Below are positions 1-32,000 of a stretch of DNA of 32,000 bases, piece by piece. The stretch lies in contig NZ_JANFYN010000001.1 of the NCBI RefSeq assembly GCF_024460475.1, forward strand, positions 20,946 through 52,945. Reading direction: 5' to 3'. The notes beneath the pieces are model-generated. The model made no database searches, had not been told where the DNA came from, and saw only the letters and a list, made by a program, of their open reading frames with translations. The number at the start of each line of letters is the position of its first letter. Positions within the stretch are counted from its first letter, which is position 1. Position numbers and translations under genes: made by a program. The DNA is from Holdemanella sp. MSK.7.32 (GTDB taxonomy: Bacteria > Bacillota_I > Bacilli_A > Erysipelotrichales > Erysipelotrichaceae).

Positions 1-451
1 CTCCCAATCCAATGATTCCAATCAGGACAAGCATTTTGATGATCTTCGTCTGGTTTGCGTTCAATGAAGAACTTGTTCTACTGACATGTTTTTGAAACCA
101 TCCTAAAGATGATTTTTTCTTTTTCTTAGTCGTCTTTTTTGTCTTTTGAACACTCGCCATTTGTTCAACCATACGCCTTTGTGCCATAGTTAAAGCCATG
201 TCTCTTTGATGCGCAAATTCATTGACATCCACATCAACTTCATCTGAAATGGCCTGCCAATTTACGCCAATCGCATCCGAATAGGCATGCACAAAATAGC
301 GAACGAAAGATAGGTCATCGGAGAAAACATCAAGGTTGTGTTCTTCGATTGCTTGTATATATTGAGGCGCTAAACGCGTCTGATTTGAAACATCCTGAAT
401 GGAAAGTTTTAGATTTGTTCGACGTTCTTTTAAGATGTGATAATAAGCCAC
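1..451 (-). CDS. RodZ-like helix-turn-helix membrane protein, N-terminal part (partial, runs off window start)
   Basis: Not in the ORF track. The reverse complement of 1-451 is open in one frame from GTG at 451-449, with GGGGGAG 5 nt upstream. It translates as VAYYHILKERRTNLKLSIQDVSNQTRLAPQYIQAIEEHNL (HTH), then a KKTTKKKKK basic linker, then hydrophobic IIKMLVLIGIIGLG. This is the HTH-linker-TM layout of RodZ-like proteins. Confidence 0.55.
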   Translation of the reverse strand, partial: MAYYHILKERRTNLKLSIQDVSNQTRLAPQYIQAIEEHNLDVFSDDLSFVRYFVHAYSDAIGVNWQAISDEVDVDVNEFAHQRDMALTMAQRRMVEQMASVQKTKKTTKKKKKSSLGWFQKHVSRTSSSLNANQTKIIKMLVLIGIIGLG

Positions 452-529
452 TAAAACTCCCCCTTTGAAGTTTATTATAACAAATTCAAAGCAAGAATAC
501 CACGATGTGCTATAATTATTTACGAAAGG

Positions 530-1291
530 ATGAATGAAATGTCACAACTTAATTTTTCAATTGGAACATTTTCTCAATGCATGAGTTTCTCTCCACAAAA
601 TATTAAAATCGATAATTTTGAAGACTACACACTCTATTGTATTGACTGTGAAAATGTTCAACAATTTGACACAAACACGCTAAAAGCCACAAGTCCTAGC
701 GTCTTCTTTTTCTTTGGAAACTTTGAAAAAATAGGGCAAAAGTGCTGGCAGCAAATCTTTGCGATTGCGAAGGATTTCCCAAATTCTTATTGTTTCAATA
801 CACACCAAAGCCAAAAGAATTTTGCGGACATCTATTGCGCTACTTTACTTGGACAAATTGTTGCCAATATAGTCCCTAAAAAAATTCTTCTTGTCACAAA
901 TGATCAAGGATTTCAAGGTATTAAACAAGCCTTGTTGTTCCAAGGAAAAGATATCGACATTGAAATCTTACAGACAAGAGACCCGTTCTTGTTGCCTTTA
1001 AAGGAAGAAGCGCCTAAGTCTCAACCAAAACAGACACAAAAGCAAAAGAAACAAACAAATACCTCAAAGCCAAATGAAGCAAGTGATGAAGAGGTAATAG
1101 AAGCCTTAAAAAAATATCCAAAAATCAATACCCGCTATGCATCTATTGATGATTTAAGTAAGTATTTAATGCCCATCTTAGCAAACAAACAAAAGAAGTG
1201 TAAACTTTCCAAATGGATTGAGAGTGACTACGCAAAAAAAGTTGGGCGCTTTAAAAAAGACTCGAAAGGAAAATATTATAAATTAAAATGA
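530..1291 (+). CDS. hypothetical protein with possible NYN/LabA-like (PIN-like) N-terminal domain and K/Q-rich linker
   Basis: 253-aa ORF. YCIDCENV and ILLVTNDQGF resemble the D-x-E-N and xxDxxF motifs of NYN/LabA-like domains, followed by a lysine/glutamine-rich low-complexity linker. The stop overlaps the msrA start (ATGA). The function call is tentative. Confidence 0.6.
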   Translation: MNEMSQLNFSIGTFSQCMSFSPQNIKIDNFEDYTLYCIDCENVQQFDTNTLKATSPSVFFFFGNFEKIGQKCWQQIFAIAKDFPNSYCFNTHQSQKNFADIYCATLLGQIVANIVPKKILLVTNDQGFQGIKQALLFQGKDIDIEILQTRDPFLLPLKEEAPKSQPKQTQKQKKQTNTSKPNEASDEEVIEALKKYPKINTRYASIDDLSKYLMPILANKQKKCKLSKWIESDYAKKVGRFKKDSKGKYYKLK

Positions 1292-1782
1292 TAAAAACAA
1301 TATATTTAGCTGGAGGCTGCTTTTGGGGTGTGCAGCACTATTTCGATCAGTTTGATGGCATCTTAAATACAACTGTTGGTTATGCAAATGGTAAAACGCA
1401 AAATCCCAAATATAAAGATGTGAAAGCAGGACTTACAGGTCATGCAGAAACATTAGAAATCCAATATGATGACAACGTGATTTCACTTTCTAAGATTTTA
1501 GACTTATACTTTGACATTATTGATCCAGTATCCGTCAATCAACAAGGAGAAGATATTGGCATTTCCTATCGGACAGGCATTTATTATTTGGATGAGACCG
1601 ATCTAAAAACAATCCAAACGAAATACAAAGAAATTCAAGAGAAATATGATTTAGCTCTAGCGGTCGAAGTTGAACCATTAAGAAACTTTTTTAACGCAGA
1701 AGAATACCATCAAAAATACCTGGATAAAAATCCAGGTGCCTATTGTCACATTCCTGCATCAAAATTTAAGAAGGGACTTTAA
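1288..1782 (+). CDS. msrA: peptide-methionine (S)-S-oxide reductase MsrA
   Basis: 164 aa with the N-terminal GGCFWG active-site motif and length typical of MsrA. Confidence 0.95.
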   Translation: MIKTIYLAGGCFWGVQHYFDQFDGILNTTVGYANGKTQNPKYKDVKAGLTGHAETLEIQYDDNVISLSKILDLYFDIIDPVSVNQQGEDIGISYRTGIYYLDETDLKTIQTKYKEIQEKYDLALAVEVEPLRNFFNAEEYHQKYLDKNPGAYCHIPASKFKKGL

Positions 1783-3002
1783 TTAGCCCCTTCTTTTATT
1801 GTGCTTCCCGCAACATATCCTGTTGTCCAGGCAATCTGTAAATTGTATCCTCCCGTTTGCGCATCCAAATCCAATACTTCACCCACAAACTTTAAGCCTT
1901 TAATTTTCTTAGACTCCATTGTCTGAGGCTGAATCTGATTTGTCTTGATTCCACCTACAGTTATCATAGCCTGATCAAATCCGGCAAAACTAGACACTTC
2001 AAAATCTAAACATTTCAATAATTCACTAATACTTCTTCTCTGTACTTTTGTTGTTTCATTGGCTTTTAAAGAATCATCAATATTTAAACGATCCATGATA
2101 TATTGTACCAATCTCTTAGGAATCATCATTTCAAGTATGTGATTCAATTGTTTATTTGAAGAACGATTCATTCTTTCTAGTAAAAATGCATCCACTTCAT
2201 CAATTGATTTATCTGGAATTAAATCAAATATGATTTTGTCAGGTTCTTTATGAATCACATAGCTTGACATGGCCAAAATACCTGGTCCACTAAATCCTTC
2301 ATGCGTAAACAAAATGTCTCCCAATTGTTTATATAAAACTTTTTTATCTTTCTTTACTTGAATACCCACATTCTGCAAAGAAAGACCCGCTAAATCAAAG
2401 TTTTCTTTTGTCCGCAAAGAAACCAATCCAGGATATAAATCACTGACTTTGATATCTAATGTATTCGCCCATTTATATCCATCGCCACTACTTCCAGTCG
2501 ACACAAAAGACTTTCCACCTGTCGCAACAATTACTACATCAAACGAATACAAACCTTTATCTGTTTTGATTCCAACAACTTTATCTTCTTCAACCATTAA
2601 ATCTGTACATGCTTCATCCATATGTAGAATCACATTGTTTTTGCGTAATAATTCCACAAACAATAAAACAACATCCTGACTTGAATTCGAACCAGGAAAC
2701 ATACGCCCATGGTCTTCTTCAATGGTAGGTAAACCATTGGATTTTAAAAATTGGATCATATCCAAATTAGAGAATTGTGAGAAAGGACTATATAGAAATT
2801 TTTCATTATGCACAATATGCTTGAAAAATTCATCCTTTGAACAACTGTTTGTAACGTTACAACGTCCATGTCCTGTAAGTTGCAACTTCTTTCCTAATTG
2901 TTTATTTTTCTCAAACAACTCCACTTGGTGACCGACTAAGCTTGCGGTATAGGCAGCCATCAATCCAGATGGTCCTCCACCAATCACGCATACTTTTAAC
3001 AT
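1779..3002 (-). CDS. NAD(P)/FAD-dependent oxidoreductase, HI0933/YhiN (BaiN-like) family
   Basis: 407 aa with the N-terminal VIGGGPSG dinucleotide-binding motif. The family-typical length and C-terminal GGYNLQ region fit. The start overlaps the stop of the HAD gene. Confidence 0.88.
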   Translation of the reverse strand: MLKVCVIGGGPSGLMAAYTASLVGHQVELFEKNKQLGKKLQLTGHGRCNVTNSCSKDEFFKHIVHNEKFLYSPFSQFSNLDMIQFLKSNGLPTIEEDHGRMFPGSNSSQDVVLLFVELLRKNNVILHMDEACTDLMVEEDKVVGIKTDKGLYSFDVVIVATGGKSFVSTGSSGDGYKWANTLDIKVSDLYPGLVSLRTKENFDLAGLSLQNVGIQVKKDKKVLYKQLGDILFTHEGFSGPGILAMSSYVIHKEPDKIIFDLIPDKSIDEVDAFLLERMNRSSNKQLNHILEMMIPKRLVQYIMDRLNIDDSLKANETTKVQRRSISELLKCLDFEVSSFAGFDQAMITVGGIKTNQIQPQTMESKKIKGLKFVGEVLDLDAQTGGYNLQIAWTTGYVAGSTIKEGAN

Positions 3003-3805
3003 AAAATCCCACTTTCTTCTAAATAAATAGCTAACCCATCATGTTCATTATCCTGTTTTGTGATGGCATTGGCGCAAGCCTTTGTATCATCCGTACCATT
3101 GATCATACAAACACCACAACCTGCTACTTTTAACATGTCATTATCGTTGGATGTATCTCCAAAGGCCATAACATCCTTTATATCTAAATCATTTAGTTCG
3201 CATATTTTTTGTAGTCCATATCCCTTGTTGATTCTTTTATCACAAAATTCCAATAATGTGGATTGTGTTTTAAAACCATGATAATAAGGATTTGGATGCT
3301 CTTTTACCCAAGCTTCCGCTTTAGGCATATCCTCTTCTTTCATACGGAACATGATTTTTGCGTTTTCATGTGCATAGAAATCTTCTAATTTTACAATTTC
3401 CAATTCTTTATGCGATGTAGAAGCCGAATGAATCATCCAATCATCAATATGAACACAACGAATCTTTCCATCCCAATATATCATTGGGTTACATTTAACA
3501 ACATTCATGATTTCCATGGTTTCTTTTAGCCATTCCTTTTTCATCATAAAATAGCTATAAAATTTTTGATGCATACCATCCCAAAGTTCTGCACCATTCA
3601 TCCCTACCACAAAATCAAAGTCAAAAGGTAGATTCCAATACTCTTTATTGCGTTTTAATTCATCGGCTGGACGTCCTGAGGCAATCCCAAAATAAATCCC
3701 TTTTTCATGAAGCTTGATCAAAGCTTCTTTTGTCCTCGGTGTTAATTCTTTCTTTTCATTGACTAATGTGGCATCAATGTCACAAATCACTAATTTTGTC
3801 ATCAC
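2996..3805 (-). CDS. Cof-type HAD-IIB family hydrolase (sugar phosphatase-like)
   Basis: 269 aa with HAD motif I (CDIDATL) and motif IV (GDTSNDNDML), plus a Cof-type cap between them. Confidence 0.9.
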   Translation of the reverse strand: MMTKLVICDIDATLVNEKKELTPRTKEALIKLHEKGIYFGIASGRPADELKRNKEYWNLPFDFDFVVGMNGAELWDGMHQKFYSYFMMKKEWLKETMEIMNVVKCNPMIYWDGKIRCVHIDDWMIHSASTSHKELEIVKLEDFYAHENAKIMFRMKEEDMPKAEAWVKEHPNPYYHGFKTQSTLLEFCDKRINKGYGLQKICELNDLDIKDVMAFGDTSNDNDMLKVAGCGVCMINGTDDTKACANAITKQDNEHDGLAIYLEESGILC

Positions 3806-4677
3806 TTTAAATCCTCCAATTCATAAGTAAATCCTTCTCCATCGACTTCATGAACACTATTTACAATAATAAAAGCTCTTGGATCTAACTGCATGATTTC
3901 GTGTTCTAAATTCGAATACATTTTTTGTGGAATTACAATCATCAATACAGGTTTGGATTCATTTGTATATCCACCCTTACCTTCTAAAATTGTAACACCA
4001 CGCTCCATATTGTTTAATACATGATTTTTAATATCAAACCATTTATCTGAAATAACCATACAGTTGATTGCCGTACTTGAACCAATCAAAATTGTTTTAT
4101 CAATCGCAAAACCAGATGTGAATACAGATAAAACTCCAATCAAGGCTGGTTCTACACCATACGTAGACATTCCCAACAATACAGTTAGAGCATCAATGAT
4201 CATTACTGAATTTCCTGAAGAAATATGAGTATACTTATGAATCAACAAGGCTGGAATATCCATACCTCCAGTACTTGCGTTCACTCTAAAGCATAGACCT
4301 AAGCCAATTCCCGAAATCAATCCACAATAAATACTTGCCAACATGGGTTGCATGACAAATGTGTCTTTGGGAAATAAAGTTGTCACATATGTTAGTAATG
4401 AGACAAAAAATGAATAACTAAATGTTGAAATCAATGATTTCAGTGCAAATGCCTTCCCCAAAAAAATTGCACCAACAACGTAGAGTCCAATCATCAATAT
4501 GTTGATCAGCCATACGGATGGTACAAATGGTAATAATGGTTTTAATGCCACGGCAACACCGGCTACGCCTCCGGTTAATGTATTATTTGGTAAAACAAAA
4601 AAAGCAACTGATATTGCCACCATAAAATTCCCTAATAAAACAACCAATACATCTTTTACATAATTTGTTTTTTTCAT
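3802..4677 (-). CDS. YitT-family membrane protein (DUF2179 C-terminal domain)
   Basis: Multi-pass hydrophobic N-terminal region plus a soluble C-terminal domain typical of YitT. The ORF track starts at 4698. I prefer ATG 4677 (MKKTNY) because GGGAGG lies 5 nt upstream. Confidence 0.8.
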   Translation of the reverse strand: MKKTNYVKDVLVVLLGNFMVAISVAFFVLPNNTLTGGVAGVAVALKPLLPFVPSVWLINILMIGLYVVGAIFLGKAFALKSLISTFSYSFFVSLLTYVTTLFPKDTFVMQPMLASIYCGLISGIGLGLCFRVNASTGGMDIPALLIHKYTHISSGNSVMIIDALTVLLGMSTYGVEPALIGVLSVFTSGFAIDKTILIGSSTAINCMVISDKWFDIKNHVLNNMERGVTILEGKGGYTNESKPVLMIVIPQKMYSNLEHEIMQLDPRAFIIVNSVHEVDGEGFTYELEDLK

Positions 4678-4731
4678 AAAAGCCTCCCAAAACGACATCT
4701 ATATTCTACCAAAAAAGAACTCTTTATGAAA

Positions 4732-4759
4732 CAAAAGAAAAAAGCTGGAAATCCAGCTT
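4732..4759 (-). terminator. rho-independent terminator after the MarR gene
   Basis: Minus strand reads AAGCTGG-ATTT-CCAGCTT (7-bp stem, 4-nt loop) followed by TTTTCTTTTG. Confidence 0.65.
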
Positions 4760-4763
4760 ATCT

Positions 4764-5186
4764 TTACAACATTTCTTTTGCGGTTTGCGTAATCAAATCA
4801 AACAGTTCAATCACTTCTGGTTGTTTTTCATAGCCAATCTTATCAAACAACTGATCTACGATTTCTAATATTTTCTCATGTTGAGCTTTATAAATCTTAA
4901 TCATTGAATCATTTAATGTAATATAGATTTTTCGATTGTCATCCTCACTACGAATACGTGTAATCAACTTCTTTTTTTCCATACTTGTAAGCGTACGATT
5001 CATCTGCGATTTTTGCATGCGCATATAGTTGCATAAATCCGTTGCGGTTACATTTATATCTTGATTTTGATATAAATAACGACAAATCATCGACTCATTG
5101 TAAGGAAGATCTGGAGTAATTCTCTCATTATTAATAACGGTTGTCATTTGAAGCCACGCTTCTAATACTTGTTCATTCTGTTTCAT
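4764..5186 (-). CDS. MarR-family transcriptional regulator
   Basis: 140 aa. A winged-helix region (TATDLCNYMRMQKSQMNRTLTSMEKKKLITR) and size are typical of MarR. It lies immediately downstream of the hydrolase gene in the same operon. Confidence 0.85.
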   Translation of the reverse strand: MKQNEQVLEAWLQMTTVINNERITPDLPYNESMICRYLYQNQDINVTATDLCNYMRMQKSQMNRTLTSMEKKKLITRIRSEDDNRKIYITLNDSMIKIYKAQHEKILEIVDQLFDKIGYEKQPEVIELFDLITQTAKEML

Positions 5187-5190
5187 AGCT

Positions 5191-6252
5191 TTATTCTAGC
5201 ACAGAAATTGTGTATTTCGCATCATAATTTTGATTCACACAAACCGTTACCTTTTTATTCTTTAAATCATATACACAAGACCACTGTGTCTTTGAGATTT
5301 TTCCCTGATTATTCTTATGTTCATCTTGTGAACAATCGGATAGAAGCTGCATAGCCTCACGATTGGATAGTTTTCCATTTGTGGAACTTAATTTTTCATC
5401 AATAATTTGGTAGCGGTCTTGACCAAAATTAAATTCTGCATCTGGATTTGTAAGTAAGAAATTCGTAGCACACTGATAATTCTTATCCGGATATACAACC
5501 TTCATTTCATTATCCACATATTCTACGACAACACTCTTTCCAGAAGCATCACAAATTTGGAAGTGATAACAACTATTCGCACTTGAATGCATGTCATGAG
5601 AAGATAATAATTCTAACGCTTCATCCACATTCTTTGCCTTATCTAACATCATTCGAATGGCTGTTGTTGTTGTGATATCCACCTTTTTTGTATTCTGATT
5701 TGTTGGTTTTGTATCAATCAACAATACACCAACCGCTAATCCTTTTTCATTCATGCCATCTAATGGTGCATAAGGTGCTGCCAAAGTCACTAATGAATCC
5801 TTTAATGTATCTGGTAAATATTTTTCATTATATCCTACAAAGCCTAAATTCACCATAGATACAGAGGCATACCCATTTTTAGGTTTCGTCTTCACTAATA
5901 CACTTGGCGAATAATCCATATCAAAGTTGCGTCCAAACAGATATCCTGAATCTTTATTTTGTGCAATAAATGTAGAACAACCTAAATCTGGAATCTTAAT
6001 ACTTAATGGTAACCCCTTCATTACATGATTCACCACAAATTCAACAAGCTCTTTATCATTGCTTGCACCTTTTTCTAAAAACTCATCCAATCCATAATCC
6101 GCACTATAATCCATTGTATACATTGGATAAGCATCAATTTTTTTTAATGATTTTAATGAGCTATATTCATTGTGAAACAAACAAACAATTCCTATTCCAC
6201 AAATCAATAATAAACATAATATAGTAATTCCTATTTTCTTTAATAATTTCAT
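5191..6252 (-). CDS. secreted/membrane-anchored Ntn-type linear amide C-N hydrolase (choloylglycine hydrolase / C45-like family)
   Basis: 353 aa with an N-terminal signal anchor (ITILCLLLICGIGIVC). A candidate nucleophile Cys sits in DLGCSTFIAQN, followed by the FGRNFD motif typical of the family. The RBS is AAAGGAG. Confidence 0.7.
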   Translation of the reverse strand: MKLLKKIGITILCLLLICGIGIVCLFHNEYSSLKSLKKIDAYPMYTMDYSADYGLDEFLEKGASNDKELVEFVVNHVMKGLPLSIKIPDLGCSTFIAQNKDSGYLFGRNFDMDYSPSVLVKTKPKNGYASVSMVNLGFVGYNEKYLPDTLKDSLVTLAAPYAPLDGMNEKGLAVGVLLIDTKPTNQNTKKVDITTTTAIRMMLDKAKNVDEALELLSSHDMHSSANSCYHFQICDASGKSVVVEYVDNEMKVVYPDKNYQCATNFLLTNPDAEFNFGQDRYQIIDEKLSSTNGKLSNREAMQLLSDCSQDEHKNNQGKISKTQWSCVYDLKNKKVTVCVNQNYDAKYTISVLE

Positions 6253-6263
6253 ACATACTCCTT

Positions 6264-6282
6264 TAGTTCATTTAGTGAACTA
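6264..6282 (-). promoter_or_regulatory. palindromic operator candidate (TAGTTCA-N5-TGAACTA) for the downstream MarR
   Basis: Perfect 7-bp inverted repeat between the predicted -10 box and the RBS of the hydrolase-MarR operon. Confidence 0.45.
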
Positions 6283-6286
6283 TTAA

Positions 6287-6314
6287 AGTATACAATATTA
6301 GTTTACATTGTCAA
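6287..6314 (-). promoter_or_regulatory. sigma-70-type promoter of the hydrolase-MarR operon
   Basis: Minus strand reads TTGACA (6314-6309), a 16-nt spacer, then TATACT (6292-6287). Confidence 0.55.
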
Positions 6315-6318
6315 CCAT

Positions 6319-6347
6319 AAAAAATAGAGATGAATTAATCATCTCTA
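6319..6347 (-). terminator. rho-independent terminator of the BI-1 gene (stop codon inside the loop)
   Basis: Minus strand has a 9-bp stem TAGAGATGA/TCATCTCTA with a 5-nt loop, followed by TTTTTT. Confidence 0.65.
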
Positions 6348-7006
6348 CGTCCTAATAATCGTAAAATGTATAAGAAAATATTCAAGAAATCTAAATAAAG
6401 CTGTAACGCCATATAAATCGATATCTTTTCATCTTCATACCCATTCAACATATAATTCATTTTTTGTATGTCCCAAGCTGTAAGTCCGGTAAATAATAAT
6501 AGGCCAATCACGCTCCATAAGCGTACATCCATACTAACTCTAAATAGCATGAAGAAAAATTGACTAAAGATCATCGCAATCAAACCAATCAAACAAATGT
6601 TTCCCACTTTACTAAGATCCATTTTAGTCGTCTTTCCAATAATAGCTAAACATGCAAAGTAGATAGCGCTAATGCCAAAGGCAGCTGCAATCTGTCCAGC
6701 ACTATATACATAAGCCAATGATGTCATATTGATTCCCATTGTAAGTGAATACACAATAAACATCGTCTTTATCGTAGAAGCGGGTGTATTACGTGATAAT
6801 TGACGTCCCATTGAAATCGTTAACGAAATTTGTACTATGAATAATAATAGTGAAATCATGGGAATCTGAATAATAAGCATGAATATGCCTGAAGCATACA
6901 ACAAGGCCGAAGTGATTGCCGTAATTCCAAGACCTACCATCATCCAGCTGTATACTTTATATAATGAATTTGTACTTACTGAGTTTGAATAATTGTTTGT
7001 ATACAT
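6335..7006 (-). CDS. Bax inhibitor-1/YccA family membrane protein
   Basis: 223 aa with seven hydrophobic segments and the family-typical C-terminus (LQLYLDFLNIFLYILRLLG). The RBS is AGGAGG. Confidence 0.9.
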   Translation of the reverse strand: MYTNNYSNSVSTNSLYKVYSWMMVGLGITAITSALLYASGIFMLIIQIPMISLLLFIVQISLTISMGRQLSRNTPASTIKTMFIVYSLTMGINMTSLAYVYSAGQIAAAFGISAIYFACLAIIGKTTKMDLSKVGNICLIGLIAMIFSQFFFMLFRVSMDVRLWSVIGLLLFTGLTAWDIQKMNYMLNGYEDEKISIYMALQLYLDFLNIFLYILRLLGRRDD

Positions 7007-7169
7007 AAATATATTTACCTCCTATTTTTAGAGTATTTTATGTTTTTTACATATACATTACAATGTACAACTTAGACAAAATGACTATTCAATTAACCAA
7101 GTCTTCAAAATTTAACCTTTAAAAGCTTTTATTTTTTTCAAAAATAAAAGAATGTATTTCTACACTCTC

Positions 7170-7364
7170 TTACTTAATATCCAATTCAATAGGCTCATCC
7201 ATCGTATCACTGACGTATTTGCCATTCTTTTTTCTTTGTTTCACGCACTCTGTCAACAAGTATTCAATTTGTCCATTGACACTGCGAAAATCATCTTCTG
7301 CCCATGAAGCGATTTGATCATACAATTTTTTTGAAAGACGCAAAGGAATCTGTTTCTTTTCCAT
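7170..7364 (-). CDS. Arc-like ribbon-helix-helix DNA-binding protein
   Basis: 64 aa. The N-terminal IPLRLSKKLYDQIASWAEDDFRSVNGQIEYLL fits the Arc/MetJ RHH pattern. The start overlaps the SPFH stop (TAATG). Confidence 0.65.
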   Translation of the reverse strand: MEKKQIPLRLSKKLYDQIASWAEDDFRSVNGQIEYLLTECVKQRKKNGKYVSDTMDEPIELDIK

Positions 7365-8362
7365 TAGTAAAGACTGCCAGAATTTACAACTGGCTGCGCA
7401 TCATGGTTTCCACAAAGTACGACTAACAAGTTAGAAACCATAGCCGCTTTCCTTTCTTCATCCAATTCTACAACCCCATTTTCATTTAAACGATCCAATG
7501 CCATTTCAACCATACCAACAGCTCCATCCACAATCATCTTACGTGCATCAATAATCGCACTTGCCTGTTGTCTTTGAAGCATAACGGCTGCAATTTCTGG
7601 TGCATATGCCAAATATGTGATTCTTGCCTCAATGATTTCAAGACCTGCATCTTTTACTTTACTTTGAATTTCATCACGAATTCTAGAAGCAACCACTTCA
7701 CTAGAACCTCTAAGACTTCCTTCATCGGCAATACCATCACCTGTTGTATCTACATTTTCAGCGACATCATAAGGATAAATACGAACAATATTTCTTAATG
7801 CACTATCGCATTGTAAAGAAAGATATTCCTTATAGTTATCTACATTAAATACAGCTTTTGCGGTATCTGTAACACGCCACATCACGGCAATTCCAATCTC
7901 AACAGGATTTCCTAAACAATCATTGATTTTTTGACGATTGTTGTTTAAAGTCATGATTTTCAAAGATACTTTTTTCGAAGCTATTTCTGCCGTTCCATTA
8001 TTTTGTGCCTGAAAAATACTCTTCTTAGACCCATCATCCACATCTCCACTTTGATTTAGTTTTGTCTTTGCGGCAGGATTGACAGCCTGACAAAAAGGAT
8101 TGACATAATAGAATCCAGCATCCTTTAAAGTACCCACATATTTACCAAATAACGTTAAAACCAAGGCTTCTTGTGGCTTTAATACTTTTAAACCAAGAAA
8201 TGGAATCCAACCAATACATAGCCATACAAGACCAACAATAAATAAAGGCCAAATTAATGCTGCCCCAAGTATTGTCATCAATAAAGCTACAAGATATAAA
8301 ACAATCCACAATATCATCATGGCCATGCCATTCTTTTTGTTGCTTAAAACTTTTTCTGTCAT
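7364..8362 (-). CDS. SPFH/Band 7 domain membrane protein
   Basis: 332 aa with two N-terminal TM helices, then an SPFH-like core and a coiled-coil/Ala-rich region ([20 protein letters not shown]). The RBS is AGGAGGTG. Confidence 0.88.
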
Positions 8363-8413
8363 ATAAGCACCTCCTGATACTCTTATGATATCATTTTGAT
8401 ATCTATTGTCAAT

Positions 8414-8438
8414 AAAAAAAGATGGAAAATCCCATCCT
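8414..8438 (-). terminator. probable rho-independent terminator after aroD
   Basis: Minus strand reads GATGG-GATTTT-CCATC followed by TTTTTTT. The stem is short. Confidence 0.5.
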
Positions 8439-8443
8439 ATAAA

Positions 8444-9205
8444 TTATAGACTCTTGTGTAAAGTTTCAAGAATTATCTTAAGATCATTTACACCCATTTG
8501 ACCCGGAGCACTTGCCTTTTTAGCAGCACCAAATGTCAAACAAGAACCAAATACTTCACCAGCTAAACGAGAAATTACTCCCGTAGCTGCCATTGACATA
8601 GTGATGATTGGACGATTGGCATGTTCTTCTACCATTTCATTTGTAGCTGATAATAATGTCAATACATCCTTTTTTGATTGAGGCATAACTGCAATCTTAG
8701 GAATGTCTGCACCCTTTTCTTGCATAGCACACAAACGAGAAATGATTTCTTCTTTAGATGGTGTTTTAAAGAAGTCATGGTTCGACATGATTACTTTTAC
8801 TCCATTTTCATGAGCTGTCGTTACAATCGTTTCAACTTCCTTATCTCCTGTATACAATTCAACATCGACTGCATCTACATAACCGCTTTTGGCAACTGCA
8901 CAGTTTAATTCCACATAATATTCAGTAGATACTTCTAATTCTCCACCTTCTTTTTTAGAACGGAAAGTAGCTAAGACTGGAGTTCCTTTAAATACTTCAC
9001 GTAATTCATTAGCCATTTCTACTACAGATGCAGTATTTTCAACTCCTTCAAACCAATCCATACGCCATTCAATAATATCAGCTGGTGTATCAAGAATGAT
9101 TTTAGCTTGTTCTAAAACATCTTCTTTACTCTTTCCACAAATAGGAACACAAATCTTTGGTACGCCTGCACCAAATTCAACATTTTTCATTGTTACTGTA
9201 TTCAT
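8444..9205 (-). CDS. aroD: type I 3-dehydroquinate dehydratase
   Basis: 253 aa. IEWRMD, ATFRSKKEGGE, the MSNHDF catalytic-His context and the AVMP catalytic-Lys context (IPKIAVMPQ) are typical of type I AroD. Confidence 0.93.
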   Translation of the reverse strand: MNTVTMKNVEFGAGVPKICVPICGKSKEDVLEQAKIILDTPADIIEWRMDWFEGVENTASVVEMANELREVFKGTPVLATFRSKKEGGELEVSTEYYVELNCAVAKSGYVDAVDVELYTGDKEVETIVTTAHENGVKVIMSNHDFFKTPSKEEIISRLCAMQEKGADIPKIAVMPQSKKDVLTLLSATNEMVEEHANRPIITMSMAATGVISRLAGEVFGSCLTFGAAKKASAPGQMGVNDLKIILETLHKSL

Positions 9206-9614
9206 TTTTTTATTCTCCTTTATTCATATTTTTTGTATACGCATCAACTGACTACTCCTCACCACAAGCAGTGAGGGTTCTTTGCTGACAACATTATGCA
9301 GCAATCATACATTATTTTCAAACTTTGGATTCCTATCTTTCTGTTGAAGCAGTGAACTCTACAGTCAAGCACTACATTTAGCACATAGATTGGATAAAAT
9401 CCACTTCTTCTTTCCTTTTTTGATAGTTCCATCCTCATTATAGTTGCCTGGATTCATAGCTCTACGACTTCTGTCCATTTTCATTTAAAGAAATTAAAGA
9501 TAAACAACCCACAAAAGAAACGTATCATTTATATGGCAAACATCAAAAACAGATATATGCTTCCTGCTGCGCATTCATTCTGTAATTTCATTGTCCAAAA
9601 CTCCAATATTGACT

Positions 9615-9645
9615 AAAAGAAGAGATCAAGTCGGTCTCTTCTTTT
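9615..9645. terminator. AT-rich 11-bp hairpin, possible bidirectional terminator
   Basis: AAAAGAAGAGA-N9-TCTCTTCTTTT is a perfect stem. It is T-rich on both sides and lies downstream of the disrupted small ORF. Confidence 0.4.
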
Positions 9646-9688
9646 AGTTTTCATATTGAATATAGTTTCTTAAGAAAGCAATGCCAGC

Positions 9689-9916
9689 TTAAGCTAATGC
9701 ACAACCAAGTCCTGAATAAAAGAAGGCAATAAAGATATCCGGAAAGATTCCAGCTGCTCTAAATCCAATTCCTCCACCCATCATGCAAGCCATGATCATA
9801 TAGGCTTTTAAATCAAAGAAGCGCCAGAATGGATGTATTGCTTCATATCACAGAATTCGTTTTGTGTGTTTTTTGCTCATTTTGAAAAACATCATTCCAA
9901 ATATATCCGTTTTCAT
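9689..9916 (-). pseudogene. small membrane-protein ORF interrupted by an in-frame TGA (possible pseudogene or gene remnant)
   Basis: The minus-strand reading from ATG 9916 gives MKTDIFGMMFFKMSKKHTKRIL, then TGA at 9850-9848. The same frame continues as YEAIHPFWRFFDLKAYMIMACMMGGGIGFRAAGIFPDIFIAFFYSGLGCALA to TAA at 9691-9689. Confidence 0.3.
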
Positions 9917-9993
9917 GTTATCATCATTCCTTTTTAACTCTATTATTTTCATTTTAACTTTAGTATCGTTAAAAGTAATGTTTTTGCGTTAAT

Positions 9994-10323
9994 TTACTTA
10001 ATCAAATACTTTTCGAATGCCTTTTCTGCATCCAAATGTACAGACTTAAAGAAAAGAATACCCCATAGAACATAGGTTGGTATAGCGATAAGAGTGGATA
10101 TGAAATAAGAAATGATTGCTCCTAGAAATAGAATCAATGCATATGTAAAGCATTGATTTCGCATATCTAAAGAAATATATGCCTTATCATACTTTTCAGG
10201 ATGATTCAACGTACTAAAACCAGAAACATACTTAGCTCCTTTTTCCTTTAATAAAGAGAAAAGAATCCCCACAATAAGAAACAAAACCCCGAGAACAATA
10301 CATGCCATAAATCCAATATTCAT
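9994..10323 (-). CDS. small membrane protein, DUF3784-like
   Basis: The ORF track gives 140 aa from 10416. I prefer ATG 10323 (MNIGFMACIV), which has AGGAGC upstream. Two or three TM segments flank a short cytoplasmic loop (GFSTLNHPEKYDK). Confidence 0.6.
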   Translation of the reverse strand: MNIGFMACIVLGVLFLIVGILFSLLKEKGAKYVSGFSTLNHPEKYDKAYISLDMRNQCFTYALILFLGAIISYFISTLIAIPTYVLWGILFFKSVHLDAEKAFEKYLIK

Positions 10324-10434
10324 AATTAGCTCCTTTCGGATAAATTGTATCACATCTTTTTTTTGAAACAATTTTCTGATTTTTACATTTATTTTCATTT
10401 TAGAGTTGCCACTCACAAAGAAATGGTGTATTCT

Positions 10435-10479
10435 ATGCGTATGAACACTTCAAGACATTATTACTTTTACTTTAAATAG
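10435..10479 (+). CDS. candidate leader peptide MRMNTSRHYYFYFK (aromatic-rich)
   Basis: This 14-codon ORF has five consecutive Tyr/Phe codons (TAT TAC TTT TAC TTT) at 10459-10473. Its stop codon overlaps the 5' arm of a hairpin (10479-10485 pairs with 10522-10528), and an intrinsic terminator follows. The SD is weak (GGTG). Confidence 0.35.
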   Translation: MRMNTSRHYYFYFK

Positions 10480-10537
10480 CCCTGAGAAAAGCCATATGTA
10501 TACGATGGTTATTTTTAAGTTTCAGGGCATTCAAAAG

Positions 10538-10564
10538 GCATTTCTTCTTCGAAATGCTTTTTTT
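10538..10564 (+). terminator. intrinsic terminator/attenuator immediately upstream of aroE-aroK
   Basis: GCATTTC-TTCTTC-GAAATGC followed by seven T. No plus-strand gene lies upstream, so it is more likely a regulatory attenuator than a gene-end terminator. Confidence 0.6.
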
Positions 10565-10601
10565 AACATTTAAAGAGCTGTTCTAGAAAAGAGGAAATGA
10601 T

Positions 10602-11885
10602 ATGAAATACGGATTGATTGGTGAGCACTTGGGGCATAGTTTCTCTAAGCAAATTCAGACAAGAATTGCAGAGATTGAGAACGTAAAAGATTATGACTAC
10701 CAATTGGTGGAATTAGATAAAGAAGAATTCAAAGAATTTATGGAAAAGAAAGATTTCAAAGGAATCAACGTGACTATTCCATATAAAAAGGATGTCATTC
10801 CTTACTTAGATGAAATGGATGAAAGTGCTAAAGCTATTGGTGCTGTCAATACAATCATCAATGTAGATGGCAAATTAAAAGGGTACAATACAGACTTTGG
10901 TGGATTCTTATATATGGTTAAAGCCCACAACGTACATATGGAAGGCAAGAAGGTCTTGATTATTGGTAATGGTGGTGCATGCGCTGCTGTTAAAGCCGTT
11001 TGTAAACATGAAAACGCAAAAGATATTGTGATTGTTTCAAGAAGTGCAAATCGTGGTGCCATTGGATACGATGAAATGTATACATCCCATTTAGATGCAG
11101 ATATTGTCGTCAATACAAGTCCTGTAGGAATGTTTCCAAATATTGCGAATGCACCAATTGATGTAAGCTGGTTCCATAAATTAGAATGTGTATTAGATGT
11201 TGTATACAACCCAATTCTTACACGTTTATGTTTTGAAGCTCAAGAAGCCGACATCAAGCGTGTGATTGGTTTGGAGATGTTGATTGCGCAAGCTAAATAT
11301 ACATTTGAAATTTTTAAAAACATGTCTTTTGATGATTCTATCATTGATGAAATCAAAAAGGAGATGTTGAAAGATCGTTGTAACATCGTATTAATTGGTA
11401 TGCCAAGTGCTGGTAAAACAACAATTGGTAAAATGCTTGAAGAAAAGCTTGGAAAAGAATTTTTCGACTTAGACGATATGATTATTGCCAAAGCCGGCAA
11501 AAGTATTCCAGAAATCTTCCAAGAATCTGGAGAAGCTGGATTTAGAGCGATTGAAACAGAAGTTGCGATTGAAGCTAGTAAGATGAACAATAAAATCATT
11601 GCGACAGGTGGTGGTGTCGTTAAACATAAAGTCAATATGGACTTTTTACGTTTAAATGGAATTACGATCTTCATTGATCGTGATATCGATAAATTAATTA
11701 GTTCCGATCCAAATAGACCTTTATCAAGCTCTAAACAAGCCCTTCAACAAATGTATAAAGAAAGATACCCATTGTACCAAAAATACGCTGCTTATATAGC
11801 TGTCAACAATGCGAATATTGAAGAAACGGTTGATGATATTGTGAATGCCTATCACAGCATTTTAATTGATGCCGTTGCAGAGTAG
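10602..11885 (+). CDS. aroE/aroK: bifunctional shikimate dehydrogenase / shikimate kinase (AroE-AroK fusion)
   Basis: 427 aa. The N-terminal ~260 aa carry AroE motifs (HSFSK, NVTIPYK, GAVNT, GYNTD, and the GNGGA Rossmann motif). The C-terminal ~165 aa carry the AroK Walker A motif (GMPSAGKTTIGK) and ATGGG. Confidence 0.93.
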   Translation: MKYGLIGEHLGHSFSKQIQTRIAEIENVKDYDYQLVELDKEEFKEFMEKKDFKGINVTIPYKKDVIPYLDEMDESAKAIGAVNTIINVDGKLKGYNTDFGGFLYMVKAHNVHMEGKKVLIIGNGGACAAVKAVCKHENAKDIVIVSRSANRGAIGYDEMYTSHLDADIVVNTSPVGMFPNIANAPIDVSWFHKLECVLDVVYNPILTRLCFEAQEADIKRVIGLEMLIAQAKYTFEIFKNMSFDDSIIDEIKKEMLKDRCNIVLIGMPSAGKTTIGKMLEEKLGKEFFDLDDMIIAKAGKSIPEIFQESGEAGFRAIETEVAIEASKMNNKIIATGGGVVKHKVNMDFLRLNGITIFIDRDIDKLISSDPNRPLSSSKQALQQMYKERYPLYQKYAAYIAVNNANIEETVDDIVNAYHSILIDAVAE

Positions 11886-11933
11886 CGAGAAGGTTTATTA
11901 TCTTCTCGTTTTCTTTTAAAAAGGAGAAATCAT

Positions 11934-13697
11934 ATGGAAAATCAAGTTACACAATTATTAAAAGCTATGGTAAAGCCAGACTATACAGCTTGTAGCTATG
12001 CCTTTATGCAGGATGGAAAAATTGTATGTGCCGATGCGATTGGTGTCATCGACAAAATCAACAATCAACCCATCACGACGGATTGTACATTTAATGTATG
12101 TTCGATATCTAAAATCTATTGTACCGTATGTGTTATGCAGTTAGTGGATGAAGGATTGATTCAACTCGAAGATAAAGTTGCAGATATTCTTCCTGAATTT
12201 ACAATGAAAGATGAAAGATATAAAGATATTACAGTACGCATGTGCCTAGATCATTCAAGTGGACTTCCAGGGACACAATGGAAACATTTTAGTGTGAGTA
12301 CCACTTCTAAGTTTGACTACTATAGCGAAGTATTAAACTATTTATCAAACAGCACCCTAAAAGCAGATCCAGGAACTTACAGTACCTATTGTAATGATGG
12401 GTTTACACTCGCTGAAATGGTCGTTTCAAAAGTTCGTAATATGCCTTATGAAGATGTCTTAAGAAAATATATTACAGAAAAGATTGGCGCAAAAAGCACC
12501 AATACAACATATACAATCAATTCAGATTATCCTTTAGTTTCTGAAGGTAAGAAACCAAAAGAATACTTTCCAATTCAAGGAGCCGGTGGCATCACCACTT
12601 CTATGATTGATTTATGTAAATTTGGTCAACTCTTTCTAGAACCTAATTCTATTCTTAGTGAAAAGTCAAAAGCTTTAATGGCTAAATCTTGGGGCACTAC
12701 ATTTCTTGAATCGGATCTAGGCGCCATTGATTTTGGCTTAGGCTGGGACTTAGTCAGACACCATGATCCAGACTATGATTTTGGTGATAGTGTTCTGGCA
12801 AAAGGTGGAAACAGTATGTTCTTTAGTTCAAGACTGATCATTGTTCCTAAATACAATGCCGTATTAGCATTCAGTGAAACACATGATTGCGGACTCGATG
12901 TTCCTACAACTTTAATGCGCTTATTCAATACCTATTTAGAACCAAATACATATCCAGATTATTCAGGAATTTATGCCCATGCCTTTGGTTTACAAAAAAT
13001 CACAACCATAAAATCAAGTATGGTTGTGCAAGATAAAACGGAAAAAGGCTGGATCATGAGTGATCTATTAAATTATGCAGATGGTAAATGGACAAATGAA
13101 AAAGGAAATCAAATCTTCTTTGAGGGGGATTATCTTTTAAAGACAACAAGAAATCGTACGGTTGCGTTTGCACAAAAAGCCAAAAAACAAGAACTCAACT
13201 CACTCTGGAAATCTAGATTAAATAAGAAATATATTGTGTGTGATACAACTTATTATGATATTGTCACAAACCAAATGTTATGTAGTGTTGAATTTAACAG
13301 GACAGAAGATACAATGTCATTGATCGTTCATGGCAATAAATCAGAGCCTGTAGTATCTGAATTTCCAATTGAAGCAATCGATGATACACATGCCCAAAGC
13401 TATTTAAATACGCCTTGTAACGGTTCTAGAGATCGTATTGAACCTTACTTTGAAGATGGTAAATTGTATTGTGCTAGCTACACCTATATTTGTGAAGATG
13501 ATATAGAACCATATACTTCTCAATTGTTTAAAAAAGAAAATCAAGTCTACAAAATCAACAACACTTTAGAAGTCTTACCAACTATTTGTGAAAATCATCG
13601 AATTCTAGTATTAGACTCAAATGGAGATCTATACTACGATTCAATGGATGTCGAAGAATATAAACCTATTGAATCTGGATTTATCATCTTGGTTTAA
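11934..13697 (+). CDS. beta-lactamase-family serine hydrolase (PBP4*/class C-like) with extra C-terminal domain
   Basis: 587 aa with the SxxK motif (CSISK), a YxN-like motif (YCNDG) and KGG in place of KTG. The ~250-aa C-terminal extension has unknown function. Confidence 0.82.
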   Translation: MENQVTQLLKAMVKPDYTACSYAFMQDGKIVCADAIGVIDKINNQPITTDCTFNVCSISKIYCTVCVMQLVDEGLIQLEDKVADILPEFTMKDERYKDITVRMCLDHSSGLPGTQWKHFSVSTTSKFDYYSEVLNYLSNSTLKADPGTYSTYCNDGFTLAEMVVSKVRNMPYEDVLRKYITEKIGAKSTNTTYTINSDYPLVSEGKKPKEYFPIQGAGGITTSMIDLCKFGQLFLEPNSILSEKSKALMAKSWGTTFLESDLGAIDFGLGWDLVRHHDPDYDFGDSVLAKGGNSMFFSSRLIIVPKYNAVLAFSETHDCGLDVPTTLMRLFNTYLEPNTYPDYSGIYAHAFGLQKITTIKSSMVVQDKTEKGWIMSDLLNYADGKWTNEKGNQIFFEGDYLLKTTRNRTVAFAQKAKKQELNSLWKSRLNKKYIVCDTTYYDIVTNQMLCSVEFNRTEDTMSLIVHGNKSEPVVSEFPIEAIDDTHAQSYLNTPCNGSRDRIEPYFEDGKLYCASYTYICEDDIEPYTSQLFKKENQVYKINNTLEVLPTICENHRILVLDSNGDLYYDSMDVEEYKPIESGFIILV

Positions 13698-13704
13698 CCT
13701 TAAT

Positions 13705-13738
13705 GTGGATGGAGGTAATATACTCCTCCACTTTTTTT
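13705..13738 (+). terminator. rho-independent terminator after the serine hydrolase gene
   Basis: TGGAGG (13710-13715) pairs with CCTCCA (13725-13730), followed by CTTTTTTTG. Confidence 0.6.
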
Positions 13739-13924
13739 GTTTCATGAATATCAATCAACAAAAATTCTAAGAATGGCCCATCGACTGTATAATTGTGTTC
13801 TTGAATCCAATGTAGTGTTGCGCGCAAAATGCAAAAATGTTGCAAATAAAATGCAAAAAATAGGTTTTAAAAAAAGACATTTTAAACGGCTTTTAAACGC
13901 CAAATAAATGTCCTTTTTTAATGC

Positions 13925-14134
13925 TTATTTTCTGTTTCTTATTTTGATTAAATCACACACTTCACAATTCAAAACTGAGCATATTTTTTCAATATGTTCT
14001 AGACTGATTCTATCCACCATTTCCCAATATATTTCATTAATCGTGTTAGGTCTAATACCAGTCTTTCTAGCAAGTTCTGCCTGAGTCATTTTCTTATTTC
14101 CTAATAGCTCAGACAGGTATATTTTAATCGCCAT
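13925..14134 (-). CDS. XRE-family (Cro/CI-type) helix-turn-helix regulator
   Basis: 69 aa with MTQAELARKTGIRPNTINEI as the HTH. Confidence 0.85.
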   Translation of the reverse strand: MAIKIYLSELLGNKKMTQAELARKTGIRPNTINEIYWEMVDRISLEHIEKICSVLNCEVCDLIKIRNRK

Positions 14135-14186
14135 AGCAACGCCCCTTTAAGTGAATTTTATCACCCCAAACATTGCTATAACATTA

Positions 14187-14217
14187 TTGATATTTTATAT
14201 CGTATTTTGATATTTTA
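14187..14217 (-). promoter_or_regulatory. direct repeat TTGATATTTTA x2 (20-bp spacing) upstream of the XRE gene, possible operator/promoter
   Basis: Exact 11-bp copies at 14187-14197 and 14207-14217. The second copy overlaps the Dam stop codon. Confidence 0.3.
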
Positions 14218-14970
14218 CTTGTAATTTCTTATAATCAATTCTTTATATCTAGAAACGCCATCTTTAACAAGATTGTTATTTCTTTCAACCTCTTCTATAT
14301 AAAAGTCTGAATACAACTCTCTTATGAATGCACAATCATTATAGGAAAGAATAAACCTACCTTTTATATCTCTTAGAATATCTCTTAATTTAATATGATC
14401 TTCTTCGTCAAACAAGTTGCCATAATATTTTTCAGTCTTATAATATGGTGGATCTAAATAAAACAGAGCATTGTTTCTATCATATACTTTAATAAGATTA
14501 TCATAGCTTTTGTTTTCTATGACAACTCTATTTAAACGTTTACTGATTTCAGGAAGCATATTCACCGAATACGATATATTTTTAGCGTTTGTTCCATATG
14601 TTTTTCCGTCAGCCCCAAAAGATACCTTTATTAAATATAGAAAGCGTGCTGCTCTTTGAATATCAGTTAATCCATTGATATTCATTTGTTCTTTATAGTT
14701 AATAAAAATCTCTCTAGAATTTAATAAGAATTCACATTCTCTTTGGACTTCCTGAGCGTGGTATTTAACGCATCTATATAGGTTAACTAAATCACCATTT
14801 AGATCGTTATATACCTCTAATTGCTTACTGTTATGTTCTTTTGCAAATAATACCCATCCTGCACCTCCAAACACTTCGATATAGCGTGATGGTTGCTCTT
14901 TAGGAAACCTGCTTAATATCTCTTTTCTAAGTAACTTTTTACCGCCAATCCATGGTATAAAACTATTCAT
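14215..14970 (-). CDS. dam: Dam-type (D12 class) N6-adenine DNA methyltransferase
   Basis: N-terminal FIPWIGGKK and the catalytic DPPY (YLDPPYY). The preferred start is ATG 14970 (MNSFIPW) with GGAAGGAG upstream. The ORF track extends to 15000. Confidence 0.9.
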   Translation of the reverse strand: MNSFIPWIGGKKLLRKEILSRFPKEQPSRYIEVFGGAGWVLFAKEHNSKQLEVYNDLNGDLVNLYRCVKYHAQEVQRECEFLLNSREIFINYKEQMNINGLTDIQRAARFLYLIKVSFGADGKTYGTNAKNISYSVNMLPEISKRLNRVVIENKSYDNLIKVYDRNNALFYLDPPYYKTEKYYGNLFDEEDHIKLRDILRDIKGRFILSYNDCAFIRELYSDFYIEEVERNNNLVKDGVSRYKELIIRNYK

Positions 14971-15046
14971 TTTTAATCTCTCCTTCCACACAAAGGGCAT
15001 TGCTATGAAAAGGAGAGTAGGATAGCATTTCCTACTATCCTACAAA

Positions 15047-16024
15047 TTACTTACACAAACTATTTACAATGCTTTGAATTGCATCATAGTTATACCCAGC
15101 AGCTGTTAAACGAGCCTTACGATCGGCTCCGTTTCCCCAATTACCAGCAATAACCTCTTTAGCAATTGCTTCGTTGGATTTACCAGGCTTTGATCCATAT
15201 GATTTTTCATTAACTTTTGCTTGAACTGCATCATAATTGTAACCTGCGCTAGTTAAACGATTCTTACGATCAGCTCCGTTTCCCCACTTACCAGCGATGA
15301 CTTCATCTGCCAACTGATCAATGGTTTTTGTTGGCTTTGGAGCAGGGTTTGAATTTCCTACCATTTGATTTACTAATGATTGAATAGCATTATAATCGTA
15401 ACCTGCGCTAGTTAAACGGTTCTTGCGATCAGCTCCGTTTCCCCACTTACCAGCAACCACCTCTCTTGCAACTTCCTCACTGGATTTTTTGTTACCTGTA
15501 GATGGTGTAGATGGAGATTCAGCTCCATTCATCATTTGATCATACCATTGTTGAGCTTTTTGCATATAAGCATCTCTTTGCTCATCCTGTAATCGACCAG
15601 GGCAAGATGTAGCTGCAAAATGATTATGAGGGAATACATTTACTTTCCATTGAGGACGTCCCAATCCATAATACTTACATAGCGCTGCAACTAAATGAGC
15701 TCCTGCATCTAAGCATGCTTCACTAATATATCCGCCTTCTTTATTAGCATGTTCAATTCCAATACTTGAACAGTTAGCATCCCAGTTACTTGCATGCCAT
15801 GCTGTATCACTATCCCAAACCAACTGTCCAATACGACCTGAAGATTCAACTTGATAGTGTGCTGAAGCTGGTCTGTTTTGCCATACAGAATAACATCCTT
15901 CTACAGTTAAATCGCCTGCGTTATAATGAATGATAATTTTATTGATTTTTCGTCCTGAACGCCCACTAGTATAGTGCGTGTTCAGGATTTTATTTACATC
16001 AGCATTTAAGTTTTTCCAATCCAT
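15047..16024 (-). CDS. endolysin: N-acetylmuramoyl-L-alanine amidase (Amidase_2/PGRP) with three CW_7 cell-wall-binding repeats
   Basis: 325 aa with an N-terminal amidase domain (IIHYNAG, HY, HNHFAATSCPG). The C-terminus carries three copies of AGKWGNGADRKNRLTSAGY(D/N)Y(N/D)A(I/V)Q. Confidence 0.9.
   Translation of the reverse strand: MDWKNLNADVNKILNTHYTSGRSGRKINKIIIHYNAGDLTVEGCYSVWQNRPASAHYQVESSGRIGQLVWDSDTAWHASNWDANCSSIGIEHANKEGGYISEACLDAGAHLVAALCKYYGLGRPQWKVNVFPHNHFAATSCPGRLQDEQRDAYMQKAQQWYDQMMNGAESPSTPSTGNKKSSEEVAREVVAGKWGNGADRKNRLTSAGYDYNAIQSLVNQMVGNSNPAPKPTKTIDQLADEVIAGKWGNGADRKNRLTSAGYNYDAVQAKVNEKSYGSKPGKSNEAIAKEVIAGNWGNGADRKARLTAAGYNYDAIQSIVNSLCK
15050..15484 (-). repeat. three tandem CW_7-encoding DNA repeats inside the endolysin gene
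   Basis: Near-identical stretches such as GCTCCGTTTCCCCA(A/C)TTACCAGC recur three times at roughly 130-155 bp spacing. Confidence 0.8.
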
Positions 16025-16116
16025 TACTCATCACTTCCTTCCACACCTTTTCCCATGGCGTTAAGTTCTTCTTCCATTTCTGGAGTAATTACAATATCTT
16101 TTACATCTTCATTCAT
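16024..16116 (-). CDS. small acidic ORF (30 aa) between holin and endolysin
   Basis: Not in the ORF track. It encodes MNEDVKDIVITPEMEEELNAMGKGVEGSDE, with a strong AGGAGGTG SD 6 nt upstream of the ATG. The start overlaps the holin 3' end and the stop overlaps the endolysin ATG (TAATG). Confidence 0.35.
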   Translation of the reverse strand: MNEDVKDIVITPEMEEELNAMGKGVEGSDE

Positions 16117-16480
16117 TTTCTTCACCTCCTGATTTTTCTAACAATTCCACTCCAGTAGAGATAGAATCTTGAAGCAACTTTCTTTGTTCACGAATATTAG
16201 CAATAAACTCATGAATAGCAGGTGCTCCCGCTGAAATAATCAAACCTGAAATGATATTGCCTACATATGGAATTGTTTCATTCATATCGAAGTATTTAAA
16301 TACATCGATGCTAAACATGAACGCAAACAAAACACCTAATAATGCAGCCAATACATCCGCTGGTAGATACTTCATTACCTTATTACCTAAGACTACTTTT
16401 AAGCGTTCAACGATAAATTGAATCAACACCGCAAAAACGATCAATAATAATAGTAATGATGTTGTTTTCGAAATATCCAT
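16109..16480 (-). CDS. phage holin
   Basis: 123 aa with three hydrophobic segments and a charged C-terminus, located directly upstream of the endolysin. The RBS is AAAGGAGG. Confidence 0.72.
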   Translation of the reverse strand: MDISKTTSLLLLLIVFAVLIQFIVERLKVVLGNKVMKYLPADVLAALLGVLFAFMFSIDVFKYFDMNETIPYVGNIISGLIISAGAPAIHEFIANIREQRKLLQDSISTGVELLEKSGGEENE

Positions 16481-16556
16481 TGCATATTCCTCCTTTCATC
16501 GCTCATTCTATAAAAAATAAATAAAGTCGAAAAATAAAGAACTTTAAAACATAATT

Positions 16557-16583
16557 AAAAGGTAACGAAATTAATCGTTACCT
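16557..16583 (-). terminator. rho-independent terminator at the RT gene end
   Basis: Minus strand has a 9-bp stem AGGTAACGA/TCGTTACCT that contains the RT stop codon, followed by TTTTAATTATGTTTT. Confidence 0.6.
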
Positions 16584-17725
16584 TGATTTCTAGTCAGTAC
16601 AAACCAACCATCTATTCCTTTTTCATAATCACCAAATATTTCTGTTTTTAATGCGTAACTATTACAATGCTTCAACAGTCCAAAATATGAATCAACTACT
16701 CGTGTAGCGTGTTCTAAAGTACAATCTCCTTCATTGTATCGTTTCATCACGCCTTTTAAGTTCCTTTTAATTCTTAAGGAGGTGCTTTTCCTTATTTTAA
16801 TATGTGTAGGCCATAAGCGAAAACCACAAAATTCAATTCCTTGATTGATTGGTCTAATACAGGTCTTTTGATTCATTTCCATTTTCATGACATCATTCGC
16901 GAACTTTTCTAGTTTTTGATGCCATTCTTTTATTTGTTTCTTATCATCAGAAAGCACCACAATATCATCCTGATAACGTATATAACACTTGATTCCTAAT
17001 GTCCTTTTAGCATATTGGTCTATCTGGTCATTGTAAACATTCGCTAACATCTGTGAAATCAAAGCGCCCACTGGCATTCCTTTATCATATAAACGTTCGC
17101 TCATTTCAACATCTTCAGGACGCATGCCTCTAGGCAAACCAAAAGGCATATCAGGGCTTTCTATGCGGGTTGCAAGCCATCTAACAACACGATCATCCTT
17201 AATTTTCTTCTTCAATACATCAATCATAACTTTATGATCTACTCTATAAAAGTATTTGCTAAAGTCTATTTTCAAGTAATACCACTTATTTAAATCGGAT
17301 ACATCTAAACCGTTTTTCAGCTTATTGTATCTTTTACTATTGACCAATTTAAGCCAATAATGCAGCCTTTTAACTGCTGCAATTTGTCCTTTTCCTTTGA
17401 TGCAAGCATAAGAATCCTTGATGTACATCCTAGTAAACATAGGACTTAAAACTTGATAAAACGCCCACTGTTTTATCACTTCAGGAAAGTCTTGAGCAAG
17501 GATCAAACGACACTTTGGTTCGTAAACGTAGAACTCTCTATATTTAGGATAATCAGCAACTTCGCTTCTTAATTCATTTTGAATCTTAACTAGATTCGCT
17601 TCTAGATTTTGGGTAAATATGAGTACATCTTTTCTATATCTTTTGTTTTTACGAGCGTTTAAATAAGCCTTGTATATGTTTTCATCACTAACGATATCGT
17701 CATATACATTCTTTATTTTCGCCAT
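16571..17725 (-). CDS. DGR-type reverse transcriptase
   Basis: YQDD catalytic box (IRYQDDIVVLS). The motif PVGALISQMLANVY contains the SQ signature typical of DGR RTs. The gene is adjacent to the TR array and avd. The preferred start is ATG 17725 (MAKIKNVY) after GGTGA. The ORF track starts at GTG 17734. Confidence 0.92.
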   Translation of the reverse strand: MAKIKNVYDDIVSDENIYKAYLNARKNKRYRKDVLIFTQNLEANLVKIQNELRSEVADYPKYREFYVYEPKCRLILAQDFPEVIKQWAFYQVLSPMFTRMYIKDSYACIKGKGQIAAVKRLHYWLKLVNSKRYNKLKNGLDVSDLNKWYYLKIDFSKYFYRVDHKVMIDVLKKKIKDDRVVRWLATRIESPDMPFGLPRGMRPEDVEMSERLYDKGMPVGALISQMLANVYNDQIDQYAKRTLGIKCYIRYQDDIVVLSDDKKQIKEWHQKLEKFANDVMKMEMNQKTCIRPINQGIEFCGFRLWPTHIKIRKSTSLRIKRNLKGVMKRYNEGDCTLEHATRVVDSYFGLLKHCNSYALKTEIFGDYEKGIDGWFVLTRNQGND

Positions 17726-17886
17726 GATCATCACCTAATTTTTAAGATGCTTAACGGAGTTCATTTAACATTACTATCGGTTTTCATCTTTATTTATTTT
17801 TTTGCTTATTCAGCATGGAATTAGACTCCTTTATTCCCTTGATTTGAAATGATAGACGTATCCATCATATACCTAATTGCAAGAGC

Positions 17887-18000
17887 AGAGCGGAGCGAAA
17901 ACCTGCATTGTGATTCGAATTGGAGCGTGGGTCATTCAAGTTTACAGCGAACACGCCTGCATTGCTACCATTATCCCAATTGCCACCACGAAAAGGCAAA
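17887..18000 (-). repeat. DGR template repeat cassette TR1 (RT-proximal)
   Basis: Minus strand reads CCT TTT CGT GGT GGC AAT TGG GAT AAT GGT AGC AAT GCA GGC GTG TTC GCT GTA AAC TTG AAT GAC CCA CGC TCC AAT TCG AAT CAC AAT GCA GGT TTT CGC TCC GCT. It has 8 AAY codons. It matches VR blocks 1-2 with adenine-only differences. Confidence 0.88.
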
Positions 18001-18035
18001 TCATATAGTCCAATCCCATTACTCTTTATAGGGTT

Positions 18036-18146
18036 AGAGCGGAGCGAAAACCTCTATCATTGTCAGAGTTGGAGCGTGGGTTGTTGAGATTCAAAGCGAA
18101 CACACCTGCATTCGAATAGTTCCAAAAAGCGCCACCACGAAAAGGT
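18036..18146 (-). repeat. DGR template repeat cassette TR2
   Basis: Same 26-codon register between the anchors. Variable blocks are GCT TTT TGG AAC TAT TCG AAT / TTG AAT CTC AAC AAC / AAC TCT GAC AAT GAT AGA, with 7 AAY codons. It matches VR block 3 with adenine-only differences. A TGA lies two codons upstream of the 5' anchor, so it is non-coding. Confidence 0.85.
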
Positions 18147-18174
18147 CTTCATAATAATCTAATCCCATAAGGAT

Positions 18175-18292
18175 AAAGCGGAGCGAAAACCTAAATCGTC
18201 CCAAGTATTGGAGCGTGGGTTGTTCAAATTCAAAGCGAACACGCCTGCATTGCTAGAATTATTGAAGCCGCCACCACGAAAAGGCAAACGCT
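18175..18292 (-). repeat. DGR template repeat cassette TR3 (avd-proximal)
   Basis: Same register. Variable blocks are GGC TTC AAT AAT TCT AGC AAT / TTG AAT TTG AAC AAC / AAT ACT TGG GAC GAT TTA, with 7 AAY codons. Its flanks AGCGTTTGCC and GCTTT are identical to the VR flanks. A TAG lies three codons upstream of the anchor. Confidence 0.85.
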
Positions 18293-18324
18293 AATAGCCT
18301 AATCCCAAAATAGCATAAAAGAAT

Positions 18325-18340
18325 AGAGTGGAGCGAAAAA
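18325..18340 (-). repeat. truncated copy of the cassette 3' end motif
   Basis: AGAGTGGAGCGAAAAA versus AGAGCGGAGCGAAAAC at the cassette ends. It lies just downstream of the avd stop and marks the edge of the tandem array. Confidence 0.6.
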
Positions 18341-18355
18341 GGGCTCACAATTCAT

Positions 18356-18856
18356 CTAATCCTTATGACTTTTTTGACATGTATAACAAAGAGATTTACC
18401 AAAATTTTTCATTGAATATTCATAAGACTTAGGAGTTATTCTTGTGCCACATTTCTCACAAACATATGGTTTATCAACAGCTTTATTTCCTGTTTTTTCT
18501 TTTTCAGCCTTAATCCAACCACCTAACATCTTGCCGACTTTATCTAATCTTCTAGACATTTCCATATAGTGGTTTTCGCCTTTAAAATATTGCAAGTCAA
18601 ATGCTAATCTTACATAAACCTTTAATACAGCTAGTTCTACATCCATTTTTTCAAGTGTTGTAGTCTTAGCGTATTTTTTATTAGCTGCAATTGCATATTC
18701 AAGAACTGAATCCATCTTTTTTTTAATATCTTGAACTAAAGAAAATTTTTGACTCTTTGGAAAATGATCCAACAATGGATAGGCATATAGCAACATATCA
18801 TAAACCTCCTGTTGTATGATCAGTTGCGTTTCATACGAGCCTAATTGATTATCCAT
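18356..18856 (-). CDS. avd: DGR accessory variability determinant (Avd, four-helix-bundle / 23S rRNA-IVS family) with C-terminal CxxC-CxxC zinc-ribbon extension
   Basis: The preferred start is ATG 18856 (MDNQLGSYE) with GAGGTGG upstream. The ORF-track N-terminal extension overlaps terminator hairpins. LLDHFPKSQKFSLVQDIKKKMDSVLEYAIAAN fits the Avd/IVS pattern. The tail is YVCEKCGTRITPKSYEYSMKNFGKSLCYTCQ. Confidence 0.85.
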   Translation of the reverse strand: MDNQLGSYETQLIIQQEVYDMLLYAYPLLDHFPKSQKFSLVQDIKKKMDSVLEYAIAANKKYAKTTTLEKMDVELAVLKVYVRLAFDLQYFKGENHYMEMSRRLDKVGKMLGGWIKAEKEKTGNKAVDKPYVCEKCGTRITPKSYEYSMKNFGKSLCYTCQKSHKD

Positions 18857-18874
18857 TGTTACCACCTCTGGTAA

Positions 18875-18883
18875 ATTATAACA
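18875..18883 (-). promoter_or_regulatory. extended -10 promoter candidate (TGTTATAAT) for avd-TR-RT
   Basis: Minus strand reads GCATGTTATAATTTACCAGAGGTGGTAACAATG. The element lies downstream of the target-gene terminator, and the -35 is weak. Confidence 0.4.
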
Positions 18884-18900
18884 TGCGTAAGAATATACAC

Positions 18901-18940
18901 AATAAAAAAAATAATCCCACCAGCTTAATCGCTGGTGGGA
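18901..18940 (-). terminator. strong rho-independent terminator between DGR target gene and avd
   Basis: Perfect 10-bp stem TCCCACCAGC/GCTGGTGGGA (18915-18924 and 18931-18940) with a 6-nt loop, followed on the minus strand by TTATTTTTTTTATT. Confidence 0.75.
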
Positions 18941-18944
18941 ATGA

Positions 18945-18962
18945 TTGCCACTTACGTGGCAA
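18945..18962 (-). promoter_or_regulatory. 7-bp hairpin with 4-nt GNRA-type loop downstream of VR (candidate DGR target-recognition hairpin/cruciform)
   Basis: Minus strand reads TTGCCAC-GTAA-GTGGCAA, 22 nt after the target stop codon. Confidence 0.5.
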
Positions 18963-18984
18963 AAACAGAACACTGATACCAAAA

Positions 18985-20064
18985 TTACAGACCGACAAAA
19001 GCGGAGCGAAAACCTCTAACATTGTCAGAGTAGGAGCGCGGGTCATGCAAGTCGACAGCGAACACGCCTGCAAGGCTACCATCATCCCAAGAGCCACCAC
19101 GAAAAGGCAAACGCTCTCCCTTATTTCTCATATAGATATAATCTCCATGATTTGCTTTTGTTCCATCAGGATAAATTGCCAAAGCCTTTAAGATTTCAGG
19201 CGGGTTGATACTTCCATCTGCTGTCATATCTTCAAATTGTCCTGCAGCATACGGATCACCATTAGTCTGTTGATGTGCTAGAGTTGTTACTAATTTAGGC
19301 ATTCCTTTCGATGTGTTTTCAGTACCTGGATCTACTGTATAATCGAACTTTAATGTATTAGCAGATTTTGGCGCAACCAAGTTTCCACTCTTATCAATCG
19401 CTTTCCAATGGCTAGAATTTTCAGCCATATTTGCATCACATGCTGCATTATTATCAGCAATAACTTGGATTTCACCATCAACTAATCGAAGTCCTCCAAC
19501 CCATTCCCATACATTTCCATTCAAATCAAAGATACCTGAATTACTTCCATCATGTGCCCATGTAACTGGGCCTGAACCTGTTCCAACTCTACCTGTTTTT
19601 CCATCATATTTATAAGTTTCAACACCTTTTTCATGCGGATATGATACATCGCTTCCGTAATTGTTGTTGCCTCTTGGGAAGTATCCGTTCTTTTTACACC
19701 ACAAAGCAATCGCAGCCCATTCAGCATTTGTCATTAAATGCCATCCTTTACCTTTGTTTTCACAAGCTTTTCTTGCTGTATCAAAATCAATATAAACTTT
19801 TGGATCTTGCATTGGTAAAGAGTATGCTCGATCATTCACTACGATATTTTGATACTTACTAATATAAATTTCATCTTTTTCTACACCATTAACAATAAAG
19901 GCTGGATGTACTGAATTAGAACCACCTTCAATTACATCTGAAATTTTAAATTTAGGAATTCTAACCATGATTGACGGATTTCCTAAATCATCAAATAATA
20001 CTGTATTTTTCCCGCCAGTCGCTGCTTCAACCGCTAACTTGATTGCATCAAAATTTGTCTCCAT
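18985..20064 (-). CDS. DGR target protein: phage tail fibre/receptor-binding protein with FGE-sulfatase (C-type lectin fold) domain
   Basis: HLMTNAEWAAIA, GNVWEWVGG, and C-terminal RGGSW...GFRSA are hallmarks of the FGE/CLec fold used by DGR targets. The VR occupies the last ~38 codons. The preferred start is ATG 20064 (METNFDAI), overlapping the upstream stop (TAATG). The ORF track starts at 20082. Confidence 0.9.
   Translation of the reverse strand: METNFDAIKLAVEAATGGKNTVLFDDLGNPSIMVRIPKFKISDVIEGGSNSVHPAFIVNGVEKDEIYISKYQNIVVNDRAYSLPMQDPKVYIDFDTARKACENKGKGWHLMTNAEWAAIALWCKKNGYFPRGNNNYGSDVSYPHEKGVETYKYDGKTGRVGTGSGPVTWAHDGSNSGIFDLNGNVWEWVGGLRLVDGEIQVIADNNAACDANMAENSSHWKAIDKSGNLVAPKSANTLKFDYTVDPGTENTSKGMPKLVTTLAHQQTNGDPYAAGQFEDMTADGSINPPEILKALAIYPDGTKANHGDYIYMRNKGERLPFRGGSWDDGSLAGVFAVDLHDPRSYSDNVRGFRSAFVGL
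18998..19115 (-). repeat. DGR variable repeat (VR)
   Basis: Same anchors and 26-codon register as TR1-3, but only one AAY codon remains. Differences from the best-matching cassette segments fall only at template adenines. Confidence 0.9.
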
Positions 20065-20396
20065 TATTCTTCTACCCCCCACAATGTAATATCCACTTTT
20101 TTAATATCAAAAGGAACTGCTACCTTGTTGAATTTTGTGTGCCCTTCTTCATCCACACCATCTTCTACATATTGATATTCTCTAGCTGAAATGTCGATTT
20201 GAGCCACATATTTATTCGCTAGTCCCATGCACAAACATCCAAATTCATCCATACAAATATCGATATGCATTGGATCATCACGTTCATACTTGGCTAGATT
20301 CAACATTAATTCATCATTGAAAATGATTTTATTTCCAATGATTTCATAGTCAATCTTTGCTCCTTCGTTCTTATTGATTATCTTTGCACCATTCAT
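20064..20396 (-). CDS. phage hypothetical protein in tail-fibre module
   Basis: 110-aa ORF translationally coupled on both sides (TAATG overlaps). No recognisable motif. Confidence 0.6.
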   Translation of the reverse strand: MNGAKIINKNEGAKIDYEIIGNKIIFNDELMLNLAKYERDDPMHIDICMDEFGCLCMGLANKYVAQIDISAREYQYVEDGVDEEGHTKFNKVAVPFDIKKVDITLWGVEE

Positions 20397-20896
20397 TAAT
20401 ATCGTCCTCCTGTTACTTTATATTTTAATTTCACATTTTTTGCACTGCCTTTAAACGCCAATTTAAACCCATTTAACTGTTTGTCAAAAACTTCAATTGT
20501 TTCAATATTTCCATCCGTTTCTGACACTTCGATTTGAACCACATAATCAAAATTAGACCTTTTTTCTTTAATCGGAACCGTTATCGAAGCTGATGAAAAT
20601 GGATATTTATTTGTGTTTTTGATAGTTACCACACCGAATTCACCATGATTTTCTGCAGCTGATCTTTGTAGTTGAAGCATTTCTTGTTGCAAAGCCAGAG
20701 CAAGAATCTGATTTGCAAGAATCCCTTCTTCCATGTTGTTATAGTTCTTAGCATTTCTCGGTGTTCCTTGTTGAATTACATCACCTTCTGCACGAACTAT
20801 ATCTGCAGTTCCATCTTTATTGTTTGTAATTCGTCTACGCATTGGATATTGCGTAACGTGATCGAGCCATTTTGTTGCTTTATACAATAATCCCAT
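20396..20896 (-). CDS. short tail-fibre-like protein
   Basis: 166 aa. The N-terminal pattern W-DHV...GDVIQQGTPRNAKNYNNMEEGI resembles the conserved N-terminus of Firmicutes phage fibre proteins. The RBS is GGAGGT. Confidence 0.55.
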   Translation of the reverse strand: MGLLYKATKWLDHVTQYPMRRRITNNKDGTADIVRAEGDVIQQGTPRNAKNYNNMEEGILANQILALALQQEMLQLQRSAAENHGEFGVVTIKNTNKYPFSSASITVPIKEKRSNFDYVVQIEVSETDGNIETIEVFDKQLNGFKLAFKGSAKNVKLKYKVTGGRY

Positions 20897-20897
20897 A

Positions 20898-21206
20898 CTA
20901 GCTTACCTCCATAAAATTAATCGTTATCTTTACAATAATTCCTTCATTCAAAGGATTGAATTTAATGTTTTCAGCCTTTTTATAAAATAGATCTCCTGAT
21001 GTGTCATATAAGGCGATTTCAGATACAGTTACTTCTTGACTGATTGATGGGTTAAGTTGTAAATGCAATACCAACTCCGATTCTTTCTCTTCAATACTGT
21101 TAATCGTTGCCTCATAATAGGTGTTTTGGATTTTATACTTTGCTGAAACAATTTCTCTATGTGCATGAGATACCAAACCTTTAAATGCCTTCGTACTAAA
21201 TGGCAT
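20898..21206 (-). CDS. phage hypothetical protein (fibre/baseplate module)
   Basis: Preferred start ATG 21206 (MPFSTKAF) after AGGAGGT. The ORF track extends to 21233. Confidence 0.6.
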   Translation of the reverse strand: MPFSTKAFKGLVSHAHREIVSAKYKIQNTYYEATINSIEEKESELVLHLQLNPSISQEVTVSEIALYDTSGDLFYKKAENIKFNPLNEGIIVKITINFMEVS

Positions 21207-21217
21207 ATCCATACCTC

Positions 21218-22105
21218 CTAATCTTCGCCACAATAATCGCCATCATCGCGGGCAAATAAAAGCGGTGTGGCGTAGTTTTCTATATCCACATTTATTTGTC
21301 CGTTCTCTTCATTACCAACGCCCAGCGTTGAAATATGAGGGATTATCCCCGCTTCAAAAGATGTAAAGTCATAATCATATCCATGTGTTTCATGTACCGC
21401 GTTAACTTTAATATCTCCATTCTCTACACTTCCTAAAGTAGAAATTATTGGATATTGACCTGTATACACATAAGGGAATGAATGACTTTCATTTCTCGCT
21501 TTAATTTGTATTCCTGGTTTTTCTATCTTTCCTATATAGCTTAGTTCAGGTGTTTCTCCACAATAATCAAAATCATTGCCAAGACCACCACATACATCAT
21601 GAGCTACTTTGTAAATGGTTGAACTGACTTTAATTCCAATTGTCCATTTCCAACACATCATAACTGTAAAAGCAAGATGTGCTGGTTTAATAATTTCCAC
21701 AGCTGCTTTGATATCTTCGATATTGATTAATTGGTCGTTATCTCTTAAGACATCAATCATAAAAGCATACTTACCGTAGTATTCTTCTATTTCCGTATCG
21801 CATCCAGTAATAGATGAAACAACTGTTTTGATGGCATCTACAGTTGAATTTGTTCTTGTATTTAGCTTTGCAAGAATTCTTCCTATTCTTTCTGAATCGG
21901 TAAGAGCAGGACTGACATTCAATCCGAACATTTTCTCATATCTTGAAAGGTAGATACTGGCTGTACTGATCGAAGTTTGATTCCGCATCAATTCAATATA
22001 GTCAAAGAACTCATCCAGGCCTTTTTGTTCGGCATATAGAAGTTCCTTCATTTCAGGAATATCAAGTATAAATTGAGGAAGATAGTTAACTGAATCAATT
22101 CTCAT
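21218..22105 (-). CDS. baseplate/tail protein, XkdU-like (DUF2313 family)
   Basis: 295 aa. The N-terminal YLPQFILDIPEMKELLYAEQKGLDEF pattern and its position after the baseplate J gene fit the family. Confidence 0.65.
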   Translation of the reverse strand: MRIDSVNYLPQFILDIPEMKELLYAEQKGLDEFFDYIELMRNQTSISTASIYLSRYEKMFGLNVSPALTDSERIGRILAKLNTRTNSTVDAIKTVVSSITGCDTEIEEYYGKYAFMIDVLRDNDQLINIEDIKAAVEIIKPAHLAFTVMMCWKWTIGIKVSSTIYKVAHDVCGGLGNDFDYCGETPELSYIGKIEKPGIQIKARNESHSFPYVYTGQYPIISTLGSVENGDIKVNAVHETHGYDYDFTSFEAGIIPHISTLGVGNEENGQINVDIENYATPLLFARDDGDYCGED

Positions 22106-23195
22106 GAAGCGTTATCTCCGATAGAGAAAAGAATTCTGCAGCTTCTGCCATGATGGATTGTTTACCACCGTTAACCGTATAGTCTAATACATCTGAAACT
22201 CCTTCAACGTTAAATATCAAGTCGCTTATCTTGAAGTAAGATAATACCTTGCTTTCTTCCTCGTAAGCAATTCCTGTTAGATATTCACGAATAATACGAT
22301 TGGCTTCTGTTTGCACATCAGTAAGCCTATAACCAGCTGAAACTTTAATTGTGCAATCAATAATAATTTCTTTTGCTTCCGCTTTTGAAACTGTTACTTT
22401 AGCACCTATCGGTCTTTGTGTTTCAATGTAGTCAGCAACATTTTTTATCACTGTATCATCAGGTGCAGTTCCGTCCGAAGATAAAATTACGACCTTAACA
22501 GTCCCAGCTCCATTCCATAAAGGAATACATCGAGCGTTGCCAACACCTGAAACCTGCTTTGCCCAATATATATAAGAATTGGCATTTCCTGAAGCAATCG
22601 GCATTTGTATCTTTTCGTAAATCCTTTTTCGGTAAGAATCATCCGTTTCTTCTTCAGTTCCGCCTTCAAAAGGTTCTTCGTTGGTTACTTTTACACCATC
22701 AATTCCTTCAGTGGCCCTAATTCCAGTAATTGCGCCTGCTAGAACGTTTCCAGTAATCCCGAGTTCTGTACATGTTGCTCTCACACTAGTCGTTCCTGAA
22801 GAAGAGATGATCGCTTCAAAATCAGTTGTAAACGTGCAGGTGTCTGCCAAAAGGGTCGTTCCTTTTGGAATGATCGTTCCTTGTGCTCCAGTGAATTTAA
22901 CATAACCACTAGAAGCAGTTGCTGGATTTCTTGCCAATCCATAATCTAATCCTTTTCTATCTAAAAATTCATATTCTGCTGTGTCTAGCATTGCCATATC
23001 AATAAAATCAATAATTCGCATATTGATAGCTCTTGCCATTTCCTGTGCTACTGCCTGTATGCTATCCATAGCGAATGAACCTTCGATTTTAGATGCTGGA
23101 TTATTCAAGTATGATTTAATACGACTTTTGATTTCTTCAGCAGTGTATTCGCCATTACTCATAGCATCTATCACTTCTTGATAATTCCTTTTCAT
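22095..23195 (-). CDS. baseplate J-like protein (XkdT-like)
   Basis: 366 aa. SYIYWAKQVSGVGNARCIPLWNGAGTVKVVILS is typical of the Baseplate_J family. Confidence 0.8.
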   Translation of the reverse strand: MKRNYQEVIDAMSNGEYTAEEIKSRIKSYLNNPASKIEGSFAMDSIQAVAQEMARAINMRIIDFIDMAMLDTAEYEFLDRKGLDYGLARNPATASSGYVKFTGAQGTIIPKGTTLLADTCTFTTDFEAIISSSGTTSVRATCTELGITGNVLAGAITGIRATEGIDGVKVTNEEPFEGGTEEETDDSYRKRIYEKIQMPIASGNANSYIYWAKQVSGVGNARCIPLWNGAGTVKVVILSSDGTAPDDTVIKNVADYIETQRPIGAKVTVSKAEAKEIIIDCTIKVSAGYRLTDVQTEANRIIREYLTGIAYEEESKVLSYFKISDLIFNVEGVSDVLDYTVNGGKQSIMAEAAEFFSLSEITLHEN

Positions 23196-23650
23196 TATCC
23201 AACACCTTCTTTCATTATCTGTTCATAACGCATTTGTCCATATATAGAAATTACAGTAAATCGAATCAATACTTCCGAGCCTTTGACTTCAAATTCAAAA
23301 CCATTCAATTCTTGAATATAAGAGTTATACATTAATGCTTCTGTAATATATCTTTTCAGTTCAAGAAGCATGACTTCTTGGTCTATTGCTTGAGAAATCA
23401 TAGAAAACATCTCATTTCCATAATCTTCCGTATAAGCAAGATGCTGATAGCGTGGAGTCATCAATGCCTTGTATATCCAAACTTTCAAAGCCTCATTTCG
23501 ATATACATAATAGTTTTGTCCTGCACTGTTTGTTAGAAGGCAGTTATTCTTGAAATCAAACGCATACTCGCATAATTCTTCTAATTTATCACTCTCAATA
23601 ACATCTTCGTACTTGCTTGTATCAATAAAAGGAAAGATTGAATTGTTCAT
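23195..23650 (-). CDS. baseplate protein, XkdS-like (DUF2634)
   Basis: 151 aa. Size and position match the PBSX-like order XkdR-XkdS-XkdT. Confidence 0.55.
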   Translation of the reverse strand: MNNSIFPFIDTSKYEDVIESDKLEELCEYAFDFKNNCLLTNSAGQNYYVYRNEALKVWIYKALMTPRYQHLAYTEDYGNEMFSMISQAIDQEVMLLELKRYITEALMYNSYIQELNGFEFEVKGSEVLIRFTVISIYGQMRYEQIMKEGVG

Positions 23651-24003
23651 GCAACCTTCGTAACTCTTTCCAATACATAAAAGGAAACACCATCTAAAAG
23701 AACGATAACAGTATCACCAGCATTTAATAGGTCAGCTTTAAACATCTTTCTTGTAAAGCTAAGTAAACTGCTAGGAACATAATTGTGATTCATATCCCAA
23801 GTAATATTGGAATCTATTGCTTTTGATGATGTTTTTAAAAATGAATTATTGACATAAATATGTTCAGTAATTATTTGATCATACAGTTTTAGCTTGAACG
23901 GACTAGTACTGACTACTTTAGCAACATATAGATTGTTGTTATTTTGACATTTACTCTTTAGTGCGTTCACTAAATTCACTATTTTTCTATCTGTTTTTTT
24001 CAT
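23647..24003 (-). CDS. baseplate/spike-associated protein, XkdR-like (DUF2577)
   Basis: 118 aa. The call rests on position and size in the PBSX-like module. Confidence 0.5.
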   Translation of the reverse strand: MKKTDRKIVNLVNALKSKCQNNNNLYVAKVVSTSPFKLKLYDQIITEHIYVNNSFLKTSSKAIDSNITWDMNHNYVPSSLLSFTRKMFKADLLNAGDTVIVLLDGVSFYVLERVTKVA

Positions 24004-24015
24004 AGGTGCTCCTTT

Positions 24016-24972
24016 CTAGGATGTAGGAAGTTCCTTTTCATCCATCATATTTTCAAATGCTAATGTGAGTGACATTTCGTGTTTCCCATTCATAAATGTA
24101 TGAGAATCGCTCTCAATATAAAAAAGACCATATAGCCCAGATTTACTTTCTTGTACCGCCACTGAATATCCTGATATCGCACGAACATCCCCTAAAGCTA
24201 GAGTAGAACCATTTTTGTCAATTCCATGCATGAGAGCTTTTGCCTCAACGTTGGAATCTTTTCCATCTTGTGTTTTATAAACCTTTTGAATTGTTCCATA
24301 CTTATTCATAGAGTCAATATCTTCTAATGTTCTGATGGCATTCCCTTCTTTATCGGTAATCACCACTTTATTGACTACATTTTCAGAAGTCACTGAATAA
24401 GTGCTATCTTCAAGATTGTAAGTACCTTCTAAAACAACATTTGAATACTGACCTTTTTGAATGATATTCAATTTGTTTATATCTTTCATGATAGGGATAT
24501 AAACATTTCCAGTCTGATAGCCTGCTTGCGTATAAGCAATCATTATCGCTTCATAAGCTGTTTTACCAAGACAAGGATAATAAACCTTAACGTTTGTTGA
24601 AGCTAAACTTCCGACTGGAATGTTGAGATCGTTGCAAATAGATCTTGTGATTGCTTCAGGAGTTGAATTGAATATCTTAGATATTTCTGATTTGTTTACA
24701 TAGAACAGTAAATCGTACGCTAGAAAAGTAAAACTTTTATCTGCTGCTTTTTTATCTTTTTTATGAATGACTCCACCAAAGATGGCTTTTCCTGTATCGT
24801 CTTTAAAGATGATGTCATCTCCTTCGTTGATAGAAACTGCTGGCATCAACTTATCTATGTCGTTTTGATAAATTACAAAATTGAGCTTTCTAGATACTTC
24901 TTTCGTATCGCCTGACCATGTTATCTCCCTAACAAGCTCAATGATATCTTTTCCACCTGTTAATAATTGCAT
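24016..24972 (-). CDS. baseplate hub protein, XkdQ-like (late control D-like)
   Basis: 318 aa, positioned between the LysM protein and the small baseplate proteins. Confidence 0.6.
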   Translation of the reverse strand: MQLLTGGKDIIELVREITWSGDTKEVSRKLNFVIYQNDIDKLMPAVSINEGDDIIFKDDTGKAIFGGVIHKKDKKAADKSFTFLAYDLLFYVNKSEISKIFNSTPEAITRSICNDLNIPVGSLASTNVKVYYPCLGKTAYEAIMIAYTQAGYQTGNVYIPIMKDINKLNIIQKGQYSNVVLEGTYNLEDSTYSVTSENVVNKVVITDKEGNAIRTLEDIDSMNKYGTIQKVYKTQDGKDSNVEAKALMHGIDKNGSTLALGDVRAISGYSVAVQESKSGLYGLFYIESDSHTFMNGKHEMSLTLAFENMMDEKELPTS

Positions 24973-25691
24973 TATGGAATCGTTATGCTCGTACCTGGAA
25001 AAATCCAGTGTCCGTTTTGCGAGCTTCTAAACCCTCGGCTTCGGGCTACAGACTCTATAGTTCCTTTGTTAGCGTTATATATCTTTGAATATTGAGCGCC
25101 ATTACCATAGTATCTTGTAGCAATTGCCCATAAAGTATCACCACTTTTGATTGTGTATGATCTTCCTGCAGATGCACCACCTGATGGTTTTGCTTTTGAG
25201 GGAGCAGAGGGAGCAGTTGGTGCAGGTCTTCTTTGAATAGAACTTTTCACTTTGGTCGAAACTTTAACCGTTGGGACGTTTAAAGTCTTATATTCAACCA
25301 ACTCAATACTGTAATAAATATCATCATCTCCTTCACGATGTGTTGTCGTGAAGTTGTTGATTGCCATGGCTAGATCGATATCCATATCTGATATGATCAA
25401 GCGAACAATCATGTTTTTATCTTTCCACTTTTTAATAAGAGCCTTGCACTCCTGTGGTGTCCTAACCCCTCCATATCTTTTATAAAAAGGTGAACTTTCA
25501 GAAGGGAAGAAGCTCTCAAGCGTTGTCGTTATCAAGCCTCTGTTCCCTAAAAGAAGTGCAGTTCCCACTTCCAACAAATTAATCTGCTGGTTATTTTGCA
25601 TATCGGTAAAAACAATAGAAGCTGGATTTACTGATAGCTTTAAAAATTCCTGTCGGTTATTCACATTCAATTCAATTATTCTTCTTTTCAT
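24972..25691 (-). CDS. LysM-domain tail protein (XkdP-like)
   Basis: The C-terminus carries a LysM motif (YTIKSGDTLWAIATRYYGNGAQYSKIYNANK). The preferred start is ATG 25691 (MKRRIIEL) after GGAAGGAG. The ORF track extends to 25721. Confidence 0.8.
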   Translation of the reverse strand: MKRRIIELNVNNRQEFLKLSVNPASIVFTDMQNNQQINLLEVGTALLLGNRGLITTTLESFFPSESSPFYKRYGGVRTPQECKALIKKWKDKNMIVRLIISDMDIDLAMAINNFTTTHREGDDDIYYSIELVEYKTLNVPTVKVSTKVKSSIQRRPAPTAPSAPSKAKPSGGASAGRSYTIKSGDTLWAIATRYYGNGAQYSKIYNANKGTIESVARSRGFRSSQNGHWIFPGTSITIP

Positions 25692-25704
25692 GCAAATCTC
25701 CTTC

Positions 25705-28020
25705 CTATAAATTCTCAACAACTTCTAAAATCTTATCAGCAACTTCTTCAGCAATATCATCAATATCATCTTTTTCTTTGACTATGATACTGTCAGCAAG
25801 TTTCGCAATCGTAATGACTACTGATAAAGTCTTTCCACTAGAAGCTGGAGATATAGTGTTTCCATTAGTCATCGGTATATCTTTACCTACAGTAGGCAAT
25901 TGGATACTGAATCCAGCCATCCTACTCATAATCTGACCTGCTAACTGACCAATCCAACCTGTATTTCTTTCAAGAGGCATAACCACTTCTTTACCAGCTT
26001 CACCAATGACCGCTGTTGTTGCCTCGTTGACAACACCACCTTTGGCAAGGTATGGGATTTGCCCTAAGTTTAATCCCCAGTGTTGACCACCAACACCTGG
26101 AACCCAGGCAGGGATATCAACTGAAATACTATTAATTGCTCTAATTGCTCCATTGATAATCGCAATGACTGCATTCATAGGAGCTTTACAAATTTCAGCA
26201 ATTCCACCAAAGATTGATGCAAAGGCATTTACGACACCTTGCCAGCTTCCTGTCCAAATAGCACTGATCAGATCAAGTCCACCTTGAATCACCGAACTAA
26301 TACCTGATATCGCATTCGTTACAACCTCACTGATTCCTGCGAATGTATCTGAAATAATAGGTGCTATCGCTACGATAACATCTGCAATCATTGAAAAAGC
26401 AGTTCCAAGTGGAGGCAATACAGTTGTGACTATGTTTCCGATTGTTGTAACGAGAGTAGAAAAAATTGGCTGAACTGCAGGTAAGATACGAGCAATCGCT
26501 TGAATAATCTGGTCAATTATCGGTGTTGCCTTGATTACTACATTTTGTATCGTAGTAACAATCGTTCCACCAAAAGCCATAATTGGTGGCAGCATCTGCT
26601 GAACTCCTAAAATAATTGATTGGATTGCAGGCATCATCATTTTGAAACCATTGATAAACGATGGCATGATTGATGATATATATTGAATTCCTTTTCCAAG
26701 GCCTTCACCAAACTTTACCCCGAACTCCTGGACATAAGGCATTGCTTTATCAATCAAACCAATAATGTTTGTAAAGACTGGTTTTAGTTGTTCTACAATA
26801 TTCAATCCAAAATCAGCAACTCCTGACTTTAACTTACCAGTAATTGTAGATAATAACCCTGTACCAGTTGTAGCTAGTTTGGCTGCAGCACCTCCATAGA
26901 AGTCTTCTAAATCTTTGGAAACACCCTCAAATCCTTTTTGTTTAAATTCATCAGCCGATACTTTAAAGCCAAATTCCTTTAAACGTTCCATTTCTCCAAG
27001 TTTCGCATCGGCTAAGGCTTCCATAGCATCGCTGACTGATTTCGTTCCACCTGAAGCAGCCGCCATATCTTCTGCCAACCGAACCAAGGACATTGCTGAC
27101 TTCGTGTTCCCCTGTGTAATCGCTACTGCGCGACTTCCTGCTTGAATGACTTCGCCAGTTTCGAATGGTGTCGCATTGGCATTTTGTCTTAACTGCTCAG
27201 TAAATGTTTTTGCAGCTTCTTTTATCTGTGATTCACCATAGTCTTTATTGGTCGCTCCGATAAAATGTTCAATGCTGACTTGTTGATTTTCTAAAGTCAT
27301 TCCTGATTTGACAGCAGCCCCAAGTGCAGCAGCTGTGCCTGTAGCTACTACTGTAACAGGAACAACTAATTTCTTACCTATTTGAGCCAAACTCTTCATA
27401 GCAGAAGATATACCACTAGCTGTTTTATTGACTGCTGTTATCGTTGCTTTGTAGGCTTTTTGGGTTACCGTCTTTAAAGCAAGCTTGATTGGAGACAACT
27501 TGCTGGTTATCATGTCCTTCAATAACACTGCTGGTCTTGCAACTGTTTTTGAAAGCCACTTTGTTTCTGCTTTGATTTTACTAGCCTTTGAAGTGAAGTT
27601 ATCCTTAATCCTGACGATAGGGGATACTGCTTTATTTTTTAGATCATCAAACAATTTGATTGTAGATTTCAGTTTTGATAATGCATGATCTCTAATTTTA
27701 ACAATCGGCGCAACTGCCATTGTTGATAGTTTTAACATCCTTTTATAAATACTATTTAACTTGATTAAAGCTGCATTATCTTCCAAATGAAGCCTCGCTT
27801 TTAGGTTATTCTTAAATTCATTTGCTTTGGATTGCATGGCTCGAATTGATTTCATGGCTGATGTTGTCTCAATAGCTGGTTTATATTTATGATCCCATGC
27901 TTTTTTCAACTCATCTCTTGTTGACTTGACTTCGTCCTTGAAGGTCTTATGCTCGTCTTTTAACTTTTTAAGCGTTCCTATACCTTCATCTGAAATCTTA
28001 ATCTTTTCAACAATTGCCAT
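25705..28020 (-). CDS. tail tape measure protein
   Basis: ~770 aa with a coiled-coil N-terminus and a long Gly/Ala/Ile-rich hydrophobic central region, downstream of the chaperone genes. The preferred start is ATG 28020 (MAIVEKIK) after GGGGGTGG. Confidence 0.85.
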   Translation of the reverse strand: MAIVEKIKISDEGIGTLKKLKDEHKTFKDEVKSTRDELKKAWDHKYKPAIETTSAMKSIRAMQSKANEFKNNLKARLHLEDNAALIKLNSIYKRMLKLSTMAVAPIVKIRDHALSKLKSTIKLFDDLKNKAVSPIVRIKDNFTSKASKIKAETKWLSKTVARPAVLLKDMITSKLSPIKLALKTVTQKAYKATITAVNKTASGISSAMKSLAQIGKKLVVPVTVVATGTAAALGAAVKSGMTLENQQVSIEHFIGATNKDYGESQIKEAAKTFTEQLRQNANATPFETGEVIQAGSRAVAITQGNTKSAMSLVRLAEDMAAASGGTKSVSDAMEALADAKLGEMERLKEFGFKVSADEFKQKGFEGVSKDLEDFYGGAAAKLATTGTGLLSTITGKLKSGVADFGLNIVEQLKPVFTNIIGLIDKAMPYVQEFGVKFGEGLGKGIQYISSIMPSFINGFKMMMPAIQSIILGVQQMLPPIMAFGGTIVTTIQNVVIKATPIIDQIIQAIARILPAVQPIFSTLVTTIGNIVTTVLPPLGTAFSMIADVIVAIAPIISDTFAGISEVVTNAISGISSVIQGGLDLISAIWTGSWQGVVNAFASIFGGIAEICKAPMNAVIAIINGAIRAINSISVDIPAWVPGVGGQHWGLNLGQIPYLAKGGVVNEATTAVIGEAGKEVVMPLERNTGWIGQLAGQIMSRMAGFSIQLPTVGKDIPMTNGNTISPASSGKTLSVVITIAKLADSIIVKEKDDIDDIAEEVADKILEVVENL

Positions 28021-28632
28021 TCTTGCCACCCCCAATCTTAATCTGCGCTGCTTTTTGCATATCTTCTATTGCGACATCCATAGAAGCTTTATAAAAAAGT
28101 TTGTAGTAATTCGGCAATTCTACAAACTCCTCTATTTTCCACCCCAATTGAACATAATGATGTAGCAGATTAAAATCACCATTAGTTCGAATTAGTTTTT
28201 TAAGTTTTCTAATCCTTTGTCAACGACTGTAACTTTGTTTTTACTTAGTACACCTGATTTTTCCATGATGATCATTGCAGCTTCCGTAATTTCGTGTCGT
28301 TCAAACATTTCCATTACTTCCATAGGATGAACAATATCACCAGCTTCTTTTAAGGTTTGGCCCAATTTTTTCAATGATGGTTCAACTGAAGCAATATACA
28401 TAGCATATTTATCTGCTCCGTTTGGATCATCACTTTCATACGCCAAGCAATCATTGATTTCAGCATCGGATAAAGTTCTGAATTTAATTTCCAACGGTTG
28501 TCCTTCACCATTTTCATCTTCTAGCTTTTCAAAAGAAGGGAAGCTTAATGTGTATTGCACGAATGATTTTTTTCTTTTCATGGCTGCTGAAGCTTTCGCA
28601 GCAAATATTTCTAATGTTGATTTCTTTTCCAT
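28007..28632 (-). CDS. tail assembly chaperone, -1 frameshift-extended form
   Basis: The slippery heptamer A AAA AAC (28201-28195) lies immediately before the TAA stop of the 146-aa chaperone. The -1 frame is open without any start codon for ~60 further codons (LIRTNGDFNLLHHYVQLGW...KIGGGKNGNC) and ends at TGA 28009-28007, overlapping the tape measure start. Confidence 0.45.
28192..28632 (-). CDS. tail assembly chaperone (XkdN-like)
   Basis: 146-aa acidic protein between the tube and tape measure genes. The RBS is AAGGAGG. Confidence 0.7.
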   Translation of the reverse strand: MEKKSTLEIFAAKASAAMKRKKSFVQYTLSFPSFEKLEDENGEGQPLEIKFRTLSDAEINDCLAYESDDPNGADKYAMYIASVEPSLKKLGQTLKEAGDIVHPMEVMEMFERHEITEAAMIIMEKSGVLSKNKVTVVDKGLENLKN

Positions 28633-28643
28633 GTAAATCCTCC

Positions 28644-29081
28644 TTATCGTTTGATCGTATCTAAGTTAACTGCATCGCTTGGTGTAAAGCCTCCAGTTAA
28701 TTCTTCTTCAATAAGCGCTCCTTTTTCGGCAACGAATAATGGAATATCATTCCACCATACATTATCGAATGACCAGCGTTCTTGTTGAGCATCCACTGCA
28801 TCAGGGTCTGCTAACTTTGCAATTACTTGAGAACGTACATCCTTACCTTGAACATAATTTTTCATAACGTCATTGTAATTGCTGTATGTTTTGTTAATTG
28901 TGATTGAGATTTCTCCTTTGAGTCCTGTCATCTTGCTATCGATATCAATACCCATCTGAACTTCTTCTCGATTAGCTGATACTTTCGCTTCAATTTTCTT
29001 AAATTCGATAATTGGAACACCATCTACCCAAATTTCACCCCATGTACCTGAAAGGACTTTGTTTCCTCTTATACTCATCAT
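28644..29081 (-). CDS. tail tube protein (XkdM-like)
   Basis: 145 aa. The N-terminal GTWGEIWVDG...EFKKIEAKV pattern is typical of XkdM-like tube proteins. Confidence 0.78.
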   Translation of the reverse strand: MMSIRGNKVLSGTWGEIWVDGVPIIEFKKIEAKVSANREEVQMGIDIDSKMTGLKGEISITINKTYSNYNDVMKNYVQGKDVRSQVIAKLADPDAVDAQQERWSFDNVWWNDIPLFVAEKGALIEEELTGGFTPSDAVNLDTIKR

Positions 29082-29096
29082 CGTATCCTCCTATTC

Positions 29097-30158
29097 CTAC
29101 ATATTGATTTCCATTTTTAAATCTTCCATTGCATCAACAAACTTGATTGCTGCAGTTAAAAAAACCATACTTCCTGTATTGGCCTGTAAAATTTCAATAT
29201 CACTCATAGCTTCAGTATCTTCTCCTTGACTTAATAAATAACTGCGTTGATCTTCAAGCGAAATTGCACAACTGTTATTGTAAGTGCGATCCAATACATC
29301 TCCTTCCATGCTTTTGAAATATGTAACAATCGCTGCTACGAGGTTTTGCTTATTGTCGTAATCATTAATAACCTTACCGACATACTTTTCTTCAAATGTA
29401 GTCTTGATATCTTGATAGACGGTATCTTTACTTTCAATAACCTTAATCTTTTTAAGATCTTCATTGTTCCCTGAAGTATAACTATTGATACCTCTTGCGA
29501 TTTTGTATTTTTCTCCATCGAATAAAATAACTAGTTCACCTTTATTGACTAATTCTTCAGGATTACTAGGAATGTCAGCTGAGATAATATCTGTTAGAAC
29601 ATAGTATGTTAAACTGCGGGATAAACTTAGTCCTGCAACAATACCTGCAATACGAGCACAATATTCAGCAGCTGTTAGCTTCACTTCATTTCCTGTGATT
29701 GTTGAAACAATATTCCCAGTTGTGAAATTAATAATCCCTTCGCAATCCGCAGCATGATTGGCAAGTACTGCTTTAAATGTTTTCTTGTTATTAGTTCTTT
29801 GCTCTTTAATCCATGAACTAATAACTGGAGTGCTTTCTTCATTTGCGGATGGGACAACTAAATAGTTCCATTTATAGTTTTCTAAAACTTTTAATGCCTT
29901 ACTATAGTTGTTGTCTTCTTCTGGAATTACTGCAACCATGACTTTGTATGGTGCTCCATCAAAAATCAATTTCAAATATCGATAGTTCTTCTCGCTCATT
30001 TTTTCAAATTCTACATCACTCAAACTTTTATAAATACTAAATGGAATCGCACCTGCAGTATTGTCTTTTAGAATGACTGCAACAACTCCACGTTCGCTTC
30101 GTTGAATAATAGATTGAGCTTTGCTTTTAAACTCAATCAAAATTTGTGGTAAATTCAT
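29097..30158 (-). CDS. contractile tail sheath protein (XkdK-like)
   Basis: 353 aa, directly upstream of the tube gene. Size and order match PBSX-like elements. Confidence 0.78.
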   Translation of the reverse strand: MNLPQILIEFKSKAQSIIQRSERGVVAVILKDNTAGAIPFSIYKSLSDVEFEKMSEKNYRYLKLIFDGAPYKVMVAVIPEEDNNYSKALKVLENYKWNYLVVPSANEESTPVISSWIKEQRTNNKKTFKAVLANHAADCEGIINFTTGNIVSTITGNEVKLTAAEYCARIAGIVAGLSLSRSLTYYVLTDIISADIPSNPEELVNKGELVILFDGEKYKIARGINSYTSGNNEDLKKIKVIESKDTVYQDIKTTFEEKYVGKVINDYDNKQNLVAAIVTYFKSMEGDVLDRTYNNSCAISLEDQRSYLLSQGEDTEAMSDIEILQANTGSMVFLTAAIKFVDAMEDLKMEINM

Positions 30159-30163
30159 AAAAT

Positions 30164-30619
30164 TTAATCCTCCTGTACAAAGTTAATGTTTAGATTTTCT
30201 GCAAGTACACCTTGCTCGTTATAATCAATCGCAATCACATCTCTAAACCTCAATGTGAAAGTGTAATGTCCTATGTTGTCCACGATTTTAAAAGAACTGT
30301 TTTCAATTGTGATTGAGCGTTTGCCAATTTGAACATAAGGCAGAAAGTTTTGATCCATTGCTTCCATCCAATCATAGAAAGTATTGCTATCTGCTTTATC
30401 ATTGATATAAGCAATATCTACAAACAACGCTCTATCTCTTAAATACTTTCCAAATAGCGCTGTACTGATTGGAATCAAAGAAACATGGAAATACTTATAA
30501 ATTTGGTTTTCTTCAACACTTGAATCTGTTTTGCTGACATTTGTAAAAAATACATCAATGTTTTCCGCTTTTTTTAAAAGGCTGGTTATGGTTGTTTTAA
30601 TTTCTGTAATCTTAATCAT
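30164..30619 (-). CDS. phage tail-completion/neck protein (hypothetical)
   Basis: 151-aa ORF between the gp10-like gene and the sheath gene. Confidence 0.5.
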   Translation of the reverse strand: MIKITEIKTTITSLLKKAENIDVFFTNVSKTDSSVEENQIYKYFHVSLIPISTALFGKYLRDRALFVDIAYINDKADSNTFYDWMEAMDQNFLPYVQIGKRSITIENSSFKIVDNIGHYTFTLRFRDVIAIDYNEQGVLAENLNINFVQED

Positions 30620-31016
30620 TTAGATCATGCTTATTTATAAAATCACTCAACCAGTCTCTTAAATAAGAAGGTAACTGTATTTTTAAAAGTTCAACTGATA
30701 TCTCCATCATATGAGCTCCTTCAACAAAACCACCGCTTTTTGTTCTATGTCCATACTCGACAGGTTCAGCATACTCAACATTGTTATATACCTCGATGAA
30801 ATAGTTGTTCCCTCGTTTGACCAGTTCTCCGACAAACCAATTACCTTGAAGATGGCTCGTGTCGACTGGAGTAGCATCTGCAGTAGCAGTTTGAAGATCG
30901 GTTGCAACTTGAATGACCATCCTTTCAAACTCGTATGGATAATCATGCGAAATAATCTTTGCAAGTTTCTTTTCAAATTCATCTAAACCTTCAATTACAA
31001 TATCTGATTGACTCAT
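30612..31016 (-). CDS. HK97 gp10-family head-tail joining protein
   Basis: 134 aa. ATPVDTSHLQGNW and YAEPVEYGH are typical gp10-family motifs. Confidence 0.7.
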   Translation of the reverse strand: MSQSDIVIEGLDEFEKKLAKIISHDYPYEFERMVIQVATDLQTATADATPVDTSHLQGNWFVGELVKRGNNYFIEVYNNVEYAEPVEYGHRTKSGGFVEGAHMMEISVELLKIQLPSYLRDWLSDFINKHDLND

Positions 31017-31378
31017 GCTGTATTCTTACCCTCCAAGACTGGAAGCTCTGCATGACTTGGTAAAGTATATTGCTTTCCAGCCACCAATACATAGCGTGCG
31101 CCTTCGTGTGTGCAAACGATTGTGTCATTCTTTTCAACACTTATTTTTGGATCATAAAACAACTTATAATCACTTTCGATTTTAACGTTTACATCATTCT
31201 TATTTGACTTGCCATTAGAAAAGCTAGACAAGGCGCATGGTATATCATCATATATTTTTTTGCCATCTAGGCCTTTATAAAAGACACTTTCGCCAGTCGG
31301 TAAAGTGTCTTTAAAAGGTCGATAAACGCTCATTTTATCATAATAAGTTAATGCTAGAATTTCAGCTTCACTCATCAT
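31013..31378 (-). CDS. head closure / head-tail adaptor protein
   Basis: 121 aa. The call rests on position between the connector-like and gp10-like genes. Confidence 0.55.
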   Translation of the reverse strand: MMSEAEILALTYYDKMSVYRPFKDTLPTGESVFYKGLDGKKIYDDIPCALSSFSNGKSNKNDVNVKIESDYKLFYDPKISVEKNDTIVCTHEGARYVLVAGKQYTLPSHAELPVLEGKNTA

Positions 31379-31757
31379 TAGGATCTCTTGGAAGCCTCAT
31401 TCTTTTAAAGTGGACTAATTGACATGAATAATCTTTCATAAAGTCAATTGCATTGTTATAGGCTGAAGCAGGATCTTTGTAGGTAATGCTTGTATCACCT
31501 CGACTTACGCTGGCAACTTCCTTGTTATCGGTAGCAATAACTTTGTCAGCCATCAGCATTTCTTCAGTGATTTCTGCTACAACTGATTCCAGTGCTTCAG
31601 GTAAATCATTACGATTGCAATGCGCTAAAACCTTTAATCTAACACGGTTTGCATATCGTGCGATAATCGGTTCTAACTGTTCTTTTTGTTCATCACTAAG
31701 ATTTCTTATCTTTGGATGCTCTAGAACTTCCTTCAGTATCCTTGTCATTTGTTCCAT
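31368..31757 (-). CDS. head-tail connector (gp6-like) protein
   Basis: Preferred start ATG 31757 (MEQMTRIL) after AGGAGG. The ORF track extends to 31784. Confidence 0.55.
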   Translation of the reverse strand: MEQMTRILKEVLEHPKIRNLSDEQKEQLEPIIARYANRVRLKVLAHCNRNDLPEALESVVAEITEEMLMADKVIATDNKEVASVSRGDTSITYKDPASAYNNAIDFMKDYSCQLVHFKRMRLPRDPNDE

Positions 31758-31926
31758 CTGTAGAGCCTCCTTTTTCAAGTTCATTAATCTTCTTTTTCAA
31801 AGAAGTGTTTTCTTCTGATAGTTTTTTGATTTCACCATCTTTTTTAGAAATTTCTTTTTTTAATTCTTCCAGTTCACTTCCAGGCTTTTCAGTGCCTAAA
31901 CCAATTACTGTTCCTTTTGTTTCCAT
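31696..31926 (-). CDS. small coiled-coil phage protein (uncertain)
   Basis: 76 aa with the coiled-coil stretch ELEELKKEISKKDGEIKKLSEENTSLKKKINELEK and the RBS AGGAGAACAAGAT. The last ~20 codons overlap the connector gene in another frame. Confidence 0.35.
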   Translation of the reverse strand: METKGTVIGLGTEKPGSELEELKKEISKKDGEIKKLSEENTSLKKKINELEKGGSTDGTNDKDTEGSSRASKDKKS

Positions 31927-31937
31927 ATCTTGTTCTC

Positions 31938-32000
31938 CTATTCAGAATCGTGTGAGCAATAAACTCCAGCTAATTTATTTTCATAAACGTGTGCGTATAA
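31938..32000 (-). CDS. 3' end of an upstream phage structural gene (probably capsid module), partial
   Basis: The open frame entering from the window end reads LYAHVYENKLAGVYCSHDSE, then TAG at 31940-31938. Confidence 0.4.
   Translation of the reverse strand, partial: LYAHVYENKLAGVYCSHDSE

Follow-up and report, generated by a model that had tools for sequence, protein, structure and literature searches.

A diversity-generating retroelement with tandem template cassettes and a mosaic VR in a Holdemanella prophage

Holdemanella sp. MSK.7.32 carries a prophage with a diversity-generating retroelement (DGR) in which, with a probability of roughly 80% by our estimate, several template cassettes feed a single VR and thereby yield mosaic VRs. 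The element lies on the minus strand of the stretch of DNA that was analysed (32 kb in total, hereafter the window) and is arranged as target gene with its VR, avd, the template repeats (TRs) TR3, TR2 and TR1, a spacer RNA and the reverse transcriptase (RT) gene (Table 1). The template array consists of three tandem TRs of 108 nt and the stub of a collapsed fourth cassette, all accompanied by one spacer RNA and one RT. A first, sequence-only reading of this DNA had proposed three tandem template units in place of the single TR of a DGR; here we give an account of the element, of its relatives and of the possible origin of the mosaics.

Table 1. Features of the DGR in the window; coordinates, here and in the text, refer to minus-strand features.
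Feature	Coordinates	Strand	Remarks
Target gene	18985..20082	-	359 aa from ATG 20064; 365 aa from GTG 20082
VR, 36 codons	19000..19107	-	Positions 1-63 from TR1, 64-108 from TR2
Candidate target-recognition hairpin/cruciform, TTGCCAC-GTAA-GTGGCAA	18945..18962	-	37 nt downstream of VR
Intrinsic terminator 3' of target gene	18915..18940	-	10-bp stem, 7 GC pairs, then T-run
avd, 166 aa	18356..18856	-	Pfam bAvd, 2.2e-27
Stub of collapsed fourth cassette	18327..18341	-	5' anchor joined to 3' anchor via common TTTTCG
TR3 cassette, GFNNSSN / LNLNN / NTWDDL	18177..18284	-	Absent from window VR; donor in relatives
TR2 cassette, AFWNYSN / LNLNN / NSDNDR	18038..18145	-	Source of window VR positions 64-108
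TR1 cassette, NWDNGSN / VNLND / NSNHNA	17889..17996	-	Source of window VR positions 1-63
Spacer RNA between TR1 and RT, Rfam RT-14 RNA (RF02921)	17745..17885	-	Single copy per array
DGR reverse transcriptase, 384 aa from ATG 17725	16571..17734	-	Pfam RVT_1; VGALISQ, YQDD
Terminator-like hairpin 3' of RT	16559..16584	-	End of avd-TR array-RT unit

The element is a DGR, as follows from three of its proteins. The best PDB match of the RT is the Bordetella DGR RT (8ub7_A, 7.1e-40), group II intron and retron RTs scoring 1e-9 or weaker, and the VGALISQ of its sequence conforms to [ILV]GxxxSQ, a motif typical of DGR RTs. Avd is above the Pfam cut-off for bAvd and also matches PDB 4dwl (Bbp7) and 8ub7_B. 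The target protein, identical to MCQ4802881.1 of Holdemanella sp. MSK.7.32, matches PDB 5vf4_A (4.6e-71) and has a C-terminus of the FGE-sulfatase type (Pfam, 2e-08). Its gene is tail-fibre-like, follows baseplate genes in a phage tail-fibre context and probably encodes the receptor-binding protein of the phage; the VR lies C-terminally, from codon 36 to codon 4 before the stop. In agreement with the sequence-only reading, the stop of avd is at 18356 and the RT starts at 17725, with ATG; GTG 17734 is an alternative start.

The cassettes between these two genes are delimited by anchors shared with the VR. On the minus strand of the window the 5' anchor CCTTTTCGTGGTGGC is present in exactly four copies (17982-17996, 18131-18145, 18270-18284 and 19093-19107), as is the 3' anchor GGTTTTCGCTCCGCT (17889-17903, 18038-18052, 18177-18191 and 19000-19014), copy numbers that were reached in 0 of 100 shuffles. 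The four copies of each define four in-register units of 108 nt (36 codons), namely VR, TR3, TR2 and TR1, with cassette-to-cassette spacings of 149 and 139 nt, which bears out the three tandem units first proposed. The internal anchors GCAGGCGTGTTCGCT and CCACGCTCC are common to all cassettes and the VR, and the 3' anchor GGTTTTCGCTCC(GCT) is identical in every cassette. What had been described as a truncated end motif is real: 18327-18341 contains a copy of GGTTTTCGCTCCGCT with 3 mismatches, and at the position of this stub a full fourth cassette is found in the related loci L002, L008, L022, L007 and L023. One TR per VR is typical for DGRs, although not strictly defining; the window holds three full cassettes and the stub.

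These units have the properties of templates. They contain 24, 21 and 21 adenines against 13 in the VR, and 8, 7 and 7 AAY codons against 1, as counted earlier. No minus-strand ORF of at least 50 aa covers the array, in agreement with the claim that the cassettes lie in no coding-strand ORF. The possibility that they differ solely at adenines, as remnants of VRs would, was checked, and many non-adenine differences between TR1, TR2 and TR3 were found instead, in all three variable blocks.

The VR of the window is best explained by two donors. Composed as TR1[1-63]+TR2[64-108], it shows 12 adenine-only differences and 0 non-adenine differences, whereas the best single donor, TR1 alone, requires 7 non-adenine mismatches. 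In the segment assigned to TR1, 18 sites conflict with TR2 and 11 with TR3; in that assigned to TR2, 7 conflict with TR1 and 8 with TR3. The crossover interval (about 19031-19044) lies around the CCACGCTCC anchor.

Relatives were collected by protein-guided scans of isolates, MAGs and gut metagenomes, which gave about 30 loci, 23 of them with three cassettes, 5 with four and 2 with two; megablast of the DGR region against GenBank phages returned no match. The cassette slots are conserved across the three-cassette loci, TR1 and TR3 each being identical in 16 of 23, whereas 17 of 18 VRs are distinct; altogether, the 28 VR-bearing loci contain 25 distinct VRs. A footprint of activity is seen in loci L028 and L034: over 3399 nt of flanks, array included, the two are identical, yet their VRs differ at 32 of 108 positions and block 1 has a different donor. 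Adenine-rich, non-coding, constant in their slots and different from one another at non-adenine positions, the cassettes are distinct templates, as the sequence-only reading had held.

Donors were assigned for the 20 distinct in-frame VRs that have an array on the same contig. Ten derive from a single cassette, be it TR1, TR2 or TR3, and the other ten are mosaics that combine two or three. If mosaic donors are allowed, substitutions affect 167 of 437 adenines (38%; to T in 50 cases, to C in 66 and to G in 51) and 7 of 1723 other bases (0.4%); a single-donor model over the same VRs needs 100 non-adenine mismatches. TR1 is the sole donor in L005 and L029, TR2 in L016, L024/25/26, L032, L033, L035 and L036, and TR3 in L002/L008 (7 adenine changes, 0 other) and L018; TR3 is also a partial donor in L006, L017, L028 and L034. 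Three segments are seen in L006 (TR1/TR3/TR2) and L017 (TR2/TR3/TR2), and further mosaics were recognised at the protein level (P0009, P0010, P0012, P0032 and P0039). Each segment of a mosaic has two or more adenine mutations and conflicts with each of the other cassettes at 3 sites or more; a null simulation produced 0 false mosaics in 3000. Breakpoints fall nearly always inside the common anchors, within 9-18 identical nt; one breakpoint, at positions 82/83 of the L017 VR, is at a microhomology and not in a long anchor. Both donor orders are represented: the upstream cassette supplies block 1 in about 6 cases, the downstream one in about 11. RT-type footprints are thus displayed by all cassettes, and, judged from these substitution patterns, every cassette is copied into the same VR with adenine-specific mutagenesis. 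Many VRs combine segments of two or three cassettes, nearly always joined at conserved anchors, which directly shows the shuffling that the sequence-only reading had suggested as a possibility; the route is a matter of the candidates weighed below.

The arrays themselves have also changed in some lineages. The two-cassette arrays of L001 and L029 are TR3/TR2 hybrids, L003 lacks avd and has its target gene joined to the flank of TR3, and in P0034, found on 4 contigs, the target is fused to TR1; DNA-level recombination among the repeats clearly occurs. In the TR3 slot of L014 there is an adenine-mutagenised copy of TR2 (8 adenine changes, 0 other), and in that of L005 block 1 alone is such a copy (4 adenine, 0 other).

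A single RNA element follows the array. The spacer scores 69.1 bits against RF02921 (gathering score 48.1) over model positions 1-144 of 144; this Rfam family describes the RNA motif only, and its placement after a multi-cassette array is a feature of the window element. Its first 100 nt or so are invariant even in a lineage whose RT is 77% identical, and its distal helix shows compensatory changes. In the RNAalifold prediction, the 3' anchor of the TR is base-paired to the spacer segment GGAGUCUAAUUCC; both sides are invariant, which leaves covariation uninformative, and we offer the pairing as a hypothesis. Predicted duplexes of the inter-cassette spacers, which have a conserved GGGATTRG motif, with the spacer RNA were just 0.4-2.8 sd better than shuffles and were set aside.

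At the other end of the exchange, a hairpin stem is kept 3' of the VR in all lineages, with loops of GTAA, GTGA or GCTA, and is absent downstream of every TR cassette. Published DGR hairpins have GC-rich stems of 7-10 bp and 4-nt GRNA loops and are situated 4-34 nt downstream of the VR (PMC3240598); the window hairpin resembles them in its 7-bp stem and 4-nt loop and differs in its distance of 37 nt, and the loops depart from the GRNA consensus. The homology of TR and VR stops at the common anchor, with no separable IMH and IMH*. The terminator at 18915..18940 sets the target gene apart from the avd-TR-RT unit.

Three inferred routes may lead to the mosaics, namely partial retrohoming, template switching and recombination at the DNA level. 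We favour partial homing, at somewhat less than even odds. The avd-to-RT unit is flanked by terminators and has none inside, from which it would follow that a single transcript carries avd, all of the array, the one spacer RNA of RT-14 type and the RT. The identity of the 3' anchor would allow cDNA synthesis and 3' integration to use any cassette. Integration at the 5' side may then resolve at any common stretch of at least 8 nt, after the rule established with Bordetella BPP-1, for which homology of 8 bp or more is enough for 5' integration of DGR cDNA (PMC3240598). A fresh round of homing would often replace the VR only towards its 3' end, so that earlier blocks copied from a different cassette would survive. 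The restriction of the hairpin to the VR suggests that the cassettes are normally protected from overwriting. Each cassette has its own set of fixed non-adenine residues as a "scaffold" (among them xWDxGSx, AFWxYSx and GFxxSSx), and the choice and mixing of cassettes give 3x3x3 block combinations, more with four cassettes. Cassette mixing varies positions that are beyond the reach of adenine mutagenesis alone. No two of the 25 distinct VRs share an identical block, and thus no direct trace of stepwise partial overwriting was found among them.

The mosaics might instead be made during reverse transcription, if the RT switched at the anchors between cassettes of the same or another RNA, in the manner of retroviral copy-choice, so that the cDNA would be chimeric before homing. 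We regard this as a tentative possibility. It would account for breakpoints within anchors of identical sequence and for adenine mutations in every segment of each mosaic, the three-segment mosaics of L006 and L017 and the microhomology breakpoint of the latter would be easier to obtain in one event, and the lack of internal terminators makes it probable that all cassettes are on one RNA. A simple forward jump is nevertheless insufficient, as both donor orders occur and backward or intermolecular switches would be needed; for the same reason a single read-through cDNA with loop-out was rejected as the only route to mosaics. The present sequences fit template switching and sequential partial homing alike. 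Somewhat less probable, in our judgement rather unlikely, is homing of whole cassettes followed by homologous recombination at the DNA level, either between VR alleles of co-resident phages or by gene conversion of VR by TR. The hybrid arrays, the target fusions and the copies of TR2 in the TR3 slots of L014 and L005 speak in its favour, as do unmutated blocks such as block 1 of L001, where 0 of 7 adenines are changed; some mosaics or unmutated blocks could indeed arise without the RT. Yet the anchors, at 9-18 bp, are very short for RecA-type recombination while satisfying the 8 bp required by DGR cDNA (PMC3240598), mosaics amount to half of the VRs and would demand frequent recombination although the TR arrays are intact at most loci, and conversion of VR by TR would bring in unmutated blocks, contrary to the adenine mutations of each mosaic segment.

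Two further explanations would deny that the cassettes jointly serve one VR. DGRs with several TR-VR pairs have been published (PMC6642488; PMC12386605), and TR1 might serve the adjacent VR while TR2 and TR3 are reserved for target genes elsewhere in the genome, as the sequence-only reading had considered. This is very improbable and, as an exclusive explanation, already contradicted: across relatives TR1, TR2 and TR3 each act as donor to the one adjacent VR, which stems wholly from TR2 in L016, L024, L033, L036 and others, wholly from TR3 in L002 and L018, and partly from TR2 in the window, and neither the 32-kb window nor the 13-kb loci of relatives contain another anchor-bearing unit. Any further, remote VRs would complement the main reading without displacing it. 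Still more improbable is that the extra units are inert, as duplicated junk or fossil VRs, and the mosaics chimeras assembled from mixed VR populations. Most related loci do come from metagenome assemblies, the VRs of L028, L030 and L022 are frameshifted, possibly through assembly errors, and the fourth cassette of L002 is adenine-poor and unused as a donor. Against this, mosaic VRs are present in the isolate Holdemanella sp. MSK.7.32 and in the complete genome of Amedibacterium intestinale (L007, a TR2/TR1 mosaic), and two of the mosaic target proteins that were looked up, P0001 (that of L031) and P0002 (which carries the VR of L019), each recur on 3 contigs; the assembly-chimera reading was rejected on these grounds. 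The cassettes are, moreover, adenine-rich and constant in sequence across loci, and anchors of at most 18 nt would be shorter than assembler k-mers, in line with the identical assembly of TR arrays with the same anchors in more than 20 assemblies.

The element has the same order of target/VR, avd, TR, spacer and RT as the canonical DGR of the Bordetella BPP-1 type. It shares with the latter a homologous RT, the presence of Avd, a C-terminal VR in an FGE-sulfatase/C-type-lectin-like protein, adenine-specific changes from TR to VR, a hairpin 3' of the VR and the tail-fibre context. It differs in having three to four distinct tandem TRs for one VR, frequent mosaic VRs, one spacer RNA for the whole array and an Avd with a C-terminal extension of about 45 aa that bears a CxxC...CxxC motif and is missing from the Avd of single-TR relatives. 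A canonical single TR is found in the four closest GenBank phages (BalMu-1, Saumur, Dulem virus 37 and FP_Lagaffe), so that the comparison of related elements asked for at the outset sets these against two to four cassettes in about 30 loci. The statement in the sequence-only reading that DGRs are single-TR elements holds only in part. More than one TR per RT, as in the window, has been described in the MetaCSST survey (PMC6642488) and in the zeta crAss-like phage Lera (PMC12386605); in these cases each TR has its own VR or target (TR1-VR1, TR2-VR2) or the TRs are scattered, and neither a tandem, in-register array for a single VR nor a mosaic VR is described. Such arrays are unmentioned in three other surveys (PMC5758913, PMC3521204, PMC8144416). 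Our searches of full-text literature, whose coverage excludes many subscription papers, turned up no earlier account of a TR array that feeds one VR.

A resemblance is also seen to gene conversion from silent cassettes, as in Neisseria pilE/pilS, Borrelia vlsE/vls and the chicken immunoglobulin pseudo-V genes. In these systems a non-expressed array lies beside or apart from one expression site, conserved segments frame variable blocks, and the expressed copy is a mosaic; they employ homologous recombination or gene conversion and have no programmed point mutagenesis. Array and mosaic expressed copy are alike in the DGR, whereas the adenine footprint on each segment is the property of the DGR array alone, and this footprint of RT type on each transferred segment points to transfer via RNA and cDNA. 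We further consider, without putting it above a possibility, that the array is a programmed and evolvable template library, in which chimeric cDNAs would arise by switching at anchors and mutagenised cDNA or VR would occasionally be written back into cassette slots, as in L014 and L005, the element thus diversifying its target and rewriting its own templates over time. If true, silent-cassette antigenic variation coupled to hypermutation would have a counterpart among retroelements.

DGRs are understood to vary only the adenine-bearing codon positions of one fixed template, the other residues of the binding site being frozen. The element described here escapes this limit, as three to four templates with different fixed residues are mixed blockwise and then adenine-mutagenised in one receptor-binding gene. 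Metagenomes of the human gut commonly carry the element; 444 blocks of the collection searched index its exact Avd sequence, and the 90% cluster of the target has 1558 members. Against the best single TR the mosaic VRs have 7-14 non-adenine mismatches, above the limit of MetaCSST, which admits fewer than four (PMC6642488), and standard DGR finders, built on a single TR for each VR and a ceiling on non-adenine mismatches, would score such VRs wrongly or discard them. One module of RT, Avd and spacer can serve several templates for one target, which bears on template selection and priming and on the homology needed for cDNA integration in nature, and suggests designs for engineered DGR mutagenesis with multiplexed templates. 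Carriers are in culture, namely Holdemanella sp. MSK.7.32, Amedibacterium intestinale and Eubacterium sp. TM05-53, so that direct testing is possible.

The 32-kb window contains exactly four copies of the 5' anchor CCTTTTCGTGGTGGC and exactly four of the 3' anchor GGTTTTCGCTCCGCT, counts never reached in any shuffle of the sequence. Together the two anchors bound four in-register 108-nt units, namely the variable repeat (VR) and the template repeats TR3, TR2 and TR1, which bears out the three tandem cassettes described in the sequence-only reading. Three variable blocks are kept apart within the units by the internal anchors GCAGGCGTGTTCGCT and CCACGCTCC. As that reading had it, the TRs contain 8, 7 and 7 AAY codons vs 1 in the VR, and the cassettes are distinct, with many non-adenine differences among them in all three blocks. 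Adenines total 24, 21 and 21 vs 13. The 5' flanks of TR3 and the VR have 8 extra nucleotides in common (agcgtttg). Ahead of each cassette stands the motif GGGATTRG(R)CTAT (window 18146-18176, 18285-18326 and 17997-18037, minus strand), which recurs across the stop codon of avd (AAGGATTAGATGAAT; avd end 18356-18380, minus strand), is similar to the beginning of the spacer after TR1 (ATTAGGTATATGAT) and is kept even in a lineage whose reverse transcriptase (RT) is 77% identical; possible explanations are an RNA element and a scar left by duplication.

Features of the diversity-generating retroelement (DGR), all of which lie on the minus strand of the window
Feature	Position	Strand	Description
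Target gene, 359/365 aa	20082/20064..18985	-	ORF
VR, 108 nt	19107..19000	-	in-register unit between anchors
Intrinsic terminator	18940..18915	-	after target gene
avd	18856..18356	-	ORF
Stub, 15 nt	18341..18327	-	between avd and the three tandem units
TR3, 108 nt	18284..18177	-	in-register unit between anchors
TR2, 108 nt	18145..18038	-	in-register unit between anchors
TR1, 108 nt	17996..17889	-	in-register unit between anchors
Spacer, ~160 nt	between TR1 and RT	-	
RT	17734/17725..16571	-	ORF
Second terminator-like hairpin	16584..16559	-	after RT

The best solved relative of the RT is the Bordetella DGR RT (8ub7_A, 7e-40), Avd matches Pfam bAvd and Bordetella Avd structures, and the target has an FGE-sulfatase-type domain and matches 5vf4_A (5e-71). 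The spacer, present in a single copy only, is a full-length match to Rfam RT-14 RNA above the gathering score. Hairpin/IMH details aside, the element agreed with known DGRs in every membership test run but one: it departs from the typical single-TR architecture. An identical target protein, MCQ4802881.1, is recorded for Holdemanella sp. MSK.7.32, and the window is therefore from a cultured isolate; baseplate genes upstream and holin/endolysin genes downstream of the DGR identify a prophage. The downstream holin-like ORF, endolysin (Amidase_2 and three CW_7-type repeats, GKWGNGADRKNRL...) and 261-aa ORF, whose DPPY motif suggests a DNA adenine methyltransferase, are ordinary prophage cargo (window 14215-15000 and 15047-16024, minus strand). 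Avd carries a C-terminal extension of ~45 aa (residues ~118-166; window 18359-18505, minus strand) with the motif CxxC-x17-CxxC (YVCEKCG...CYTCQK), probably a zinc ribbon, with weak likeness to zinc-finger chains in PDB. The extension is present in every multi-cassette lineage checked (L002, L006, L022), and is lacking in the four single-TR relatives, whose Avd ends directly after GRMLGGW.KS; whether by function or by chance, it thus accompanies the array in the lineages compared.

The window VR is a TR1/TR2 mosaic. Compared over its whole length with TR1 it has 13 adenine and 7 non-adenine mismatches, the latter all in the last block; that block alone differs from TR2 by 2 adenine and 0 non-adenine mismatches, and TR1 positions 1-63 joined to TR2 positions 64-108 leave 12 and 0. 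Donors were assigned by dynamic programming, which placed the crossover between positions 63 and 78, an interval including the CCACGCTCC anchor. Incompatible sites in the TR1 segment number 18 with TR2 and 11 with TR3, and those in the TR2 segment 7 with TR1 and 8 with TR3.

Protein-guided scans and exact-protein look-up gave ~30 independent related loci (L numbers below), including a Holdemanella MAG, Eubacterium sp. TM05-53, the complete genome of Amedibacterium intestinale (L007) and many human-gut metagenome contigs. All have an array, with two (n=2), three (n=23) or four (n=5) cassettes. The two-cassette arrays are TR3/TR2 hybrids, the expected outcome of unequal crossing-over at an anchor. 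The truncated end motif noticed earlier is real: it corresponds to a fourth cassette, complete in L002, L008, L022, L007 and L023, which in the window has collapsed via the TTTTCG common to its two anchors. In the Eubacterium sp. TM05-53 lineage the fourth cassette (L002:5301-5408) is adenine-poor (GLATTTS / LLVRW / DSVDVV), differs inside the anchors too and looks decayed or once-mutagenised; no VR derived from it was seen. In the Amedibacterium lineage, block 1 of the fourth cassette is also found in VRs (target proteins P0021, P0025).

Donors were counted in 20 distinct in-frame VRs with an array on the same contig. Half derive from a single cassette: TR1 in L005 and L029, TR2 in L016, L024, L032, L033, L035 and L036, and TR3 in L002 and L018. 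The proposed shuffling at common anchors is seen in the other 10/20, which are mosaics (the window VR, L001, L006, L007, L017, L019, L023, L031, L034, L037), two of them three-segment (L006, TR1/TR3/TR2; L017, TR2/TR3/TR2). Relative to the assigned donors, 167/437 adenines (38%) are altered (to T 50, C 66, G 51), as are 7/1723 non-adenine bases (0.4%); forcing a single donor costs 100 non-adenine mismatches. Adenine mutations number 2 or more in each mosaic segment, every other cassette is excluded as its donor by at least 3 sites, and none of 3000 simulated single-donor VRs was called mosaic. Cluster members include further mosaics, recognisable from their protein sequences (P0009, P0010, P0012, P0032, P0039). 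Judged from sequence, all cassettes have been shown to be donors for one VR via adenine-mutagenic copying, and the VRs to be mosaics joined at anchors with one exception, L017. There (L017:2750-2857) one breakpoint falls inside block 3, at positions 82/83, with no more than about 2 nt common to the two donors; no other junction was found outside the long anchors. A single non-adenine change, T to A, is also present in this VR.

Assembly chimeras were rejected as the source of the mosaics: mosaic VRs are present in two isolate genomes, two of the mosaic target proteins looked up recur on 3 contigs each (P0001, that of L031; P0002, carrying the L019 VR), and TR arrays with the same anchors assemble identically in >20 assemblies. 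Of 23 three-cassette loci, 16 have the same TR1 and 16 the same TR3, and TR2 falls into two main alleles, whereas 17/18 VRs are distinct. L028 and L034, from consecutive ENA analyses, are identical over 3399 nt of flanks, avd and array included, but differ at 32/108 positions in the VR, where block 1 has another donor, a contrast suggestive of recent activity. Single-base indels occur in three VRs, +1 in block 1 of L028 (2252-2359) and L030 (2250-2357) and one deleted nucleotide in block 2 of L022 (2746-2853); the frameshifts truncate or alter the target (333 aa in L028, 335 aa in L030) and could be RT/integration or assembly errors.

Since no terminators were found inside the avd-to-RT unit, a single transcript would cover avd, array, spacer and RT. 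One RT-14 spacer would serve all cassettes, possibly because all of them share the terminal sequence GGUUUUCGCUCC, predicted by RNAalifold to pair with a spacer segment that is invariant and hence beyond the reach of covariation. The downstream hairpin TTGCCAC-GNNA-GTGGCAA would set the VR apart from the cassettes (compare PMC3240598). Mosaics would arise by successive homing events, the 5' junction resolving at an internal anchor; at least 8 bp of identity is enough for 5' cDNA integration in BPP-1 (PMC3240598), vs anchors of 9-18 nt here. The rivals to this favoured route are template switching by the RT and DNA recombination, the latter clearly occurring among the repeats (L003, P0034, L001, L029). 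Both donor orders are found among the mosaics, which excludes a single read-through cDNA with loop-out and nothing else. Because no VR pair with a block in common was found, both orders occur and the repeats recombine as DNA, the present data do not separate the three routes.

In L003 (2560-2720) the 5' flank of the target gene is fused straight to TR3 and its 3' flank, with avd missing, and P0034 (362 aa, 4 contigs) ends in unmutated TR1 and its flank (LLLQLGI). These are deletions via VR x TR recombination, which would inactivate the DGR, or assembly collapses. The TR3 slot of L014 (756-863) holds an adenine-mutagenised TR2 copy (8 adenine differences, 0 other), and in L005 (5452-5559) only block 1 of that slot is mutagenised TR2 block 1 (4 adenine, 0 other); the template slot itself can therefore be overwritten, by mis-targeted homing or VR-to-TR gene conversion.

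Among GenBank phages, the four closest (RTs of 39-42% identity, with shared synteny) each carry a single VR and a single TR, against which the array appears lineage-specific. The earlier statement that DGRs are single-TR elements needs amending: several TRs have been reported, but as separate TR-VR pairs (PMC6642488; PMC12386605). Neither tandem TR arrays nor mosaic VRs are described in large surveys (PMC5758913, PMC3521204, PMC8144416) or a Bacteroides study (PMC11601372).

The multi-cassette observation is thus confirmed and its combinatorial interpretation supported. In function the element resembles pilE/pilS and vlsE, which are silent-cassette gene-conversion systems; unlike in these, transfer would proceed via mutagenic reverse transcription. 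Interest is high because, with the cassette array, the sequence space open to a DGR is no longer 'adenine-only', and because the cultured hosts make the element directly testable.

Follow-up and report, generated by a model that had tools for sequence, protein, structure and literature searches.

In the textbook diversity-generating retroelement (DGR), variation is limited to the adenine-encoded positions of a single fixed template, and the RTs of these elements are recognized by the (I/L/V)GxxxSQ signature of motif 4 and by the YxDD catalytic motif. A different route to variation is silent-cassette gene conversion, as it occurs from pilS to pilE in Neisseria, in the vls system of Borrelia and with the chicken immunoglobulin pseudo-V genes, where it is followed by hypermutation. 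In these systems the expressed locus is a mosaic made from adjacent, unexpressed and diverged cassettes that have conserved blocks, a layout that resembles the DGR described here; likewise, in chicken B cells cassette combination is layered with point hypermutation, as in this DGR.

The DGR carried by BPP-1, a Bordetella phage, comprises the VR of mtd, avd, one TR, the spacer and brt. It was reported for this phage that at least 8 bp of homology are needed for the 5' integration of the cDNA, and that cryptic internal integration sites exist (PMC3240598); nevertheless, the mode of DGR cDNA integration is still unsettled (PMC12875486). Loci in which two or more TRs lie close to a single RT have been described in genome surveys (Yan et al. 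2019, PMC6642488; PMC11661182). In the passages of these two surveys that were examined, the extra TRs are treated as paired with VRs of their own or as redundancy to be removed, and nothing was found there on TRs arrayed in tandem, on VRs that are mosaics or on RNA motifs specific to each cassette. More generally, mosaic VRs, TR arrays and per-cassette motifs were not found in the DGR surveys and mechanism literature, where multi-TR loci are mentioned, nor did we find a published description of cassette shuffling and adenine hypermutation in one DGR; this absence is not a proof of novelty.

The locus studied here was analyzed within a window of 32 kb, i.e., the whole stretch of DNA that was examined. 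On the minus strand, avd is followed by TR3, TR2, TR1, a single spacer RNA and the RT gene. The main components are:

18985..20064, minus strand: DGR target gene, for a probable 359-aa prophage tail or baseplate-distal protein with a predicted FGE-sulfatase/C-type-lectin fold
18356..18856, minus strand: accessory gene avd, 166 aa, extended at the C-terminus by CxxC...CxxC
18321..18364, minus strand: 3' end of avd, in which the stop-strand motif recurs in degenerate form (AAGGATTAGATG); the scar left by deletion of a fourth cassette (GAGCCCTTTTTCGCTCCACTCTATTC) comes next
18177..18284, minus strand: TR3 cassette, the sole cassette with the upstream AGCGTTTGCC and the downstream GCTTT of the VR
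18038..18145, minus strand: TR2 cassette, from which the 3' segment of the VR derives
17889..17996, minus strand: TR1 cassette, from which the 5' segment of the VR derives
16571..17734, minus strand: DGR reverse transcriptase (Pfam RVT_1, E = 6e-16), with VGALISQ and YQDD present

The target protein matches Pfam PF03781 (E = 2e-8, 34.6 bits versus a cutoff of 23.3) and is encoded directly downstream of baseplate J and Mu gp48-like genes; the last approx. 40 codons of its gene are the VR, and the translation ends in ...RLPFRGGSWDDGSLAGVFAVDLHDPRSYSDNVRGFRSAFVGL*. Its homologues number more than 5,700, with 1,558 member sequences in the closest cluster at 90% identity; a megablast search of the DGR region against GenBank phages gave no match, and neither the exact RT protein, tried with two start codons, nor the exact target protein has a record. 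Avd was identified with NCBIfam NF033474 DivGenRetAVD (102 bits versus a cutoff of 80) and Pfam bAvd (PF22296, E = 3e-27). With the models for group II introns, retrons and Drt, the RT stays below cutoff, and its relatives with 77–99% identity are all located behind TR arrays. The RT, Avd, the adenine-biased differences between TR and VR, the C-type-lectin target with a C-terminal VR and the spacer duplex make this locus a DGR. Its architecture, nevertheless, is not the canonical one of a single invariant TR per VR, given that it has three cassettes, that its relatives have 2–7, and that the slots vary among close relatives. At the scar, 18346-18321, two relatives (L006/L008) hold a full TR4 cassette, with the same flanks. 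Some cassettes differ in length by one codon.

The locus has the following features in common with BPP-1. In both, the order is target-avd-TR-spacer-RT; the accessory protein is an Avd equivalog and the RT is of the (I/L/V)GxxxSQ type; the target has a C-type-lectin fold with a C-terminal VR; and the TR-to-VR differences are confined to adenines. The 3' block shared by TR and VR is G/C-rich and leads into a tail that diverges (IMH versus IMH*), and the VR is followed by a hairpin with a GC stem and a 4-nt loop. The spacer, too, has the same parts, namely a stem-loop, a strand on the primer side, a stop strand that pairs upstream of the TR, and a small stem-loop with adenosines. In contrast with BPP-1, which has one TR, three tandem cassettes serve one VR here (2–7 in relatives); the partner of the stop strand precedes every cassette, whereas in BPP-1 it occurs once, in avd; and the VRs are often mosaics of cassettes that are themselves not invariant, some slots having been rewritten at adenines only.

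The earlier note on this DNA had described the VR as a mosaic of TR cassettes that departs from each donor at adenines only, and this was confirmed here and in 20 related VR/array pairs. Read on the minus strand, the VR (19107-19000) is a patchwork of a 5' part from TR1 (17996-17889) and a 3' part from TR2 (18145-18038), with the following segments:

19000..19107, minus strand: VR core of 108 nt, from CCTTTTCGTGGTGGC to GGTTTTCGCTCCGCT, one of four in-register repeat copies
19045..19107, minus strand: TR1-derived 5' segment of the VR, with all mismatches to TR1 at template adenines
19031..19044, minus strand: switch interval GACCCGCGCTCCTA, a conserved block common to all cassettes
19000..19030, minus strand: TR2-derived 3' segment of the VR, with A>T at 19019, ending in the adenine-free 15-nt block GGTTTTCGCTCCGCT

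Two methods, an in-register comparison and a dynamic-programming parse in minus-strand coordinates, gave the same counts. From 19107 to 19033 the VR differs from TR1 at nine positions (19092, 19091, 19083, 19074, 19073, 19054, 19053, 19047 and 19039), and 9/9 are TR1 adenines, which reproduces the number first noted. From 19032 to 19000 it differs from TR2 by just two A>T changes, at 19032 and 19019, whereas TR1 would require seven non-adenine changes between 19030 and 19016, so that the assignment of the 3' block to TR2 and not to TR1 also holds. Over the TR1-matching part (19107-19045), TR2 and TR3 show more than 10 non-adenine mismatches each. TR1-only positions extend to 19045, and TR2-only positions start at 19030, where the TR2-matching part (19030-19000) begins; the switch had been placed inside a conserved shared block, and this was borne out by the interval of 19044-19031, whose donor is unassignable because the block is conserved in all cassettes. 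The parse attributes VR positions 1–64 to TR1 and 65–108 to TR2, with 11 adenine and 0 non-adenine mismatches. The formal alignment that the note had called for, with mismatches classified as A or non-A under chimeric and single-donor models, thus left no non-adenine mismatch under the TR1/TR2 chimera; single-donor models were rejected, the best of them, TR1, leaving seven.

The mismatches fall on template adenines in 11/11 cases, with 24 adenines in the 108-nt donor path (hypergeometric P = 7e-9), and with C, G or T set as the permitted template base the same parser accounts for 0–1 mismatches. All seven non-adenine mismatches to TR1 convert to the TR2 base, for which the chance is (1/3)^7 = 5e-4. 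The 15-nt adenine-free block GGTTTTCGCTCCGCT is present in the VR and in every TR, in four exact copies in the window, and the tails beyond it diverge; a search for the shared 3' block across the 32 kb gave four matches, the four repeat copies, a number reached by 0/100 shuffles. A chance origin of the mosaic pattern is excluded, and this VR needs at least two donors. The locus also differs from recombinase-only conversion of the pilE/pilS type, since the transfer bears the adenine-specific signature of a DGR RT, and the RT, Avd and spacer RNA are encoded alongside. This signature implies that at least one step proceeds through RNA and cDNA; a recombinase-only mechanism fails to explain adenine-only mismatches, and the likeness to silent-cassette systems is one of logic, not of mechanism.

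The pattern is general among relatives. Mosaics were found in 11 of 21 related VR/array pairs, with arrays of 2–7 cassettes, and over 21 loci 153/163 mismatches are at template adenines. Three of the mosaics come from isolate genomes, i.e., the closed genome of Amedibacterium intestinale AP019695.1 (L027), a second A. intestinale isolate (L031) and a [Clostridium] innocuum isolate (L030), and among 14 protein-level alleles of the closest cluster, seven were read by eye as pure and seven as mosaic. VRs derived wholly from TR1 (L003), from TR2 (L011, L013) and from TR3 (L006/L008, L010) were detected; therefore, each cassette is a working template. TR3 is in addition a partial donor in L004 and L012, which are three-segment mosaics. 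Mapped switch intervals fall in conserved blocks of 11–21 nt, with one junction without homology in L012 and one out of register, by a 1-nt shift, in L017.

The spacer (Sp) RNA and the sequences around the cassettes suggest how a given template could be chosen. These elements are:

17745..17885, minus strand: Sp RNA, between TR1 and the RT gene; Rfam RT-14; one copy in the window
18296..18306, minus strand: stop-strand motif GGGATTAGGCT, approx. 20 nt upstream of TR3; pairs 11/11 with 17827-17817, G-U included
18156..18166, minus strand: stop-strand motif GGGATTAGATT, upstream of TR2; 11/11 pairing with the Sp strand
18007..18017, minus strand: stop-strand motif GGGATTGGACT, upstream of TR1; 11/11 pairing with the Sp strand
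17817..17827, minus strand: Sp stop strand AGTCTAATTCC, partner of the motif upstream of each cassette
17849..17868, minus strand: Sp stem-loop ATGATGGA-TACG-TCTATCAT, 8-bp stem with a UACG tetraloop; candidate Avd-binding stem-loop
17828..17841, minus strand: Sp purine-rich strand CAAGGGAATAAAGG, candidate primer-side strand pairing with cassette tails
17796..17815, minus strand: small stem-loop TGCT-GAATA-AGCA followed by an A-run, a layout like the cPRT Stop stem-loop and A-minor adenosines of BPP-1

The Sp RNA matches RF02921 along the complete model (positions 1–144 of 144; 69.1 bits, gathering score 48.1), and shares with RT-14 a long hairpin with a UNCG-like loop, a conserved single-stranded UAAAGG...UUCC, and a small hairpin with an A-run. 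In the Rfam model the stop strand is unpaired because its partner sits upstream of the TR; here the partner was identified, in three copies. The 11-nt motif precedes every TR cassette and not the VR, VRs reaching just 7–9/11 complementarity, and in the 10 kb examined the only windows with 11/11 pairing are the three cassette motifs. Across 17 motif/Sp pairs, 98.4% of the cells are paired, 6 of 11 base pairs show changes on both sides, and 0/500 shuffles were as good; this covariation supports the predicted pairing, a counterpart of the "stop" duplex that avd and Sp form in the Bordetella DGR. The stem-loop at 17849-17868 is seen in the fold and in the RT-14 consensus structure, and in L028 it carries three compensatory pair changes (GCAATGGA-TAAG-TCTATTGC); by analogy with the work of Handa et al. 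it may bind Avd. The resemblance of 17796-17815 to the cPRT Stop of BPP-1 would be of the same analogical kind. Both the fold and the outer helix of RT-14 show the purine-rich strand paired with the TR1 tail, and the duplexes of this strand were calculated at -5 to -7 kcal/mol for TR tails and -1.9 for VR tails, versus a background mean of -2.5; the pairing is consistent from cassette to cassette but of low complexity, within only the top 3–26% of the background. A template:primer duplex of tail and spacer for each cassette is hence put forward as a hypothesis. In this lineage the internal cassettes lack a spacer of their own, so priming there would require long-range pairing, which weighs against the docking proposed below.

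At the other end of the transfer, the 3' border of the VR shows a candidate target site:

18945..18962, minus strand: TTGCCAC-GTAA-GTGGCAA hairpin (or cruciform) downstream of the VR, a candidate for DGR target recognition

This hairpin (18962-18945) has a 7-bp stem and a GTAA loop, with a z of -7.6 when folded as DNA. In relatives the stem is kept and the loop varies as GNNA (GTAA, GTGA, GCTA, GCAA, GACA), and no hairpin of this type was found after the TR cassettes. The IMH-type 3' block, the divergent tail and the downstream GC hairpin with a 4-nt loop are the elements expected of a DGR target site, and are candidates for it here; a role of 18945-18962 in target recognition would parallel that described for BPP-1 (PMC3240598).

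From these data we propose, with about an even chance of being right, that any cassette may serve for reverse transcription and that mosaics result when the cDNA integrates partially, with a 3' bias, at short conserved blocks. Each cassette would be flanked by two docking elements, the 11-nt motif upstream and the pyrimidine-rich tail downstream, and one complex of spacer, RT and Avd would dock on any of them to give an adenine-mutagenized cDNA; docking is what we propose as the route of cassette choice. The cDNA would then replace the VR stretch homologous to it, with the adenine-free 3' block GGTTTTCGCTCCGCT beside the hairpin at 18962-18945 as its anchor and with its 5' junction wherever identity suffices. 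A junction at the 5' block would give full replacement, and one at an internal conserved block, GCAGGCGTGTTCGCT or ACCCACGCTCC, partial replacement. The location of the switches in blocks of 11–21 nt fits the requirement of at least 8 bp reported for BPP-1, as well as its cryptic internal sites. Regarding the VR studied here, a full-length TR1-derived VR would have been formed first, and later overwritten from its 3' end to 19044-19031 by a TR2 cDNA, an order that is suggested by the comparison among relatives.

The same comparison points to a 3' polarity of replacement. The Amedibacterium VRs L027, L031 and L039 have the same 5' AA>TC, and their 3' parts come from c4, c4 and c3, with different substitutions. 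Among the protein-level alleles, a shared 5' part with different 3' parts was seen in five groups and the reverse in one, and in both rewritten slots of L027 (c1) and L039 (c2) the change is in the 3' part. As counter-examples, the 5' part was replaced and the 3' part kept in P0207/P0217 and in the TR3 slot of L003, and the whole tally is small, about seven for versus two against. The successive 3'-anchored homing suggested in the note is thus made likelier by the VRs and allele groups with a common 5' part, and stands short of proof.

The strongest alternative, although rather unlikely in our opinion, is template switching (copy choice), in which the RT jumps between the conserved blocks of cassettes, on the same or on a second RNA, and a chimeric cDNA replaces the whole VR at once. 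The cassettes are in tandem on one transcript and share exact blocks of 11–21 nt where the mapped switches lie; template switching was invoked for the 5' junction of BPP-1 (PMC3240598); the shifted junction of L017 and the homology-free one of L012 resemble copy-choice errors; and the three-segment mosaics would need one homing event only. However, the 5' adenines should be re-randomized each time, and L027, L031 and L039 keep the identical AA>TC, in keeping with the predominance of pairs whose 5' part is common and whose 3' parts differ. The presence of a stop-strand motif for each cassette also suggests single-cassette cDNAs, and by our own reading both mosaic orientations are about equally frequent, with no directional jump along the array. 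By our count, approx. eight mosaics follow the array order and five reverse it, i.e., mosaic order bears no relation to array order; such a relation would point to loop-out from read-through cDNA, and its absence neither helps nor hurts the model of successive partial homing.

DNA recombination is the next alternative, and an unlikely one by a good measure. Here the segments would be written by homing from single cassettes, and then combined by homologous recombination or gene conversion, either among the VR alleles of phages that co-infect or co-reside, or between VR and cassette. Crossover products of VR and TR do recur in assemblies and gene calls (L001, L035, P0003, P0137, P0220/P0222), the TR of module 2 in L042 equals the VR across the whole 106-nt aligned core, and the 5'-only replacements (TR3 slot of L003, P0207/P0217) are accommodated more easily than by 3'-anchored homing. 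On the other hand, breakpoints occur in approx. half of the alleles, within a 108-nt region with identity of 21 nt at most, which is far denser than expected of general recombination; the transfer of an unmutated cassette would leave no adenine changes, and both segments of this VR have them; and at least two cassettes are still required as RT templates.

That a TR1/TR2 hybrid cassette, produced by unequal crossing-over or rewriting, templated the whole VR and was later deleted is very improbable. Hybrid cassettes do exist, i.e., TR3/TR2 at 5589 in L007, c1/c2 in c1 of L027, and c2/c4 in c2 of L039, and the variation in cassette number (2–7) and the scar at 18346-18321 are in its favor as well. 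Nevertheless, a gain and a loss would be needed at each of the 11 mosaic loci; L007 is the only one of these where a hybrid was found, and the 3' part of its VR still needs a second donor; and TR1 and TR2 are nearly identical in at least 12 close relatives, whose VRs are all different. Finally, an assembly artefact joining TR1-type and TR2-type haplotypes of a heterogeneous VR population, conceivable because many relatives are metagenome contigs and because the protein cluster includes fusions of VR and TR as well as VR calls with frameshifts or truncations, a sign of assembler trouble, was rejected as scarcely credible, given that such haplotypes would share only the 14 nt of 19044-19031, below any usual assembly k-mer, and that like mosaics are present in one closed isolate genome and two other isolate assemblies.

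The cassettes themselves also change, as certain slots have at times been rewritten at adenines only. In L014, L003 and L001 there is an exchange of sequence between the TR3 slot and the VR or the cDNA. The VR flanks had been reported as identical only to TR3, which is correct (AGCGTTTGCC upstream, GCTTT downstream) and fits an exchange of this kind. The rewritten slots suggest that the directionality from TR to VR may be leaky here. We consider it possible, though somewhat less likely than not, that these elements are a distinct DGR subfamily, widespread in prophages of gut Erysipelotrichaceae, in which docking of one complex of spacer, RT and Avd on 2–7 cassettes would give hypermutated mosaics as two programmed layers of diversification, in analogy with pseudogene conversion and somatic hypermutation. 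A template library overwritten at times by mutagenized cDNA or by the current VR would evolve, and could be 'saving' successful variants for later rounds. If true, this occasional overwriting would break the rule of the invariant DGR template.

Block-wise mixing of diverged templates multiplies the sequence space that can be reached, and also lets non-adenine positions, loop lengths and scaffold residues change. The arrays are a natural experiment on template selection and bracketing by the spacer RNA, on the site of 5' joining of the cDNA, and on the protection of templates from homing; as for engineering, they offer a compact design of multiplexed DGR libraries, with one spacer and many cassettes, each with an 11-nt docking motif. 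Human gut metagenomes commonly contain the element, which also occurs in culturable isolates, so that these ideas are testable.

One further element separates the target transcript from the avd-TR-RT unit:

18905..18940, minus strand: intrinsic terminator of the target gene, 10-bp stem (7 G-C pairs) followed by a T-run

Rfam hits under threshold (SNORA81, ncr1175, CRISPR-DR56 and others) were taken as chance matches, and that of SNORA81 includes this terminator hairpin. At 18883-18875, 3' of the terminator, a putative extended -10-like sequence, TGTTATAAT, can be read by eye.

A contractile-tailed prophage on the minus strand (with genes for a sheath, a YQBQ-like protein, baseplate J and a Mu gp48-like protein) takes up the right two-thirds of the window, and a complete diversity-generating retroelement (DGR), which qualifies as such by every defining feature tested, sits downstream of the baseplate genes. 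In reading order it comprises:

20064-18985, minus strand: target gene, with an FGE-sulfatase/C-type-lectin fold
19107-19000, minus strand: variable region (VR) of the target gene, one of four repeat copies
between target gene and avd, minus strand: hairpin and intrinsic terminator
18856-18356, minus strand: accessory gene avd, NCBIfam Avd equivalog
after avd: three 108-nt repeats, the template cassettes, with a period of 139-149 nt
18284-18177, minus strand: cassette TR3, repeat copy
18145-18038, minus strand: cassette TR2, repeat copy
17996-17889, minus strand: cassette TR1, repeat copy
between repeats and RT gene, minus strand: spacer of 145 nt
17734-16571, minus strand: RT gene, with motifs VGALISQ and YQDD

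A holin-like ORF, an endolysin (Amidase_2 + 3xCW_7) and a Dam methylase follow the RT gene.

An earlier note had read this VR as a mosaic of TR cassettes with adenine-only changes relative to each donor, and that observation holds in every detail. From 19107 to 19033 the VR differs from TR1 at nine positions, 9/9 of them template adenines, as had been claimed for its 5' part; from 19030 to 19016 there are seven non-adenine mismatches to TR1, so that the 3' part is not derivable from this cassette without such changes. The final 33 nt differ from TR2 by just two A>T changes (19032 and 19019), and the opening 60 nt show many non-adenine mismatches to it. When the VR was parsed by dynamic programming (donor-adenine mismatches cost 1, all other mismatches 4 and each change of donor 6), positions 1-64 were assigned to TR1 and 65-108 to TR2, with 11 adenine and 0 non-adenine mismatches; this donor path holds 24 adenines, giving a hypergeometric probability of 7e-9. 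The best single donor, TR1, would require 13 adenine and 7 other changes, and all seven of the latter lead to the TR2 base. Control parses that allowed changes at template C, G or T instead explained only 0-1 mismatches. The donor switch is limited to GACCCGCGCTCCTA (19044-19031), in the shared block where it had been placed before. Because both VR segments carry adenine substitutions, the RT copied TR1 as well as TR2.

Relatives, mostly metagenome contigs, were found by RT and target-protein searches of viral contigs, species-representative genomes, metagenomes and isolate assemblies; the host organisms of these prophage elements are Holdemanella, 'Eubacterium' sp. TM05-53, Amedibacterium, [Clostridium] innocuum and Coprobacillus, all Erysipelotrichaceae. 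In all related loci, 2 to 7 TR cassettes stand in tandem between avd and the RT gene. Parsing every VR with the cassettes of the locus it belongs to as possible donors yielded 21 distinct VR/array pairs: 10 pure and 11 mosaics of two or three cassettes. Template adenines account for 153 of 163 mismatches; of the ten exceptions, four are in the first four flank positions. All cassette positions serve as donor; pure VRs derive from TR1 in locus L003, TR2 in L011/L013 and TR3 in L006/L008 and L010. Two Amedibacterium intestinale isolates, one with a closed genome (AP019695.1), contain mosaic VRs, as does one [C.] innocuum isolate, whose two donors are unequal in length by one codon. The closest 90%-identity target-protein cluster has 1,558 member sequences, and among the 14 complete VRs listed from it seven are pure and seven mosaic, in both orientations, as read by eye. 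The mapped switch intervals are two internal cassette-conserved blocks of 11-21 nt. Assembly chimerism is not a credible source of the mosaics, since pure haplotypes would have only these 11-21 nt in common and closed and isolate genomes give the same pattern.

The cassette slots are not invariant. The TR3 slot of L014 (755-863), recognised by its flanks, has TR2 content with eight adenine-only changes, and this allele's 5' part recurs in the slot at L003:5451-5559. In cassette c1 of the closed A. intestinale genome (L027:5223-5331) the 3' half is that of c2 with three adenine changes, and at L039:4465-4573 the 3' half of c2 is that of c4 with four; non-adenine mismatches were absent from these four rewritten slots. 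The TR of module 2 in L042 (ending at 5123) is identical to the VR across a 106-nt aligned core. This points either to occasional homing of mutagenised cDNA into cassettes or to recombination that copies the VR back. The VR flanks are identical to those of TR3 only, as the earlier note stated. In the window, TR3 and the VR have 10 nt of upstream and 2 nt of downstream flank in common, which fits VR/cassette exchange.

As the route to the mosaic, we give about an even chance to successive partial retrohoming, in which cDNAs from different cassettes would replace stretches of the VR in turn. In the Bordetella phage BPP-1 the IMH, the 3' anchoring block, fixes the position of the 3' junction, the 5' junction needs at least 8 bp of identity, and cryptic internal sites are usable (PMC3240598); here the internal conserved blocks of 11-21 nt would serve as 5' junction sites. 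Three lines of evidence argue for this route. The Amedibacterium VRs of L027, L031 and L039 have an identical two-base AA>TC change in the 5' block, with 3' parts from c4, c4 and c3, respectively, and differing substitutions; five groups of protein alleles have a common 5' part and differing 3' parts versus one group with the opposite, although such counts are low and come from alleles that lack phylogenetic independence; and two rewritten cassette slots are altered in the 3' part. Switching of the RT between cassette templates is possible but rather unlikely: the exact blocks common to cassettes, the out-of-register junction in L017 and a homology-free junction in L012 are compatible with it, and the retention of 5' substitutions counts against its being the main route. 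Recombination at the DNA level, among VR alleles or of the VR with a cassette, is more doubtful still, even if VR x TR crossover products recur (L001, L035, P0003, P0137, P0220) and a few alleles keep the 3' part with a changed 5' part (P0207/P0217, the L003 slot). The small remaining probability falls to a lost hybrid cassette or an artefact.

Each cassette is also preceded by a partner for one strand of the spacer RNA. The spacer (17885-17745) belongs over its full length to Rfam RT-14 (69 bits), is present in single copy in the window, and corresponds part by part to the Bordetella RNP as modelled by cryo-EM (bioRxiv 10.1101/2023.10.23.563531):

17868-17849, minus strand: 8-bp stem with UACG loop, with compensatory changes in L028
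17841-17828, minus strand: purine strand
17827-17817, minus strand: 11-nt strand AGUCUAAUUCC
17815-17796, minus strand: small stem-loop, then adenosines

In BPP-1 an equivalent strand of 11-12 nt pairs with the avd 3' end immediately upstream of TR, and the resulting 'cPRT Stop' duplex terminates cDNA synthesis and is also required for its start (bioRxiv 10.1101/2023.10.23.563531). In the window, GGGATTRGRYT lies 20-25 nt upstream of each of the three cassettes (18306-18296, 18166-18156 and 18017-18007), and each copy pairs 11/11 with 17827-17817, differences between copies being all wobble-compatible; motif windows were picked as the best complement within 45-50 nt, and their position is nonetheless at a fixed distance. 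No other window in the 10 kb examined pairs 11/11, and the VR has none. Cassette tails pair with the purine strand better than VR tails (-5 to -7 versus -1.9 kcal/mol), a weak signal. In four other lineages (L029, L040, L041 and L042), one of them Coprobacillus-like, a complete spacer accompanies every cassette between avd and RT (period 207-275 nt), and motif and spacer covary module by module. The 17 motif/spacer pairs compared show pairing in 98.4% of cells, and 6 of the 11 base pairs are altered on both sides; 0/500 shuffles were as good, and slid registers gave 21-65%. The internal cassettes of the window lineage are just 31-41 nt apart, with one spacer in common. Because other lineages keep a covarying spacer per cassette, the array most likely arose by duplication of whole stop-motif/TR/spacer modules and was then most likely compacted in the window lineage to one shared spacer, with a candidate docking motif kept before each cassette.

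In contrast with canonical DGRs, a template array here serves one VR and the stop-strand partner is repeated ahead of each cassette; in this element and its relatives, VRs are often mosaics and templates are mutable. Passages of two surveys list loci with at least two TRs, even VRs matched by several TRs, and handle them there as redundancy (PMC6642488, PMC11661182); neither mosaic VRs nor TR arrays turned up in a full-text literature search of incomplete coverage. The logic is similar to that of silent-cassette gene conversion followed by hypermutation, from which the window element differs in its adenine signature, which shows a reverse-transcription step.

Several irregular loci were found among the relatives. 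The mosaic junction of L017:2024-2130 is 1 nt out of register (TGA microhomology), so the VR is 107 nt and the frame of the last codons is shifted; the error arose either in copy choice or recombination or in assembly. Many target-cluster proteins are broken inside the VR (P0144, P0146, P0148, P0150, P0155, P0160, P0183 and P0184 are frameshifted or truncated there), and could be non-functional homing products or errors in assembling a heterogeneous VR. Recurrent target-gene/TR fusions (L001:2585-2740; the L035 cassette ending at 2818; P0003, P0137, P0216, P0220, P0222, P0239) join the VR upstream flank to a cassette and its downstream flank, with avd, and sometimes cassettes too, deleted; they are either genuine deletions by VR x TR recombination, by which the DGR would be disabled, or the result of collapsed repeats in assembly. 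The seven-cassette array of the [C.] innocuum lineage (L028:5217-6215; P0193, P0197) is called on 26 contigs as an ORF through the cassettes (…GFRSALFQSKIGIRLLVMPFRGG…), probably a spurious gene call, since cassettes retain the VR reading frame.

In the window, a remnant of a fourth cassette, GAGCCCTTTTTCGCTCCACTCTATTC, lies at 18321-18346 (minus strand), where L006/L008 have an intact, adenine-poor TR4; this scar is the product expected if TTTTCG at a cassette 5' end recombines with TTTTCG of its 3' block. The avd stop codon falls within a degenerate copy of the stop-strand motif (AAGGATTAG). A C-terminal extension of Avd of about 45 aa (18356-18480, minus strand) has two CxxC pairs (CEKCG...CYTCQ), looks like a zinc ribbon and is kept in the relatives P0139, P0143 and P0145. 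Repeat family D2 (15058-15488, minus strand; three 125-nt copies, 69-80% identity) simply reflects repetition within a protein, the Amidase_2 endolysin with its three CW_7 cell-wall-binding repeats. The left part of the window (1-13700) is host chromosome, with genes for an HI0933-like flavoprotein, YitT, a choloylglycine-hydrolase family protein, SPFH, an aroE-aroK fusion and a beta-lactamase-family protein; the prophage boundary lies near 13.9-14.2 kb (13865-14215), beside the Dam methylase, and a 44-nt imperfect repeat links 13865-13908 and 20423-20466 at 70% identity.
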